Assembly: GCA_964016885.1 (NCBI GenBank)
Contig: CAXHJY010001477.1
Span: 248,001 to 312,000 of the forward strand
Direction of reading: 5' to 3'
Length of the DNA stretch: 64,000 nt
DNA from: Eledone cirrhosa
Taxonomy: Eukaryota
This document shows positions 1 through 64,000 of this stretch, in pieces (within the stretch, counting starts at the first letter, position 1; the number at the start of each line of letters is the position of its first letter). The notes under the pieces were generated by a model. It saw only the letters and a list, made by a program, of their open reading frames with translations, was not told the origin of the DNA and did not search any database. The translations under genes were made by a program, and so were the position numbers.

Positions 1-1544
1 AGTTACCTATGTCATCCCCCTTGTTCTCGTCCTTCCTCACCAGTGTAACTACGCCCTTGGCTACAGAACTGGGAATTCTCCTGTTCTGCTGCCAGTTGCA
101 GTAGACCGCTTTGAGGATATCGGAGAACAAGTCCGGCATCGCTACATATAGCTCGTATGGTAGACCATCGAGACCCAGGGATTTGCATTTGCCGCATTGG
201 CTCAGCGCCGCCCCTATCTCAGCAGCTGAAATCGTCCTTTCGCAGGACTTCGCCTCCGCGTCCGAGAGGCGCGGCAGACCGTCGAGGTATGGATTGAAAT
301 CCATAGTCTCACCCGGCTCGCCCCCCCTCTCGAACAGTCGTGCAAAGTGCCGCTGAAAGGCCGCACACATCTGCCCAGGTTCAAGGATCACACGCCCATC
401 CTGGTCCTTCAAAAACCGAATCGTGGACTTGTTCCCACTTTTTGCCTGTCACTCGGGCCCAGCTCACAGCTTTGGCTCCCTCATTACCCAGAGCACGTAT
501 TTTACTCCTGACAACGCAGCCTTCATGCTTCACCTCAAAGAACTGGTCTAAGGCCATTCTTGATGCCAGCACGCTGGCTACATTGCCACTCCTAATCGCC
601 TCTTCTACTCTATCTACTAATTGCCTTTCCATCTTGTTCCTATCCCTTGCTAATTCCTGACTAAAACCTATCGATTCTATTCTAATTGCTCTCTTAAGAG
701 AGCTCCACCACCTGTTGTTGACAATTGCCCCTGTCAAACTCTGCTTAACTAACGTGCTAATCCGTTTACTGTAAGCTTTGCTTGTCGGTAAGGACAAGTT
801 CAGCTTCCAGTAACCGGGTCCCTGTCTATGGGTTCTATCAAAGTTGGTTATGCAGGTCACTAACTTGTGATCCGAATAGTCAACCATGAACATTTTTGGA
901 CAGCTAAATGTGTCCCTATCCTTCTCTCTAACTAGGACCCTATCTAGGTATGACCTAGATGTTCTGCTGAGATTGGTCCACGTCCATAGTGTTACAGTCG
1001 GAAAATCTAGTCGATATCTATCGGCCAGGTCAAATCGGCCGATTAACCTTTTGAGGCTTTTACACCCACCTCTATTGGCACATGCCCCTACATAGTCCCA
1101 ACGTGCATCTAGGATACCATTCCAGTCCTCCACTAAAAGCAAGGAGCGGGACGTTCCCAGAAAAGTTTCCAGACGTTGGAAGTATTCCGGCCGCGCTGCC
1201 CAAAAAGGGGCATACACAGCTATTAGTCTAAGGGCTCCACTTTCACTACTGCCGACGTCTAAAACCACCAGTCGACCCTCCGGGTCCAGGTGCACCTTCT
1301 GTATAGCGAGGCCCAGGTGTTTTCGCAGCAGAACGACAACTCCACCCCCACCCCCGGTTGACAGAGATGCGAAGATCTCAAAGTCGTCGAAGAGCGGCGC
1401 CAGTTGGTGCTCGCTGCTGATCCTGGACTCGCAAATAGCCATTACATCCATTCTATGCGACCTGAGATCGTTTAAAAGTTTGCCTTGTTTCCAAGACAGT
1501 CCCAGGCCGCGTACATTCAGACACCCAACTCTTATATCAGCCAT
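1..1544 (-). pseudogene. Tx1 copy A ORF2 (APE endonuclease + start of RT), frameshifted near 430
   Basis: ORF 381..1544 has CLNVRGL, E(G)DWN, SYLDRV, SDH and GPGYWKLN motifs. It diverges from the copy B frame after ...SWARVT. Confidence 0.88.
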
Positions 1545-1565
1545 GTTGGTTAAAAGAGGAAGGAC

Positions 1566-3292
1566 CTACCTGTTCGGCTCCTGAGGAGCAGGTTGCACAA
1601 TATCCATGGGCGTATTGGAGGGGTTGTTTGGTGGGGTGTTGTTCTGTGGTGGAGTGGGGGTGTTTGGTGAGGTGTGGGTGGGGAAACGTTTCAAGAGGAC
1701 GCGGTTATAGGGTCGAGTACATGTTTTCCCCACGTCCTCAGGAAAGTTCTCTCTTAGTTTTGCATAGGTGTCCATTGGGAGTCTTATCATTTTTAAATGC
1801 GGTTTGTTGGCCGCGCTTGCAAAGAATTGCCCTTCAGTTTCCACCGAAGGGTCTTTGTGTATTGTTTTTACTAGTTCTTTGTTATTTGTGTTAATGTATG
1901 TATACTGTTTTATTTGTGTTGTGTTTGTTTGTTGTTCTTGTGTGTGCTTACGTTTTGTTGTATGTGTTATGTTTTGGGGTGGGGCGGATTTTGTTTGTTC
2001 TGTTTGTTTTGTTTTTGTTGGTGGTTGTGTGTTTGTTTCGTTTATGTTCGAGTGGTGCTTTCTTTTTTTCCTTTTTACAGGTTGGAAGGGTTCCCCCTCT
2101 TCGTCACTAGGTGCCGTTTCTGCTGGGTCCTCGTCCGTGCTGTAGGGTAGTGGTGTATTTTGGGGTTTTGTTGTGTTTGTGTGTGTTTTTGGAGTTGTTT
2201 TGGGTGGGGCCGTGTCTTGTGTTGTTTTTCCGTGTTGTTTTTGTTGTTGTGGTGGTGGTGGTGGTGGAGGTGGTGGCGGTGGTGGTGTGTGGGGTGTAGG
2301 CAAAAGAGCCTTTTTTTTGTCAATTGAGGACAGGCAGCCCTTAGATGACCCCTGATTGAACAGTAGTAACATATGGGCCTCCTACCCTCGGCTGAAATGT
2401 ATATAAATGTTTCTCCATCGAGGGACACCCTCTGTGGTATTCTAGCTATTCGTTCTGGTCTCATTTGGACCAGAACCTCCATGCTCAAACTGCCGAAAAT
2501 GTCTGTGGTGACTTCTGCTACTGAGAGGATTCCGTCCTCGTCTTCTAAAAATCCTGTTAGTACCCAGGAAATGCATGCATTTGGCCGGATTCTAGAGACT
2601 CTAATTTTCTGCGTTCTTTTCCCTAAATATGTGGGGGAAAATGTGTGTAGCTTGGAAACAATTGGCGCCACAGAGTATTTCCTGGCCGTCAATTGATCCT
2701 TCATTAACACCGTTATATTCCCATAGAGTGGCGCTTTTTGTATGAACGATATATCACTCCACACATTTTTTAGGACCAGCTCATTTTCTTTTTGGGATAA
2801 TTGAGCTGGTTTCCTTGTTATGTTGGAAATTGTTCTGAAAGATATCGTTCTTAGTGTCGTGTCTCTTTTGATTTCTTGTCGGGAGGTGATTGTGAAGTCT
2901 CCTCCTTCTTTGAAAGTTACATACTGTTTTGCTTCCTTCATCTTTTCTCTCAGAGTTGTAATGTCCAGTTGCTTGCAGGTTTGTGTTTTCCGGACCGCCT
3001 GTGCAAAAGAGGCACCAGTAGTGGGTTCGCTTTGTTTGGTGTTATCGTTATTTTTTCCTTGGTTGGTGTTGTGACTATTGCTGTTATTGTCATTGTTGTT
3101 TTAGTCTGCGTTTATGTGACTTTCTGGGTTTTCACCCATTTTTACAAATTTTTCTTTTAATTCCGTGTTCCATGTTTCTTTTGCAGAAGTGAGGAGGGAA
3201 GACTTAGAGCCTTGTGCTTCTAGCTTCTCTGTATCAACTTTCTTAGGGGGCGTGGCTTTCTCGTTAGGATGAGATGTGAAAATTCCGTCCAT
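1566..3292 (-). pseudogene. Tx1 copy A ORF1 (gag-like, zinc knuckle), disrupted
   Basis: Split among ORFs 3101..3385, 2075..2941 and 1566..2372. CYYCSIRGHLRAAC knuckle. Colinear with the contiguous ORF1 of copy B. Confidence 0.85.
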
Positions 3293-3503
3293 TTCTATTA
3301 GTTTGCCGTAATAAATTTTTAACTGGAAAATTCGCCCCAAAAAGGGGCGAAAATAAATAAACTCAGAGTTTGACGACCAAGGCAAGGGGTTAACGTATAT
3401 TACAGTATAAAAAAATTAATCAAAACTCACTTTTGAGTAAGTAAATCCAACTCGGTAGCCGAGCTTGTTCACACACGTCAACACACGTCTCTCGTATACG
3501 AGA

Positions 3504-5390
3504 TGTTATGTGAGATATTATGTGAGGTAAAGCCTTTACTGTGAAAATACAATAGTATATATAGAATAATGTAAATGTGATGTGAGATATTATGTGAGGT
3601 AAAGCCTTTACTGTGAAAATACAATAGTATATATAGAGTAATGTAAATGTTGTGTGAGGTAAAGCCTTTACTGTGAAAATACAATAGTATATATAGAGTA
3701 ATGTAAATGTTCTGTGAGGTATTATGTGAGGTAAAGCCTTTACTGTGAAAATAAAATAATATATATAGAGTAATGTAAATGTTGTGTGAGGTAAAGCCTT
3801 TACTGTGAAAATACAATAGTATATATAGAGTAATGTAAATGTTATGTGAGGTATTATGTGAGGTAAAGCCTTTACTGTGAAAATACAATAGTATATATAG
3901 AGTAATGTAAATGTTGTGTGAGGTAAAGCCTTTACTGTGAAAATACAATAGTATATATAGAGTAATGTAAATGTTATGTGAGATATTATGTGAGATAAAG
4001 CCTTTACTGTGAAAATACAATAGTATATATAGAGTAATGTAAATGTTATGTGAGATATTATGTGAGGTAAAGCATTTACTGTGAAAATACAATAGTATAT
4101 ATAAAGTAATGTAAATGTTATGTGAGATATTATGTGAGGTAAAGCCTTTACTGTGAAAATACAATAGTATATATAGAGTAATGTAACTGTTATGTGAGAT
4201 ATTATGTGAGGTAAAGCCTTTACTGTGAAAATACAATAGTATATATAAAGTAATGTAAATGTTATGTAAGATATTATGTGATGTAAAGCCTTTACTGTGA
4301 AAATACAATAGTATATATAGAGTAATGTAAATGTTATGTGAGATATTATGTGAGATAAAGCCTTTACTGTGAAAATACAATAGTATATATAGAGTAATGT
4401 AAATGTTATGTGAGGTACTATGTGAGGTAAAGCTTTTACTATGAAAATACAATAGTATATATAGAGTAATGTAAATGTTATGTGAGATATTATGTGTGGT
4501 AAAGCCTTTACTGTGAAAATACAATAGTATATATAGAGTAATGTAAATGTTATGTGAGATATTATGTGAGGTAAAGCCTTTACTGTGAAAATACAATAGT
4601 ATATATAGAGTAATGTAAATGTTGTGTGAGGTAAAGCCATTACTGTGAAAATACAATAGTATATATAGAGTAATGTAAATGTTATGTGAGGTATTATATG
4701 AGGTAAAGCCTTTACTGTGAAAATACAATAGTATATATAGAGTAATGTAAATGTTGTGTGAGGTAAAGCCTTTACTGTGAAAATACAATAGTATATATAG
4801 AGTAATGTAAATGTTATGTGAGGTACTATGTGAGGTAAAGCTTTTACTATGAAAATACAATAGTATATATAGAGTAATGTAAATGTTATGTGAGATATTA
4901 TGTGAGGTAAAGCCTTTACTGTGAAAATACAATAGTATATATAGAATAATGTAAATGTTATGTGAGATATTATGTGAGGTAAAGCCTTTACTGTGAAAAT
5001 ACAATAGTATATATAGAGTAATGTAAATGTTATGTGAGATATTATGTGAGGTAAAGCCTTTACTGTGAAAATACAATAGTATATAAAGAGTAATGTAAAT
5101 GTTATGTGAGGTATTATGTGAGGTAAAGCCTTTACTGTGACAATACAATAGTTTATATAGAGTAATGTAAATGTTATGTGAGATATTGTGAGGTAAAGCC
5201 TTTACTGTGAAAATACAGTAGTATATAAAGAGTAATGTAAATGTTATGTGAGGTATTATGTGAGGTAAAGCCTTTACTGTGAAAATACAATAGTATATAT
5301 AGAGTCATGTAAATGTTATGTGAGATATTATGTGAAGTAAAGCCTTTACTGTGAAAATACAATAGTATATATAGAGTAATGTAAATGTTA
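3504..5390 (-). repeat. 72-bp tandem array (with 60-bp variants), roughly 27 units, amplified from MITE interior
   Basis: Minus-strand unit CATTACTCTATATATACTATTGTATTTTCACAGTAAAGGCTTTACCTCACATAATATCTCACATAACATTTA. Same unit as 42993-44618. Confidence 0.97.
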
Positions 5391-5399
5391 AAGAGTTCA
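5382..5399 (-). mobile_element. Left TIR of the piggyBac-like MITE hosting array and Tx1 copy A
   Basis: Minus strand TGAA|CTCTTTAACATTTA, matching TTAA|(T/C)CCTTTAGCATTTA at 10288-10305 and the right TIR at 44825-44842. Confidence 0.65.
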
Positions 5400-5671
5400 G
5401 TCCTTTTACTATTTTTGTGTTCCTTTCCATATTTCACTATTCTAAGGGATTGGATCTTCCTTTAAATGTTTGGAAAAGACTCCTTCAACAATGTAGTCAT
5501 ATATACACAAAGGATGATACAAAATTACAGAAACTAAGAGAGAACTGGCCAGAGAGTGTTGTTTATTATTATACATATGTGCAAAAAAGTCACATTTTGT
5601 ATAATACTCTTATACCCCCCCTCCCCGCCCCCCATTACAATCACACTCCACTCTGCGGAGATCTTAACTTC

Positions 5672-8600
5672 TCTAGTGCTAGTACCACAATAAAATACAC
5701 CCAGTACACTCTGTAAAGTGGTAGTGCTAGTACCACAATATAATACACCCAGTACACTCTGTAAAGTGGTAGTGGTAGTGTCATGATATAATACACCCAG
5801 TACACTCTGTAAAGTGGTAGTGGTAGTGTCATGATATAATACACCCTGTACACTCTGTAAAGTGGTAGTGTTGGTGTCATGATATAATACACCCTGTACA
5901 CTCTGTAAAGTGGTAGTGTTGGTGTCATGATATAATACACCCAGTACACTCTGTAAAGTGGTAGTGTTGGTGTCATGATATAATACACCCAGTACACTCT
6001 GTAAAGTGGTAGTGTTGGTGTCATGATATAATACACCCAGTACACTCTGTAAAGTGGTAGTGTTGGTGTCATGATATAATACACCCAGTACACTCTGTAA
6101 AGTGGTAGTGTTGATGTCATGATATAATACACCCAGTACACTCTGTATAGTGGTAGTGTTGGTGTCATGATAAAATACACCCAGTACACTCTGTAAAGTG
6201 GTAGTGTTGGTGTCATGATATAATACACCCAGTACACTCTGTAAAGTGGTAGTGTTGGTGTCATGATATAATACACCCAGTACACTCTGTAAAGTGGTAG
6301 TGTTGGTGTCATGATATAATACACCCTGTACACTCTGTAAAGTGGTAGTGTTGGTGTCATGATATAATACACCCAGTACACTCTGTAAAGTAGTAGTGTT
6401 GGTGTCATTATAGACTACACCCAGTACACTCTGTAAAGTGGTAGTGTTGGTGTCATGATATAATACACCCAGTACACTCTGTATAGTGGTAGTGTTGGTG
6501 TCATGATAAAATACACCCAGTACACTCTGTAAAGTGGTAGTGTTGGTGTCATGATATAATACACCCAGTACACTCTGTAAAGTGGTAGTGTTGGTGTCAT
6601 GATATAATACACCCAGTACACTCTGTAAAGTGGTAGTGTTGGTGTCATGATATAATACACCCAGTACACTCTGTAAAGTGGTAGTGTTGGTGTCATGATA
6701 TAATACACCCAGTACACTCTGTAAAGTGGTAGTGTTGGTGTCATGATATAATACACCCAGTACACTCTGTAAAGTGGTAGTGTTGGTGTCATGATATAAT
6801 ACACCCAGTACACTCTGTAAAGTGGTAGTGATGGTGTCATGATATAATACACCCAGTACACTCTGTAAAGTGGTAGTGATGGTGTCATGATAAAATACAC
6901 CCAGTACACTGTAAAGTGGTAGTGTTGGTGTCATGATATAATACACCCAGTACACTCTGTAAGGTGGTAGTGTTGGTGACATGATATAATACACTCAGTA
7001 CACTCTGTAAGGTGGTAGTGTTGGTGTCATGATATAATACACCCAGTACACTCTGTAAAGTGGTAGTGATGGTGTCATGATATAATACACCCAGTACACT
7101 CTGTAAAGTGGTAGAGTTGGTGTCATGATAAAATACACCCAGTACACTGTAAAGTGGTAGTGTTGGTGTCATGATATAATACACCCAGTACACTCTGTAA
7201 AGTGGTAGAGTTGGTGTCATGATAAAATACACCCAGTACACTGTAAAGTGGTAGTGTTGGTGTCATGATATAATACACCCAGTACACTCTGTAAAGTGGT
7301 AGTGGTAGTGTCATGATATAATACACCCAGTACACTCTGTAAAGTGGTAGTGTTGGTGTCATGATATAATACACCCAGTACACTCTGTAAAGTGGTAGTG
7401 TTGGTGTCATGATATAATACACCCAGTACACTCTGTAAAGTGGTAGTGTTGGTGTCATGATATAATACACCCAGTACACTCTGTAAAGTGGTAGTGTTGG
7501 TGTCATGATAAAATACACCCAGTACACTGTAAAGTGGTAGTGTTGGTGTCATGATATAATACACCCAGTACACTCTGTAAAGTGGTAGTGATGGTGTCAT
7601 GATATAATACACCCAGTACACTCTGTAAAGTGGTAGTGTTGGTGTCATGATATAATACACCCACTACACTCTGTAAAGTGGTAGTGTTGGTGTCATGATA
7701 TAATACACCCAGTACACTCTGTAAAGTGGTAGTGTTGGTGTCATGATATAATACACCCAGTACACTCTGTAAAGTGGTAGTGTTGGTGTCATGATATAAT
7801 ACACCCAGTACACTCTGTAAAGTGGTAGTGTTGGTGTCATGATAAAATACACCCAGTACACTGTAAAGTGGTAGTGTTGGTGTCATGATATAATACACCC
7901 AGTACACTCTGTAAAGTGGTAGTGTTGGTGTCATGATATAATACACCCAGTACACTCTGTAAAGTGGTAGTGTTGGTGTCATGATATAATACACCCAGTA
8001 CACTCTGTAAAGTGGTAGTGATGGTGTCATGATATAATACACCCAGTACACTCTGTAAAGTGGTAGTGATGGTGTCATGATATAATACACCCAGTACACT
8101 CTGTAAGGTGGTAGAGTTGGTGTCATGATAAAATACACCCAGTACACTGTAAAGTGGTAGTGTCGGTGTCATGATATAATACACCCAGTACACTCTGTAA
8201 GGTGGTAGTGTTGGTGACATGATATAATACACTCAGTACACTCTGTAAGGTGGTAGTGATGGTGTCATGATAAAATACACCCAGTACACTCTGTAAGGTG
8301 GTAGAGTTGGTGTCATGATAAAATACACCCAGTACACTCTGTAAAGTGGTAGTGGGAGTGTCATGATATAATGCACCCAGTACACTCTGTAAAGTGGTAG
8401 TGTTGGTGTCATGATATAATACACCCAGTACACTCTGTAAAGTGGTAGTGTTGGTGTCATGATATAATACACCCAGTACACTCTGTAAAGTGGTAGTGTT
8501 GGTGTCATGATATAATACACCTAGTACACTCTGTAAAGTGGTAGTGTTGGTGTCATGATATAATACATCCAGTACACTCTGTAAAGTGGTAGTGTTGGTG

Positions 8601-9330
8601 TCATGATATAATACACCCAGTACACTCTGTAAAGTGGTAGTGTTGGTGTCATGATATAATACACCCAGTACACTCTGCAAATTGGTAGTGTTAGTGTCAT
8701 GATATAATACACCCAGTACACTCTGTAAAGTGGTAGTGATGGTGTCATGATATAATACACCCAGTACACTCTGTAAAGTGGTAGTGTTGGTGTCATGATA
8801 TAATACACCCAGTACACTCTGTAAAGTGGTAGTGTTGGTGTCATGATATAATACACCCAGTACACTCTGTAAAGTGGTAGTGTTGGTGTCATGATATAAT
8901 ACACCCAGTACACTCTGTAAAGTGGTAGTGTTGGTTGGTGTCATGATAAAATATACTCAGTACACTTTGTAAATTGGTAGTGTTGGTGTCATGATATAAT
9001 ACACCCAGTACACTCTGTAAAGTGGTAGTGTTGGTTGGTGTCATGATAAAATATACTCAGTACACTCTGTAAAGTGGTAGTGTTGGTTGGTGTCATGATA
9101 AAATATACTCAGTACACTTTGTAAATTGGTAGTGATGGTGTCATGATATAATACACCCAGTACACTCTGTAAAGTGGTAGTGTTGGTTGGTGTCATGATA
9201 AAATATACTCAGTACACTCTGTAAAGTGGTAGTGTTGGTTGGTGTCATGATAAAATATACTCAGTACACTTTGTAAATTGGTAGTGATGGTGACAATAAA
9301 ATGTACATAGTATGCTCTGTAAAGTGGTCG
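5672..9330 (+). repeat. 48-bp tandem array derived from an RTE/SINE 3'-UTR internal repeat
   Basis: Unit ACACCCAGTACACTCTGTAAAGTGGTAGTGTTGGTGTCATGATATAAT. Low-copy relatives at 44925-45025 (minus), 10130-10220 and in SINE/RTE tails (GCACCCAGTAC..CTGTAAA...GTTGGTGTTAGG). Confidence 0.95.
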
Positions 9331-9399
9331 ATCCATAACATACAGCCACTATATCATGATAAATGTTAGCGCTGGTCTTCTTCTTAGCCCTCTTATTCC

Positions 9400-10115
9400 C
9401 TCAATCACTCCTTCCAGTCAGAAGCAACCACCTCCTACTTATCTGGCTGGATCCCCAAGTGTGACCAACCAAGCTGATGTATGTGATCCAACCATCTTGT
9501 TTGGGGTCTACCCCTGCGTCTCTTGCCAGTTGGTTTCATCCGTAAAATCCATCCAGCCATGCTTTCCTGAGATATTCTAACCACATGGCCATAGTATCAG
9601 AGTTGTGATATCTCAATTCTAAGAAGTAGCAGCTCTACTTGGAGTGACTCTCTGATAGCTGAGCTATGCACTCTATCGAGTAACGTTACTCCAAAGACCC
9701 TTCAGAGGAACCCCATTTTGGTCGGTTGTGTTCACGATTGTATTCTTTTGGTAATTACCCAAGATTCATGACATTAGCTAAAGGTTGGCACAAAAACAGA
9801 ATTGAAGATAGTGAGTTTGGCTTTGACGCCTACCTCCCTTCTTCTGGTTACTGAATGCTGAAGCTGGTGTATTACTGCATTTGCAATTCTTTCACTTAAT
9901 TAAGCCTCCTGCCTTCCATTATTCATGAACACAACCCCAAGGTACTTGAACCTCTCTACCTGCTTCAGTAGAACTCCATTCACATGTAGAATGAAGTGCA
10001 CAGGCTTCCTTGAGAGGACACATGTCTCACATCTTTGTAGCACTGATTTTCATTCCATCCATGCAGCACTCGGCATCAAACCTATCAAGTGCAAGTCAGA
10101 GATCACCTTCTGACA
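9400..10115 (-). mobile_element. Old degenerate RTE-like LINE fragment (RT C-terminal region)
   Basis: Minus-strand remnants such as QVERFKYLGVVF and LLLRIEISQL*YYGHV, with many stops. Confidence 0.6.
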
Positions 10116-10291
10116 AGTTAAATAACACCATGTTAGTGCTGGTGTCACAATAAAATAAACCCTGTACACTCTGTAAAGTGGTAATGCTGGAGGCAAGATA
10201 AAATGCATTGCATACTCTGTGAATGTGTTTTAATTTTGAAAATAATTTAAAATCTGAAGAAATTTTGTAAAATTAACTTTTTCTTTATTAA

Positions 10292-10501
10292 TCCTTTAGC
10301 ATTTACATTTATATTTACTATTGTATTTCCACGGTAAACACTTTATTTCACATAATTATCTCACATAATATAGAATCTACGAGAACTTGATGATGTTATC
10401 TATTTTGAGAAAAATACCTTAACATAAGTATGAGCATCTGGTTTGAACAGAAAGGGATGAGAGAATTCTGGCTGGATACAGCTGGTTTAAATGCGAAAGG
10501 G
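10292..10501 (+). mobile_element. ~210-bp non-autonomous piggyBac-like MITE, unexpanded form
   Basis: TTAA (10288-91) TCCTTTAGCATTTA ... TAAATGCGAAAGGG TTAA (10502-05). One diverged 72-bp-like monomer follows the left TIR. Right half matches 44619-44838. An empty paralogous site with a single TTAA lies at ~35412-35480. Confidence 0.8.
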
Positions 10502-10694
10502 TTAAGCTGATGTTTAGAACATTACTTAACAAAAGTTCTTACATAAAATTATGCTAGAAGGATTTAATATAGACATTTTAAATTGAAATATTTTGTCTCA
10601 TAGAACCAGGAGCAGTTTCAATTGTGTTGGTATTAAATGTCCACAAGAGCTATGTATGCTCCAGCATGACTGTGAGCAGTAAAAGAATAGAAAA

Positions 10695-10920
10695 AAGAAA
10701 GGAACTAATCATCAGATGAGACCAAAGAAACAATGTTTCCATTGGTCTTTCCATTATTGACACTGTCTGTTAGTCACAACTCCTGACAGAAGAAAAGAGC
10801 TAATCATCAGATCAGACCCACACTTCTCTCCCTAAAAAAAATATTTCTATTGGTTATTTGACTGCTGATACTATCTGTTAGTCACAACTTCTGGCAGAAA
10901 TAAGGAGCTGATCATGATGT
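10695..10920. repeat. Degenerate ~105-bp local tandem duplication
   Basis: (G)AGCTAATCATCAGAT...TCTGTTAGTCACAACT motif recurs about 2.3 times. Confidence 0.55.
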
Positions 10921-11024
10921 AAAATATTCAAGAACCCAACATGCTGCCTGATCCCAAAACAAACCTACGACATTATGGACATTAGGCGAAGCAGTTTCAT
11001 AAAGAGGAATACACTTTTACTCAC

Positions 11025-11168
11025 ATGTCCAATTCGAATATTCTTTTTCCGTTTGGTAACTTTATCATGTTTATCTATTTTGTCTGGTTCCCTGCACCAT
11101 AAACAAATATTTAGAAAACGATGTTCTTCATCCACTTCAAATTCAAACTGTTCATTCCAACAAGGATT
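11025..11168 (-). CDS. PDZD8: Host exon (144 nt, phase 0/0): C2-domain segment of a PDZD8-like protein
   Basis: ttttttacag|...|gtgagt. Translates NPCWNEQFEFEVDEEHRFLNICLWCREPDKIDKHDKVTKRKKNIRIGH, which resembles the PDZD8 motif HRYLNIALWCRDP...LGH (recalled, not searched). Confidence 0.82.
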
Positions 11169-11323
11169 CTGTAAAAAAAGAAAAAGAAATTACCATGATG
11201 ACTTACTATATATACATATACAATTATATATGTATGATTATATGTGTATATATATATATCTATTTGATTATATGTGTATATATATATACATGTATGATTA
11301 TATGTATATGGTTATATGTACAT

Positions 11324-11664
11324 GGAGGCACATGGCTTAGTGGTTAGGGCATTGGCCTTGCAATCGAAAGGTTGTGAGTTCAATTCTCAGACCGGGTGAT
11401 GTGTTGTTTCCTTGAGCAAGACACTTTATTTCACATTGCTCCAGTTTACTCAGCTGTAGAAATGAGATGATAGGGGCTGGGGTCCCTATCATTCAACTGC
11501 AAAGTGGTTGTGGAGGTGCCACAGCAAAAAAGCACCCAGTACTCACTGTAAATGAGGTTGGTGTTAGGAAGGGCATCCAGCTGTAGAAATCAAGCCAGAA
11601 TCAGTTCCCGTCCCACCCTTGCAAGCAGGGAAAAGCGGACGTAAAATGATGATGATGATGATGA
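11324..11664 (+). mobile_element. tRNA-head / CORE-like / RTE-tail SINE
   Basis: A box TGGCTTAGTGG, B box GAGTTCAATTC, core CCTTGAGCAAGACACTTT, RTE-like tail GTTGGTGTTAGGAAGGGCATCCAGC, (ATG)n end. Confidence 0.88.
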
Positions 11665-11677
11665 TATACATGTATGA

Positions 11678-11715
<38 letters not shown>

Positions 11716-11717
<2 letters not shown>

Positions 11718-13101
11718 AGGAGGTTATAGTTCACTTGAAGCATTGTGTAATGAGGTATAAACGTTTGAATATGTATAATAAAGCCAAAACAATGCAGGTA
11801 TGGACATAGAAAAAAGAATGCAATTGCAAAAGATATTGTTGACAATTCGTCTTTTACCTTAGATTTATTTAAATGTCCTTAATTTTCGAGATAATATCTC
11901 TTCTTCAGAGGGAAATAAAGGTCTCAAACCAGCGTTCTAAATATCTTGCCAACCCATGCTGACAGGATATAGTATAGAGTATCTGTTCTATCTCTAATGT
12001 CAAAGAGTTAAAATTAGGTGGATAAAGAGTAGTCTCCCTTTAAAAGGGGTTTGTTTAGGTTTTTTTTTTTATATATACATGCCTGTTTAAGTGTGTGGGA
12101 GAATGCATGAAGGTGTAAGTATGTGAGTGTGTGTGTGTGAGTGTGAGAAGATAAGTCTATTCGTAAATGTGGGGGATAGGTGTTATCTGGTGTTAGAACT
12201 GGTTTTGTGTGTGTATGTGTGAGAGAGAATAAGTGGAGGTGTAAGCGTGTGTGTGCGCGCGTGCGTTGTGTGTGGGGTGTGTAAATATGGGTCTAGAAGC
12301 CCTATCAGGTTATAAATTGGGTGTTGAGTTCTAGTCTATTATTGATAGGTGGTTGTGTTTTATCTATAATTAGTGCTTCCTTAATTCTAAGATTGCTGAG
12401 GTTTCTTTCCTTAGTTTCTATCCTAACTGTTATGGTTTTGTCGGTGTTTTTGCATTTAACCTCGGCAATCTTAGAATTAAGGAAGCACTAATTATAGATA
12501 AAACACAACCACCAATCAATAATAGACTAGAACTCAACACCCAATTTATAACCTGATAGGGCTTCTAGCCCCATATTTACACACCCTACACACACACACG
12601 CACGCGCGCACACACACGCTTACACCTCCACTTATTCTCTCTCACACATACACACACAAAACCAGTTCTAACACCAGATAACACCTATCCCCCACATTTA
12701 CGAATAGACTTATCTTCTCACACTCACACACACACACTCACATACTTACACCTTCATGCATTCTCCCACACACTTAAACAGGCATGTATATATAAAAAAA
12801 AAAACCTAAACAAACCCCTTTTAAAGGGAGACTACTCTTTATCCACCTAATTTTAACTCTTTGACATTAGAGATAGAACAGATACTCTATACTATTTCCT
12901 GTCAGCATGGCTTGGCAAGATATTTAGAACGCTGGTTTGAGACCTTTATTTCCCTCTGAAGAAGAGATATTATCTCAAAAATTAAGGACATTTAAATAAA
13001 TCTAAGGTAAAAGACGAATTGTCAACAATATCTTTTGCAATTGCATTCTTTTTTCTATGTCCATACCTGCATTGTTTTGGCTTTATTATACATATTCAAA
13101 C

Positions 13102-13108
<7 letters not shown>
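11716..13108. mobile_element. Penelope-like element remnant with inverted pLTRs (~650-bp arms, ~54-bp spacer)
   Basis: ~11756-12403 is the near-perfect reverse complement of 12458-~13108. Arms encode NLRIKEALIIDKTQPPINNR (GIY-YIG C-terminal E..I....P.IN). Flanked by (TA)n. Confidence 0.8.
11874..11914 (-). ncRNA. Candidate minimal hammerhead ribozyme in pLTR
   Basis: Minus strand CCT-CTGAAGA-A-GAGAT-ATT-ATCTC-GAAA-ATTA-AGG. The right-arm copy (~12950-12987) has GAAA mutated to AAAA. Confidence 0.5.
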
Positions 13109-13148
<40 letters not shown>

Positions 13149-13151
13149 TAT

Positions 13152-13328
13152 TTCCTTGAACAAGATACTTTATTTCACGTTGCTCCAGTTTACTCAGCTG
13201 TAGAAATGAGTACCAGCCTGCCCGCCCAGTGGGATTGCATTATCTTATTGCTAAAACAGCACGATGTGCTGTGACCAGCGACGCCGATTGGTGCCCGACA
13301 GACTGGTCGGTCAAGGTGATCAAGGTGA
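13152..13328 (+). mobile_element. 5'-truncated CORE-like SINE fragment
   Basis: CCTTGAACAAGATACTTTATTTCACGTTGCTCCAGTTTACTCAGCTG core, with a different tail from 11324-11664. Confidence 0.6.
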
Positions 13329-13343
13329 TATATATATATATAT

Positions 13344-13980
13344 ATCATCATCATCATCATCGTTTAACGTCCATCTTCCAGGCGAGCATGGGTTTAGACA
13401 AGAATTGTCCCACGTGAGACAAGATTGGTCGTCTCACTCGTATAGGACTGTCTGGCAGGTTTTCTATGGCTGGATGCTCTTCCTAACACCAACCACGCTT
13501 ACAGTGTGGGGCTGGGAGGTTTTTACTGTGTTGCCTACACGGCCACATTACAGCGTGGATCGTGTGTTTTTTGTCGTGACACCTACACGACCTCATTTGT
13601 TTCGGACTGGATGTTGTGGTACCAACATAACTTTACATTGAAAGGGGTGGTGTGGATGGGGTGGGGGTAGTGGGACGGGGGTGTATTTTGTTAGAGGTGC
13701 CTACTGACTGTAGGTTTCACTTTGTATTTAGGTAAAGCGGGTCTTCTGTATTACTGTGTAGCGCCAAAGATCACGGTCTAGTGACATTGTCTTGGAGAGG
13801 TGTAAGTGTGTGAGGTCGGAATTTAGCAAGTCGTCCCAGGTTTTTCTGGGTCTGCCTACTCCGTAGCTACCGTCTATTTTTATTGCCCTGCACTTTTTTA
13901 TACAGCTGTCGTCTTTCATGCGCATCATGTGACCATACCAACGCAGTCTTCTCTCAAGTAAACAGCATCAGATCCCTCTT
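13344..13980 (-). mobile_element. RTE LINE 3' fragment
   Basis: RRLRWYGHMMRMKDD...GRPRKTW, 3' UTR and (ATG)n tail. Nearly identical to 35980-36600. Confidence 0.9.
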
Positions 13981-14146
13981 ATATATACGTAACTAGATCT
14001 ACCAACTCGTAATGTTATAATATTATAAAATTAAATCAAATTATTTAACACATGTGAAGTCATTCTTTTTCTTTTTTTCATATATATATATATATGATTA
14101 TATGTGTTTATATATACATGTATGATGTATACATATATATATATAT

Positions 14147-17100
14147 ATGGTCAGATGGAAGGCCTACCACCTGGATAAGAACACCCGTAACCTTCCTGAA
14201 CTCAAAGAGAGGTATGGCTTCAAAACATACCGAAACCCACCGCACAACACCTTACTGGACTCCTTTGAAGAGGACCTGCTGAAAATGATCAAAAACGTTA
14301 AGTTCAGAAAGAAACACCAATGCAGCAATCCATTCTTAACGTCCCTTGATACACTAATAACTAAGATCAAGAATGACCCGCACCTCTTCGTCACCTCCAA
14401 CAAAACCAAAAAGCTGTACAAGATGGACGCGAGTAAGTATAAAAAATTCATCTATTAGGAACTACACAAAGACTACAAAAAGACACCCTCTAGTACCCTA
14501 AATGACATAAATAGAGTAGGGAAGGATATAGTCACCAGCTTAGAAATAGAAAAGTACACTAACCCGTACGTCCCTCTGATGCCTAGATTCTCTCTTAAGG
14601 ATCACAAATATGACTTTAATGAAAGCCCCTCTATTAGACTAATATGCCCCTCTACATCAGATATAGGTAAGATTAGTAAAGTGATCCTCGACAGAGTACT
14701 CCTGGAGCTTAATAGAAAGGCTAAGGTCTGCCTCTGGGGCAACACCGACCAAGTCATAAATTGGTTCACCGAGTTGCCGGATAAAGCCACCCTGAAGTTC
14801 ATCCAGTTTGTCATAGATAGTTACTACGCCTCTACCTCCCCCATACTCTTAAATAAGGCACTCATCTTAGCTAAATCTAACACTAGCCTCACTAAAAAAG
14901 AAATAGACATAATTCTAGTGGCGCGTAGAACCATTATCCAGTTCAAAGGCCCCCACTGGACCAGAACCAACCGTCCTGATAACTTTGATGTCACGATGGG
15001 GTCCAGTGACTCAGCGCAAGCAACTGACCTGGTTGGGATATACCTCCTACATAAGCTTAGGGACGAGATACCGGCCCTACAAGGAGGTGTATATAGGGAC
15101 AACGCCTTGTTTACCGTTAGGAACCATAGACCCCGTAGGATAGAGAACATTAACAAACATATACACAGGTTCTTCAAGTCATACGGCCTATCCGTAACTA
15201 TAGACCTCAACCACAGGGTTGTCAACTTCCTGGACGTGACCCTGGAGTTGAGTACGGGCTTATACAAGCCATACCATAAGCCTGGAGAGTGCCTCTCTTA
15301 TATTAATTATGCCTCCAACCACCCTAAGCAGACTCTCAACTCCATAGTCTATAGTATCTCACATAGAATCTCGAGACTATCCGCCAATGGGGATATCTTC
15401 AACCAAGCGGCAGATTACTACAATAGGGCCTTGATAAGCACCGGCTTTAACCGAAGAATTTCCTCCATCCTAACTAGCTCTAGAAACCACCCCTTCATAA
15501 AACGAACGTTATAATAAGCCATACCTGTAACCGATCATGTGGCAACATCGTTGAGGTCGGATATAATAGAATAGATAACCGCACCAAAGATCACGACCCC
15601 GGCGACGGTGACCACTGTAAATAACTCAAACTATTCCTTTATTACAAAACCAACAAAGGCGACGGCCTACTACCAACGCCTTCCAACCAACATCTTCCTG
15701 TACATAAACATGGAAGAGGTAGGAAGAGTGCACCCGAGCATAAAGTGAAAGGGGCACCGAACGGGCGACTGCGCATTAACACACATAAGAGTGGTCACCT
15801 AGATGGAACCACCCGTAGCAAATGTACAAGGACACGTAATCGCCACCGTAACGTCCTATGGTTACAACCCCCACCCACCCCCTACTCTCGGAGTGTGGCC
15901 TCCAACATACCCCGTAGGTATAGAAAAATTCTTAATAGGAACAATATAAAAATATCCTTCTCTACTACTCCTAACCTAGCAGACATCATAGGAACAACGA
16001 ACCACAGTAAGATTACCAAGACACAGCACCTCGACACAGACGCACCTACACCTGACAATAACTCTATCGGCCTTAACTCCCTGGCAGCATCCATTAGTGC
16101 TGGCAACGGCATCCGCAGACGCAACCAGCATAACTGCGAAATAACTGGGGAACATGCAGGACATGACGTGCGGAATAATAATCGCACCACCCCGCGTGCT
16201 GTGGGTTGTAATGGTGCTAACGACTGCTGCGGTAGCGTAGGTAACAACGTAGGCAGCAACAATGATAGCCTTACCGTGGGAAATAGACGGAACTGCGACA
16301 GAAATTGCAACTGCCGCGACAGAGGACGCTGCCCCCTTAGAGGATACTGCTTGACTGATAGGGTTATATATAGATGCACTATAACTAACCACAATAGCGT
16401 TAAACATTATATAGGGGCTACCTCCGGCCCGTTCAAAATTAGGTTTCGAACACATCTCCACTCTTTCACAAATAAAAAACTAAGACACTCCACTTCGCCC
16501 GTGGACTACATCACATCACTAAAGGACTTAAACATCAGCTTCTCCACGCACTGGGATATTGTCGGCAGGGCTGCACTGTACAACTTCAAGAGGAAATGCG
16601 ATCTTTGCCTCATGGAGCTCTACCACATCATAACTGCACCCCACGAGCTCATCAACAGCAGAGCTGAAACAGCGATAAGTTGTACACATTGCTTAAAAAT
16701 ATCCTTCTTCAGATGGGTTAAGGATGAGGAGTGAAACCATGCACCAGATGTCCCTGCAACAAGTCTTAACACGGCGAGCAGGCGCTGCAAAATAACACCC
16801 AGGAAACAATCCTTGCATACCAGACCCAGCCTCAAATGACTCAGACAAACAGATGCGGCAAAAAAAAACTCTCAAAATAAGAGTTGATTACATGCGTATC
16901 GACAATGGTAAGTTGTAACCTCATCTCGTAGCGGATAAAAAATTTATCCGGGAAAGACTACCCTAACACGGGCCAGAGTTACCTCCCTTGACCTGCTGCA
17001 AAATCAAAACAAGCTATTTTTGAGAGCAATGAACCTTGACGTGGATTTAACCCCAAAAACTCTTTCCGAGCAATATAAGGAACACTTTTCATTATTTATG

Positions 17101-17358
17101 CCCTTGAGAAGCCCAACTGGGTGAAACGTACGAAGGTGCTGTTTTAAATAAACATGTTTTAACGGTATATTCTCCGATTTCTTACTTTCCCACGTGCTTA
17201 CACTCTGCTAAATCTCTAGCCCACTAAATATTAACACTTCGAATATTTAATACTGCCGGCACTAGTATCGAGCACCTTTGGCATACGCTACTTGGCAAAT
17301 AACTATATGTATCACCTATCCTCCCCTTTTTTTTCTCTCTCTCGATACGTAAATACTG
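14147..17358 (+). mobile_element. Penelope-like element, Naiad-type (RT + GIY-YIG), disrupted
   Basis: N-terminal RWKA...YGFK...PP...FEEDL. RT motifs LKDHK, RLICP, FDVTMGS.D.A, YRDN, VNFLDVTL, PYHKP, SNHP. Endonuclease CNC..CPL.G.CL, VIY...YIG.T..FK.R..H, CDLCL.E...INSR. In-frame TAG at 14456-58 and a frameshift at ~15460-15510. (TA)n flanks. Confidence 0.9.
17100..17140 (+). ncRNA. Hammerhead-like motif in the PLE 3' region (non-canonical core)
   Basis: CTTGAGAA-GCCC-AACT-GGGT-GAAA-CGTACG-AAGG: stem II, GAAA and palindromic stem III present, but the CTGANGA box is variant. Confidence 0.35.
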
Positions 17359-17389
17359 TATATATATATATATATACACATGTAAGATT

Positions 17390-20300
17390 CATCATCATCA
17401 TCACCGTTTTATGTCCGTTCTTCTATGCTAGCATGGGTTAGATGGGTTGTCCTGTTGTGGGGAGTGTCCAGTCGGCTGACCTTGTCTTGCTCATACGGGA
17501 ACTGATTCTGGCTTGATTTCTACAGCTGGATGCCCTTCCTAACACCAACCTCATTTACAGTGAGTGCTGGGTGCTTTTTTCTGTGGTGCCTATACGTCCA
17601 CTTTACAGTGTGGGCTGGGTGCTTTTTTGCCGTGACACCTCCACGACCACTTTGCAGTGGCAGGGTGTGGGGGCATATTGTCTATATGCTTCAGCTTCGG
17701 CTTGTTCCTGTAGGGGGTCGGGCCTTCTGTATTATTGCGTGATGGTGCAATTGGGTAAGGTCGGCTTTTATCACCTCATCCCAGGTCTTCTTGGGTCTCC
17801 CTACTCCGGGGTTTCCATTGACTTCTAGTACTCTGCACCTTTTTATGCACCTGTCATCCTTCATACGCATCACATGTCCATTTTAATGCAACCGCCTCTC
17901 CTGCACACAGCATTTGTTTCCTCTTATGCTGAGTCTCTTTCTCAATTTGTTTATGCTTTGCCGTTCGCGTATATTACTATTACACATCCATTGGAGCATA
18001 CAGGTTTTGTTTCTTTCTAACGTGCGCAAGTCTTCTCCACACAATGCCCAGGTCTCACTACCATGCAACATTGCTGTTAGGATACACGCATCATACAGTC
18101 TGCCTTTCATTTTGAGGGAGAAGCCTTTTGCAGCTAGCAGTGGTAGTAGTTCCCTGAACTTCTTCCATCCCGTTCTTACCCTAGTTACTGTACTTTCCGA
18201 ACACCCACCTCCACTGTTAATTTGGTCACCTAGGTAGCAGAAGCTGTCTACTGTTTCTACAGAGCCCTCCCAGAGATTGGTGGTACTTGTTTCCTGTGGC
18301 TGTTTGCTGCTTGCTGTCCCAACACAGCTGCTACATGTGAAGCTTACATTCTTAGTTAAACTTCCTGAGATCCCGCTACATCTCTTGTGTACCCATTGTT
18401 TGCATCTGGGGCAGAGGATGGAGTTCCTACCTACACCTTTCCTACATACTGAGCAAGGCCATTTCCCTGAGGGGATCTGGCTTCTGTTTTCTTGTCTACT
18501 TACAAGGACCTTAGTCTTTGTCAGGTTGACTTTCAGACCCTTTCTTTCTAGTCCCTGCTTCCATGTTTGGAATTTCTTCTTTAGTTCCTCCATAGATTCA
18601 GCTATAAGTGCGAGGTCATCTGCATACAGGAGTTCCCATGGGGATCCGGTCTTAAACTCCTCCGTTATTGCCTGCAGGACTATGATGAACAGGAGAGGGC
18701 TAAGAACAGAGCCCTGGTGGACCCCAACCTGTACGCTAAATTCCTCGTTATAGTCATTAACCCTAACTTTGCTGGCCGCTCCCCTATACATGGCTTGTAC
18801 AGCTTTCACAAGCCATTCATCTACTCCTAGTTTTCTAAGAGCCCACCAGATTATAGCACGTGGAACTCTGTCAAAGGCTTTCTCAAGATTGACGAATGCC
18901 AGGTAGAGTGGCTTACTTTTAGCTAGGTACTTTTCCTGGAACTGCCTCACAAGGAAGAGGGCATCAGTGGTGCCTCTTCCTGGTACAAACTCAAATTGCA
19001 TCTCATCTAGTTTTACCCGGTCCCTAATCAACTGTGCTATAACTCTTTCTGTTACTTTCATGACCTGGTCCATCAGCTTTATACCTCTATAGTTTCCTCT
19101 ATCTAGTGCATTACCTTTACCTTTGTAGCAGTTGACAATGATGCTACTGCACCAATCCTTTGGTATGATACCTAGTAATACCTGGTTAAAAATACGTGTG
19201 TTTATAGTGTGACCTGCAGACCCAGATGCCTTCAGCATCTCGGCAGCTATACCTGAACGACAGGTTGCCTTCCCAGTCTTCATATCTTTAATTGCCTTAC
19301 TTAATACGCTGCTGCTGACTTGTACTGTTGGCCCCTCTATAGGGTCTACTTGGGGTAGGGTCTCTTTTTCCCATGCATTTTCCTCATTTAGTAATCTTTA
19401 ATAATGGCTCTTCCACGCAGCTTTCTTCTCAGCACTTGTGAGGGCAAGCTCAGCTTTATCAATCCAGATACACTTCTCTCCAATGACATCACAATTCTCT
19501 CTGACACACTGCCTCCTGTTTCTGGTACTCAGACTGCAAAACATGTTTGAATTTTCTATCCTCTGCTTCCCTCCTAGCTAAGTATACTTGTCGCCTAGCT
19601 TCCCTCCTGGTCTCTATGTAATGTACCCTGTTTCCCCCGTTCCTCCATTCTTTCCATGCCTGTCTCTTGGCCTTAACTGCCTCATCTATCTTATTGTTCC
19701 ACCACCAAGTCACTCTCCTCCTCCCCGTGGTCTTGCTCCTACTACAGATCTCATCCATCGCCTTTAGTAAGTTATTTTTTAGGAACTCCCAGTGCTCTTC
19801 TACATTGAATGTCTGTATCTCTTCTTCTTTACTGTCATAGGCGTCGAGTAGGATATCTTTAAATCTGTTCCTGGCTGAGGGGTCTTTCAGCTTCAAGATC
19901 TTTCTTCTCCGGGTTGCCTTCTATTTCCAGGTTTGTCTAGTTCTGACAATGAGGTCGCTGACAACTAAGTTATGTTGGGAGGTACATTCCTCACCAGGGA
20001 AGGCTTTTGTGTTTACAACCAACCATCTGTCACGTCCTCTGATGAGGATAAAATCTATCTGACTAGAATGCTCCCCTGATCTATAGGTGATCAGATGGTT
20101 ATCAGGTTTTCTGAAGTTTGTGTTACATATCGACATGTCATTGGCATTACAGAGCTCTAGATGCCTGAAGCCTTCTTCATTTCTTGTGCCAACCCCATGG
20201 CCTCCATGGACTCTATATAAGCTGTCATGGTGTTTACCAACGTGTCTGTTAAAGTCTCCTGCAATGATTAGGGAGTCATTGTTGTTTGTTAGGACAGTGG

Positions 20301-20770
20301 CGTGCATTAAGGACTCGTAAAACCTATCCTTAAGTTCGTCTGGCAACCCCGATTGGGGTGCATAAGCTGATATGATTGTAGCAATTGTTTTTATTCAGGA
20401 CTAGTCTGAGTTTAATGATTCTTGCGTTCACCCTGTTTACTTAGATTACCTTATCTACCCATTTGTCAACTAATAGTATACCTACACCACCCATCTCGTA
20501 ATTTCCCACCCAGAAAAATTCATGACACTGATTTTTGGCTACAAGCACTCTAGCGGACTCGCCTCTCCATCTAGTTTCTTGCACACTACATACATCAATT
20601 TCATTTCACTCTAACATCTCTACGTTTTCTCCTCCTCCTACTTTCATTGTGCTTACGTTGATAGTTCAAACTCAGAGTTTTAGGCATTTGCCATCACTCA
20701 TGGGAGAGGTGGAATTTTTGTGGGGGAGTGTGTATCCTTCCTGTCTCTGAAGTAAAGCTTTGAAAGGACG
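17390..20770 (-). mobile_element. Near full-length RTE-clade LINE (APE + RT + Cys/His finger), disrupted
   Basis: APE (ISAYAPQ, AGDFN, QIDFIL, QH), RT (NYRGIKLM, LEKAFDRVPR, GVHQGSVLSPLLF, LYADD, FCYLG), CSVC..CPRCKQWVHKRC..CSSC, (ATG)n tail at 17390-17403. Confidence 0.92.
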
Positions 20771-20869
20771 CTAGGTAACTCGTGGATTTATATTCATTTA
20801 TTTATTCGCGGTTGTTCCATTTATCCTCAGCTCATCCAAACATAACGGTAAACAAGAATACTTTAGTGC

Positions 20870-23800
20870 AGGGCGAGAAGGGCAGTAGTAGTAATGTCAG
20901 TGTTTGTTGGGGTTGGTAAGGGCTAGAAGGACAGTAGTAGAAATGGCAGAGTTTGTTGGGACTGGTAAGGGCTAGAAGGACAGTAGTAGTAATGGCAGAG
21001 TTTGTTGGGGCTGGTAAGGGCTAGAAGGACAGTAGTAGTAATGGCAGTGTTTGTTGGGGTTGGTAAGGGCTAGAAGGAGAGTAGTAGTAATGTCAGTGTT
21101 TGTTGGGATTGGTAAGGGCTAGAAGGACAGTAGTAGTAATGGCAGTGTTTGTTGGGGTTGGTAAGGGCTAGAAGGACAGTAGTAGAAATGGCAGAGTTTG
21201 TTGGGGTTGGTAAGGGCTAGAAGGACAGTAGTAGTAATGGCAGAGTTTGTTGGGGATGGTAAGGGCTAGAAGGAGAGTAGTAGTAATGTCAGTGTTTGTT
21301 GGGGTTGGTAAGGTCTGGAAGGAGAGTAGTAGTAATGGCAGTGTTTGTTGGGATTGGTAAGGGCTAGAAGGACAGTAGTAGAAATGGCAGTGTTTGTTGG
21401 GGTTGGTAAGGGCTAGAAGGACAGTAGTAGTAATGGCAGTGTTTGTTGGGACTGGTAAGGGCTAGAAGGACAGTAGTAGTAATGGCAGTGTTTGTTGGGG
21501 CTGGTAAGGGCTAGAAGGACAGTAGTAGAAATGGCAGTGTTTGTTGGGGCTGGTAAGGGCTAGAAGGACAGTAGTAGTAATGGCAGTGTTTATTGGGGTT
21601 GGTAAGGGCTAGAAGGACAGTAGTAGTAATGTCAGTGTTTGTTGGGGTTGGTAAGGGCTAGAAGGACAGTAGTAGAAATGGCAGTGTTTATTGGGGTTGG
21701 TAAGGGCTAGAAGGAGAGTAGTAGTAATGTCAGTGTTTGTTGGGGTTGGTAAGGGCTAGAAGGACAGTAGTAGTAATGGCAGAGTTTGTTGGGGTTGGTA
21801 AGGGCTAGAAGGAGAGTAGTAGTAATGTCAGAGTTTGTTGGGGATGGTAAGGGCGAGAAGGGCAGTAGTAGTAATGTCAGTGTTTGTTGGGGTTGGTAAG
21901 GGCTAGAAGGACAGTAGTAGTAATGTCAGTGTTTGTTGGGGTTGGTAAGGGCTAGAAGGACAGTAGTAGCAATGTCAGAGTTTGTTGGGGCTGGTAAGGG
22001 CTAGAAGGACAGTAGTAGTAATGGCAGAGTTTGTTGGGGTTGGTAAGGGCTAGAAGGACAGTAGTAGAAATGGCAGAGTTTGTTGGGGTTGGTAAGGGCT
22101 AGAAGGACAGTAGTAGAAATGGCAGTGTTTGTTGGGATTGGTAAGGTCTGGAAGGAGAGTAGTAGTAATGGCAGTGTTTGTTGGGGCTGGTAAGGGCTAG
22201 AAGGACAGTAGTAGTAATGGCAGAGTTTGTTGGGGCTGGTAAGGGCTAGAAGGACAGTAGTAGTAATGGCAGAGTTTGTTGGGGTTGGTAAGGGCTAGAA
22301 GGACAGTAGTAGAAATGGCAGTGTTTGTTGGGATTGGTAAGGTCTGGAAGGAGAGTAGTAGTAATGGCAGTGTTTGTTGGGGCTGGTAAGGGCTAGAAGG
22401 ACAGTAGTAGTAATGGCAGAGTTTGTTGGGGCTGGTAAGGGCTAGAAGGACAGTAGTAGTAATGGCAGAGTTTGTTGGGGTTGGTAAGGGCTAGAAGGAC
22501 AGTAGTAGAAATGGCAGTGTTTGTTGGGATTGGTAAGGTCTGGAAGGAGAGTAGTAGTAATGGCAGTGTTTGTTGGGGCTGGTAAGGGCTAGAAGGACAG
22601 TAGTAGTAATGGCAGAGTTTGTTGGGGCTGGTAAGGGCTAGAAGGACAGTAGTAGTAATGGCAGAGTTTGTTGGGGTTGGTAAGGGCTAGAAGGACAGTA
22701 GTAGAAATGGCAGTGTTTGTTGGGATTGGTAAGGTCTGGAAGGAGAGTAGTAGTAATGGCAGTGTTTGTTGGGGCTGGTAAGGGCTAGAAGGACAGTAGT
22801 AGTAATGTCAGTGTTTGTTGGGGTTGGTAAGGGCTAGAAGGACAGTAGTAGAAATGGCAGTGTTTGTTGGGATTGGTAAGGTCTGGAAGGAGAGTAGTAG
22901 TAATGGCAGTGTTTGTTGGGGTTGGTAAGGGCTAGAAGGACAGTAGTAGTAATGTCAGTGTTTGTTGGGGTTGGTAAGGTCTGGAAGGAGAGTAGTAGTA
23001 ATGGCAGTGTTTGTTGGGGCTGGTAAGGGCTAGAAGGACAGTAGTAGTAATGGCAGAGTTTGTTGGGGTTGGTAAGGGCTAGAAGGACAGTAGTAGAAAT
23101 GGCAGTGTTTGTTGGGATTGGTAAGGTCTGGAAGGAGAGTAGTAGTAATGGCAGTGTTTGTTGGGGCTGGTAAGGGCTAGAAGGACAGTAGTAGTAATGG
23201 CAGAGTTTGTTGGGACTGGTAAGGGCTAGAAGGACAGTAGTAGTAATGTCAGTGTTTGTTGAGGCTGGTAAGGGCTAGAAGGACAGTAGTAGTAATGGCA
23301 GTGTTTGTTGGGACTGGTAAGGGCTAGAAGGACAGTAGTAGTAATGTCAGTGTTTGTTGGGGTTGGTAAGGGCTAGAAGGACAGTAGTAGAAATGGCAGA
23401 GTTTGTTGGGGTTGGTAAGGGCTAGAAGGACAGTAGTAGTAATGTCAGTGTTTGTTGGGATTGGTAAGGGCTAGAAGGGCAGTAGTAGTAATGTCAGTGT
23501 TTGTTGGGGTTGGTAAGGGCTAGAAGGACAGTAGTAGTAATGGCAGAGTTTGTTGGGGTTGGTAAGGGCTAGAAGGACAGTAGTAGTAATGTCAGTGTTT
23601 GTTGAGGCTGGTAAGGGCTAGAAGGACAGTAGTAGTAATGTCAGTGTTTGTTGGGGTTGGTAAGGGCTAGAGGGACAGTAGTAGTAATGGCAGAGTTTGT
23701 TGGGGTTGGTAAGGGCTAGAAGGACAGTAGTAGTAATGTCAGTGTTTGTTGAGGCTGGTAAGGGCTAGAAGGACAGTAGTAGTAATGTCAGTGTTTGTTG

Positions 23801-26800
23801 GGGTTGGTAAGGGCTAGAAGGACAGTAGTAGTAATGTCAGAGTTTGTTGGGGTTGGTAAGGGCTAGAAGGACAGTAGTAGTAATGGCAGTGTTTGTTGGG
23901 GCTGGTAAGGGCTAGAAGGACAGTAGTAGTAATGTCAGTGTTTGTTGGGGCTGGTAAGGGCTAGAAGGACAGTAGTAGTAATGTCAGTGTTTGTTGGGGT
24001 TGGTAAGGGCTAGAAGGACAGTAGTAGTAATGGAAGAGTTTGTTGGGGCTAGTAAGGGCTAGAAGGACAGTAGTAGTAATGGCAGAGTTTGTTGGGGCTG
24101 GTAAGGGCTAGAAGGACAGTAGTAGTAATGGCAGAGTTTGTTGGGGCTGGTAAGGGCTAGAAGGACAGTAGTAGTAATGTCAGTGTTTGTTGGGGTTGGT
24201 AAGGGCTAGAAGGACAGTAGTAGTAATGGCAGAGTTTGTTGGGGCTAGTAAGGGCTAGAAGGACAGTAGTAGTAATGGCAGAGTTTGTTGGGGCTGGTAA
24301 GGGCTAGAAGGACAGTAGTAGTAATGTCAGTATTTGTTGGGGTTGGTAAGGGCTAGAAGGACAGTAGTAGAAATGTCAGTGTTTGTTGGGGTTGGTAAGG
24401 GCTAGAAGGACAGTAGTAGTAATGGCAGAGTTTGCTGGGGCTGGTAAGGTCTAGAAGGACAGTAGTAGTAATGGCAGAGTTTGTTGGGGCTGGTAAGGTC
24501 TAGAAGGACAGTAGTAGTGATGGCAGAGTTTGTTGGGACTGGTAAGGGCTAGAAGGACAGTAGTAGTAATGTCAGTGTTTATTGGGGTTGGTAAGGGCTA
24601 GAAGGACAGTAGTAGCAATGGCAGAGTTTGTTGGGGCTGGTAAGGGCTAGAAGGACAGTAGTAGTAATGGCAGAATTTGTTGGGGCTGGTAACGGCTAGA
24701 AGGACAGTAGTAGTAATGTCAGTGTTTGTTGGGGCTGGTAAGGGCTAGAAGGACAGTAGTAGTAATGTCAGTGTTTGTTGGGGCTGGTAAGGGCTAGAAG
24801 GACAGTAGTAGCAATGGCAGAGTTTGGTGGGGTTGGTAAGGGCTAGAAGGACAGTAGTAGTAATGGCAGAGTTTGTTGGGGCTGGTAAGGTCTAGAAGGA
24901 CAGTAGTAGTAATGGCAGAGTTTGTTGGGGCTGGTAAGGGCTAGAAGGACAGTAGTAGTAATGTCAGTGTTTGTTGGGGTTGGTAAGGGCTAGAAGGACA
25001 GTAGTAGTAATGGCAGAGTTTGTTGGGGCTAGTAAGGGCTAGAAGGACAGTAGTAGTAATGGCAGAGTTTGTTGGGGCTGGTAAGGTCTAGAAGGACAGT
25101 AGTAGTAATGGCAGAGTTTGTTGGGACTGGTAAGGGCTAGAAGGACAGTAGTAGTAATGTCAGTGTTTGTTGGGGTTGGTAAGGGCTAGAAGGACAGTAG
25201 TAGCAATGGCAGAGTTTGTTGGGGCTGGTAAGGGCTAGAAGGACAGTAGTAGTAATGGCAGAGTTTGTTGGGGCTGGTAAGGTCTAGAAGGACAGTAGTA
25301 GTAATGGCAGAGTTTGTTGGGGCTAGTAAGGCTAGAAGGAGAGTAGTAGTAATGGCAGAGTTTGTTGGGGCTGGTAAGGGCTAGAAGGACAGTAGTAGTA
25401 ATTGCAGAGTTTGTTGGGGCTGGTAAGGGCTAGAAGGAGAGTAGTAGTAATGTCAGTGTTTGTTGGGGCTGGTAAGGGCTAGAAGGACAGTAGTAGTAAT
25501 GGCAGAGTTTGTTGGGGCTGGTAAGGGCTAGAAGGACAGTAGTAGTAATGGCAGAATTTATTGGGGTTGGTAAGGGCTAGAAGGAGAGTAGTAGTAAAGT
25601 GCAGAATTTGTTGGGGCTGGTAAGGGCTAGAAGGGCAGTAGTAGTAATGGCAGAGTTTGTTGGGGCTGGTAAGGGCTAGAAGGACAGTAGTATTAAAGGC
25701 AGAATTTGTTGGTGCTGGTAAGGGCTAGAAGGACAGCAGTAGTAATGGCAGAATTTGTTGGGGTTGGTAAGGGCTAGAAGGACAGTAGTAGTAATGGCAG
25801 AGTTTGTTGGGGCTGGTAAGGGCTAGAAGGACAGTAGTGGTAATGGCAGAGTTTGTTGGGGCTGGTAAGGGCTAGAAGGGCAGTAGTAGTAATGGCAGAG
25901 TTTGTTGGGGCTGGTAAGGGCTAGAAGGACAGTAGTGGTAATGGCAGAATTTGTTGTGGCTGGTAAGGGCTAGAAGGGCAGTAGTAGTAATGGCAGAGTT
26001 TGTTGGGGCTGGTAAGGGCTAGAAGGACAGCAGTAGTAATGGCAGAATTTGTTGTGGCTGGTAAGGGCTAGAAGGGCAGTAGTAGTAATGGCAGAGTTTG
26101 TTGGGGTTGGTAAGGGCTAGAAGGACAGTAGTAGTAATGGCAGAGTTTGTTGGCGTTGGTAAGTGCTAGAAGGGCAGTAGTAGTAATGGCAGAGTTTGTT
26201 GGGGCTGGTAAGGTCTAGAAGGACAGTAGTAGTAATGGCAGAGTTTGTTGGGGTTACTAAGGGCTAGAAGGACAGTAGTAGTAATGGCAGAGTTTGTTGG
26301 GGCTGGTAAGGGCTAGAAGGACAGTAGTAGTAATGGCAGAGTTTGTTGGGGTTGGTAAGTGCTAGGACACTAGTAGTAATGGCAGAGTTTGGTGGGGTTG
26401 GTAAGGGCTAGAAGGACAGTAGTAGTAATGGCAGAGTTTTTTGGGGATAGTAAGGGCTAGAAGGACAGTAGTAGCAATGGCAGAGTTTGTTGGGATGGTA
26501 AGGGCTAGAAGGACAGTAGTAGTAATGGCAGAGTTTGTTGGGGCTAGTAAGGGCTAGAAGGACAGTAGTAGTAATGGCAGAGTTTGTTGGGACTGGTAAG
26601 GGCTAGAAGGACAGTAGTAGTAATGGCAGAGTTTGTTGGGGCTAGTAAGGGCAAGAAGGACAGTAGTAGTAATGGCAGAGTTTGTTGGGGCTGGTAAGGG
26701 CTAGAAGGACATTAGTAGTAATGGCAGAGTTTGTTGGGGTTGGTAAGGGCTACAAGGACAGTAGTAGCAATGGCAGAGTTTGTTGGGGCTGGTAAGGCTA

Positions 26801-29800
26801 GAAGGACAGTAGTAGTAATGGCAGAGTTTGTTGGGGCTGGTAAGGGCTAGAAGGACAGTAGTGGTAATGGCAGAGTTTGTTGGGATTGGTAAGGGCTAGA
26901 AGGACAGTAGTAGTAATGGCAGAGTTTGCTGGGGCTGGTAAGGGCTAGAAGGACAGTAGTGGTAATGGCATAGTTTGTTGGGGCTGGTAAATGTAGAAGG
27001 ACAGTAGTGGTAAAGGCAGAGTTTGTTGGGGCAAGTGAGGGCTAGAAGGACAGTAGTAGCAATGATAGAGTTTGTTAGGGCTGGTAAGGTCTAGAAGGAC
27101 AGTAGTAATAATGGCAGAGTTTTTGGGGGTTGGTAAGGGCTAGAAGGACAGTAGTAGTAATGGCAGAGTTTGTTGGGGATAGTAAGGTCTAGAAGGGCAG
27201 TAGTAGTAATGGCAGAGTTTGTTGGGGATGGTAAGGGCTAGAAGGACAGTAGTAGTAATGGCAGAGTTTGTTGGGGATGGTAAGGGCTAGAAGGACAGTA
27301 GTAGTAATGGCAGAGTTTGTTGGGGATGGTAAGGGCTAGAAGGACAGTAGTAGTAATGGCAGAGTTTGTTGGGGATGGTAAGGGCTAGAAGGACAGTAGT
27401 AGTAATGGCAGAGTTTGTTGGGGATGGTAAGGGCTAGAAGGACAGTAGTAGTAATGGCAGAGTTTGTTGGGACTGGTAACGTCTAGACGGACAGTTGTCA
27501 TAATGACAGAGTTTGTTGGGGCTGGTAAGGGCTTGAAGGACAGTAGTAGTAATGGCAGGGTTTGTTGGGATTGGTAAGGGCTAGAAGGACAGTAGTAGTA
27601 ATGGCAGAGTTTGTTGGGACTGGTAAGGGCTAGAAGGACAGTAGTAGTAATGGCAGAGTTTGTTAGGGCTGGTAAGGGCTAGAAGGACAGTAGTAGTAAT
27701 GGCAGAGTTTGTTGGGGATGGTAAGGGCTAGAAGGACAGTAGTAGTAATGGCAGAGTTTGTTGGGGATGGTAAGGGCTAGAAGGACAGTAGTAGTAATGG
27801 CAGAGTTTGTTGGGACTGGTAACGTCTAGACGGACAGTTGTCATAATGACAGAGTTTGTTGGGGCTGGTAAGGGCTTGAAGGACAGTAGTAGGAATGTCA
27901 GAGTTTGTTGGGATTGGTAAGGGCTAGAAGGGCAGTAGTAGTAATGGCAGAGTTTGTTGGGGCTGGTAAGGGCTAGAAGGACAGTAGTAGTAATGGCAGA
28001 GTGTGATAGGGCTGGTAAGGCTAGAAGGACAGTAGTAGTAATGGCAGAGTTTGTTGGGGATGGGAAGGGCTAGAAGGACAGTAGTAGTAATAACATAGTT
28101 TGTTGGGGATGGTAAGGGCTAGAAGGACAGTAGTAGCAAAGGCAGAGTTTGTTGGGGTTGGTAAGCGCTAGAAGGACAGTCGTAGTAATGGCAGAGTTTG
28201 TTGGGATTGGTAAGGGCTAGAAGGACAGTAGTAGTAATGTCAGAGTTTGTTGGGATTGGTAAGGGCTAGAAGGACAGTAGTAGTAATGGCAGAGTTTGTT
28301 GGGGCTGGTAAGGTCTAGAAGGACAGTAGTAGTAATGGCAGAGTTTGTTGGGGCTGGTAAATGTAGAAGGACAGTAGTGGTAAAGGCAGAGTTTGTTGGG
28401 GTTGGTAAGTGCTAGGACACTAGTAGTAATGGCAGAGTTTGGTGGGGTTGGTAAGGGCTAGAAGGACAGTAGTAGTAATGGCAGAGTTTGTTGGGGTTGG
28501 TAAGTGCTAGGACACTAGTAGTAATGGCAGAGTTTGGTGGAGTTGGTAAGGGCTAGAAGGACAGTAGTAGTAATGGCAGAGTTTGTTGGGGCTGGTAAGG
28601 GCTAGAAGGACAGTAGTAGTAATGGCAGAGTTTGTTGGGGATGGTAAGGGCCAGAAGGACACTAGTAGTAATGGCAGAGTTTGGTGGAGTTGGTAAGGGC
28701 TAGAAGGACAGTAGTAGTAATGGCAGAGTTTGTTGGGGCTGGTAAAGGCAAGAAGGACAGTAGTATTAATGGCAGAGTTTGTTGGGGATGGTAAGGGCTA
28801 GAAGGACAGTAGTAGTAATGGCAGAGTTTCTTGGGACTGGTAAGGGCTAGAAGGACAGTAGTAGTAATGGCAGAGTTTGTTGGGGCTAGTAAGGGCTAGA
28901 AGGAGAGTAGTAGTAATGGCAGAGTTTGTTGGGGATGGTAAGGTCTAGACGGACAGTTGTCATAATGACAGAGTTTGTTGGGGCTAGTAAGGGCTTGAAG
29001 GACAGTAGTAGTAATGTCAGAGTTTGTTGGGATTGGTAAGGGCTAGAAGGACAGTAGTAGTAATGGCAGAGTTTGTTGGGACTGGTAAGGGCTAGAAGGC
29101 CAGTAGTAGTAATGGCAGAGTTTGTTGGGGCTGGTAGGGCTAGGACACTAGTAGTAATGGCAGAGTTTGTTGGGGCTGCTAAGGGCTAGAAGGACACTAG
29201 TAGTAATAGCAGAGTTTGGTGGGGTTGGTAAGGGCTAGAAGGACAGTAGTAGTAATGGTAGAGTTTGTTGGGGCTGGTAAGGGCTAGAAGGACAGTAGTA
29301 GTAATGGCAGAGTTTGTTGGGGATAGTAAGGGCTAGAAGTACAGTAGTAGTAATGGCAGAGTTTGTTGGGACTGGTAAGGGCTAGAAGGACAGTAGTAGT
29401 AATGGCAGAGTTTGTTGGGGCCGGTAAGGTCTAGACGGACAGTTGTCATAATGACAGAGTTTGTTGGGGCTAGTAAGGGCTTGAAGGACAGTAGTAGTAA
29501 TGTCAGAGTTTGTTGGGATTGGTAAGGGCTAGAAGGACAGTAGTAGTAATGGCAGAGTTTGTTGGGGATGGTAAGGGCTAGAAGGACAGTAGTAGTAATG
29601 TCAGAGTTTGTTGGAGTTGGTAAGGGCTAGAAGGACAGTAGTAGTAATGGCAGAGTTTGTTGGGGATGGTAAGGGCTAGAAGGACAGTAGTAGTAATGGC
29701 AGAGTTTGTTGGGGATGGTAAGGGCTAGAAGGACAGTAGTAGTAATAACATAGTTTGTTGGGGATGGTAAGGGCCAGAAGGACAGTAGTAGTAATGGCAG

Positions 29801-32800
29801 AGTTTGTTGGGGCTGGTAAGGGCTAGAAGGACAGTAGTAGTAATGTCAGTGTTTGTTGGGGCTGGTAAGGTCTAGAAGGACAGTAGTAGTAATGGCAGAG
29901 TTTGTTGGGGATAGTAAGGGCTAGAAGGACAGTAGTAGTAATGGCAGAGTTTGGTGGGGTTGGTAAGGGCTAGAAGGACAGTAGTAGTAATGGCAGAGTT
30001 TGGTGGGGTTGGTAAGGGCTAGAAGGACAGTAGTAGTAATGTCAGTGTTTGTTGGGGCTGGTAAGGTCTAGAAGGACAGTAGTAGTAATGGCAGAGTTTG
30101 TTGGGGATAGTAAGGGCTAGAAGGACAGTAGTAGTAATGGCAGAGTTTGGTGGGGTTGGTAAGGGCTAGAAGGACAGTAGTAGTAATGGCAGAGTTTGGT
30201 GGGGTTGGTAAGGGCTAGAAGGACAGTAGTAGTAATGTCAGTGTTTGTTGGGGCTGGTAAGGTCTAGAAGGACAGTAGTAGTAATGGCAGAGTTTGTTGG
30301 GGATAGTAAGGGCTAGAAGGACAGTAGTAGTAATGGCAGAGTTTGGTGGGGTTGGTAAGGGCTAGAAGGACAGTAGTAGTAATGGCAGAGTTTGGTGGGG
30401 TTGGTAAGGGCTAGAAGGACAGTAGTAGTAATGGCAGAGTTTGTTGGGGCTGGTAAAGGCAAGAAGGACAGTAGTAGTAATGTCAGTGTTTGTTGGGGCT
30501 GGTAAGGGCTAGAAGGACAGTAGTAGTAATGGCAGTGTTTGTTGGGGCTGGTAAGGGCTAGAAGGACAGTAGTAGTAATGGCAGAGTTTGTTGGGGCTGG
30601 TAAGGGCTAGAAGGACAGTAGTAGTAATGGCAGAGTTTGTTGGGATTGGTAAGGGCTAGAAGGACAGTAGTAGTAATGGCAGAGTTTGTTGGGACTGGTA
30701 AGGGCTAGAAGGACAGTAGTAGTAATGGCAGAGTTTGTTGGGGCTGGTAAGGGCTAGAAGGACAGTAGTAGTAATGTCAGTGTTTGTTGGGGCTGGTAAG
30801 GGCTAGAAGGACAGTAGTAGTAATGGCAGTGTTTGTTGGGGCTGGTAAGGGCTAGAAGGACAGTAGTAGTAATGGCAGAGTTTGTTGGGGCTGGTAAGGG
30901 CTAGAAGGACAGTAGTAGTAATGGCAGAGTTTGCTGGGGCTGGTAAGGGCTAGAAGGACAGTAGTGGTAATGGCAGAGTTTGTTGGGGCTGGTAAATGTA
31001 GAAGGACAGTAGTGGTAAAGGCAGAGTTTGTTGGGGCTAGTGAGGGCTAGAAGGACAGTAGTAGCAATGATAGAGTTTGTTAGGGCTGGTAAGGTCTAGA
31101 AGGACAGTAGTAGTAATGGCAGAGTTTTGGGGGGTTGGTAAGGGCTAGAAGGACAGTAGTAGTAATGGCAGAGTTTGTTGGGGCTGGTAAGGGCTAGGAC
31201 AGTAGTAGTAATGGCAGAGTTTGTTGGGGATAGTAAGGGCTAGAAGGACAGTAGTAGTAATGGCAGAGTTTGGTGGGGTTGGTAAGGGCTAGAAGGACAG
31301 TAGTAGTAATGGCAGAGTTTGGTGGGGTTGGTAAGGGCTAGAAGGACAGTAGTAGTAATGGCAGAGTTTGTTGGGGATGGTAAGGGCTAGAAGGACAGTA
31401 GTAGTAATGTCAGTGTTTGTTGGGGTTGGTAAGGGCTAGAAGGGCAGTAGTAGTAATGGCAGAGTTTGTTGGGGCTGGTAAGGGCTAGAAGGACAGTAGT
31501 AGTAATGGCAGAGTTTGTTGGGGTTGGTAAATGTAGAAGGACAGTAGTGGTAAAGGCAGAGTTTGTTGGGGCTAGTGAGGGCTAGAAGGACAGTAGTAGG
31601 AATGATAGAGTTTGTTAGGGCTGGTAAGGTCTAGAAGCACAGTAGTAGTAATGGCAGAGTTTTGGGGGGTTGGTAAGGGCTAGAAGGACAGTAGTAGTAA
31701 TGGCAGAGTTTGTTGGGGTTGGTAAGTGCTAGAAGGGCAGTAGTAGTAATGGCAGAGTTTGTTGGGGTTGGTAAGTGCTAGGACACTAGTACTAATGGCA
31801 GAGTTTGGTGGGGTTGGTAAGGGCTAGAAGGACAGTAGTAGTAATGGCAGAGTTTGTTGGGGTTGGTAAGTGCTAGGACACTAGTAGTAATGGCAGAGTT
31901 TGGTGGGGTTGGTAAGGGCTAGAAGGACAGTAGTAGTATTGGCAGAGTTTGTTGGGGCTGGTAAGGGCTAGAAGGACAGTAGTAGTAATGGCAGAGTTTG
32001 TTGGGGCTAGTAAGGGCTAGAAGGACAGTAGTAGTAATGGCAGAGTTTCTTGGGACTGGTAAGGGCTAGAAGGAGAGTAGTAGTAATGGCAGAGTTTGTT
32101 GGGGCTAGTAAGGGCTAGAAGGAGAGTAGTAGTAATGGCAGAGTTTCTTGGGACTGGTAAGGGCTAGAAGGACAGTAGTAGTAATGGCAGAGTTTGTTGG
32201 GGCTAGTAAGGGCTAGAAGGAGAGTAGTAGTAATGGCAGAGTTTGTTGGGGATGGTAAGGTCTAGACGGACAGTTGTCATAATGACAGAGTTTGTTGGGG
32301 CTAGTAAGGGCTTGAAGGACAGTAGTAGTAATGTCAGAGTTTGTTGGGATTGGTAAGGGCTAGAAGGACAGTAGTAGTAATGGCAGAGTTTGTTGGGACT
32401 GGTAAGGGCTAGAAGGCCAGTAGTAGTAATGGCAGAGTTTGTTGGGGCTGGTAAGGGCTAGAAGGACAGTAGTAGTAATGGCAGAGTTTGTTGGGGATAG
32501 TAAGGGCTAGGACACTAGTAGTAATGGCAGAGTTTGTTGGGGCTGGTAAGGGCTAGAAGGACAGTAGTAGTAATGGCAGAGTTTGTTGGGGCTGGTAAGG
32601 GCTAGGACACTAGTAGTAATGGCAGAGTTTGTTGGGGCTGCTAAGGGCTAGAAGGACACTAGTAGTAATAGCAGAGTTTGGTGGGGTTGGTAAGGGCTAG
32701 AAGGACAGTTGTAGTAATGGTAGAGTTTGTTGGGGCTGGTAAGGGCTAGAAGGACAGTAGTAGTAATGGCAGAGTTTGTTGGGGATAGTAAGGGCTAGAA

Positions 32801-33192
32801 GGACAGTAGTAGTAATGGCAGAGTTTGTTGGGGTTGGTAAGGGCTAGAAGGACAGTAGTAGTAATGGCAGAGTTTGTTGGGGTTGGTAAGGGCTAGAAGG
32901 ACAGTAGTAGTAATGGCAGAGTTTGTTGGAGTTGGTAAGGGCTAGAAGGACAGTAGTAGTAATGGCAGAGTTTGTTGGGGTTGGTAAGTTCTAGAAGGAC
33001 AGAGGTAGTAATGGCAGAGTTTGTTGGGATTGGTAAGTGCTAGAAGGACAGTAGTAGTAATGGCAGAGTTTGTTGGGGCTGGTAAGGTCTAGAAGGACAG
33101 TAGTGGTAATGGCACAGTTTGTTGGGGCTAGTAAGGAGTAGAAGGACAGTAGTAGTAATGGCAGAGTTTGTTGGGGCCAGTAAGGGCTAGAA
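20870..33192 (+). repeat. 49-bp G-rich tandem array, ~12.3 kb (~250 units)
   Basis: Unit GGGCTAGAAGGACAGTAGTAGTAATGGCAGAGTTTGTTGGGGCTGGTAA. No ORF of 60 aa or more in the track. Confidence 0.97.
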
Positions 33193-33231
33193 CAGTGTCT
33201 TTCATTAGAAATATGGCAATGAAAGGGTTAA
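33193..33231 (-). mobile_element. Terminus of a second TTAA-type MITE family abutting the 49-bp array
   Basis: CAGTGTCTTTCATTAGAAATATGGCAATGAAAGGG|TTAA. Its reverse complement matches 35306-35340. Partial repeat at 33242-33278. Confidence 0.5.
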
Positions 33232-33615
33232 TGACATAGGTAGTGGCTTTTATTAGAAATATGGTGATGAAAGGGTTTTAAAACAATTTTCAGTGATTTA
33301 GTTCATCTTTCTAACTTTGAAAACTAAAATTGATATTTGTGAGTTTACAAACTGAATAAAAAAAAAATAACAACTTTCTAAAACTGTAATCAAATAAAAT
33401 CTCAAAAGCCTTATTTTGTTGAGGTAGTTTAAAATGTAGTAAAATATGTATTTTGTACAACATATCAATACAAATCGTGTCAAAAGTAGCCTCCCTTTAA
33501 ATTAGTATTTCACAGTGAGCATAATTATTGTGTAGGATCTTGGAAGTTAATGAGGTATTGTTGTGTGTAGTAGGGGAAGGGAACAAGGAGTGTTGAATTT
33601 TTTAAAGCCAGTACA

Positions 33616-33954
33616 ATCATCATCATCATCATTTTACACCAGCTTTTCCCTGCTTGCAAGGGTGGGATGGGAACTGATTCTGGCTTGATTTCTACAGCTG
33701 GATGCCCTTCCTAACACCAACCTCATTTACAGTGAGTGCTGGGTGCTTTTTGGCCGTGGCACCTCCATGTCCACTTTGCAGTGGAATGATATGGACCCCA
33801 GTCCTTATCATCTCATTTCTACAGCTGAGTAAACTGGAGCAATGTGAAATAAAGTGTCTTGCTCAAGGAAACAACACATCACCCGGTCTGAGAATTGAAC
33901 TCACAACCTTTCGATTGCAAGGTCAATGCTCTAACCACTAAGCCATGTGCCTCC
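33616..33954 (-). mobile_element. tRNA/CORE/RTE-tail SINE
   Basis: Reverse complement of the 11324-11664 family. Confidence 0.88.
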
Positions 33955-34616
33955 ATTGGTAGAAAATATGAAGAACAAATGATGATAACTGAAACAATGT
34001 AATGTTTTCCCCAGTATATTTTGGTATGATGTTTCAGGGCTATCAGATGTAAAGTTGAAACAGTCCAAAACAATCTCTGAAATCTCTGATTGGTCATTTA
34101 TTGAAAATAAAATTTTAATATTTTTTAGAAATGTTATCAAGCATTTATTGAATAACCCAATGTGATAGTTTAATGAGCAGTTATTAATTTAAACTCTTTG
34201 CTTCCTTTTCTTCTTTTAACACTTATTGTTCCCTTTGCCCTACTACATTAGATGTCTATACATTACCCTATGTACTATACATACATTTTTGATGAGTTGT
34301 AGTGCACCTGAGCATTGTTCACAATATTTTCATTATTATTATTATTATTAATTGTCAAAGTCCTTTTGTCACAGCTTGTGACCTTATCAGTGACTGCTCA
34401 CTCATGATTTTTCTTTGTTCACACTTACTCCATCTTTTGTCACAGCTTGTGACCGTATCAATGATTATTACTCCTCATCATCTACACTTACTCCATCTAA
34501 TGCTGTGGTAAAAGAACTTTGACAATTATTTGTCTGATTAAGAAAACTGAAGTCAAACTCAGCAGATAGATGTTTTCATAGGCAGCATGACATTTCTAAA
34601 ACTTAAAATTGCTTAC

Positions 34617-34712
34617 CTGACTAGCTGACACAAGCCTTGTTCTATTAACATCACTTAAATCTTCTTCATCTTCAAACTCAAGCAGACTATCAACATCAAA
34701 TTGATCTTCATC
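34617..34712 (-). CDS. PDZD8: Host exon (96 nt, phase 0/0), PDZD8-like
   Basis: actttag|...|gtaagc. Translates DEDQFDVDSLLEFEDEEDLSDVNRTRLVSASQ. Joining to NPCWNE gives a C2-type RT..V..SQNP.WNE.F.F. Confidence 0.72.
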
Positions 34713-34972
34713 CTAAAGTATTTAAATATAAACCAATAAATTTACAAAGAAATTGGAAAATTTCAAATACCAACACAAAAGAATTTTTTTATTAATCAAT
34801 CTTTTGTTCTAACTCCCAAAATGTAAACAAAAGTGTAAACTGCTATTTTGTTTTTCTTACTTTAATCTAGTTTTCACTCTTGTACTTTTTTTGCATTTTA
34901 CTAACATTTCCAAACCAATACTAACCACAACTTTAACATAAACAGTGTATTTCAAATAATTTTGAAAATAAT

Positions 34973-35160
34973 TGTTTCTACTTTTGGCACAAGGCCAGCA
35001 ATTATCCAGTACATTACTGGTACTTTATTTTATCGACCCCATAAGGATGAAAGGCAAAGTTAACCTCGGCGGGATTTGAACTCAGAATGGCAAGGGCCGT
35101 AACTCTATGCGTCAAAGCATGGCGTCCAACCCTCTACCGATACTGCCAATTCACCGCCCT
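34973..35160 (-). mobile_element. tRNA-derived Nin/Deu-domain SINE with 18-bp TSD
   Basis: GCCTTTCATCCTTATGGGGTCGATAAAATAAAGTACCAG domain. TSD AATAATTTTGAAAATAAT at 34955-34972 and 35161-35178. Confidence 0.8.
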
Positions 35161-35619
35161 AATAATTTTGAAAATAATGAAGAATTTTGATGAATTTAGT
35201 AACATAACTTAACATTCTCATTATTAAGGTAATTAATGTTTAGAACATAAAAATTTTAGCATAAAATTATAATGGACAGTTTTTAGATAAATATAAACAC
35301 TTTATTCCTTTCATTACCATTTTTCTAATGGAAGACACTGCTCCAAATAATTTCAAAATAATTTTGAAAATAACCAAGAATTTGGAGTGATTTAATAAAG
35401 TAACTAACTTCCTCATTATTAAGTTGGTATTTGGAACATAACTTAATAAAGGTTTTTACATAAAATTATGATGGAAGATTTTCAGAAAAATATAAAAATT
35501 TTGAAATAAACAGTTTTGTATCAGCACTGCCATCATCACTCTCACTATCACCATGGTTACCATCATCACCCATCATTGCCTTTGCAATTGTCAGTCATGT
35601 AAGAATTATTTTCCTTTAG

Positions 35620-35823
35620 GTGGTGGATTGGCAGTATCAGTAGAGACACAGACACCATGATTTACAGCATAGAGTTCTGGCTCTTTACGTTCTGAGTTCA
35701 ATCCCACCAAGGTTAATTTTGCTTTTCATCCTTACGGTCGTCGATAAAATAAGTAACAGTAATGCACTGGAATCAATTTAATCAACATTTCTCTCCCCTT
35801 CAAATTGCTGGCCTTGTAGAAAC
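35620..35823 (+). mobile_element. Nin/Deu-domain SINE with 16-bp TSD
   Basis: Same family as 34973-35160. TSD AATTATTTTCCTTTAG at 35604-35619 and 35824-35839. Confidence 0.8.
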
Positions 35824-35979
35824 AATTATTTTCCTTTAGACCTACAATCAGGAACATGTGGCTAGGAGCCACATGTGGATCTTTAACCCTATGGCTTTTA
35901 CATTACTCTATATATACTATTATATTTTCATAGTAAAGGCTTTACATCACATAATATCTCACATAACATTTACATTACT

Positions 35980-37092
35980 ATCATCATCATCATCATCATC
36001 GTTTAACGTCCATCTTCCACGCTAGCATGGGTTTGGACGGGAGTTTGCCCACTTGAGGCAAGAGTGGTTGTCCTGCTCGCATAGGACTGTCTGGCGGGTT
36101 TTCTACAGCTGGATGCCCTTCCTAACACCAACCACATTTACAGTGTGGGGCTGGGAGGTTTTTACCGTGTTGCCTACACGGCCACATTACAGCGTGGACT
36201 GTGTGTTTTTTTGTTGTGACACCTACACGATCTCATTTGTTTCGGCCTGGATGTTGTGGTACCAACATAACTTCACATTTAAGGGGGGGGGGGGGTATTT
36301 TGTTAGAGGTGCCTACTGACTATAGTAGGTTTCACTTTGTACTTAGGTAAGGCGGGTCTTCTCTATTACTGTGTAGCGCCAAAGATCTCAGTCCAGTGAC
36401 ATTCTCTTGGAGAGGTGTAAGTGTGTGAGGTTGGAATTTATCAAGTCGTCCCAGGTTTTTCTGGGTCTGCCTACTACGTGGCTACCGTCTATTTTTATTG
36501 CCCTGCACTTTGTTATACAGCAGTCGTCTTTCATGTGCATCACGTGACCATACCAACGTAGCCTTCTCTCGAGTAAACAACATCTGATCCCTCTTATTCC
36601 TAATTTTTCCCTTAGTTCATTTATGCTTTGTCGTTCACGTATATTACTATTACACATCCAGCGGAGCATGCAAGCTTCGTTCCTCTCCAGTCTGCGTATA
36701 TCCTCTGCACACAATGCCCAGGTCTCACTGCCATGCAACATTGCTGTTCGTATGCAGGCATCATACAGCCTGCCTTTCATTTTTAGAGAAAACCCATTAG
36801 CGGCCAATAGTGGTATAAGCTCTCTGAACTTTTTCAATCCAGTTCTGACTCTAGGTACTGTACTTTCAGAGCACCCTCCCCCACTGCTGATTTTGTCACC
36901 TAGGTAACAGAAGCTGTCCACTATTTCTATAGAACCATCTGTGCAATGGAATGAGCTAGTATTCTGTGGGCACTTGCTGCTACTTATTGCACCAGAGCAC
37001 CGGCCACATATAAAATCTATATTCTTAGTTAGCTTACCTGTGATCCCACTACATCTTTTATGCACCCATACTTTGAATTTGGGACATAAAAT
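35980..37092 (-). mobile_element. 5'-truncated RTE LINE inserted in a 72-bp unit
   Basis: ORF 36388..37065 (HKRCSG...FCYLG...HGSETW...RLRWYGHV), 3' UTR and (ATG)n tail. Confidence 0.9.
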
Positions 37093-37094
37093 AC

Positions 37095-37443
37095 TATCAT
37101 CATCATCATCATCATTTCATTTTATGTCCTCTTTTTCCCTGCTTGCAAGGGTGGGACGAGAACTGATGCTGGCTTGATTTCTACAGCTGGATGCCCTTCC
37201 TAACACCAACCTCATTTACAGTGAGTGCTGGGTGCTTTTTTGCCGTGGCACATCCACGACCACTTTGCAGTGGAATGATAGGGACCTCAGTCCCTATCAT
37301 CTCATTTCTACAGCTAAGTAAACTGGAGCAATGTGAAATAAAGTGTCTTGCTCAAGGAAACAACACATCACCTGGTCTGAGAATTGAACTCACAACCTTT
37401 CGATTGCAAGGCCAATGCTCTAACCACTAAGCCATGTGCCTCC
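37095..37443 (-). mobile_element. tRNA/CORE/RTE-tail SINE
   Basis: Same family as 11324-11664 and 33616-33954. Confidence 0.88.
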
Positions 37444-37721
37444 ATCACTATATATATACTATTGTATTTTCACAGTAAAGGCTTTACCTCACATAATATC
37501 TCATATAACATCTCGTATACGAGAGACGTGTGTTGACGTGTGTGAACAAGCTCGGCTACCGAGTCGGATTTACTTACTCAAAAAATGAGTTTTGATTAAT
37601 TTTTTATACTGTAATATACGTTAACCCCTTACCTTGGTCGTCAAACTTTGAGTTTATTTATTTTCGCCCCTTTTTGGGGCGAATTTTCCAGTTAAAAATT
37701 TATTACGGCAAACTAATAGAA

Positions 37722-39389
37722 ATGGACGGAATTTTCACATCTCATCCTAACGTGAAAGCCACGCCCCCTAAGAAAGGTGATACAGAGAAGCTAGAAGCAC
37801 AAGGCTCTAAGTCTTCCCTCCTCACTTCTGCAAAAGAAAAATGGAACACGGAATTAAAAGAAAAATTTGTAAAAATGGGTGAAAACCCAGAAAGTCACAT
37901 AAACGCAGACAAAAACAACAACGACAATAACAGCAACAGTGACAACACCAACCAAGGAATAAATAACGATAACACCAAACAAAGCGAACCCACTACTGGT
38001 GCCTCCTTTGCACAGGCGGTCCGGAAAACACAATCCTGCAAGCAACTGGACATTACAACCCTGAGAGAAAAGATGAAGGAAGCGAAACAGTATGTAACTT
38101 TCAAAGAAGGAGGAGACTTCACAATCACCTCCCCACAAGAAATCAAAAGAGACACGACGCTAAGAACGATATCCTTCAGAACAATTTCCAACATAACAAG
38201 GAAACCAACTCAATTATCCCAAAAAGAGATTGAGCTGGTCCTAAAAAATGTGTGGAGTGATATATCGTTCATACAAAAAGAGCCACTCTATGGGAATATA
38301 ACGGTCCTAATGAAGGATCAATTGACGGCCAGGAAATACTCTGTGGCGCCAATTGTTTCCAAGCTACATACATTTTTCCCCACATATTTAGGGAAAAGAA
38401 CGCAGAAGATAAGGGTCTCCGGAATCCGGCCAAATGCATGCATTTCCTGGGTACTAACAGGATTTTTAGAAAATGAGGACGGAATCCTCTCAGTAGGAGA
38501 AGTCACCACAGACGTTTTCGGCGGTTTGAGCGTGGAGGTTCTGGTCCAAATGAGACCAGAACGAATAGCTAGAATACCACAGAGGGTGTCCCTCGATGGA
38601 GAAACATTTATATACATTTCAGCTGAGGGTAGGAGGCCCATATGTTACTACTGTTCAAGCAGGGGTCATCTAAGGGCTGCTTGTCCTCAATTGACAAAAA
38701 AAAAGGCTCTTTTGCCTACACCCCACACACCACCACCGCCACCACCACCACCACAACAACAACAAAAACAACACGGAAAAATAACACAAGACACGGCCCC
38801 ACCCAAAACAACTCCCAAAACACACACAATTACAACAAAACCCCACCTAGTGACGAAGAGGGGACCCTTCCAACCTGTAAAAAGAAAAAAAAGAAAGCAC
38901 CACTCGAACATAAACGAAACAAACACACAACCACCAACAAAAACAAAACAAACAGAACAAACAAAATCCGCCCCACCCCAAAACATAACACATACAACAA
39001 AACGTAAGCACACACAAGAACAACAAACAAACACAACACAAATAAAACAGTATACATACATTAACACAAATAACAAAGAACTCGTAAAAACAATACACAA
39101 AGACCCTTTGGTGGAAACTGAAGGGCAATTCTTTGCAAGCGCGGCCAACAAACCGCATTTAAAAATGATAAGACTCCCAATGGACACCTATGCAAAACTA
39201 AGAGAGAACTTTCCTGAGGACGTGGGGAAAACATGTACTCGACCCTATAACCGCGTCCTCTTGAAACGTTTCCCCACCCACACCTCACCAAACACCCCCA
39301 CTCCACCACAGAACAACACCCCACCAAACAACCCCTCCAATACGCCCATGGATATTGTGCAACCTGCTCCTCAGGAGCCGAACAGGTAG
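37722..39389 (+). CDS. Tx1 ORF1 (gag-like nucleic-acid chaperone with CCHC knuckle, Pro/Thr-rich C-terminus)
   Basis: Open frame from the first ATG at 37722. SFAQAV motif, CYYCSSRGHLRAAC, FQPVKRKKRK. Confidence 0.85.
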   Translation: MDGIFTSHPNVKATPPKKGDTEKLEAQGSKSSLLTSAKEKWNTELKEKFVKMGENPESHINADKNNNDNNSNSDNTNQGINNDNTKQSEPTTGASFAQAVRKTQSCKQLDITTLREKMKEAKQYVTFKEGGDFTITSPQEIKRDTTLRTISFRTISNITRKPTQLSQKEIELVLKNVWSDISFIQKEPLYGNITVLMKDQLTARKYSVAPIVSKLHTFFPTYLGKRTQKIRVSGIRPNACISWVLTGFLENEDGILSVGEVTTDVFGGLSVEVLVQMRPERIARIPQRVSLDGETFIYISAEGRRPICYYCSSRGHLRAACPQLTKKKALLPTPHTPPPPPPPPQQQQKQHGKITQDTAPPKTTPKTHTITTKPHLVTKRGPFQPVKRKKRKHHSNINETNTQPPTKTKQTEQTKSAPPQNITHTTKRKHTQEQQTNTTQIKQYTYINTNNKELVKTIHKDPLVETEGQFFASAANKPHLKMIRLPMDTYAKLRENFPEDVGKTCTRPYNRVLLKRFPTHTSPNTPTPPQNNTPPNNPSNTPMDIVQPAPQEPNR

Positions 39390-39410
39390 GTCCTTCCTCT
39401 TTTAACCAAC

Positions 39411-42400
39411 ATGGCTGATATAAGAGTTGGGTGTCTGAATGTACGCGGCCTGGGACTGTCTTGGAAACAAGGCAAACTTTTAAACGATCTCAGGTCGCAT
39501 AGAATGGAAGTAATGGCTATTTGCGAGTCCAGGATCAGCAGCGAGCACCAACTGGCGCCCCTCTTCGACGACTTTGAGATCTTCGCATCTCTCTGTCAAC
39601 CGGGGGGTGGGGGTGGAGTTGTCGTTCTGCTGCGAAAACACCTGGGCCTCGCCATACAGAAGGTGCACCTGGACCCGGAGGGTCGACTGGTGGTTTTAGA
39701 CGTCGGCAGTAGTGAAAGTGGAGCCCTTAGACTAATAGCTGTGTACGCCCCTTTTTGGGCAGCGCGGCCGGAATACTTCCAACGTCTGGAAACTTTTCTG
39801 GGAACGTCCCGCTCCTTGCTTTTAGTGGGGGACTGGAATGGTATCCTGGATGCACGTTGGGACTATGTAGGGGCATGTGCCAATAGAGGGGGGTGTAAAA
39901 GCCTCAAAAGGTTAATCGGCCGATTTGACCTGGCCGATAGATATCGACTAGATTTTCCGACTGTACCACTATGGACGTGGACCAATCGCAGCGGAACATC
40001 TAGGTCGTACCTAGATAGGGTCCTAGTTAGAGAGAAGGATAGGGACACATTTAGCTGTCCAAAAATGTTCATGGTTGACTATTCGGATCACAAGTTAGTG
40101 ACCTGCATAGCCAACCTTGATAGAACCCATAGACAGGGACCCGGTTACTGGAAGCTGAACTTGTCCTTACCGAGAAGCAAAGCTTACAGTAAACGGATTA
40201 GCACGTTAGTTAAGCAGAGTTTGACAGGGGCAATTGTCAACAACAGGTGGTGGAGCTCTCTTAAGAGAGCAATTAGAATAGAATCGATAGGTTTTAGTCA
40301 GGAATTAGCAAGGGATAGGAACAAGACGGAAAGGGAATTAGTAGATAGAGTAGAAGAGGCGATTAGGAGTGGCAATGTAGCCGGCGTGCTGGCATCAAGA
40401 ATGGCCTTAGACCAGTTCTTTGAGGTGAAGCATGAAGGCTGCGTTGTCAGGAGTAAAATACGTGCTCTGGGTAATGAGGGAGCCAAAGCTGTGAGCTGGG
40501 CCCGAGTGACAGAGGCAAAAAGTGGGAACAAGTCCACGATTCGGTCTTTGAAGGACCAGGATGGGCGTGTGATCCTTGAACCTGGGCAGATGTGTGCGGC
40601 CTTTCAGCGGCACTTTGCACGACTGTTCGAGAGGGGCGGCGCGCCGGGTGAGACTATGGATTTCAATCCATACCTCGACGGTCTGTCGCGCCTCTCGGAC
40701 GCGGAGGCGAAGTCCTGCGAAAGGACGATTTCAGCTGCTGAGATAGGGGCGGCGCTGAGCCAATGCGGCAAACGCAAATCCCCGGGTCTCGATGGTCTAC
40801 CATACGAGCTATATGTAGCGATGCCGGACTTGTTCTCCGATATCCTCGAAGCGGTCTACTGCAACTGGCAGCAGAACGGGAGAATTCCCAGTTCTGTGAC
40901 CAAGGGCGTAGTTACGCTGGTGAGGAAGGATGAGAACAAGGGGGATTACATAAGTAACTTCAGGCCCATAACTCTGCTAAATACAGAGTTAAAGATTTTG
41001 GCCAAGGTGTTAGCGAAGAGGTTGGCGCTTGTCGTCGGAAACCTGGTGGGAGAAGCGCAGACATGCGCAATCCCGTCCAGGTCCATTCACGACAATCTCC
41101 ACCTTATGCGATACATCATAGAGAGGGTAGGGAATGAACCCGGCTTTGGTGGGGCCCTGATCAACTTGGATCAATCTAAAGCTTTCGATAGGGTTGACCA
41201 TCGTTACCTGGATGCGGTGCTCGCGGCGGCAGGCTTCGGACCCGTTTTCAGGGGTTGGATTGCTGCGATGCACAGCAGCAACGTCTGCTCAAGGGTCAAG
41301 GTGAACGGCCACCTCTTGGAGCCGTTCCAAATCATGCGATCCATCCGACAGGGATGCCCTCTCTCCTCCCTACTGTATGTGCTGGCTCTTGAGCCACTAC
41401 TGCGGAAGTTGGAGCGGTTGCAGGGCATCCCTTTGGAACCGGGATTGCAGAAAGCGGCGTTCAGGAGCCAAGCTGAACCGGGACAAGTCCATCGGTTTGC
41501 AACTCGGAACATGGAGAGGCAAACCGATGCCCTCCAACGACGTCGTCGGACGCTGGACGGAGGGCCCGGTGAAGCTGCTTGGGGTCTGGTTCGGACCAGA
41601 CCTCCAGGTGGAGAAAAACTGGAACGAGGTAACGGCCAGGGTGTTTGCACTCACCCAGAAGTGGGCCCAGTGCAAACTATCCCTGAAAGGTCGAGCGGAG
41701 GTGGCGAATACTTATATAGCATCCGTCATCTACTACCGCTTGACCGTCATGCCTTGCCCAGTGAAAAGACTCGCCAAAATGGAGTGCGCGCTGTTCCAAT
41801 TTCTTTGGAACAAGCGAACCCCTTTGGTGAGGAGATCCATCTGCTGTCAACACCCTTCGAAAGGAGGGCTGGGGATGCCGTGGCTACAGATGCGTAAACA
41901 CGCATTAAGGCTACAGCACCTCCAGGTATTCCTCACCGGTCAACCGGTGTGGGCCCCATTTGTGAGGCGAGCCTTTCCCAGACTCGTCTCGCTCACCGAG
42001 CTGCAATCCTGGGTCAAGCAAAGACCGAGAAAAGTGGGCGACTGGCACATTGAATGTGCCCAGGCACTCACGGCCCTCTGGAAAGCGGACCCGGCAATCA
42101 GTGGAGACTCCACCTCGACATTCTATAGAGGGTTGGTACGCAGCAGGTGCGACGATGCTCTCGGAGAAGCTCTAGGCATGGAGGAAGATGAACTGGCCAG
42201 TCTGTTCTGTAGGACGTTTGGCCCTGGACCGATGGACAACTTCCAAAAGTCCCTGGCTTGGCAGTGCTACCGAGGGGCTCTACCCGTTCGAGACAAGCTC
42301 CACAGGCATGGGAGCCTGGGTAGAGATCCTTTGAATAAGATCTGTCCGAGATGCGTGCATGATGACGAAACCGTTGCGCACGCATTCGTACACTGCCCAG

Positions 42401-42758
42401 GCATTGCTGACCTGTGGGCTATGTGGAACGACTACTGTCGAGGGTGGGACCAATCCGGTTGACCACCGAGTCCATTGTCACGATCAAACCGCCTCCCCCT
42501 TTCAAAAACGAAGGAGAGGCGGTTTTTCTCTGTGTGATAGCTATGGCTAAAGAAGTTGTATGGTGGACGAGGCTGAAAGAGCTGAGGTCAGACACCTTTC
42601 TCTCCGGCCAACAACTGGTCCCCTTTTTCAAATACCATTTTAAAAGAAGGATCAGAATGGAGAGAGAGGTGCTCTACCCCAGCAAGTTTTACGAAAGGTG
42701 GGTGAAAGTAGGGAGAATGGCCAGAGTGAATGAGTCTTCTCTCTATATCAGCCTGTAG
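39411..42758 (+). pseudogene. Tx1 ORF2 (APE-RT-zinc finger) with YADD-region deletion and frameshifts
   Basis: GDWN, SDH, KSPGLDGLP, NFRPITLLN, LDQSKAFDRV and RQGCPLS, then a jump at ~41460 into SGAKLNRDKS in another frame. KGGLG and CPRC..ETVAHAFVHC follow. Second frameshift at ~42420. Confidence 0.9.
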
Positions 42759-42992
42759 GTGAAAGAAGAGGAAAAAGAGGAGACGAGGGAAGCACCTACC
42801 CTTTGTGCTCCTGAGGAGAAGGGTTGCACATTTTTTCCGGGGTGTGTGCGACCCATGTTAATGCCCCCTCCCTATTGAGGACTTCGTTTGTTGTTATTTC
42901 ATTGTTATATTTTTGTACTCGTTAATTATATGTAAACTTCCCCCCTTGTATCTGTCCCTACCTTTTGTGCCCTAGTGGCAAATAAAGAAACC

Positions 42993-44618
42993 ACTCTATA
43001 TATACTATTGTATTTTCACAGTAATGTCTTTACCTCACATAATATCTCACATAACATTTACATTACTCTATATATACTATTGTATTTTCACAGTAAAGGC
43101 TTTACCTCACATAACATTTACATTACTCTATATATACTATTGTATTTTCACAGTAAAAGCTTTACCTCACATAATATCTCACATAACATTTACATTACTC
43201 TATATATACTATTGTATTTTCACAGTAAAGGCTTTACCTCACATAATATCTCACATAACATTTACATTACTCTATATATACTATTGTATTTTCACAGTAA
43301 AGGTTTTACATCACATAATATCTCACATAACATTTACATTACTCTATATATACTATTGTATTTTCACAGTAAAGGCTTTACCTCACATAATATCTCACAT
43401 AACATTTACATTACTCTATATATACTATTGTATTTTCACAGTAAAGGCTTTACCTCACACAATACCTCACATAACATTTACATTACGCTATATATACTAT
43501 TGTATTGCCACAGTAAAGGCTTTACCTCACATAATATCTCACATAACATTTACATTACTCTATATATACTATTGTATTTTCACAGTAAAGGTTTTACATC
43601 ACATAATATCTCACATAACATTTACATTACTCTATATATACTATTGTATTTTCACAGTAAAGGCTTTACCTCACATAATATCTCACATAACATTTACATT
43701 ACTCTATATATACTATTGTATTTTCACAGTAAAGGCTTTACCTCACATAATATCTCACATAACATTTACATTACTCTATATATACTATTGTATTTTCACA
43801 GTAAAGGCTTTACCTCACATAATATCTCACATAACATTTACATTACTCTATATATACTATTGTATTTTCACAGTAAAGGCTTTACCTCACATAATATCTC
43901 ACATAACATTTACATTACTCTATATATACTATTGTATTTTCACAGTAAAGGCTTTACCTCACATAATATCTCACATAACATTTACATTACTCTATATATA
44001 CTATTGTATTTTCACAGTAAAGGCTTTACCTCACATAATATCTCACATAACATTTACATTACTCTATATATACTATTGTATTGCCACAGTAAAGGCTTTA
44101 CCTCACATAATATCTCACATAACATTTACATTACTCTATATATACTATTGTATTTTCACAGTAAAGGTTTTACATCACATAATATCTCACATAACATTTA
44201 CATTACTCTATATATACTATTGTATTTTCACAGTAAAGGCTTTACCTCACATAATATCTCACATAACATTTACATTACTCTATATATACTATTGTATTTT
44301 CACAGTAAAGGCTTTACCTCACATAATATCTCACATAACATTTACATTACTCTATATATACTATTGTATTTTCACAGTAAAGGCTTTACCTCACATAATA
44401 TCTCACATAACATTTACATTACTCTATATATACTATTGTATTTTCACAGTAAAGGCTTTACCTCACATAATATCTCACATAACATTTACATTACTCTATA
44501 TATACTATTGTATTTTCACAGTAAAGGCTTTACCTCACATAACATTTACATTACTCTATATATACTATTGTATTTTCACAGTAAAGGCTTTACCTCACAT
44601 AATATCTCACATAACATT
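42993..44618 (+). repeat. 72-bp tandem array, roughly 23 units, highly homogeneous
   Basis: Same unit as 3504-5390. Runs directly into the MITE right half (GAATCTATGAGATTTTGATG...). Confidence 0.97.
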
Positions 44619-44677
44619 GAATCTATGAGATTTTGATGTTATTTTTTTTAGGACTATACCTTAACATCATTATGAGT

Positions 44678-44753
44678 ATCCTTATGGGGTCGATAAAATA
44701 AAGTACCAGTAATGCACTGGGTAATTGCTGGCCTTGTGCCTAAAGTAGAAACA
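44678..44753 (+). mobile_element. 5'-truncated Nin/Deu SINE inside the MITE right half
   Basis: ATCCTTATGGGGTCGATAAAATAAAGTACCAG...AAACA. TSD ATTATGAGT at 44669-77 and 44754-62. Confidence 0.75.
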
Positions 44754-45059
44754 ATTATGAGTGGCTGATTACGGCTGGTTTGAACAGAAAGAGGTGAGAG
44801 AATTCTGGCTGGATATCCCTGGTTTAAATCTTAAAGAGTTAACCTATTATTTTAAGTGGTTCTTAAAGGAGCTGAAATTTTCTTGTGTCTTTTCCACGAT
44901 ATGTTGTCACTAATCATTCACCAGCCACTTTACTGAGTGTACTGGGTGTACTTTATAATGTCACCAGCACTTCCACTTTACAGAGTGGACTGGGTGTATT
45001 TTATGATGGCACCATCACTAGAGAGGTTGTCATGTCCTTGATAAGATTAAAGTGTATTT

Positions 45060-45510
45060 TCTATCGAAGCTATGGAGTGGGTAGGTCTAGGAAGACTTGT
45101 GATGAGGTGCTAAAAGCTGATCTTGCCCAATTGCACCCCTCAAAGGTGATGACACAGGACTGTGATCTCTGGCACTATGCAGCAATACAGAAGACTCGCC
45201 TTCCCATATGCAGGAGCTGAGGCATACATCTAGTACACACCACTTTCCTTCCCATCACCACGCCCCTATATCTACCGCCCCACCCCCACCCAAGTCCACA
45301 ATCTGCACCATAAAGCGGTCATCCTGGAGCCACAACAAAACGGCACCCAGTCCACACTGTAAATGTGTTGGTGTTAGGAAGGGCATCCAGCCATAGAAAC
45401 CAAGCCAAAATCAGTTCTGTGTGAGTAAGACATGGTCCTCTGACCTGGCTGTCTCGCACGTCTAACCCATGCTAGCCTGAAAATGGATGTTAAACAATGA
45501 TGATGATGAT
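45060..45510 (+). mobile_element. RTE 3' fragment
   Basis: GVGRSRKTCDEVLKADL..., 3' UTR and (ATG)n tail. Confidence 0.85.
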
Positions 45511-45889
45511 GTATCCATTCATTTCTTCAACCAATTTACAGTGTTAAAGAAAAATTAAAGTCTAGCCCAAGTCCAGAAGCTCATCATCCTGGAGCTTATC
45601 CCAGTTTTGTTGGTGTTAAATAACTGAGACAAGACTCTTCCCTGGTCAACATACATGTCCTTCATATGTTTAATCCCCAACTGCTAGTACTCATTTTCAT
45701 TTAAGTTGACTAGAGAACACAACAGGCCAGCCAATCCAGGAATTAACCCATCCTAGAGTGGAAGATGGACGTTAAACGATGATGATGATCATCATCATTT
45801 TACATCTGCTTTTCCCTGCTTGTAAGGGTTTGACGGGTCCTATTCAGCACAGCATCTCTCCACAATGAATATAGTGAAGAATTTAGTGT

Positions 45890-47291
45890 AATAGTAGGGG
45901 TTCACCAAGGCTTAACCCCCTCCTGTTTATTATTGTCCTACAGGCTATAACAGACGAGTTGAAGACTGGCTGCCCATGGGAACTTCTCTATGCAGATGAT
46001 CTAACGCTCATAGCTGAATCAATGGTGGAACTAGAGAAGAAATTCGAAACATAGAAGCATGGCCTAGAATTAAAAGGCCTAAAGTTAACTTGTCTAAGAC
46101 TAAAGTTCTAGTATGTAGATAGGAAAATAGGGTACAGGTGCCTCTGGGAAATGGCCATGCTCAGTGTGTAGGAAAGGAGTAAGCAGAAATTCCATATTAT
46201 GTCCCAAATGCATACTATGGGTACATAAAAGATGTAGTGGGATCATAGGAAAGCTTTCTAAGAATGTAGATTTTATATGTGGTCGATGCTCAGGTGCAAT
46301 AAGTAGCAAGTGCCCACAGGATACTAGCTCCTTCAAATGCCCAGACAGATCTATAGAAATAGTAGACACCTTCCATTACCTGGGTGACAAAATCAGCAGT
46401 GGAGGAGGGTGCTCTGAAAGTACAGTAGCCAGAGTTAGAACGGAATGGAAAAGAGTCAGAGAGCTAATACTGCTGTTGGCCACAAGAGGTTTTTCTCTAA
46501 AAGTGAAAAGCAGATTGTATGATGCTTGTATATGAATGGTGATATTACATGGTAGTGAGACTTGGGCGTTGTGTGCTGAAGACTGGCGTAGATTAGAAAG
46601 AAATGAAGCTTGCATGCTCTGATGGATGTGTAATAGTAATGTGTGCGAATGGCAAAACATAAACGAATTGAGAGAGAGACTGAGCATAAGAGGTATCAAA
46701 TGTTGTGTTCTGGAGAGGAGATTGTGTTGGTATGGACATGTGATGCGTATGGAGGACGACAGCTGTATAAAAAAGTGCAGGGCAATGAAAATTGATGGAA
46801 GCTGTGGAGTGGGTAGACCAAGGAAAACCTGGGACGCAGTGATAAAAGCTGACCTTGCTCACCTACACCTCTCTAAGACAATGTCACTGGATCGAGATCT
46901 TTAGTGCTATGCAGTTATACAGAAGACCGCCTTCCCTTGCATACAAACTTAAATCAACAGTCAGTAGGCACCTTTTAACCCAATATACACCCCACCCCAT
47001 ATGCCATATTCTACCCTCCCACTTCCGTCCAATATCGAGTGGTCATGTAGGTGTCATGATAAAAAACATCCAGTCCACACTGTAAAGTGGTCATGTAGGT
47101 GACACGGTAAAAAGGCTCCCCGTCCATACTTTAAATGTGGTTAGTGTTAGGAAGGGCATCCAGCTGTAGAAAACCTGCCAGGGACAGTTCTGTACGAGCA
47201 AGACATGGTCACCCGACCAATCTCGCCTCAAGTGGGACAAACCCATCCAACCCATGCTAGCGTGGAAGATGGACGTTAAACGATGATGATG
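45890..47291 (+). mobile_element. 5'-truncated RTE LINE
   Basis: GVHQG..., WELLYADDL, CSVC..CPKC..HKRC, YLG, ERRLCWYGHVMRM, tail (GAT)n. Confidence 0.9.
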
Positions 47292-47349
47292 TAACACCTG
47301 TACCAGCTATACTGGTTTTATTTTATAATTACACCAACTCTACAGAGTG

Positions 47350-47600
47350 AAGGAACATGGCCTAATGGTTAGGATGTTTGACATATAGTTGTAATGTTGT
47401 CAGTTTGATTCTTGGACAAACTACAGTTGTGTTCTTGAGCAAAATACTTTATTTCACATTTCTCCAGTAGATTCAGCAGAGAGTGAGTACCAGCAGAGGA
47501 GTTAATCTTGTGATAGACTAGTGTCCTGTACTTTCTACCTCACATAGCACCTAGAAAACCGGCCAGAGTACTGGCCTGATCACCCTCTGGGCTTATGACA
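47350..47600 (+). mobile_element. Diverged tRNA/CORE SINE
   Basis: CATGGCCTAATGGTTAG head and TTCTTGAGCAAAATACTTTATTTCACATT core. Confidence 0.6.
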
Positions 47601-47695
47601 GGCTTTAACTTAACCAACTCTAAAAAGAATGTTGTAAATAAATATTTATTACTCGTTAGTTTAACTGCTTATAAAAAAAAGGTAATAATACTTAC

Positions 47696-47889
47696 GCCTT
47701 TACTAGACTTCCGCATTATAATTGGGGGAGGCTCCATTTGGGTGATGAGTTGTGAAGATTTAACCTGCGGTTGTCTTTTAGGGGAGACCAGAGGAGATTT
47801 ACTCTCACTGCGACCTGGGTCTAAATTCCTTACTTCAAGACGACGAGGTTCATTCTTATCAACTGGCAGGATCTGGATCTCAACTTTAT
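47696..47889 (-). CDS. PDZD8: Host exon (194 nt, phase 1/0), low-complexity linker, probably PDZD8-like
   Basis: ttttgtag|...|gtaagt. Open frame KVEIQILPVDKNEPRRLEVRNLDPGRSESKSPLVSPKRQPQVKSSQLITQMEPPPIIMRKSSKG. Phase compatible with the 34617-34712 exon. Unique, non-repeat sequence. Confidence 0.65.
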
Positions 47890-47993
47890 CTACAAAACAT
47901 TTATGGTAAAGATAATAATAATAATATTATTAAATAATATTATTACTGTTGCTTCGATGGGTATGACATGTTAATATGTGTGAACAACGAAAC

Positions 47994-50900
47994 ATGGATG
48001 AACTGGGGGATAAACTAGGTATAAGAGGAATCAGATGTAGTGTGTAGGAGAGGAGACTGTGATGGTATAGACATGTGATGTGTATGGATGGACTGAGAGA
48101 GAAACTAGGTATAAGAGGAATCAGATGTAGTGTGTAGGAGAGGAGACTGTGTTGGTATAGACATGTGATGTGTATGGATGGAGAGAGAAACTAGGTATAA
48201 GAGGAATCAGATGTAGTGTGTAGGAGAGGAGACTGTGTTGGTATAGACATGTGATGTGTATGGATGAACTGGGAGAGAAACTAGGTATAAGAGGAATCAG
48301 GTGTAGGAGAGGAGACTGTGTTGGTATAGACATGTGATGTGTATTGATGGAGAGAGAAACTTGGTATAAGAGGAATGAGATGTAGAGTGTAGGAGAGAAG
48401 ACTGTGTTGGTATAGACATGTGATGTGTATGGATGGAGAGAGAGAGAAACTAGGTATAAGAGGAATCAGATGTAGAGTGTAGGAGAGAAGACTGTGTTGG
48501 TATAGACATGTGATGTGCATGGATGAACTGAGAGAGAAACTAGGTATAAGAGGAATCAGATGTAGTGTGTAGGAGACGAGACTGTGTTGGTATAGACATG
48601 TGATGTGTATGGATGGAGAGACAAACTAGATATAAGAGGAATCAGATGTAGTGTGTAGGAGAGGAGACTGTTGGTATAGACATGTGATCTGTATGGATGA
48701 ACTGAGAGAGAAACTAGGTATAAGAGGAATCAGATGTAGAGTGTAGGAGAGGAGACTGTGTTGGTATAGACATGTGATGTGTATGGATGGACTGAGAGAG
48801 AAACTAGGTATAAGAGGAATCAGATGTAGTGTGTAGGAGACGAGACTGTGTTGGTATAGACATGTGATGTGTATGGATGGAGAGAGAAACTAGGTATAAG
48901 AGGAATCAGATATAGTGTGTAGGAGACGAGACTCTGTTGGTATAGACGTGTGATGTGTATGGATGGAGAGAGAAACTAGGTATAAGAGGAATCAGATATA
49001 GTGTGTAGGAGACGAGACTCTGTTGGTATAGACATGTGATGTGTATGGATGGAGAGAGAAACAAGGTATAAGAGGAATCAGATGTAGGAGAGGAGACTGT
49101 GTTGGTATAGACATTCTATGTGTATGGATGAACTGAGAGAGAAACTAGGTATAAGAGGAATCAGATGTAGAGTGTAGGAGAGGAGACTGTGTTGGTATAG
49201 ACATGTGATGTGTATGGATGGAGAGAGAAACTAGGTATAAGAGGAATAAGATGTAGTGTGTAGGAGAGAAAACTGTGTTGGTATAGACATGTGATGTGTA
49301 TGGATAGAGAGAGAGAGAAACTAGGTATGAGAAGAATCAGATGTAGAGTGTAGGAGAGGAGACTGTGTTGGTATAGACATGTGACGTGTATGGATGGAGA
49401 TGGAAACTAGGTATAAGAGGAATCAGATGTAGTGTGTAGGAGAGAAGACTGTTGGTATAGACATGTGATGTGTATGGATGAACTGGGAAAGAAACTAGGT
49501 ATAAGAGGAATCAGATGTAGTGTGTAGGAGAGGAGACTGTGTTGGTATAGACATGTGATGTGTATGGATGGAGAGAGAAACTAGGTATAAGAGGAATCAG
49601 ATGGAGTGTGTAGGAGAGGAGACTGTGTTGGTATAGACGTGTGATGTGTATGGATGGACAGAGAGAAACTAGGTATAAGAGGAATCAGATGTAGTGTGTA
49701 GGAGAGGAGACTGTATTGGTATAGACATGTGATGTGTATGGATGGAGAGAGAAACTAGGTATCAGAGGAATCAGATGTAGTGTGTAGGAGAGGAGACTGT
49801 ATTGGTATAGACATGTGATGTGTATGGATGGAGAGAGAAACTAGGTATAAGAGGAATCAGATGTAGTGCGTAGAAGACGAGACTGTGTTGGTATAGACAT
49901 GTGATGTGTATGGATGGAGATGGAAACTAGGTATAAGAGGAATCAGATGTAGTGCGTAGGAGACGAGACTCTGTTGGTAGAGAAATGCGATGTGTATGGA
50001 TGGAGAGAGAAACTAGGTATAAGAGGAATCAGATGTAGTGTGTAGGAGAGGAGACTGTGTTGGTATAGACATGTGATGTGTATGGATGAACTGGGAGAGA
50101 AACTATGTATAAGAAGAATCAGATGTAGTGTGTAGGAGAGGAGACTGTGTTGGTATAGACATGTGATGTGTATGGATGGACAGAGAGAAACTAGGTATAA
50201 GAGGAATCAGATGTAGTGTGTAGGAGAGGAGACTGTGTTGGTATAGACATGTGATGTGTATGGATGGACAGAGAGAAACTAGGTATAAGAGGAATCAGAT
50301 GTAGTGTGTAGGAGAGGAGACTGTGTTGGTATAGACATGTGATGTGTATTGATGGACTTACAGAGAAACTAGGTATAAGAGGAATCAGATGTAGCGTGTA
50401 GGAGAGGAGACAGTGTTGGTATAGACATGTGATGTGTATGGATGGAGAGAGTAAGTAGGTATAAGAGGAATCAGATGTAGTGTGTAGGAGAGGAGACTGT
50501 GTTGGTATAGACATATGATGTGTATGGATAGAGAGAGAGAGAAACTAGGTATGAGAAGAATCAGATGTAGAGTGTAGGAGAGGAGACTGTGTTGGTATAG
50601 ACATGTGACGTGTATGGGTGGAGATGGAAACTAGGTATAAGAGGAATCAGATGTAGTGTGTAGGAGAGAAGACTGTTGGTATAGACATGTGATGTGTATG
50701 GATGGACTGAGAGAGAAACTAGGTATAAGAGGAATCAGATGTAGGAGAGGAGACTGTGTTGGTATAGACATTCTATGTGTATGGATGAACTGAGAGAGAA
50801 ACTAGGTATAAGAGGAATCAGATGTAGAGTGTAGGAGAGGAGACTGTGTTGGTATAGACATGTGATGTGTATGGATGGAGAGAGAAACTAGGTATAAGAG

Positions 50901-53900
50901 GAATCAGATGTAGTGTGTAGGAGAGGAGACTGTGTTGGTATAGACACGTGAGGTGTATGGATGGACTGAGAGAGAAACTAGGTATGAGAGGAATCAGATG
51001 TAGTGTGTAGGAGAGGAGACTGTGTTGGTATAGACATGTGATGTGTATGGATGGACAGAGAGAAACTAGGTATAAGAGGAATCAGATGTAATGTGTAGGA
51101 GAGGAGACTGTGTTGGTATAGACATGTGATGTGTATGGATGGACAGAGAGAAACTAGGTATAAGAGGAATCAGATGTACTGTGGAGAAGAGTAGACTGTG
51201 TTGGTATAGACATGTGATGTGTATGGATGAACTGAGAGAGAAACTAGGTATAAGAGGAATCAGATGTAGTGTGGAGAAGAGTAGAATGTGTTGGTATATA
51301 ACATGTGATGTGTAAGGATGGAGAGAGAAACTAAGTATCAGAGGAATCAGATGTAGTGTGTAGGAGAAGAGACTGTATTGGTATAGACATGTGATGTGTA
51401 TGGATGAACTGGGAGAGAAACTCGGTATAAGAGGAATCAGATGTAGTGCGTAGGAGACGAGACAGTGTTGGTATAGTCATGTGATGTGTATGGATGGAGA
51501 GAGAAACTAGGTATAAGAGGAATCAGATATAGTGTGTAGGAGAGGAGACTGTGTTGGTATAGACATGTGTTACGTATGGATGGACTTACAGAGAAACTAG
51601 GTATAAGAGGAATCAGATGTAGCGTGTAGGAGAGGAGACTGTGTTGGTATAGACATGTGATGTGTATGGATGGAGAGAGAAACAAGGTATAAGAGGAATC
51701 AGATGTAGGAGAGGAGACTGTGTTGGTATAGACATTCTATGTGTATGGATGAACTGAGAGAGAAACTAGGTATAAGAGGAATCAGATGTAGAGTGTAGGA
51801 GAGGAGACTGTGTTGGTATAGACATGTGATGTGTATGGATGGAGAAAGAAACTAGGTATAAGAGGAATCAGATGTAGTGTGTAGGAGAGGAAACTGTGTT
51901 GGTATAGACATGTGATGTGTATGGATAGAGAGAGAGAGAAACTAGGTATGAGAAGAATCAGATGTAGAGTGTAGGAGAGGAGACTGTGTTGGTATAGACA
52001 TGTGATGTGTATGGATGAACGGAGAGAGAAACTAGGTATAAGAGGAATCAGATGTAGTGTGTAGGAGAGGAGACTGTGTTGGTATAGACATGTGATGTGT
52101 ATGGATGAACTGAGAGAGAAACTAGGTATACGAGGAATCAGATGTAGTGTGTAGGAGAGGAGAATGTGTTGGTATAGACATGTGATGTGCATGGATGGAG
52201 AGAGAAACTAGGTATAAGAGGAATCAGATGTAGTGTATAGGAGAGGAGACTGTGTTGGTATAGACATGTGATGTGTATGGATGGACAGAGAGAGAAACTA
52301 GGTATAAGAGGAATCAGATGTAGTGTGTAGGAGAGGAGACTCTGTCGGTATAGACACGTGATGTGTATGGATGAACTGGGAGAGAAACTAGGTATAAGAG
52401 GAATCAGATGTAGTGTGTAGGAGAGTAGACTGTGTTGGTATAGACATGTGATGTGTATGGAGGACAGAGAGAAACTAGGTATAAGAGGAATCAGATGTAG
52501 TGTGTATTAGAGGAGTCTGTGTTGATATATACATGTGGTGTGTATGGATGGAGAGAGAAACTAGGTATAAGAGGAATCAGATGTAGTGTGTATGAGAGGA
52601 GACTGTATTGGTATAGACATGTGATGTGTATGGACGGACTGAGAGAGAAACTAGGTATAAGAGGAATCAGATGTAGTGTGTAGGAGAGGAGACTGTATTG
52701 GTATAGACATGTGACGTGTATGGATGGAGAGAGAAACTAGGTATAAGAGGAATCAGATGTAGGGTGTAGGAGAGGAAACTGTATTGGTATAGACATGTGA
52801 TGTGTATGGATGGAGAGAGAAACTAGGTATAAGAGGAATCAGATGTAGTGTGTAGGAGAGGAGACTGTGTTGGTATAGACATGTGATGTGTATGGATGGG
52901 GAGAGAAACTAGGTATAAGAGGAATAAGATGTAGTGTGTAGGAGAGGAGATTGTGTTGGTATAGACACGTGATGTGTATGGATGAACTGAGAGAGAAACT
53001 AGGTATAAGAGGAATAAGATGTAGTGTGTAGGAGAGGAAACTGTATTGGTATAGACATATGATGTGTATGGATGGACTGAGGAGAAACTAGGTATCAGAA
53101 GAATCAGATGTAGTGTGTAGGAGAGGAGACTGTGTTGGTATAGACATGTGATGTGTATGGATGAACTGGGAGAGAAACTAGGTATAAGAGGAATCAGATG
53201 TAGTGTGTATGAGAGGAGACTGTGTTGGTATAGATTGTGATGTGTATGGATGAACGGAGAGAGAAACTAGGTATAAGAGGAATCAGATGTAGTGTGTAGG
53301 AGAGGAGACTGTGTTGGTATAGACATGTGATGTGTATGGATGAACTGAGAGAGAAACTAAGTATACGAGGAATCAGATGTAGTGTGTAGGAGAGGAGAAT
53401 GTGTTGGTATAGACATGTGATGTGCATGGATGGAGAGAGAAACTAGGTATAAGAGGAATCAGATGTAGAGTGTAGGAGAGGAGACTGTGTTGATATAGAC
53501 ACGTGATGTGTATGGATGGACTGAGAGAGAAACTAGGTATAAGAGGAATCAGATGTAGTGTGTAGGAGAGGAGACTGTATTGGTATAGACATGTGACGTG
53601 TATAGATGGAGAGAGAAACTAGGTATAAGAGGAATCAGATGTAGGGTGTAGGAGAGGAGATTGTGTTAGTATAGACATGTGATGTGTATGGATGGAGAGA
53701 GAAACTAGGTATAAGAGGAATCAGATGTAGTGTGTAGGAGAGGAGACTGTGTTGGTATAGACATGTGATGTGTATGGATGGACAGAGAGAGAAACTAGGT
53801 ATAAGAGGAATCAGATGTAGTGTGTAGGAGAGGAGACTCTGTCGGTATAGACACGTGATGTGTATGGATGAACTGGGAGAGAAACTAGGTATAAGAGGAA

Positions 53901-56900
53901 TCAGATGTAGTGTGTAGGAGAGTAGACTGTGTTGGTATAGACATGTGATGTGTATGGAGGACAGAGAGAAACTAGGTATAAGAGGAATAAGATGTAGTGT
54001 GTAGGAGAGGAGATTGTGTTGGTATAGACACGTGATGTGTATGGATGAACTGAGAGAGAAACTAGGTATAAGAGGAATCAGATGTAGTGTGTAGGAGAGG
54101 AAACTGTATTGGTATAGACATGTGATGTGTATGGATGGACTGAGGAGAAACTAGGTATAAGAGGAATCAGATGTATTGTGTAGGAGAGGAGACTGTGTTG
54201 GTATAGACATGTGATGTGTATGGATGGACAGAGAGAAACTAGGTATAAGAGGAATCAGATGTAGTGTGGAGAAGAGTAGACTGTGTTGGTATAGACATGT
54301 GATGTGTAAGGATGGAGAGAGAAACTAAGTATGAGAGGAATCAGATGTAGTGTGTAGGAGAGGAGACTGTATTGGTATAGACATGTGATGTGTATGGATG
54401 AACTGGGAGAGAAACTCGGTATAAGAGGAATCAGATGTAGTGCGTAGGAGACGAGACTGTGTTGGTATAGACATGTGATGTGTATGGATGGAGAGAGAAA
54501 CTAGGTATAAGAGGAATCAGATATAGTGTGTAGGAGAGGAGACTGTGTTGGTATAGACATGTGTTACGTATGGATGGACTTACAGAGAAACTAGGTATAA
54601 GAGGAATCAGATGTAGCGTGTAGGAGAGGAGACTGTGTTGGTATAGACATGTGATGTGTATGGATGGAGAGAGAAACAAGGTATAAGAGGAATCAGATGT
54701 AGGAGAGGAGACTGTGTTGGTATAGACATGTGATGTGTATGGATGAACTGAGAGAGAAACTAGGTATAAGAGGAATCAGATGTAGTGTGTATGAGAGGAG
54801 ACTGTGTTGGTATAGATTGTGATGTGTATGGATAGAGAGAGAGAGAAACTAGGTATGAGAAGAATCAGATGTAGAGTGTAGGAGAGGAGACTGTGTTGGT
54901 ATAGACAGGTGACGTGTATGGATGGAGATGGAAACTAGGTATAAGAGGAATCAGATGTAGTGCGTAGGAGACGAGACTCTGCTGGTATAGAAATGCGATG
55001 TGTATGGATGGAGAGAGAAACTAGGTATAAGAGGAATCAGATGTAGTGTGTAGGAGAGGAGACTGTGTTGGAATAGACATGTGATGTGTATGGATGAACT
55101 GGGAGAGAAACTATGTATAAGAAGAATCAGATGTAGTGTGTAGGAGAGGAGACTGTGTTGGTATAGACATGTGATGTGTATGGATGAACGGAGAGAGAAA
55201 CTAGGTATAAGAGGAATCAGATGTAGTGTGTAGGAGAGGAGACTGTGTTGGTATAGACATGTGATGTGTATGGATGAACTGAGAGAGAAACTAGGTATAA
55301 GAGGAATCAGATGTAGTGTGTAGGAGAGGAGACTCTGTCGGTATAGACACGTGATGTGTATGGATGGACAGAGAGAGAAACTAGGTATAAGAGGAATCAG
55401 ATGTAGTGTGTAGGAGAGGAGACTCTGTCGGTATAGACACGTGATGTGTATGGATGAACTGGGAGAGAAACTAGGTATAAGAGGAATCAGATGTAGTGTG
55501 TAGGAGAGTAGACTGTGTTGGTATAGACATGTGATGTGTATGGAGGACAGAGAGAAACTAGGTATAAGAGGAATGAGATGTAGTGTGTATTAGAGGAGTC
55601 TGTGTTGATATATACATGTGGTGTGTATGGATGGAGAGAGAAACTAGGTATAAGAGGAATCAGATGTAGTGTGTATGAGAGGAGACTGTATTGGTATAGA
55701 CATGTGATGTGTATGGACGGACTGAGAGAGAAACTAGGTATAAGAGGAATCAGATGTAGTGTGTAGGAGAGGAGACTGTATTGGTATAGACATGTGACGT
55801 GTATGGATGGAGAGAGAAACTAGGTATCAGAGGAATCAGATGTAGGGTGTAGGAGAGGAGATTGTGTTGGTATAGACATGTGATGTGTATGGATGGAGAG
55901 AGAAACTAGGTATAAGAGGAATCAGATGTAGTGTGTAGGAGAGGAGACTGTGTTGGTATAGACATGTGATGTGTATGGATGGGGAGAGAAACTAGGTATA
56001 AGAGGAATAAGATGTAGTGTGTAGGAGAGGAGATTGTGTTGGCATAGACACGTGATGTGTATGGATGAACTGAGAGAGAAACTAGGTATAAGAGGAATCA
56101 GATGTAGTGTGTAGGAGAGGAAACTGTATTGGTATAGACATGTGATGTGTATGGATGGACTGAGGAGAAACTAGGTATCAGAAGAATCAGATGTAGTGTG
56201 TAGGAGAGGAGACTGTGTTGGTATAGACATGTGATGTGTATGGATGAACTGGGAGAGAAACTAGGTATAAGAGGAATCAGATGTAGTGTGTATGAGAGGA
56301 GACTGTGTTGGTATAGATTGTGATGTGTATGGATGAACGGAGAGAGAAACTAGGTATAAGAGGAATCAGATGTAGTGTGTAGGAGAGGAGACTGTGTTGG
56401 TATAGACATGTGATGTGTATGGATGAACTGAGAGAGAAACTAAGTATACGAGGAATCAGATGTAGTGTGTAGGAGAGGAGAATGTGTTGGTATAGACATG
56501 TGATGTGCATGGATGGAGAGAGAAACTAGGTATAAGAGGAATCAGATGTAGAGTGTAGGAGAGGAGACTGTGTTGATATAGACACGTGATGTGTATGGAC
56601 GGACTGAGAGAGAAACTAGGTATAAGAGGAATCAGATGTAGTGTGTAGGAGAGGAGACTGTATTGGTATAGACATGTGACGTGTATGGATGGAGAGAGAA
56701 ACTAGGTATAAGAGGAATCAGATGTAGAGTGTAGGAGAGGAGACTGTGTTGATATAGACACGTGATGTGTATGGACGGACTGAGAGAGAAACTAGGTATA
56801 AGAGGAATCAGATGTAGTGTGTAGGAGAGGAGACTGTATTGGTATAGACATGTGACGTGTATGGATGGAGAGAGAAACTAGGTATAAGAGGAATCAGATG

Positions 56901-59900
56901 TAGTGTGTAGGAGAGTAGACTGTGTTGGTATAGACATGTGATGTGTATGGAGGACAGAGAGAAACTAGGTATGAGAGGAATAAGCTGTAGTGTGTAGGAG
57001 AGGAGATTGTGTTGGTATAGACACGTGATGTGTATGGATGAACTGAGAGAGAAACTAGGTATAAGAGGAATCAGATGTAGTGTGTAGGAGAGGAAACTGT
57101 ATTGGTATAGACATGTGATGTGTATGGATGGACTGAGGAGAAACTAGGTATCAGAGGAATCAGATGTAGTGTGTAGGAGAGGAGACTGTGTTGGTATAGA
57201 CATGTGATGTGTATGGATGGACAGAGAGAAACTAGGTATAAGAGGAATCAGATGTAGTGTGTAGGAGAGGAGACTGTGTTGGTATAGACATGTGATGTGT
57301 ATGGATGGACAGAGAGAAACTAGGTATAAGAGGAATCAGATGTAGTGTGGAGAAGAGTAGACTGTGTTGGTATAGACATGTGATGTGTAAGGATGGAGAG
57401 AGAAACTAAGTATCAGAGGAATCAGATGTAGTGTGTAGGAGAGGAGACTGTATTGGTATAGACATGTGATGTGTATGGATGAACTGGGAGAGAAACTCGG
57501 TATAAGAGGAATCAGATGTAGTGCGTAGGAGACGAGACTGTGTTGGTATAGACATCTGATGTGTATGGATGGAGAGAGAAACTAGGTATAAGAGGAATCA
57601 GATATAGTGTGTAGGAGAGGAGACTGTGTTGGCATAGACATGTATTACATATGGATGGACTTACAGAGAAACTAGGTATAAGAGGAATCAGATGTAGTGT
57701 GTAGGAGAGGAGACTGTATTGGTATAGACATGTGACGTGTATGGATGGAGAGAGAAACTAGGTATAAGAGGAATCAGATGTAGGGTGTAGGAGAGGAGAT
57801 TGTGTTGGTATAGACATGTGATGTGTATGGATGGAGAGAGAAACTAGGTATAAGAGGAATCAGATGTAGTGTGTAGGAGAGGAGACTGTGTTGGTATAGA
57901 CATGTGATGTGTATGGATGGGGAGAGAAACTAGGTATAAGAGGAATAAGATGTAGTGTGTAGGAGAGGAGATTGTGTTGGTATAGACACGTGATGTGTAT
58001 GGATGAACTGAGAGAGAAACTAGGTATAAGAGGAATCAGATGTAGTGTGTAGGAGAGGAAACTGTATTGGTATAGACATGTGATGTGTATGGATGGACTG
58101 AGGAGAAACTAGGTATCAGAAGAATCAGATGTAGTGTGTAGGAGAGGAGACTGTGTTGGTATAGACATGTGATGTGTATGGATGAACTGGGAGAGAAACT
58201 AGGTATAAGAGGAATCAGATGTAGTGTGTATGAGAGGAGACTGTGTTGGTATAGATTGTGATGTGTATGGATGAACGGAGAGAGAAACTAGGTATAAGAG
58301 GAATCAGATGTAGTGTGTAAGAGAGGAGACTGTGTTGGTATAGACATGTGATGTGTATGGATGAACTGAGAGAGAAACTAGGTATAAGAGGAATCAGATG
58401 TAGTGTGTAGGAGAGGAGACTGTATTGGTATAGACATGTGACGTGTATGGATGGAGAGAGAAACTAGGTATAAGAGGAATCAGATGTAGGGTGTAGGAGA
58501 GGAGATTGTGTTGGTATAGACATGTGATGTGTATGGATGGAGAGAGAAACTAGGTATAAGAGGAATCAGATGTAGTGTGTAGGAGAGGAGACTGTGTTGG
58601 TAATGACATGTGATGTGTATGGATGGACAGAGAGAGAAACTAGGTATAAGAGGAATCAGATGTAGTGTGTAGGAGAGGAGACTCTGTCGGTATATACACG
58701 TGATGTGTATGGATGAACTGGGAGAGAAACTAGGTATAAGAGGAATGAGATGTAGTGTGTAGGAGAGTAGACTGTGTTGGTATAGACATGTGATGTGTAT
58801 GGAGGACAGAGAGAAACTAGGTATAAGAGGAATAAGATGTAGTGTGTAGGAGAGGAGATTGTGTTGGTATAGACACGTGATGTGTATGGATGAACTGAGA
58901 GAGAAATAGGTATAAGAGGAATCAGATGTAGTGTGTAGGAGAGGAAACTGTATTGTTATAGACATGTGATGTGTATGGATGGACTGAGGAGAAACTAGGT
59001 ATCAGAGGAATCAGATGTAGTGTGTAGGAGAGGAGACTGTGTTGGTATAGACATGTGATGTGTATGGATGAACTGGGAGAGAAACTAGGTATAAGAGGAA
59101 TCAGATGTAGTGTGTATGAGAGGAGACTGTGTTGGTATAGATTGTGATGTGTATGGATAGAGAGAGAGAGAAACTAGGTATAAGAGGAATCAGATGTAGT
59201 GTGTATGAGAGGAGACTGTGTTGGTATAGACATGTGATGTGTATGGATGGGGAGAGAAACTAGGTGTAAGAGGAATCAGATGTAGTGTGTAGGAGAGGAG
59301 ACTGTGTTGGTATAGACATGTGATGTGTATGGATGAACTGGGAGAGAAACTAGGTATAAGAGGAATCAGATGTAGTGTGTAGGAGAGGAGATTGTGTTGG
59401 TATAGACGTGTGATGTGTATGGATGAACAGAGAGAAACTAGGTATGAGAGGAATCAGATGTAGTGTGTAGAAGAGGAGACGGTGTTGGTATAGACATGTG
59501 ATGTGTATGGATGGAGAGAGAAACTAGGTATAAGAGGAATCAGATGTAGTGTGTAGGAGAGGAGACTGTGTTGGTATAGACGTGTGATGTGTATGGATGG
59601 ACAGAGAGAAACTAGGTATAAGAGGAATCAGATGTAGTGTGTAGGAGAGGAGACTGTATTGGTATAGACATGTGATGTGTATGGATGGAGAGAGAAACTA
59701 GGTATCAGAGGAATCAGATGTAGTGTGTAGGAGAGGAGACTGTATTGGTATAGACATGTGATGTGTATGGATGGAGAGAGAAACTAGGTATAAGAGGAAT
59801 CAGATGTAGTGCGTAGGAGACGAGACTGTGTTGGTATAGACATGTGATGTGTATGGATGGAGAGAGAAACTAGGTATAAGAGGAATCAGATATAGTGTGT

Positions 59901-62900
59901 AGGACAGGAGACTGTGTTGGTATAGACATGTGTTACGTATTAATGGACTTACAGAGAAACTAGGTATAAGAGGAATCAGATGTAGCGTGTAGGAGAGGAG
60001 ACTGTGTTGGTATAGACATGTGATGTGTATGGATGGAGAGAGAAACAAGGTATAAGAGGAATCAGATGTAGGAGAGGAGACTGTGTTGGTATAGACATTC
60101 TATGTGTATGGATGAACTGAGAGAGAAACTAGGTATAAGAGGAATCAGATGTAGAGTGTAGGAGAGGAGACTGTGTTGGTATAGACATGTGATGTGTATG
60201 GATGGAGAGAGAAACTAGGTATACGAGGAATCAGATGTAGTGTGTAGGAGAGGAGAATGTGTTGGTATAGACATGTGATGTGCATGGATGGAGAGAGAAA
60301 CTAGGTATAAGAGGAATCAGATGTAGAGTGTAGGAGAGGAGACTGTGTTGATATAGACACGTGATGTGTATGGACGGACTGAGAGAGAAACTAGGTATAA
60401 GAGGAATCAGATGTAGTGTGTAGGAGAGGAGACTGTATTGGTATAGACATGTGACGTGTATGGATGGAGAGAGAAACTAGGTATAAGAGGAATCAGATGT
60501 AGGGTGTAGGAGAGGAGATTGTGTTGGTATAGACATGTGATGTGTATGGATGGAGAGAGAAACTAGGTATAAGAGGAATCAGATGTAGTGTGTAGGAGAG
60601 GAGACTGTGTTGGTATAGACATGTGATGTGTATGGATGGACAGAGAGAGAAACTAGGTATAAGAGGAATCAGATGTAGTGTGTAGGAGAGGAGACTCTGT
60701 CGGTATAGACACGTGATGTGTATGGATGAACTGGGAGAGAAACTAGGTATAAGAGGAATCAGATGTAGTGTGTAGGAGAGTAGACTGTGTTGGTATAGAC
60801 ATGTGATGTGTATGGAGGACAGAGAGAAACTAGGTATAAGAGGAATAAGATGTAGTGTGTAGGAGAGGAGATTGTGTTGGTATAGACACGTGATGTGTAT
60901 GGATGAACTGAGAGAGAAACTAGGTATAAGAGGAATCAGATGTAGTGTGTAGGAGAGGAAACTGTGTTGGTATAGACATGTGATGTGTATGGATGGACAG
61001 AGAGAAACTAGGTATAAGAGGAATCAGATGTAGTGTGTAGGAGAGGAGACTGTGTTGGTATAGACATGTAATGTGTATGGATGGACAGAGAGAAACTAGG
61101 TATAAGAGGAATCAGATGTAGTGTGGAGAAGAGTAGACTGTGTTGGTATAGACATGTGATGTGTAAGGATGGAGAGAGAAACTAAGTATCAGAGGAATCA
61201 GATGTAGTGTGTAGGAGAGGAGACTGTATTGGTATAGACATGTGATGTGTATGGATGAACTGGGAGAGAAACTCGGTATAAGAGGAATCAGATGTAGTGC
61301 GTAGGAGACGAGACTGTGTTGGTACAGACATGTGATGTGTATGGATGGAGAGAGAAACTAGGTATAAGAGGAATCAGATATAGTGTGTAGGAGAGGAGAC
61401 TGTGTTGGTATAGACATGTGTTACGTATGGATGGACTTACAGAGAAACTAGGTATAAGAGGAATCAGATGTAGTGTGTAGGAGAGGACACTGTGTTGGTA
61501 TAGACATGTGATGTGTATGGATGGAGAGAGAAACTAGGGATAAGAGGAATCAGATGTAGTGTGTAGGAGAGGAGATTGTGTTGGCATAGACATGTGATGT
61601 GTATGGATGAACTGGGAGAGAAACTAGGTATAAGAGGAATCAGATGTAGTGTGTAGGAGAGGACACTGTGTTGGTATAGACATGTGATGTGTATGGATGG
61701 AGAGAGAAACTAGGTATAAGAGGAATCAGATGTAGTGTGTAGGAGAGGACACTGTGTTGGTATAGACATGTGATGTGTATGGATGGAGAGAGAAACTAGG
61801 TATGAGAGGAATCAGTTGTAGTGTGTAGGAGAGGAGACTGTGTTGGTATAGACATGTGATGTGTATGGATGGAATGGAAGCGAAACTAGGTATAAGAGGA
61901 ATCAGATGTAGTGTGTAGGAGATGAGACTGTGTTGGTATAGACATGTGATGCGTATGGATGGAGGAGAGAGAAACTAGGTATAAGAGGAATCAGATGAAG
62001 TGTGTAGGAGAGGAGATTGTGTTGGTATAGTCATGTGATGTGTATGGATGGACTGAGAGAGAAACTAGGTATAAGAGGAATCAGATGTAGTGTGTAGGAG
62101 ATGAGACTGTGTTGGTATAGACATGTGATGCGTATGGATGGAGGAGAGAGAAACTAGGTATAAGAGGAATCAGATGTAGTGTGTATTAGAGGAGACTGTG
62201 TTGGTATAGACATGTGATGTGTATGGATGGACTGAGAGAGAAACTAGGTATAAGAGGAATCAGATGTAGTTTGTAGGAGATGAGACTGTGTTGGTATAGA
62301 CATGTGATGCGTATGGATGGAGGAGAGAGAAACTAGGTATAAGAGGAATCAGATGTAGTGTGTAGGAGATGAGACTGTGTTGGTATAGACATGTGATGCG
62401 TATGGATGGAGGAGAGAGAAACTAGGTATAAGAGGAATCAGATGAAGTGTGTAGGAGAGGAGATTGTGTTGGTATAGTCATGTGATGTGTATGGATGGAG
62501 AGAGAAACTAGGTATAAGAGGAATCAGATGTAGTGTGTATGAGAGGAGACTGTGTTGGTATAGACATGTAATGTGTATGGATGAACTGAGAGAGAGACTA
62601 GGTATAAGAGGAATCAGATGTAGTGTGTAGGAGAGGAGACTGTGTTGGTATAAACATGTGATGTGTATGGATGGAGAGAGAGGGAAACTAGGTATGAGAG
62701 GAATCAGATGTAGTGGGTAGGAGAGGAGACCGTGTTGGTATAGACATGTGATGTGTATGGATGAATTGGGAGAGAAACTAGGTATGAGAGGAATCAGATG
62801 TAGTGTGTAGGAGAGGAGACTGTGTTGGTATAGACATGTGATGTGTATGGATGGACTGAGAGAGAAACTAGGTATAAGAGGAATCAGATGAAGTGTGTAG

Positions 62901-64000
62901 GAGAGGAGACTGTGTTGGTATAGACATGTGATGTGTATGGATGGAGAGAGAAACTAGGTATAAGAGGAATCAGATGAAATGTGTAGGAGAGGAGACTGTG
63001 TTGGTATAGACATGTGATGTGTATGGATGGACTGAGAGAGAAACTAGGTATGAGAGGAATCAGATGTAGTGTGTAGGAGAGGAGACTGTGTTGGTATAGA
63101 CATGTGATGTGTATGGATGGACTGAGAGAGAAACTAAGAATAAGAGGAATCAGATGTAGTGTGTAGGAGAGGAGACTGTGTTGGTATAGACATGTGATGT
63201 GTAAGGATGGAGAGAGAAACTAGGTATAAGAGGAATCAGATGTAGTGTGTATGAGAGGAGACTGTGTTGGTATAGTCATGTGATGTGTATGGATGAACTG
63301 AGAGAGAAACTAGGTATAAGAGGAATCAGATGTAGTGTGTAGGAAAGGAGACTGTGTTGGTATAGACATGTGATGTGTATGGATGGAGAGAGAATCTAGG
63401 TATAAGAGGAATCAGATGTAGTGTGTATGAGAGGAGACTGTGTTGGTATAGTCATGTGATGTGTATGGATGAACTGAGAGAGAAACTAGGTATAAGAGGA
63501 ATCAGATGTAGGAGAGGAGACTGTGTTGGTATAGACATGTGATGTGTATGGATGAACTGGGAGAGAAACTAGGTATAAGAGGAATCAGATGTAGTGTGTA
63601 GGAGAGGAGACTGTGTTGGTATAAACATGTGATGTGTATGGATGAACTGAGAGAGAAACTAGGGATAAGAGGAATCAGATGTAGTGTGTAGGAGAGGAGA
63701 CTGTGTTGGCATAGACATGTGATGTGTATGGATGAACTGGGAGAGAAACTAGGTATAAGAGGAATCAGATGTAGTGTGTAGGAGAGGACACTGTGTTGGT
63801 ATAGACATGTGATGTGTATGGATGGAGAGAGAAACTAGGGATAAGAGGAATCAGAGGTAGTGTGTAGGAGAGGAGACTGTGTTGGCATAGACATGTGATG
63901 TGTATGGATGAACTGGGAGAGAAACTAGGTATAAGAGGAATCAGATGTAGTGTGTAGGAGAGGACACTGTGTTGGTATAGACATGTGATGTGTATGGATG
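47994..64000 (+). repeat. ~90-bp (86-92) tandem array of at least 16 kb derived from RTE ORF coding sequence
   Basis: Unit GAACTGAGAGAGAAACTAGGTATAAGAGGAATCAGATGTAGTGTGTAGGAGAGGAGACTGTGTTGGTATAGACATGTGATGTGTATGGAT. Aligns to RTE 46665-46754. Confidence 0.97.

Follow-up and report, generated by a model that had tools for sequence, protein, structure and literature searches.

The window analysed here, a eukaryotic stretch of DNA of 64,000 nucleotides (64 kb), is filled with repeats, among them four large tandem arrays with units of 48, 49, 72 and 90 bp. Two copies of a non-LTR retrotransposon lie within arrays of the 72-bp unit at two MITE loci, which raises the question of whether the retrotransposon selects this repeat as its target or whether an insertion was copied together with its surroundings. 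The nearest named proteins in a protein search come from Argonauta hians (64% to ORF2), and the host of the L1/Tx1-like element is therefore likely a cephalopod, more precisely an octopod.

The retrotransposon and its junctions with the 72-bp unit

Copy 2 (37512-42992, plus strand) is a full-length L1/Tx1-like element that ends with AATAAAGAAACC and carries no poly(A). Copy 1 (1-3502, minus strand) is cut by the window edge and has a stop codon and frameshifts affecting both ORFs. No other pieces of the family were found in the window by tblastn. The original prediction had the end of copy 2 right, at 42992, and placed both starts one base away from the actual positions, 37512 and 3502. ORF1 of copy 2 (37722-39389, plus strand) contains a CX2CX4HX4C zinc knuckle, read in the sequence, and a low-complexity C-terminal half. 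It has no Pfam match, and its nearest Atlas clusters are CCHC/RNA-binding proteins, with scores of 0.89-0.92 that serve as a lead only. ORF2 (39411-42758, plus strand) encodes an APE endonuclease (PF03372, E 2.8e-11), a reverse transcriptase (PF00078, E 5.5e-19) and a C-terminal zinc motif (zf-RVT, PF13966, E 4.7e-7). A tblastn comparison with P0025 revealed a deletion of about 31 codons and a frameshift near 41456-41461, by which YADD is lost, and a second frameshift near 42420-42456. Neither copy in the window is intact any longer, and the lesions in ORF2 of copy 2 had gone unmentioned in the original prediction.

Among solved LINE proteins, a set with few clades in the PDB, human L1 ORF2p was the best match to ORF2 (E 3.7e-37, residues 4-662), and R2 proteins matched at E 1e-15 or weaker, in the RT region only. 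By its domain content and its closeness to L1 ORF2p, the element belongs to the L1 group of non-LTR retrotransposons. The domain content and the type of ORF1 also make membership in the Tx1 clade likely; RRM/CCHC-type ORF1s are linked to Tx1 in the accessible text of PMC5203782. Protein searches and cluster look-ups returned no named Tx1 reference apart from a weak plant match named by similarity. The catalytic positions of the APE domain align with those of the L1 endonuclease, and the hairpin loop is as long as that of L1 and falls two residues short of the grafted Tx1L loop (PMC1950540), so loop length is no positive sign of specificity. Neither end of the element gave a significant RNA fold (z -1.93 and +1.10). 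The search for viral relatives and the scan of prokaryote genomes for the 72-bp unit were empty, and none of the 117 loci from the metagenome and viral pattern scans was related to the element or the MITE (blastn, tblastn).

The junctions are uniform. As had been predicted, the two copies start at an identical position of the unit: in 2/2 window copies the 5' junction reads ...ATAACAT followed directly by CTCGTATACGAG, so that base 65 of the 72-bp unit is the last one before the element. At locus 2 the 5' flank is a 65-bp part of the unit (37447-37511, plus strand) that ends at this base. If position alone were left to chance, a shared 5' junction would be expected in 1 of 72 cases. At the sole 3' junction in the window, that of copy 2, AATAAAGAAACC is joined to ACTCT..., which is unit base 1. 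The 7 bp TTACATT of the unit are thus missing at the copy 2 insertion, a gap that the original prediction had not noted. A short target duplication was considered and rejected, none being visible at copy 2. According to the criterion of Kojima (2015), a Tx1 family is target-specific when more than 20% of its flanks are of one sequence type. All three window junctions (two 5' and one 3') lie at the 72-bp unit, as do the two contigs that cross a junction among 24 pieces listed from sequencing runs, a very small sample of flanks for this criterion.

Parts of the element are carried by 12 of the 16 listed runs, four of which were aligned to 37447-43064. No RNA run was listed as carrying it, which says nothing about expression. 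The two junction-crossing pieces, 37482-38083 (contig 9) and 42680-43014, both come from run X5, which has another organism label and belongs to another study, and each runs on into the unit at the bases seen in the window. The 5' contig includes exactly 30 bases of the unit, and the last base of the 3' contig is the one preceding unit base 23, a position that varies between T and G across the window arrays. If contigs break at 31-mer branches, this suggests that a single 5' flank dominates and that the 3' junction exists in at least two haplotypes. The X5 contigs may represent the orthologous locus, and contigs lose rare flanks. A more diverged family was present in run X7, the listed contigs of which are about 87% identical, with no junction contig among the matches listed. 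The RAD reads of X14 pile up at restriction sites and gave no interpretable junction row.

The five ORF1-region contigs listed from run X2 have depths of 1959-2244 and the 3' UTR reaches 2577 at 42921, whereas three diverged contigs have depths of 11-21. On the assumption that these three are single-copy, the family would comprise about 100-200 copies, mostly full length. Such a preponderance of full-length copies fits efficient targeted insertion, and it also fits spread at the DNA level. X2 may be related to the source of the window.

The MITE and the origin of the repeat

An 18-nt consensus terminus, with at most three mismatches allowed, matched the window five times (5382-5399, 10288-10305, 10488-10505, 35883-35900 and 44825-44842) as compared with 0.08 matches expected, and 0/100 shuffles reached five. 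Three of these are the termini described previously (5382-5399, 35883-35900 and 44825-44842). The left terminus of the locus-2 MITE (35883-35900, plus strand) consists of TTAA and a degenerate inverted repeat with three mismatches to the consensus. The left terminus of the locus-1 MITE (5382-5399, minus strand) begins with TGAA; the TTAA ends that had been predicted are thus found at locus 2, and not at this locus-1 terminus. Where TTAA is present at the MITE termini, it is followed by CCC, TCC or CTC.

A short, single-unit MITE with neither array nor retrotransposon, which had been placed at 10292-10501, does exist and extends over 10288-10505 (plus strand). It has TTAA at both ends, and its inverted arms are 89% complementary. 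Since a paralogous empty site (35359-35523, plus strand; 73-74% identity) has a single TTAA at 35419-35422, TTAA duplication is demonstrated for the short MITE. For the composite of MITE, array and retrotransposon, no such empty site turned up. The termini of piggyBac elements begin with CC. The MITE is probably of the piggyBac type, with inverted repeats starting with CC, unlike the RR of the Kolobok terminus rule given in the accessible part of PMC6004289.

In run X7, 93 contigs have TTAACCCTTTAGCATTTACATT directly before the unit, and therefore the 72-bp unit corresponds to a sub-terminal part of a common MITE. At locus 2 the first unit, together with three bases of the next, lies at 35905-35979 (plus strand), and the whole 5' array amounts to one unit and the 65-bp part. 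The 3' array (42993-44618, plus strand) starts at unit base 1 and contains 22 units and 66 bp, differing by 1.1% from the common unit. It is followed by the MITE body and right terminus (44619-44842, plus strand; terminus at 44825-44842). Over the aligned bases, the last unit together with the MITE body shares 84.8% identity with the short MITE. The 5' array of locus 1 (3503-5377, minus strand), on the other hand, holds 26 units and a 65-bp part and differs by 2.3% from the common unit. The unequal lengths of the two 5' arrays, put at about 27 and 2 units in the original prediction, are thus confirmed by counting. The 7-mer TAACATT is present at the locus-1 terminus and again at the boundary between the last unit and the MITE body. 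Because of this, we propose that slippage between a pair of TAACATT direct repeats may have amplified a sub-terminal 72-bp segment of the MITE, which would have multiplied the target.

Besides the retrotransposon, three further insertions are nested in locus 2, none of which was described in the original prediction; the matching 5' portion of locus 1 is free of them. A 1.47-kb block on the minus strand (35980-37446) separates the two 5' units of locus 2. It is made up of an RT-encoding LINE 3' fragment with an ATC-repeat tail (35980-37092; ORF 36388-37116), which we take to be RTE-like, and a SINE-like repeat (37099-37445) labelled as such from its tRNA-like head. The LINE fragment is 78.6% identical to 46194-47291 and 86.8% to 13344-13982; for the SINE-like repeat the values are 95.1% to 11322-11665 and 93.9% to 33616-33956. 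The third is a 77-bp SINE-like insert in the right arm of the MITE (44678-44754), flanked by TTATGAGT repeats as an 8-bp duplication and 96% identical to 34968-35048. Copy 2 differs from the five X5 contigs tallied by 0.9% (23/2582), and the nested SINE and LINE pieces differ from their window paralogues by 5-6% and 13-21%, respectively. As a consequence of these distances, the element appears to have reached a long-resident MITE late, a rough estimate in which contig-to-copy and copy-to-copy distances are mixed.

Independent insertion weighed against copying

The two copies are 97.7% identical, with 80 substitutions over 3441 aligned bases (2.3%). The DNA outside the left termini of the two loci gave a local score of 24, within the range of shuffled sequences (mean 18.8, maximum 28); the outer flanks were compared on the left side only, and copy 1 runs past the window edge. 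Plain segmental duplication is excluded by these unrelated flanks, in agreement with the original prediction.

Divergence of the MITE ends is greater than that of the elements inside them. The left MITE ends of the two loci differ at 6/18 positions as compared with 2.3% for the elements, which under one copied composite has P=2e-6. In ORF1, 22/45 substitutions are synonymous as against 12.7 expected when the base and CpG spectrum is kept unchanged (P=0.0016), and pN/pS is 0.30. The synonymous excess therefore points to different active source lineages of the two copies. ORF2 displays no such excess (10/31 synonymous, 9.6 expected, P=0.51), and the differences cluster at 37900-38700 (34/801 versus 46/2640 elsewhere, P=1.3e-4, for an interval chosen after looking). 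Because of these two observations gene conversion has to be considered as an alternative, and it could also yield the cluster. On the basis of the left MITE ends and the ORF1 excess, independent targeted insertion is judged more likely than the copying of one composite.

One way in which a composite could be copied is transposition as a unit. According to this explanation, a piggyBac transposase moved the MITE, array and retrotransposon together, and both loci derive from one composite. The composite at locus 2 (35883-44842) does have TTAA at both outer ends, TTAA duplication is established for the short MITE, and Table 1 of PMC13282606 gives piggyBac families among those with recent activity in Octopus vulgaris. 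Against this, the left and right termini of the composite differ at 6/18 positions, the two left ends differ to the same extent as compared with 2.3% for the elements, and the three other nested insertions of locus 2 have no equivalent in the 5' counterpart of locus 1. Moreover, no transposase was recognised among the window ORFs of at least 150 aa, six of which were Pfam-scanned; a matching autonomous piggyBac partner would carry CCCTTTAG ends. Neither matching intact ends nor the same composite at new TTAA sites, as would characterise a mobile composite like Tx1C, was found. We consider this explanation highly improbable. The mobilisation of the composite by a piggyBac transposase, which had been put forward originally, is not supported as a recent event, given the unlike ends, the older nested insertions and the differing left ends.

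Copying could also have taken place between arrays. One or a few chance insertions into a 72-bp array could have spread by ectopic recombination or gene conversion, with the junctions inherited and the units providing homology on both sides. This would account for the identical junctions, for the mostly full-length copies suggested by the X2 depths and for the mosaic copy 1, and it fits a composite with unlike ends, the right end of which resembles the left end of locus 1 (2/18 differences). However, the ORF1 synonymous excess means that, at some stage in their past, the two copies must have passed through retrotransposition under selection. In addition, the deletion in ORF1 of copy 2 is missing from copy 1 and apparently from the X2 and X5 contigs, which have 61 extra letters before 38844, and the units adjoining the two 5' junctions have no derived variant in common. 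Spread between arrays, which the original prediction had not considered, is thus unlikely, although it is the strongest of the rival explanations.

The favoured explanation is that the endonuclease recognises the MITE-borne 72-bp repeat and that the copies were inserted independently into MITEs already fixed in place, which we regard as probable. The idea of a Tx1 family targeting a MITE-borne repeat, as originally proposed, draws support from the junctions of both window copies, the X5 junctions, the divergence of the MITE ends and the ORF1 excess, and falls short of being proven.

A putative insertion mechanism and its relation to known systems

If the nick positions are deduced from the two 5' junctions and the single 3' junction, the APE endonuclease would nick the bottom strand opposite ...ACATT/ACTCT... 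(5'-AGAGT/AATGT-3'), between unit bases 72 and 1, and reverse transcription would be primed there. A top-strand cut 7 nt upstream would then result in a 7-bp target truncation and no duplication. A 65-bp duplication, which inside an array would be indistinguishable from the 7-bp truncation, is less plausible. Target-primed reverse transcription at a specific bond, with target truncation, is the course of events to which the junctions most likely point. The repeat could thereby act as a harmless, self-renewing landing site.

Uniform junctions could also arise if the element carries the unit by read-through from the upstream or into the downstream array, and if pairing between RNA and target, not the specificity of the endonuclease, determines the site. 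Read-through pairing aids priming in other site-specific LINEs, and the 3' end here, with no poly(A), is joined straight to the unit. On the other hand, both flanks run into the full MITE structure with different termini and not into random DNA, which makes this explanation very unlikely as an alternative. Such pairing is compatible with targeting by the endonuclease and is possibly part of it.

Tx1L of Xenopus inserts within the internal tandem repeats of Tx1D and makes a 23-bp target duplication. Xenopus Tx1 is an APE LINE inserting into Tx1D (Tx1C), a non-autonomous piggyBac-type family of DNA transposons, and Tx1L in Xenopus laevis is sequence-specific, as far as the accessible texts describe it (PMC4494074, PMC1950540, PMC6719617); the analogy drawn in the original prediction holds. 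Unlike Tx1L, the present family has a likely cephalopod host, an unrelated 72-bp target, a 7-bp truncation and a shorter endonuclease loop, and its presumed specificity is read from junctions. Preferential insertion into DNA transposons, a precedent that goes further than the original prediction allowed, is likewise reported for crocodilian Tx1-Mar and Tx1-9_AMi, into Mariner-N4_AMi and into a Harbinger element about 300 bp from its 5' end, respectively, and both target truncations and duplications are reported for SINEU-2, likely mobilised by Tx1-Mar (accessible text of PMC4494074). The crocodilian targets, in another host and another target superfamily, are not described there as amplified arrays. 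Xmix/Xstir (T2-MITE) of Xenopus resembles the MITE studied here as a TTAA MITE with an internal segment amplified into a tandem repeat; Xmix, however, has AGGRR Kolobok-type ends as compared with CCC or CTC after TTAA, and no targeting LINE is mentioned for it in the part of PMC6004289 available to us.

The annotation of Octopus vulgaris in PMC13282606 (Table 1 and supplement) comprises 80 L1-Tx1 consensus families, of which 13 are recently active and account for 421 insertions. The accessible portions of that paper, and likewise those of PMC10294476 and PMC9004415, contain nothing on target sites. In a search of the openly accessible literature, no description came up of a cephalopod Tx1 family with a MITE repeat as its target. 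The family may already have a name in Repbase or in the Octopus vulgaris consensus library at Zenodo, and the supplements of PMC4494074 may hold Tx1 target lists with invertebrate cases. The strategy as such is already published, and what is new here is likely the cephalopod example.

More tentatively, octopods may have independently evolved an arrangement like that of Tx1L and Tx1D, in which some 100-200 LINE copies, nearly all of them full length, occur strictly at a single bond of a minisatellite derived from the MITE, each insertion truncating the target by a fixed 7 bp, and slippage keeps renewing the targets. We hold this broader proposal to be possible, with the odds somewhat against it. 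If true, it would provide a new sequence-specific APE endonuclease with a loop of L1 length, and a countable three-layer system of a LINE on a satellite on a MITE. If the targeting is confirmed, the habit of LINEs to target transposons, known in frogs and crocodilians, would gain a likely cephalopod case, a target-truncating APE endonuclease would join the few with a specificity open to study, and MITE-derived satellites would be tied to safe landing sites.

Variation between the retrotransposon copies

Copy 1 of the L1/Tx1-like retrotransposon (3502-1, minus strand, cut by the window edge) is a mosaic. In the region 37900-38700 of the full-length copy 2 (37512-42992, plus strand), contig 10 of sequencing run X5, which carries another organism label, showed at least 18 differences from copy 1 in 637 bases; further downstream, contig 11 of the same run was almost identical to copy 1. 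At position 38228, copy 1 carries the allele fixed in run X7, which contains a more diverged family. The A-run at 38688-38696, directly after the zinc knuckle of ORF1, consists of nine A in copy 2 and eight in copy 1, and the 8-A form was also present in run X2 (depth 1699 of 10930). This length difference is probably due to homopolymer slippage.

The element opens with a perfect 12-bp palindrome (37512-37523). On sequence comparison, there is a weak similarity between the opening bases of the element and the part of the MITE body after the last 72-bp unit, which could be a matter of chance.

A neighboring ORF pair

Two adjacent ORFs, with an apparent inverted repeat before them (14459-16734 and about 11700-13100), resemble a Penelope-type RT and a GIY-YIG nuclease, and the Pfam search returned nothing for the pair. 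Judged by eye, the upstream sequence seems to form a long inverted repeat.

Tandem arrays

The 49-bp array (20870-33231) comprises about 252 copies. A further TTAA/CCCTTT-type terminus (33190-33231) adjoins its end, with an inverted look-alike at 35302-35343; no partner terminus was found at the left end of the array. The 48-bp array (5690-9328, about 76 copies) is similar to a stretch found in SINE-like repeats of the window (44925-45020, 17554-17627, and 11497-11552).

The start of the 90-bp array (48012-64000, about 182 copies) matches the RTE-like LINE fragment (35980-37092, minus strand) at about 36521-36668, in hits of 73-78% from a within-window comparison. On this alignment, the array stems from the C-terminal stretch of a LINE RT and is a satellite that originated in a coding LINE segment.
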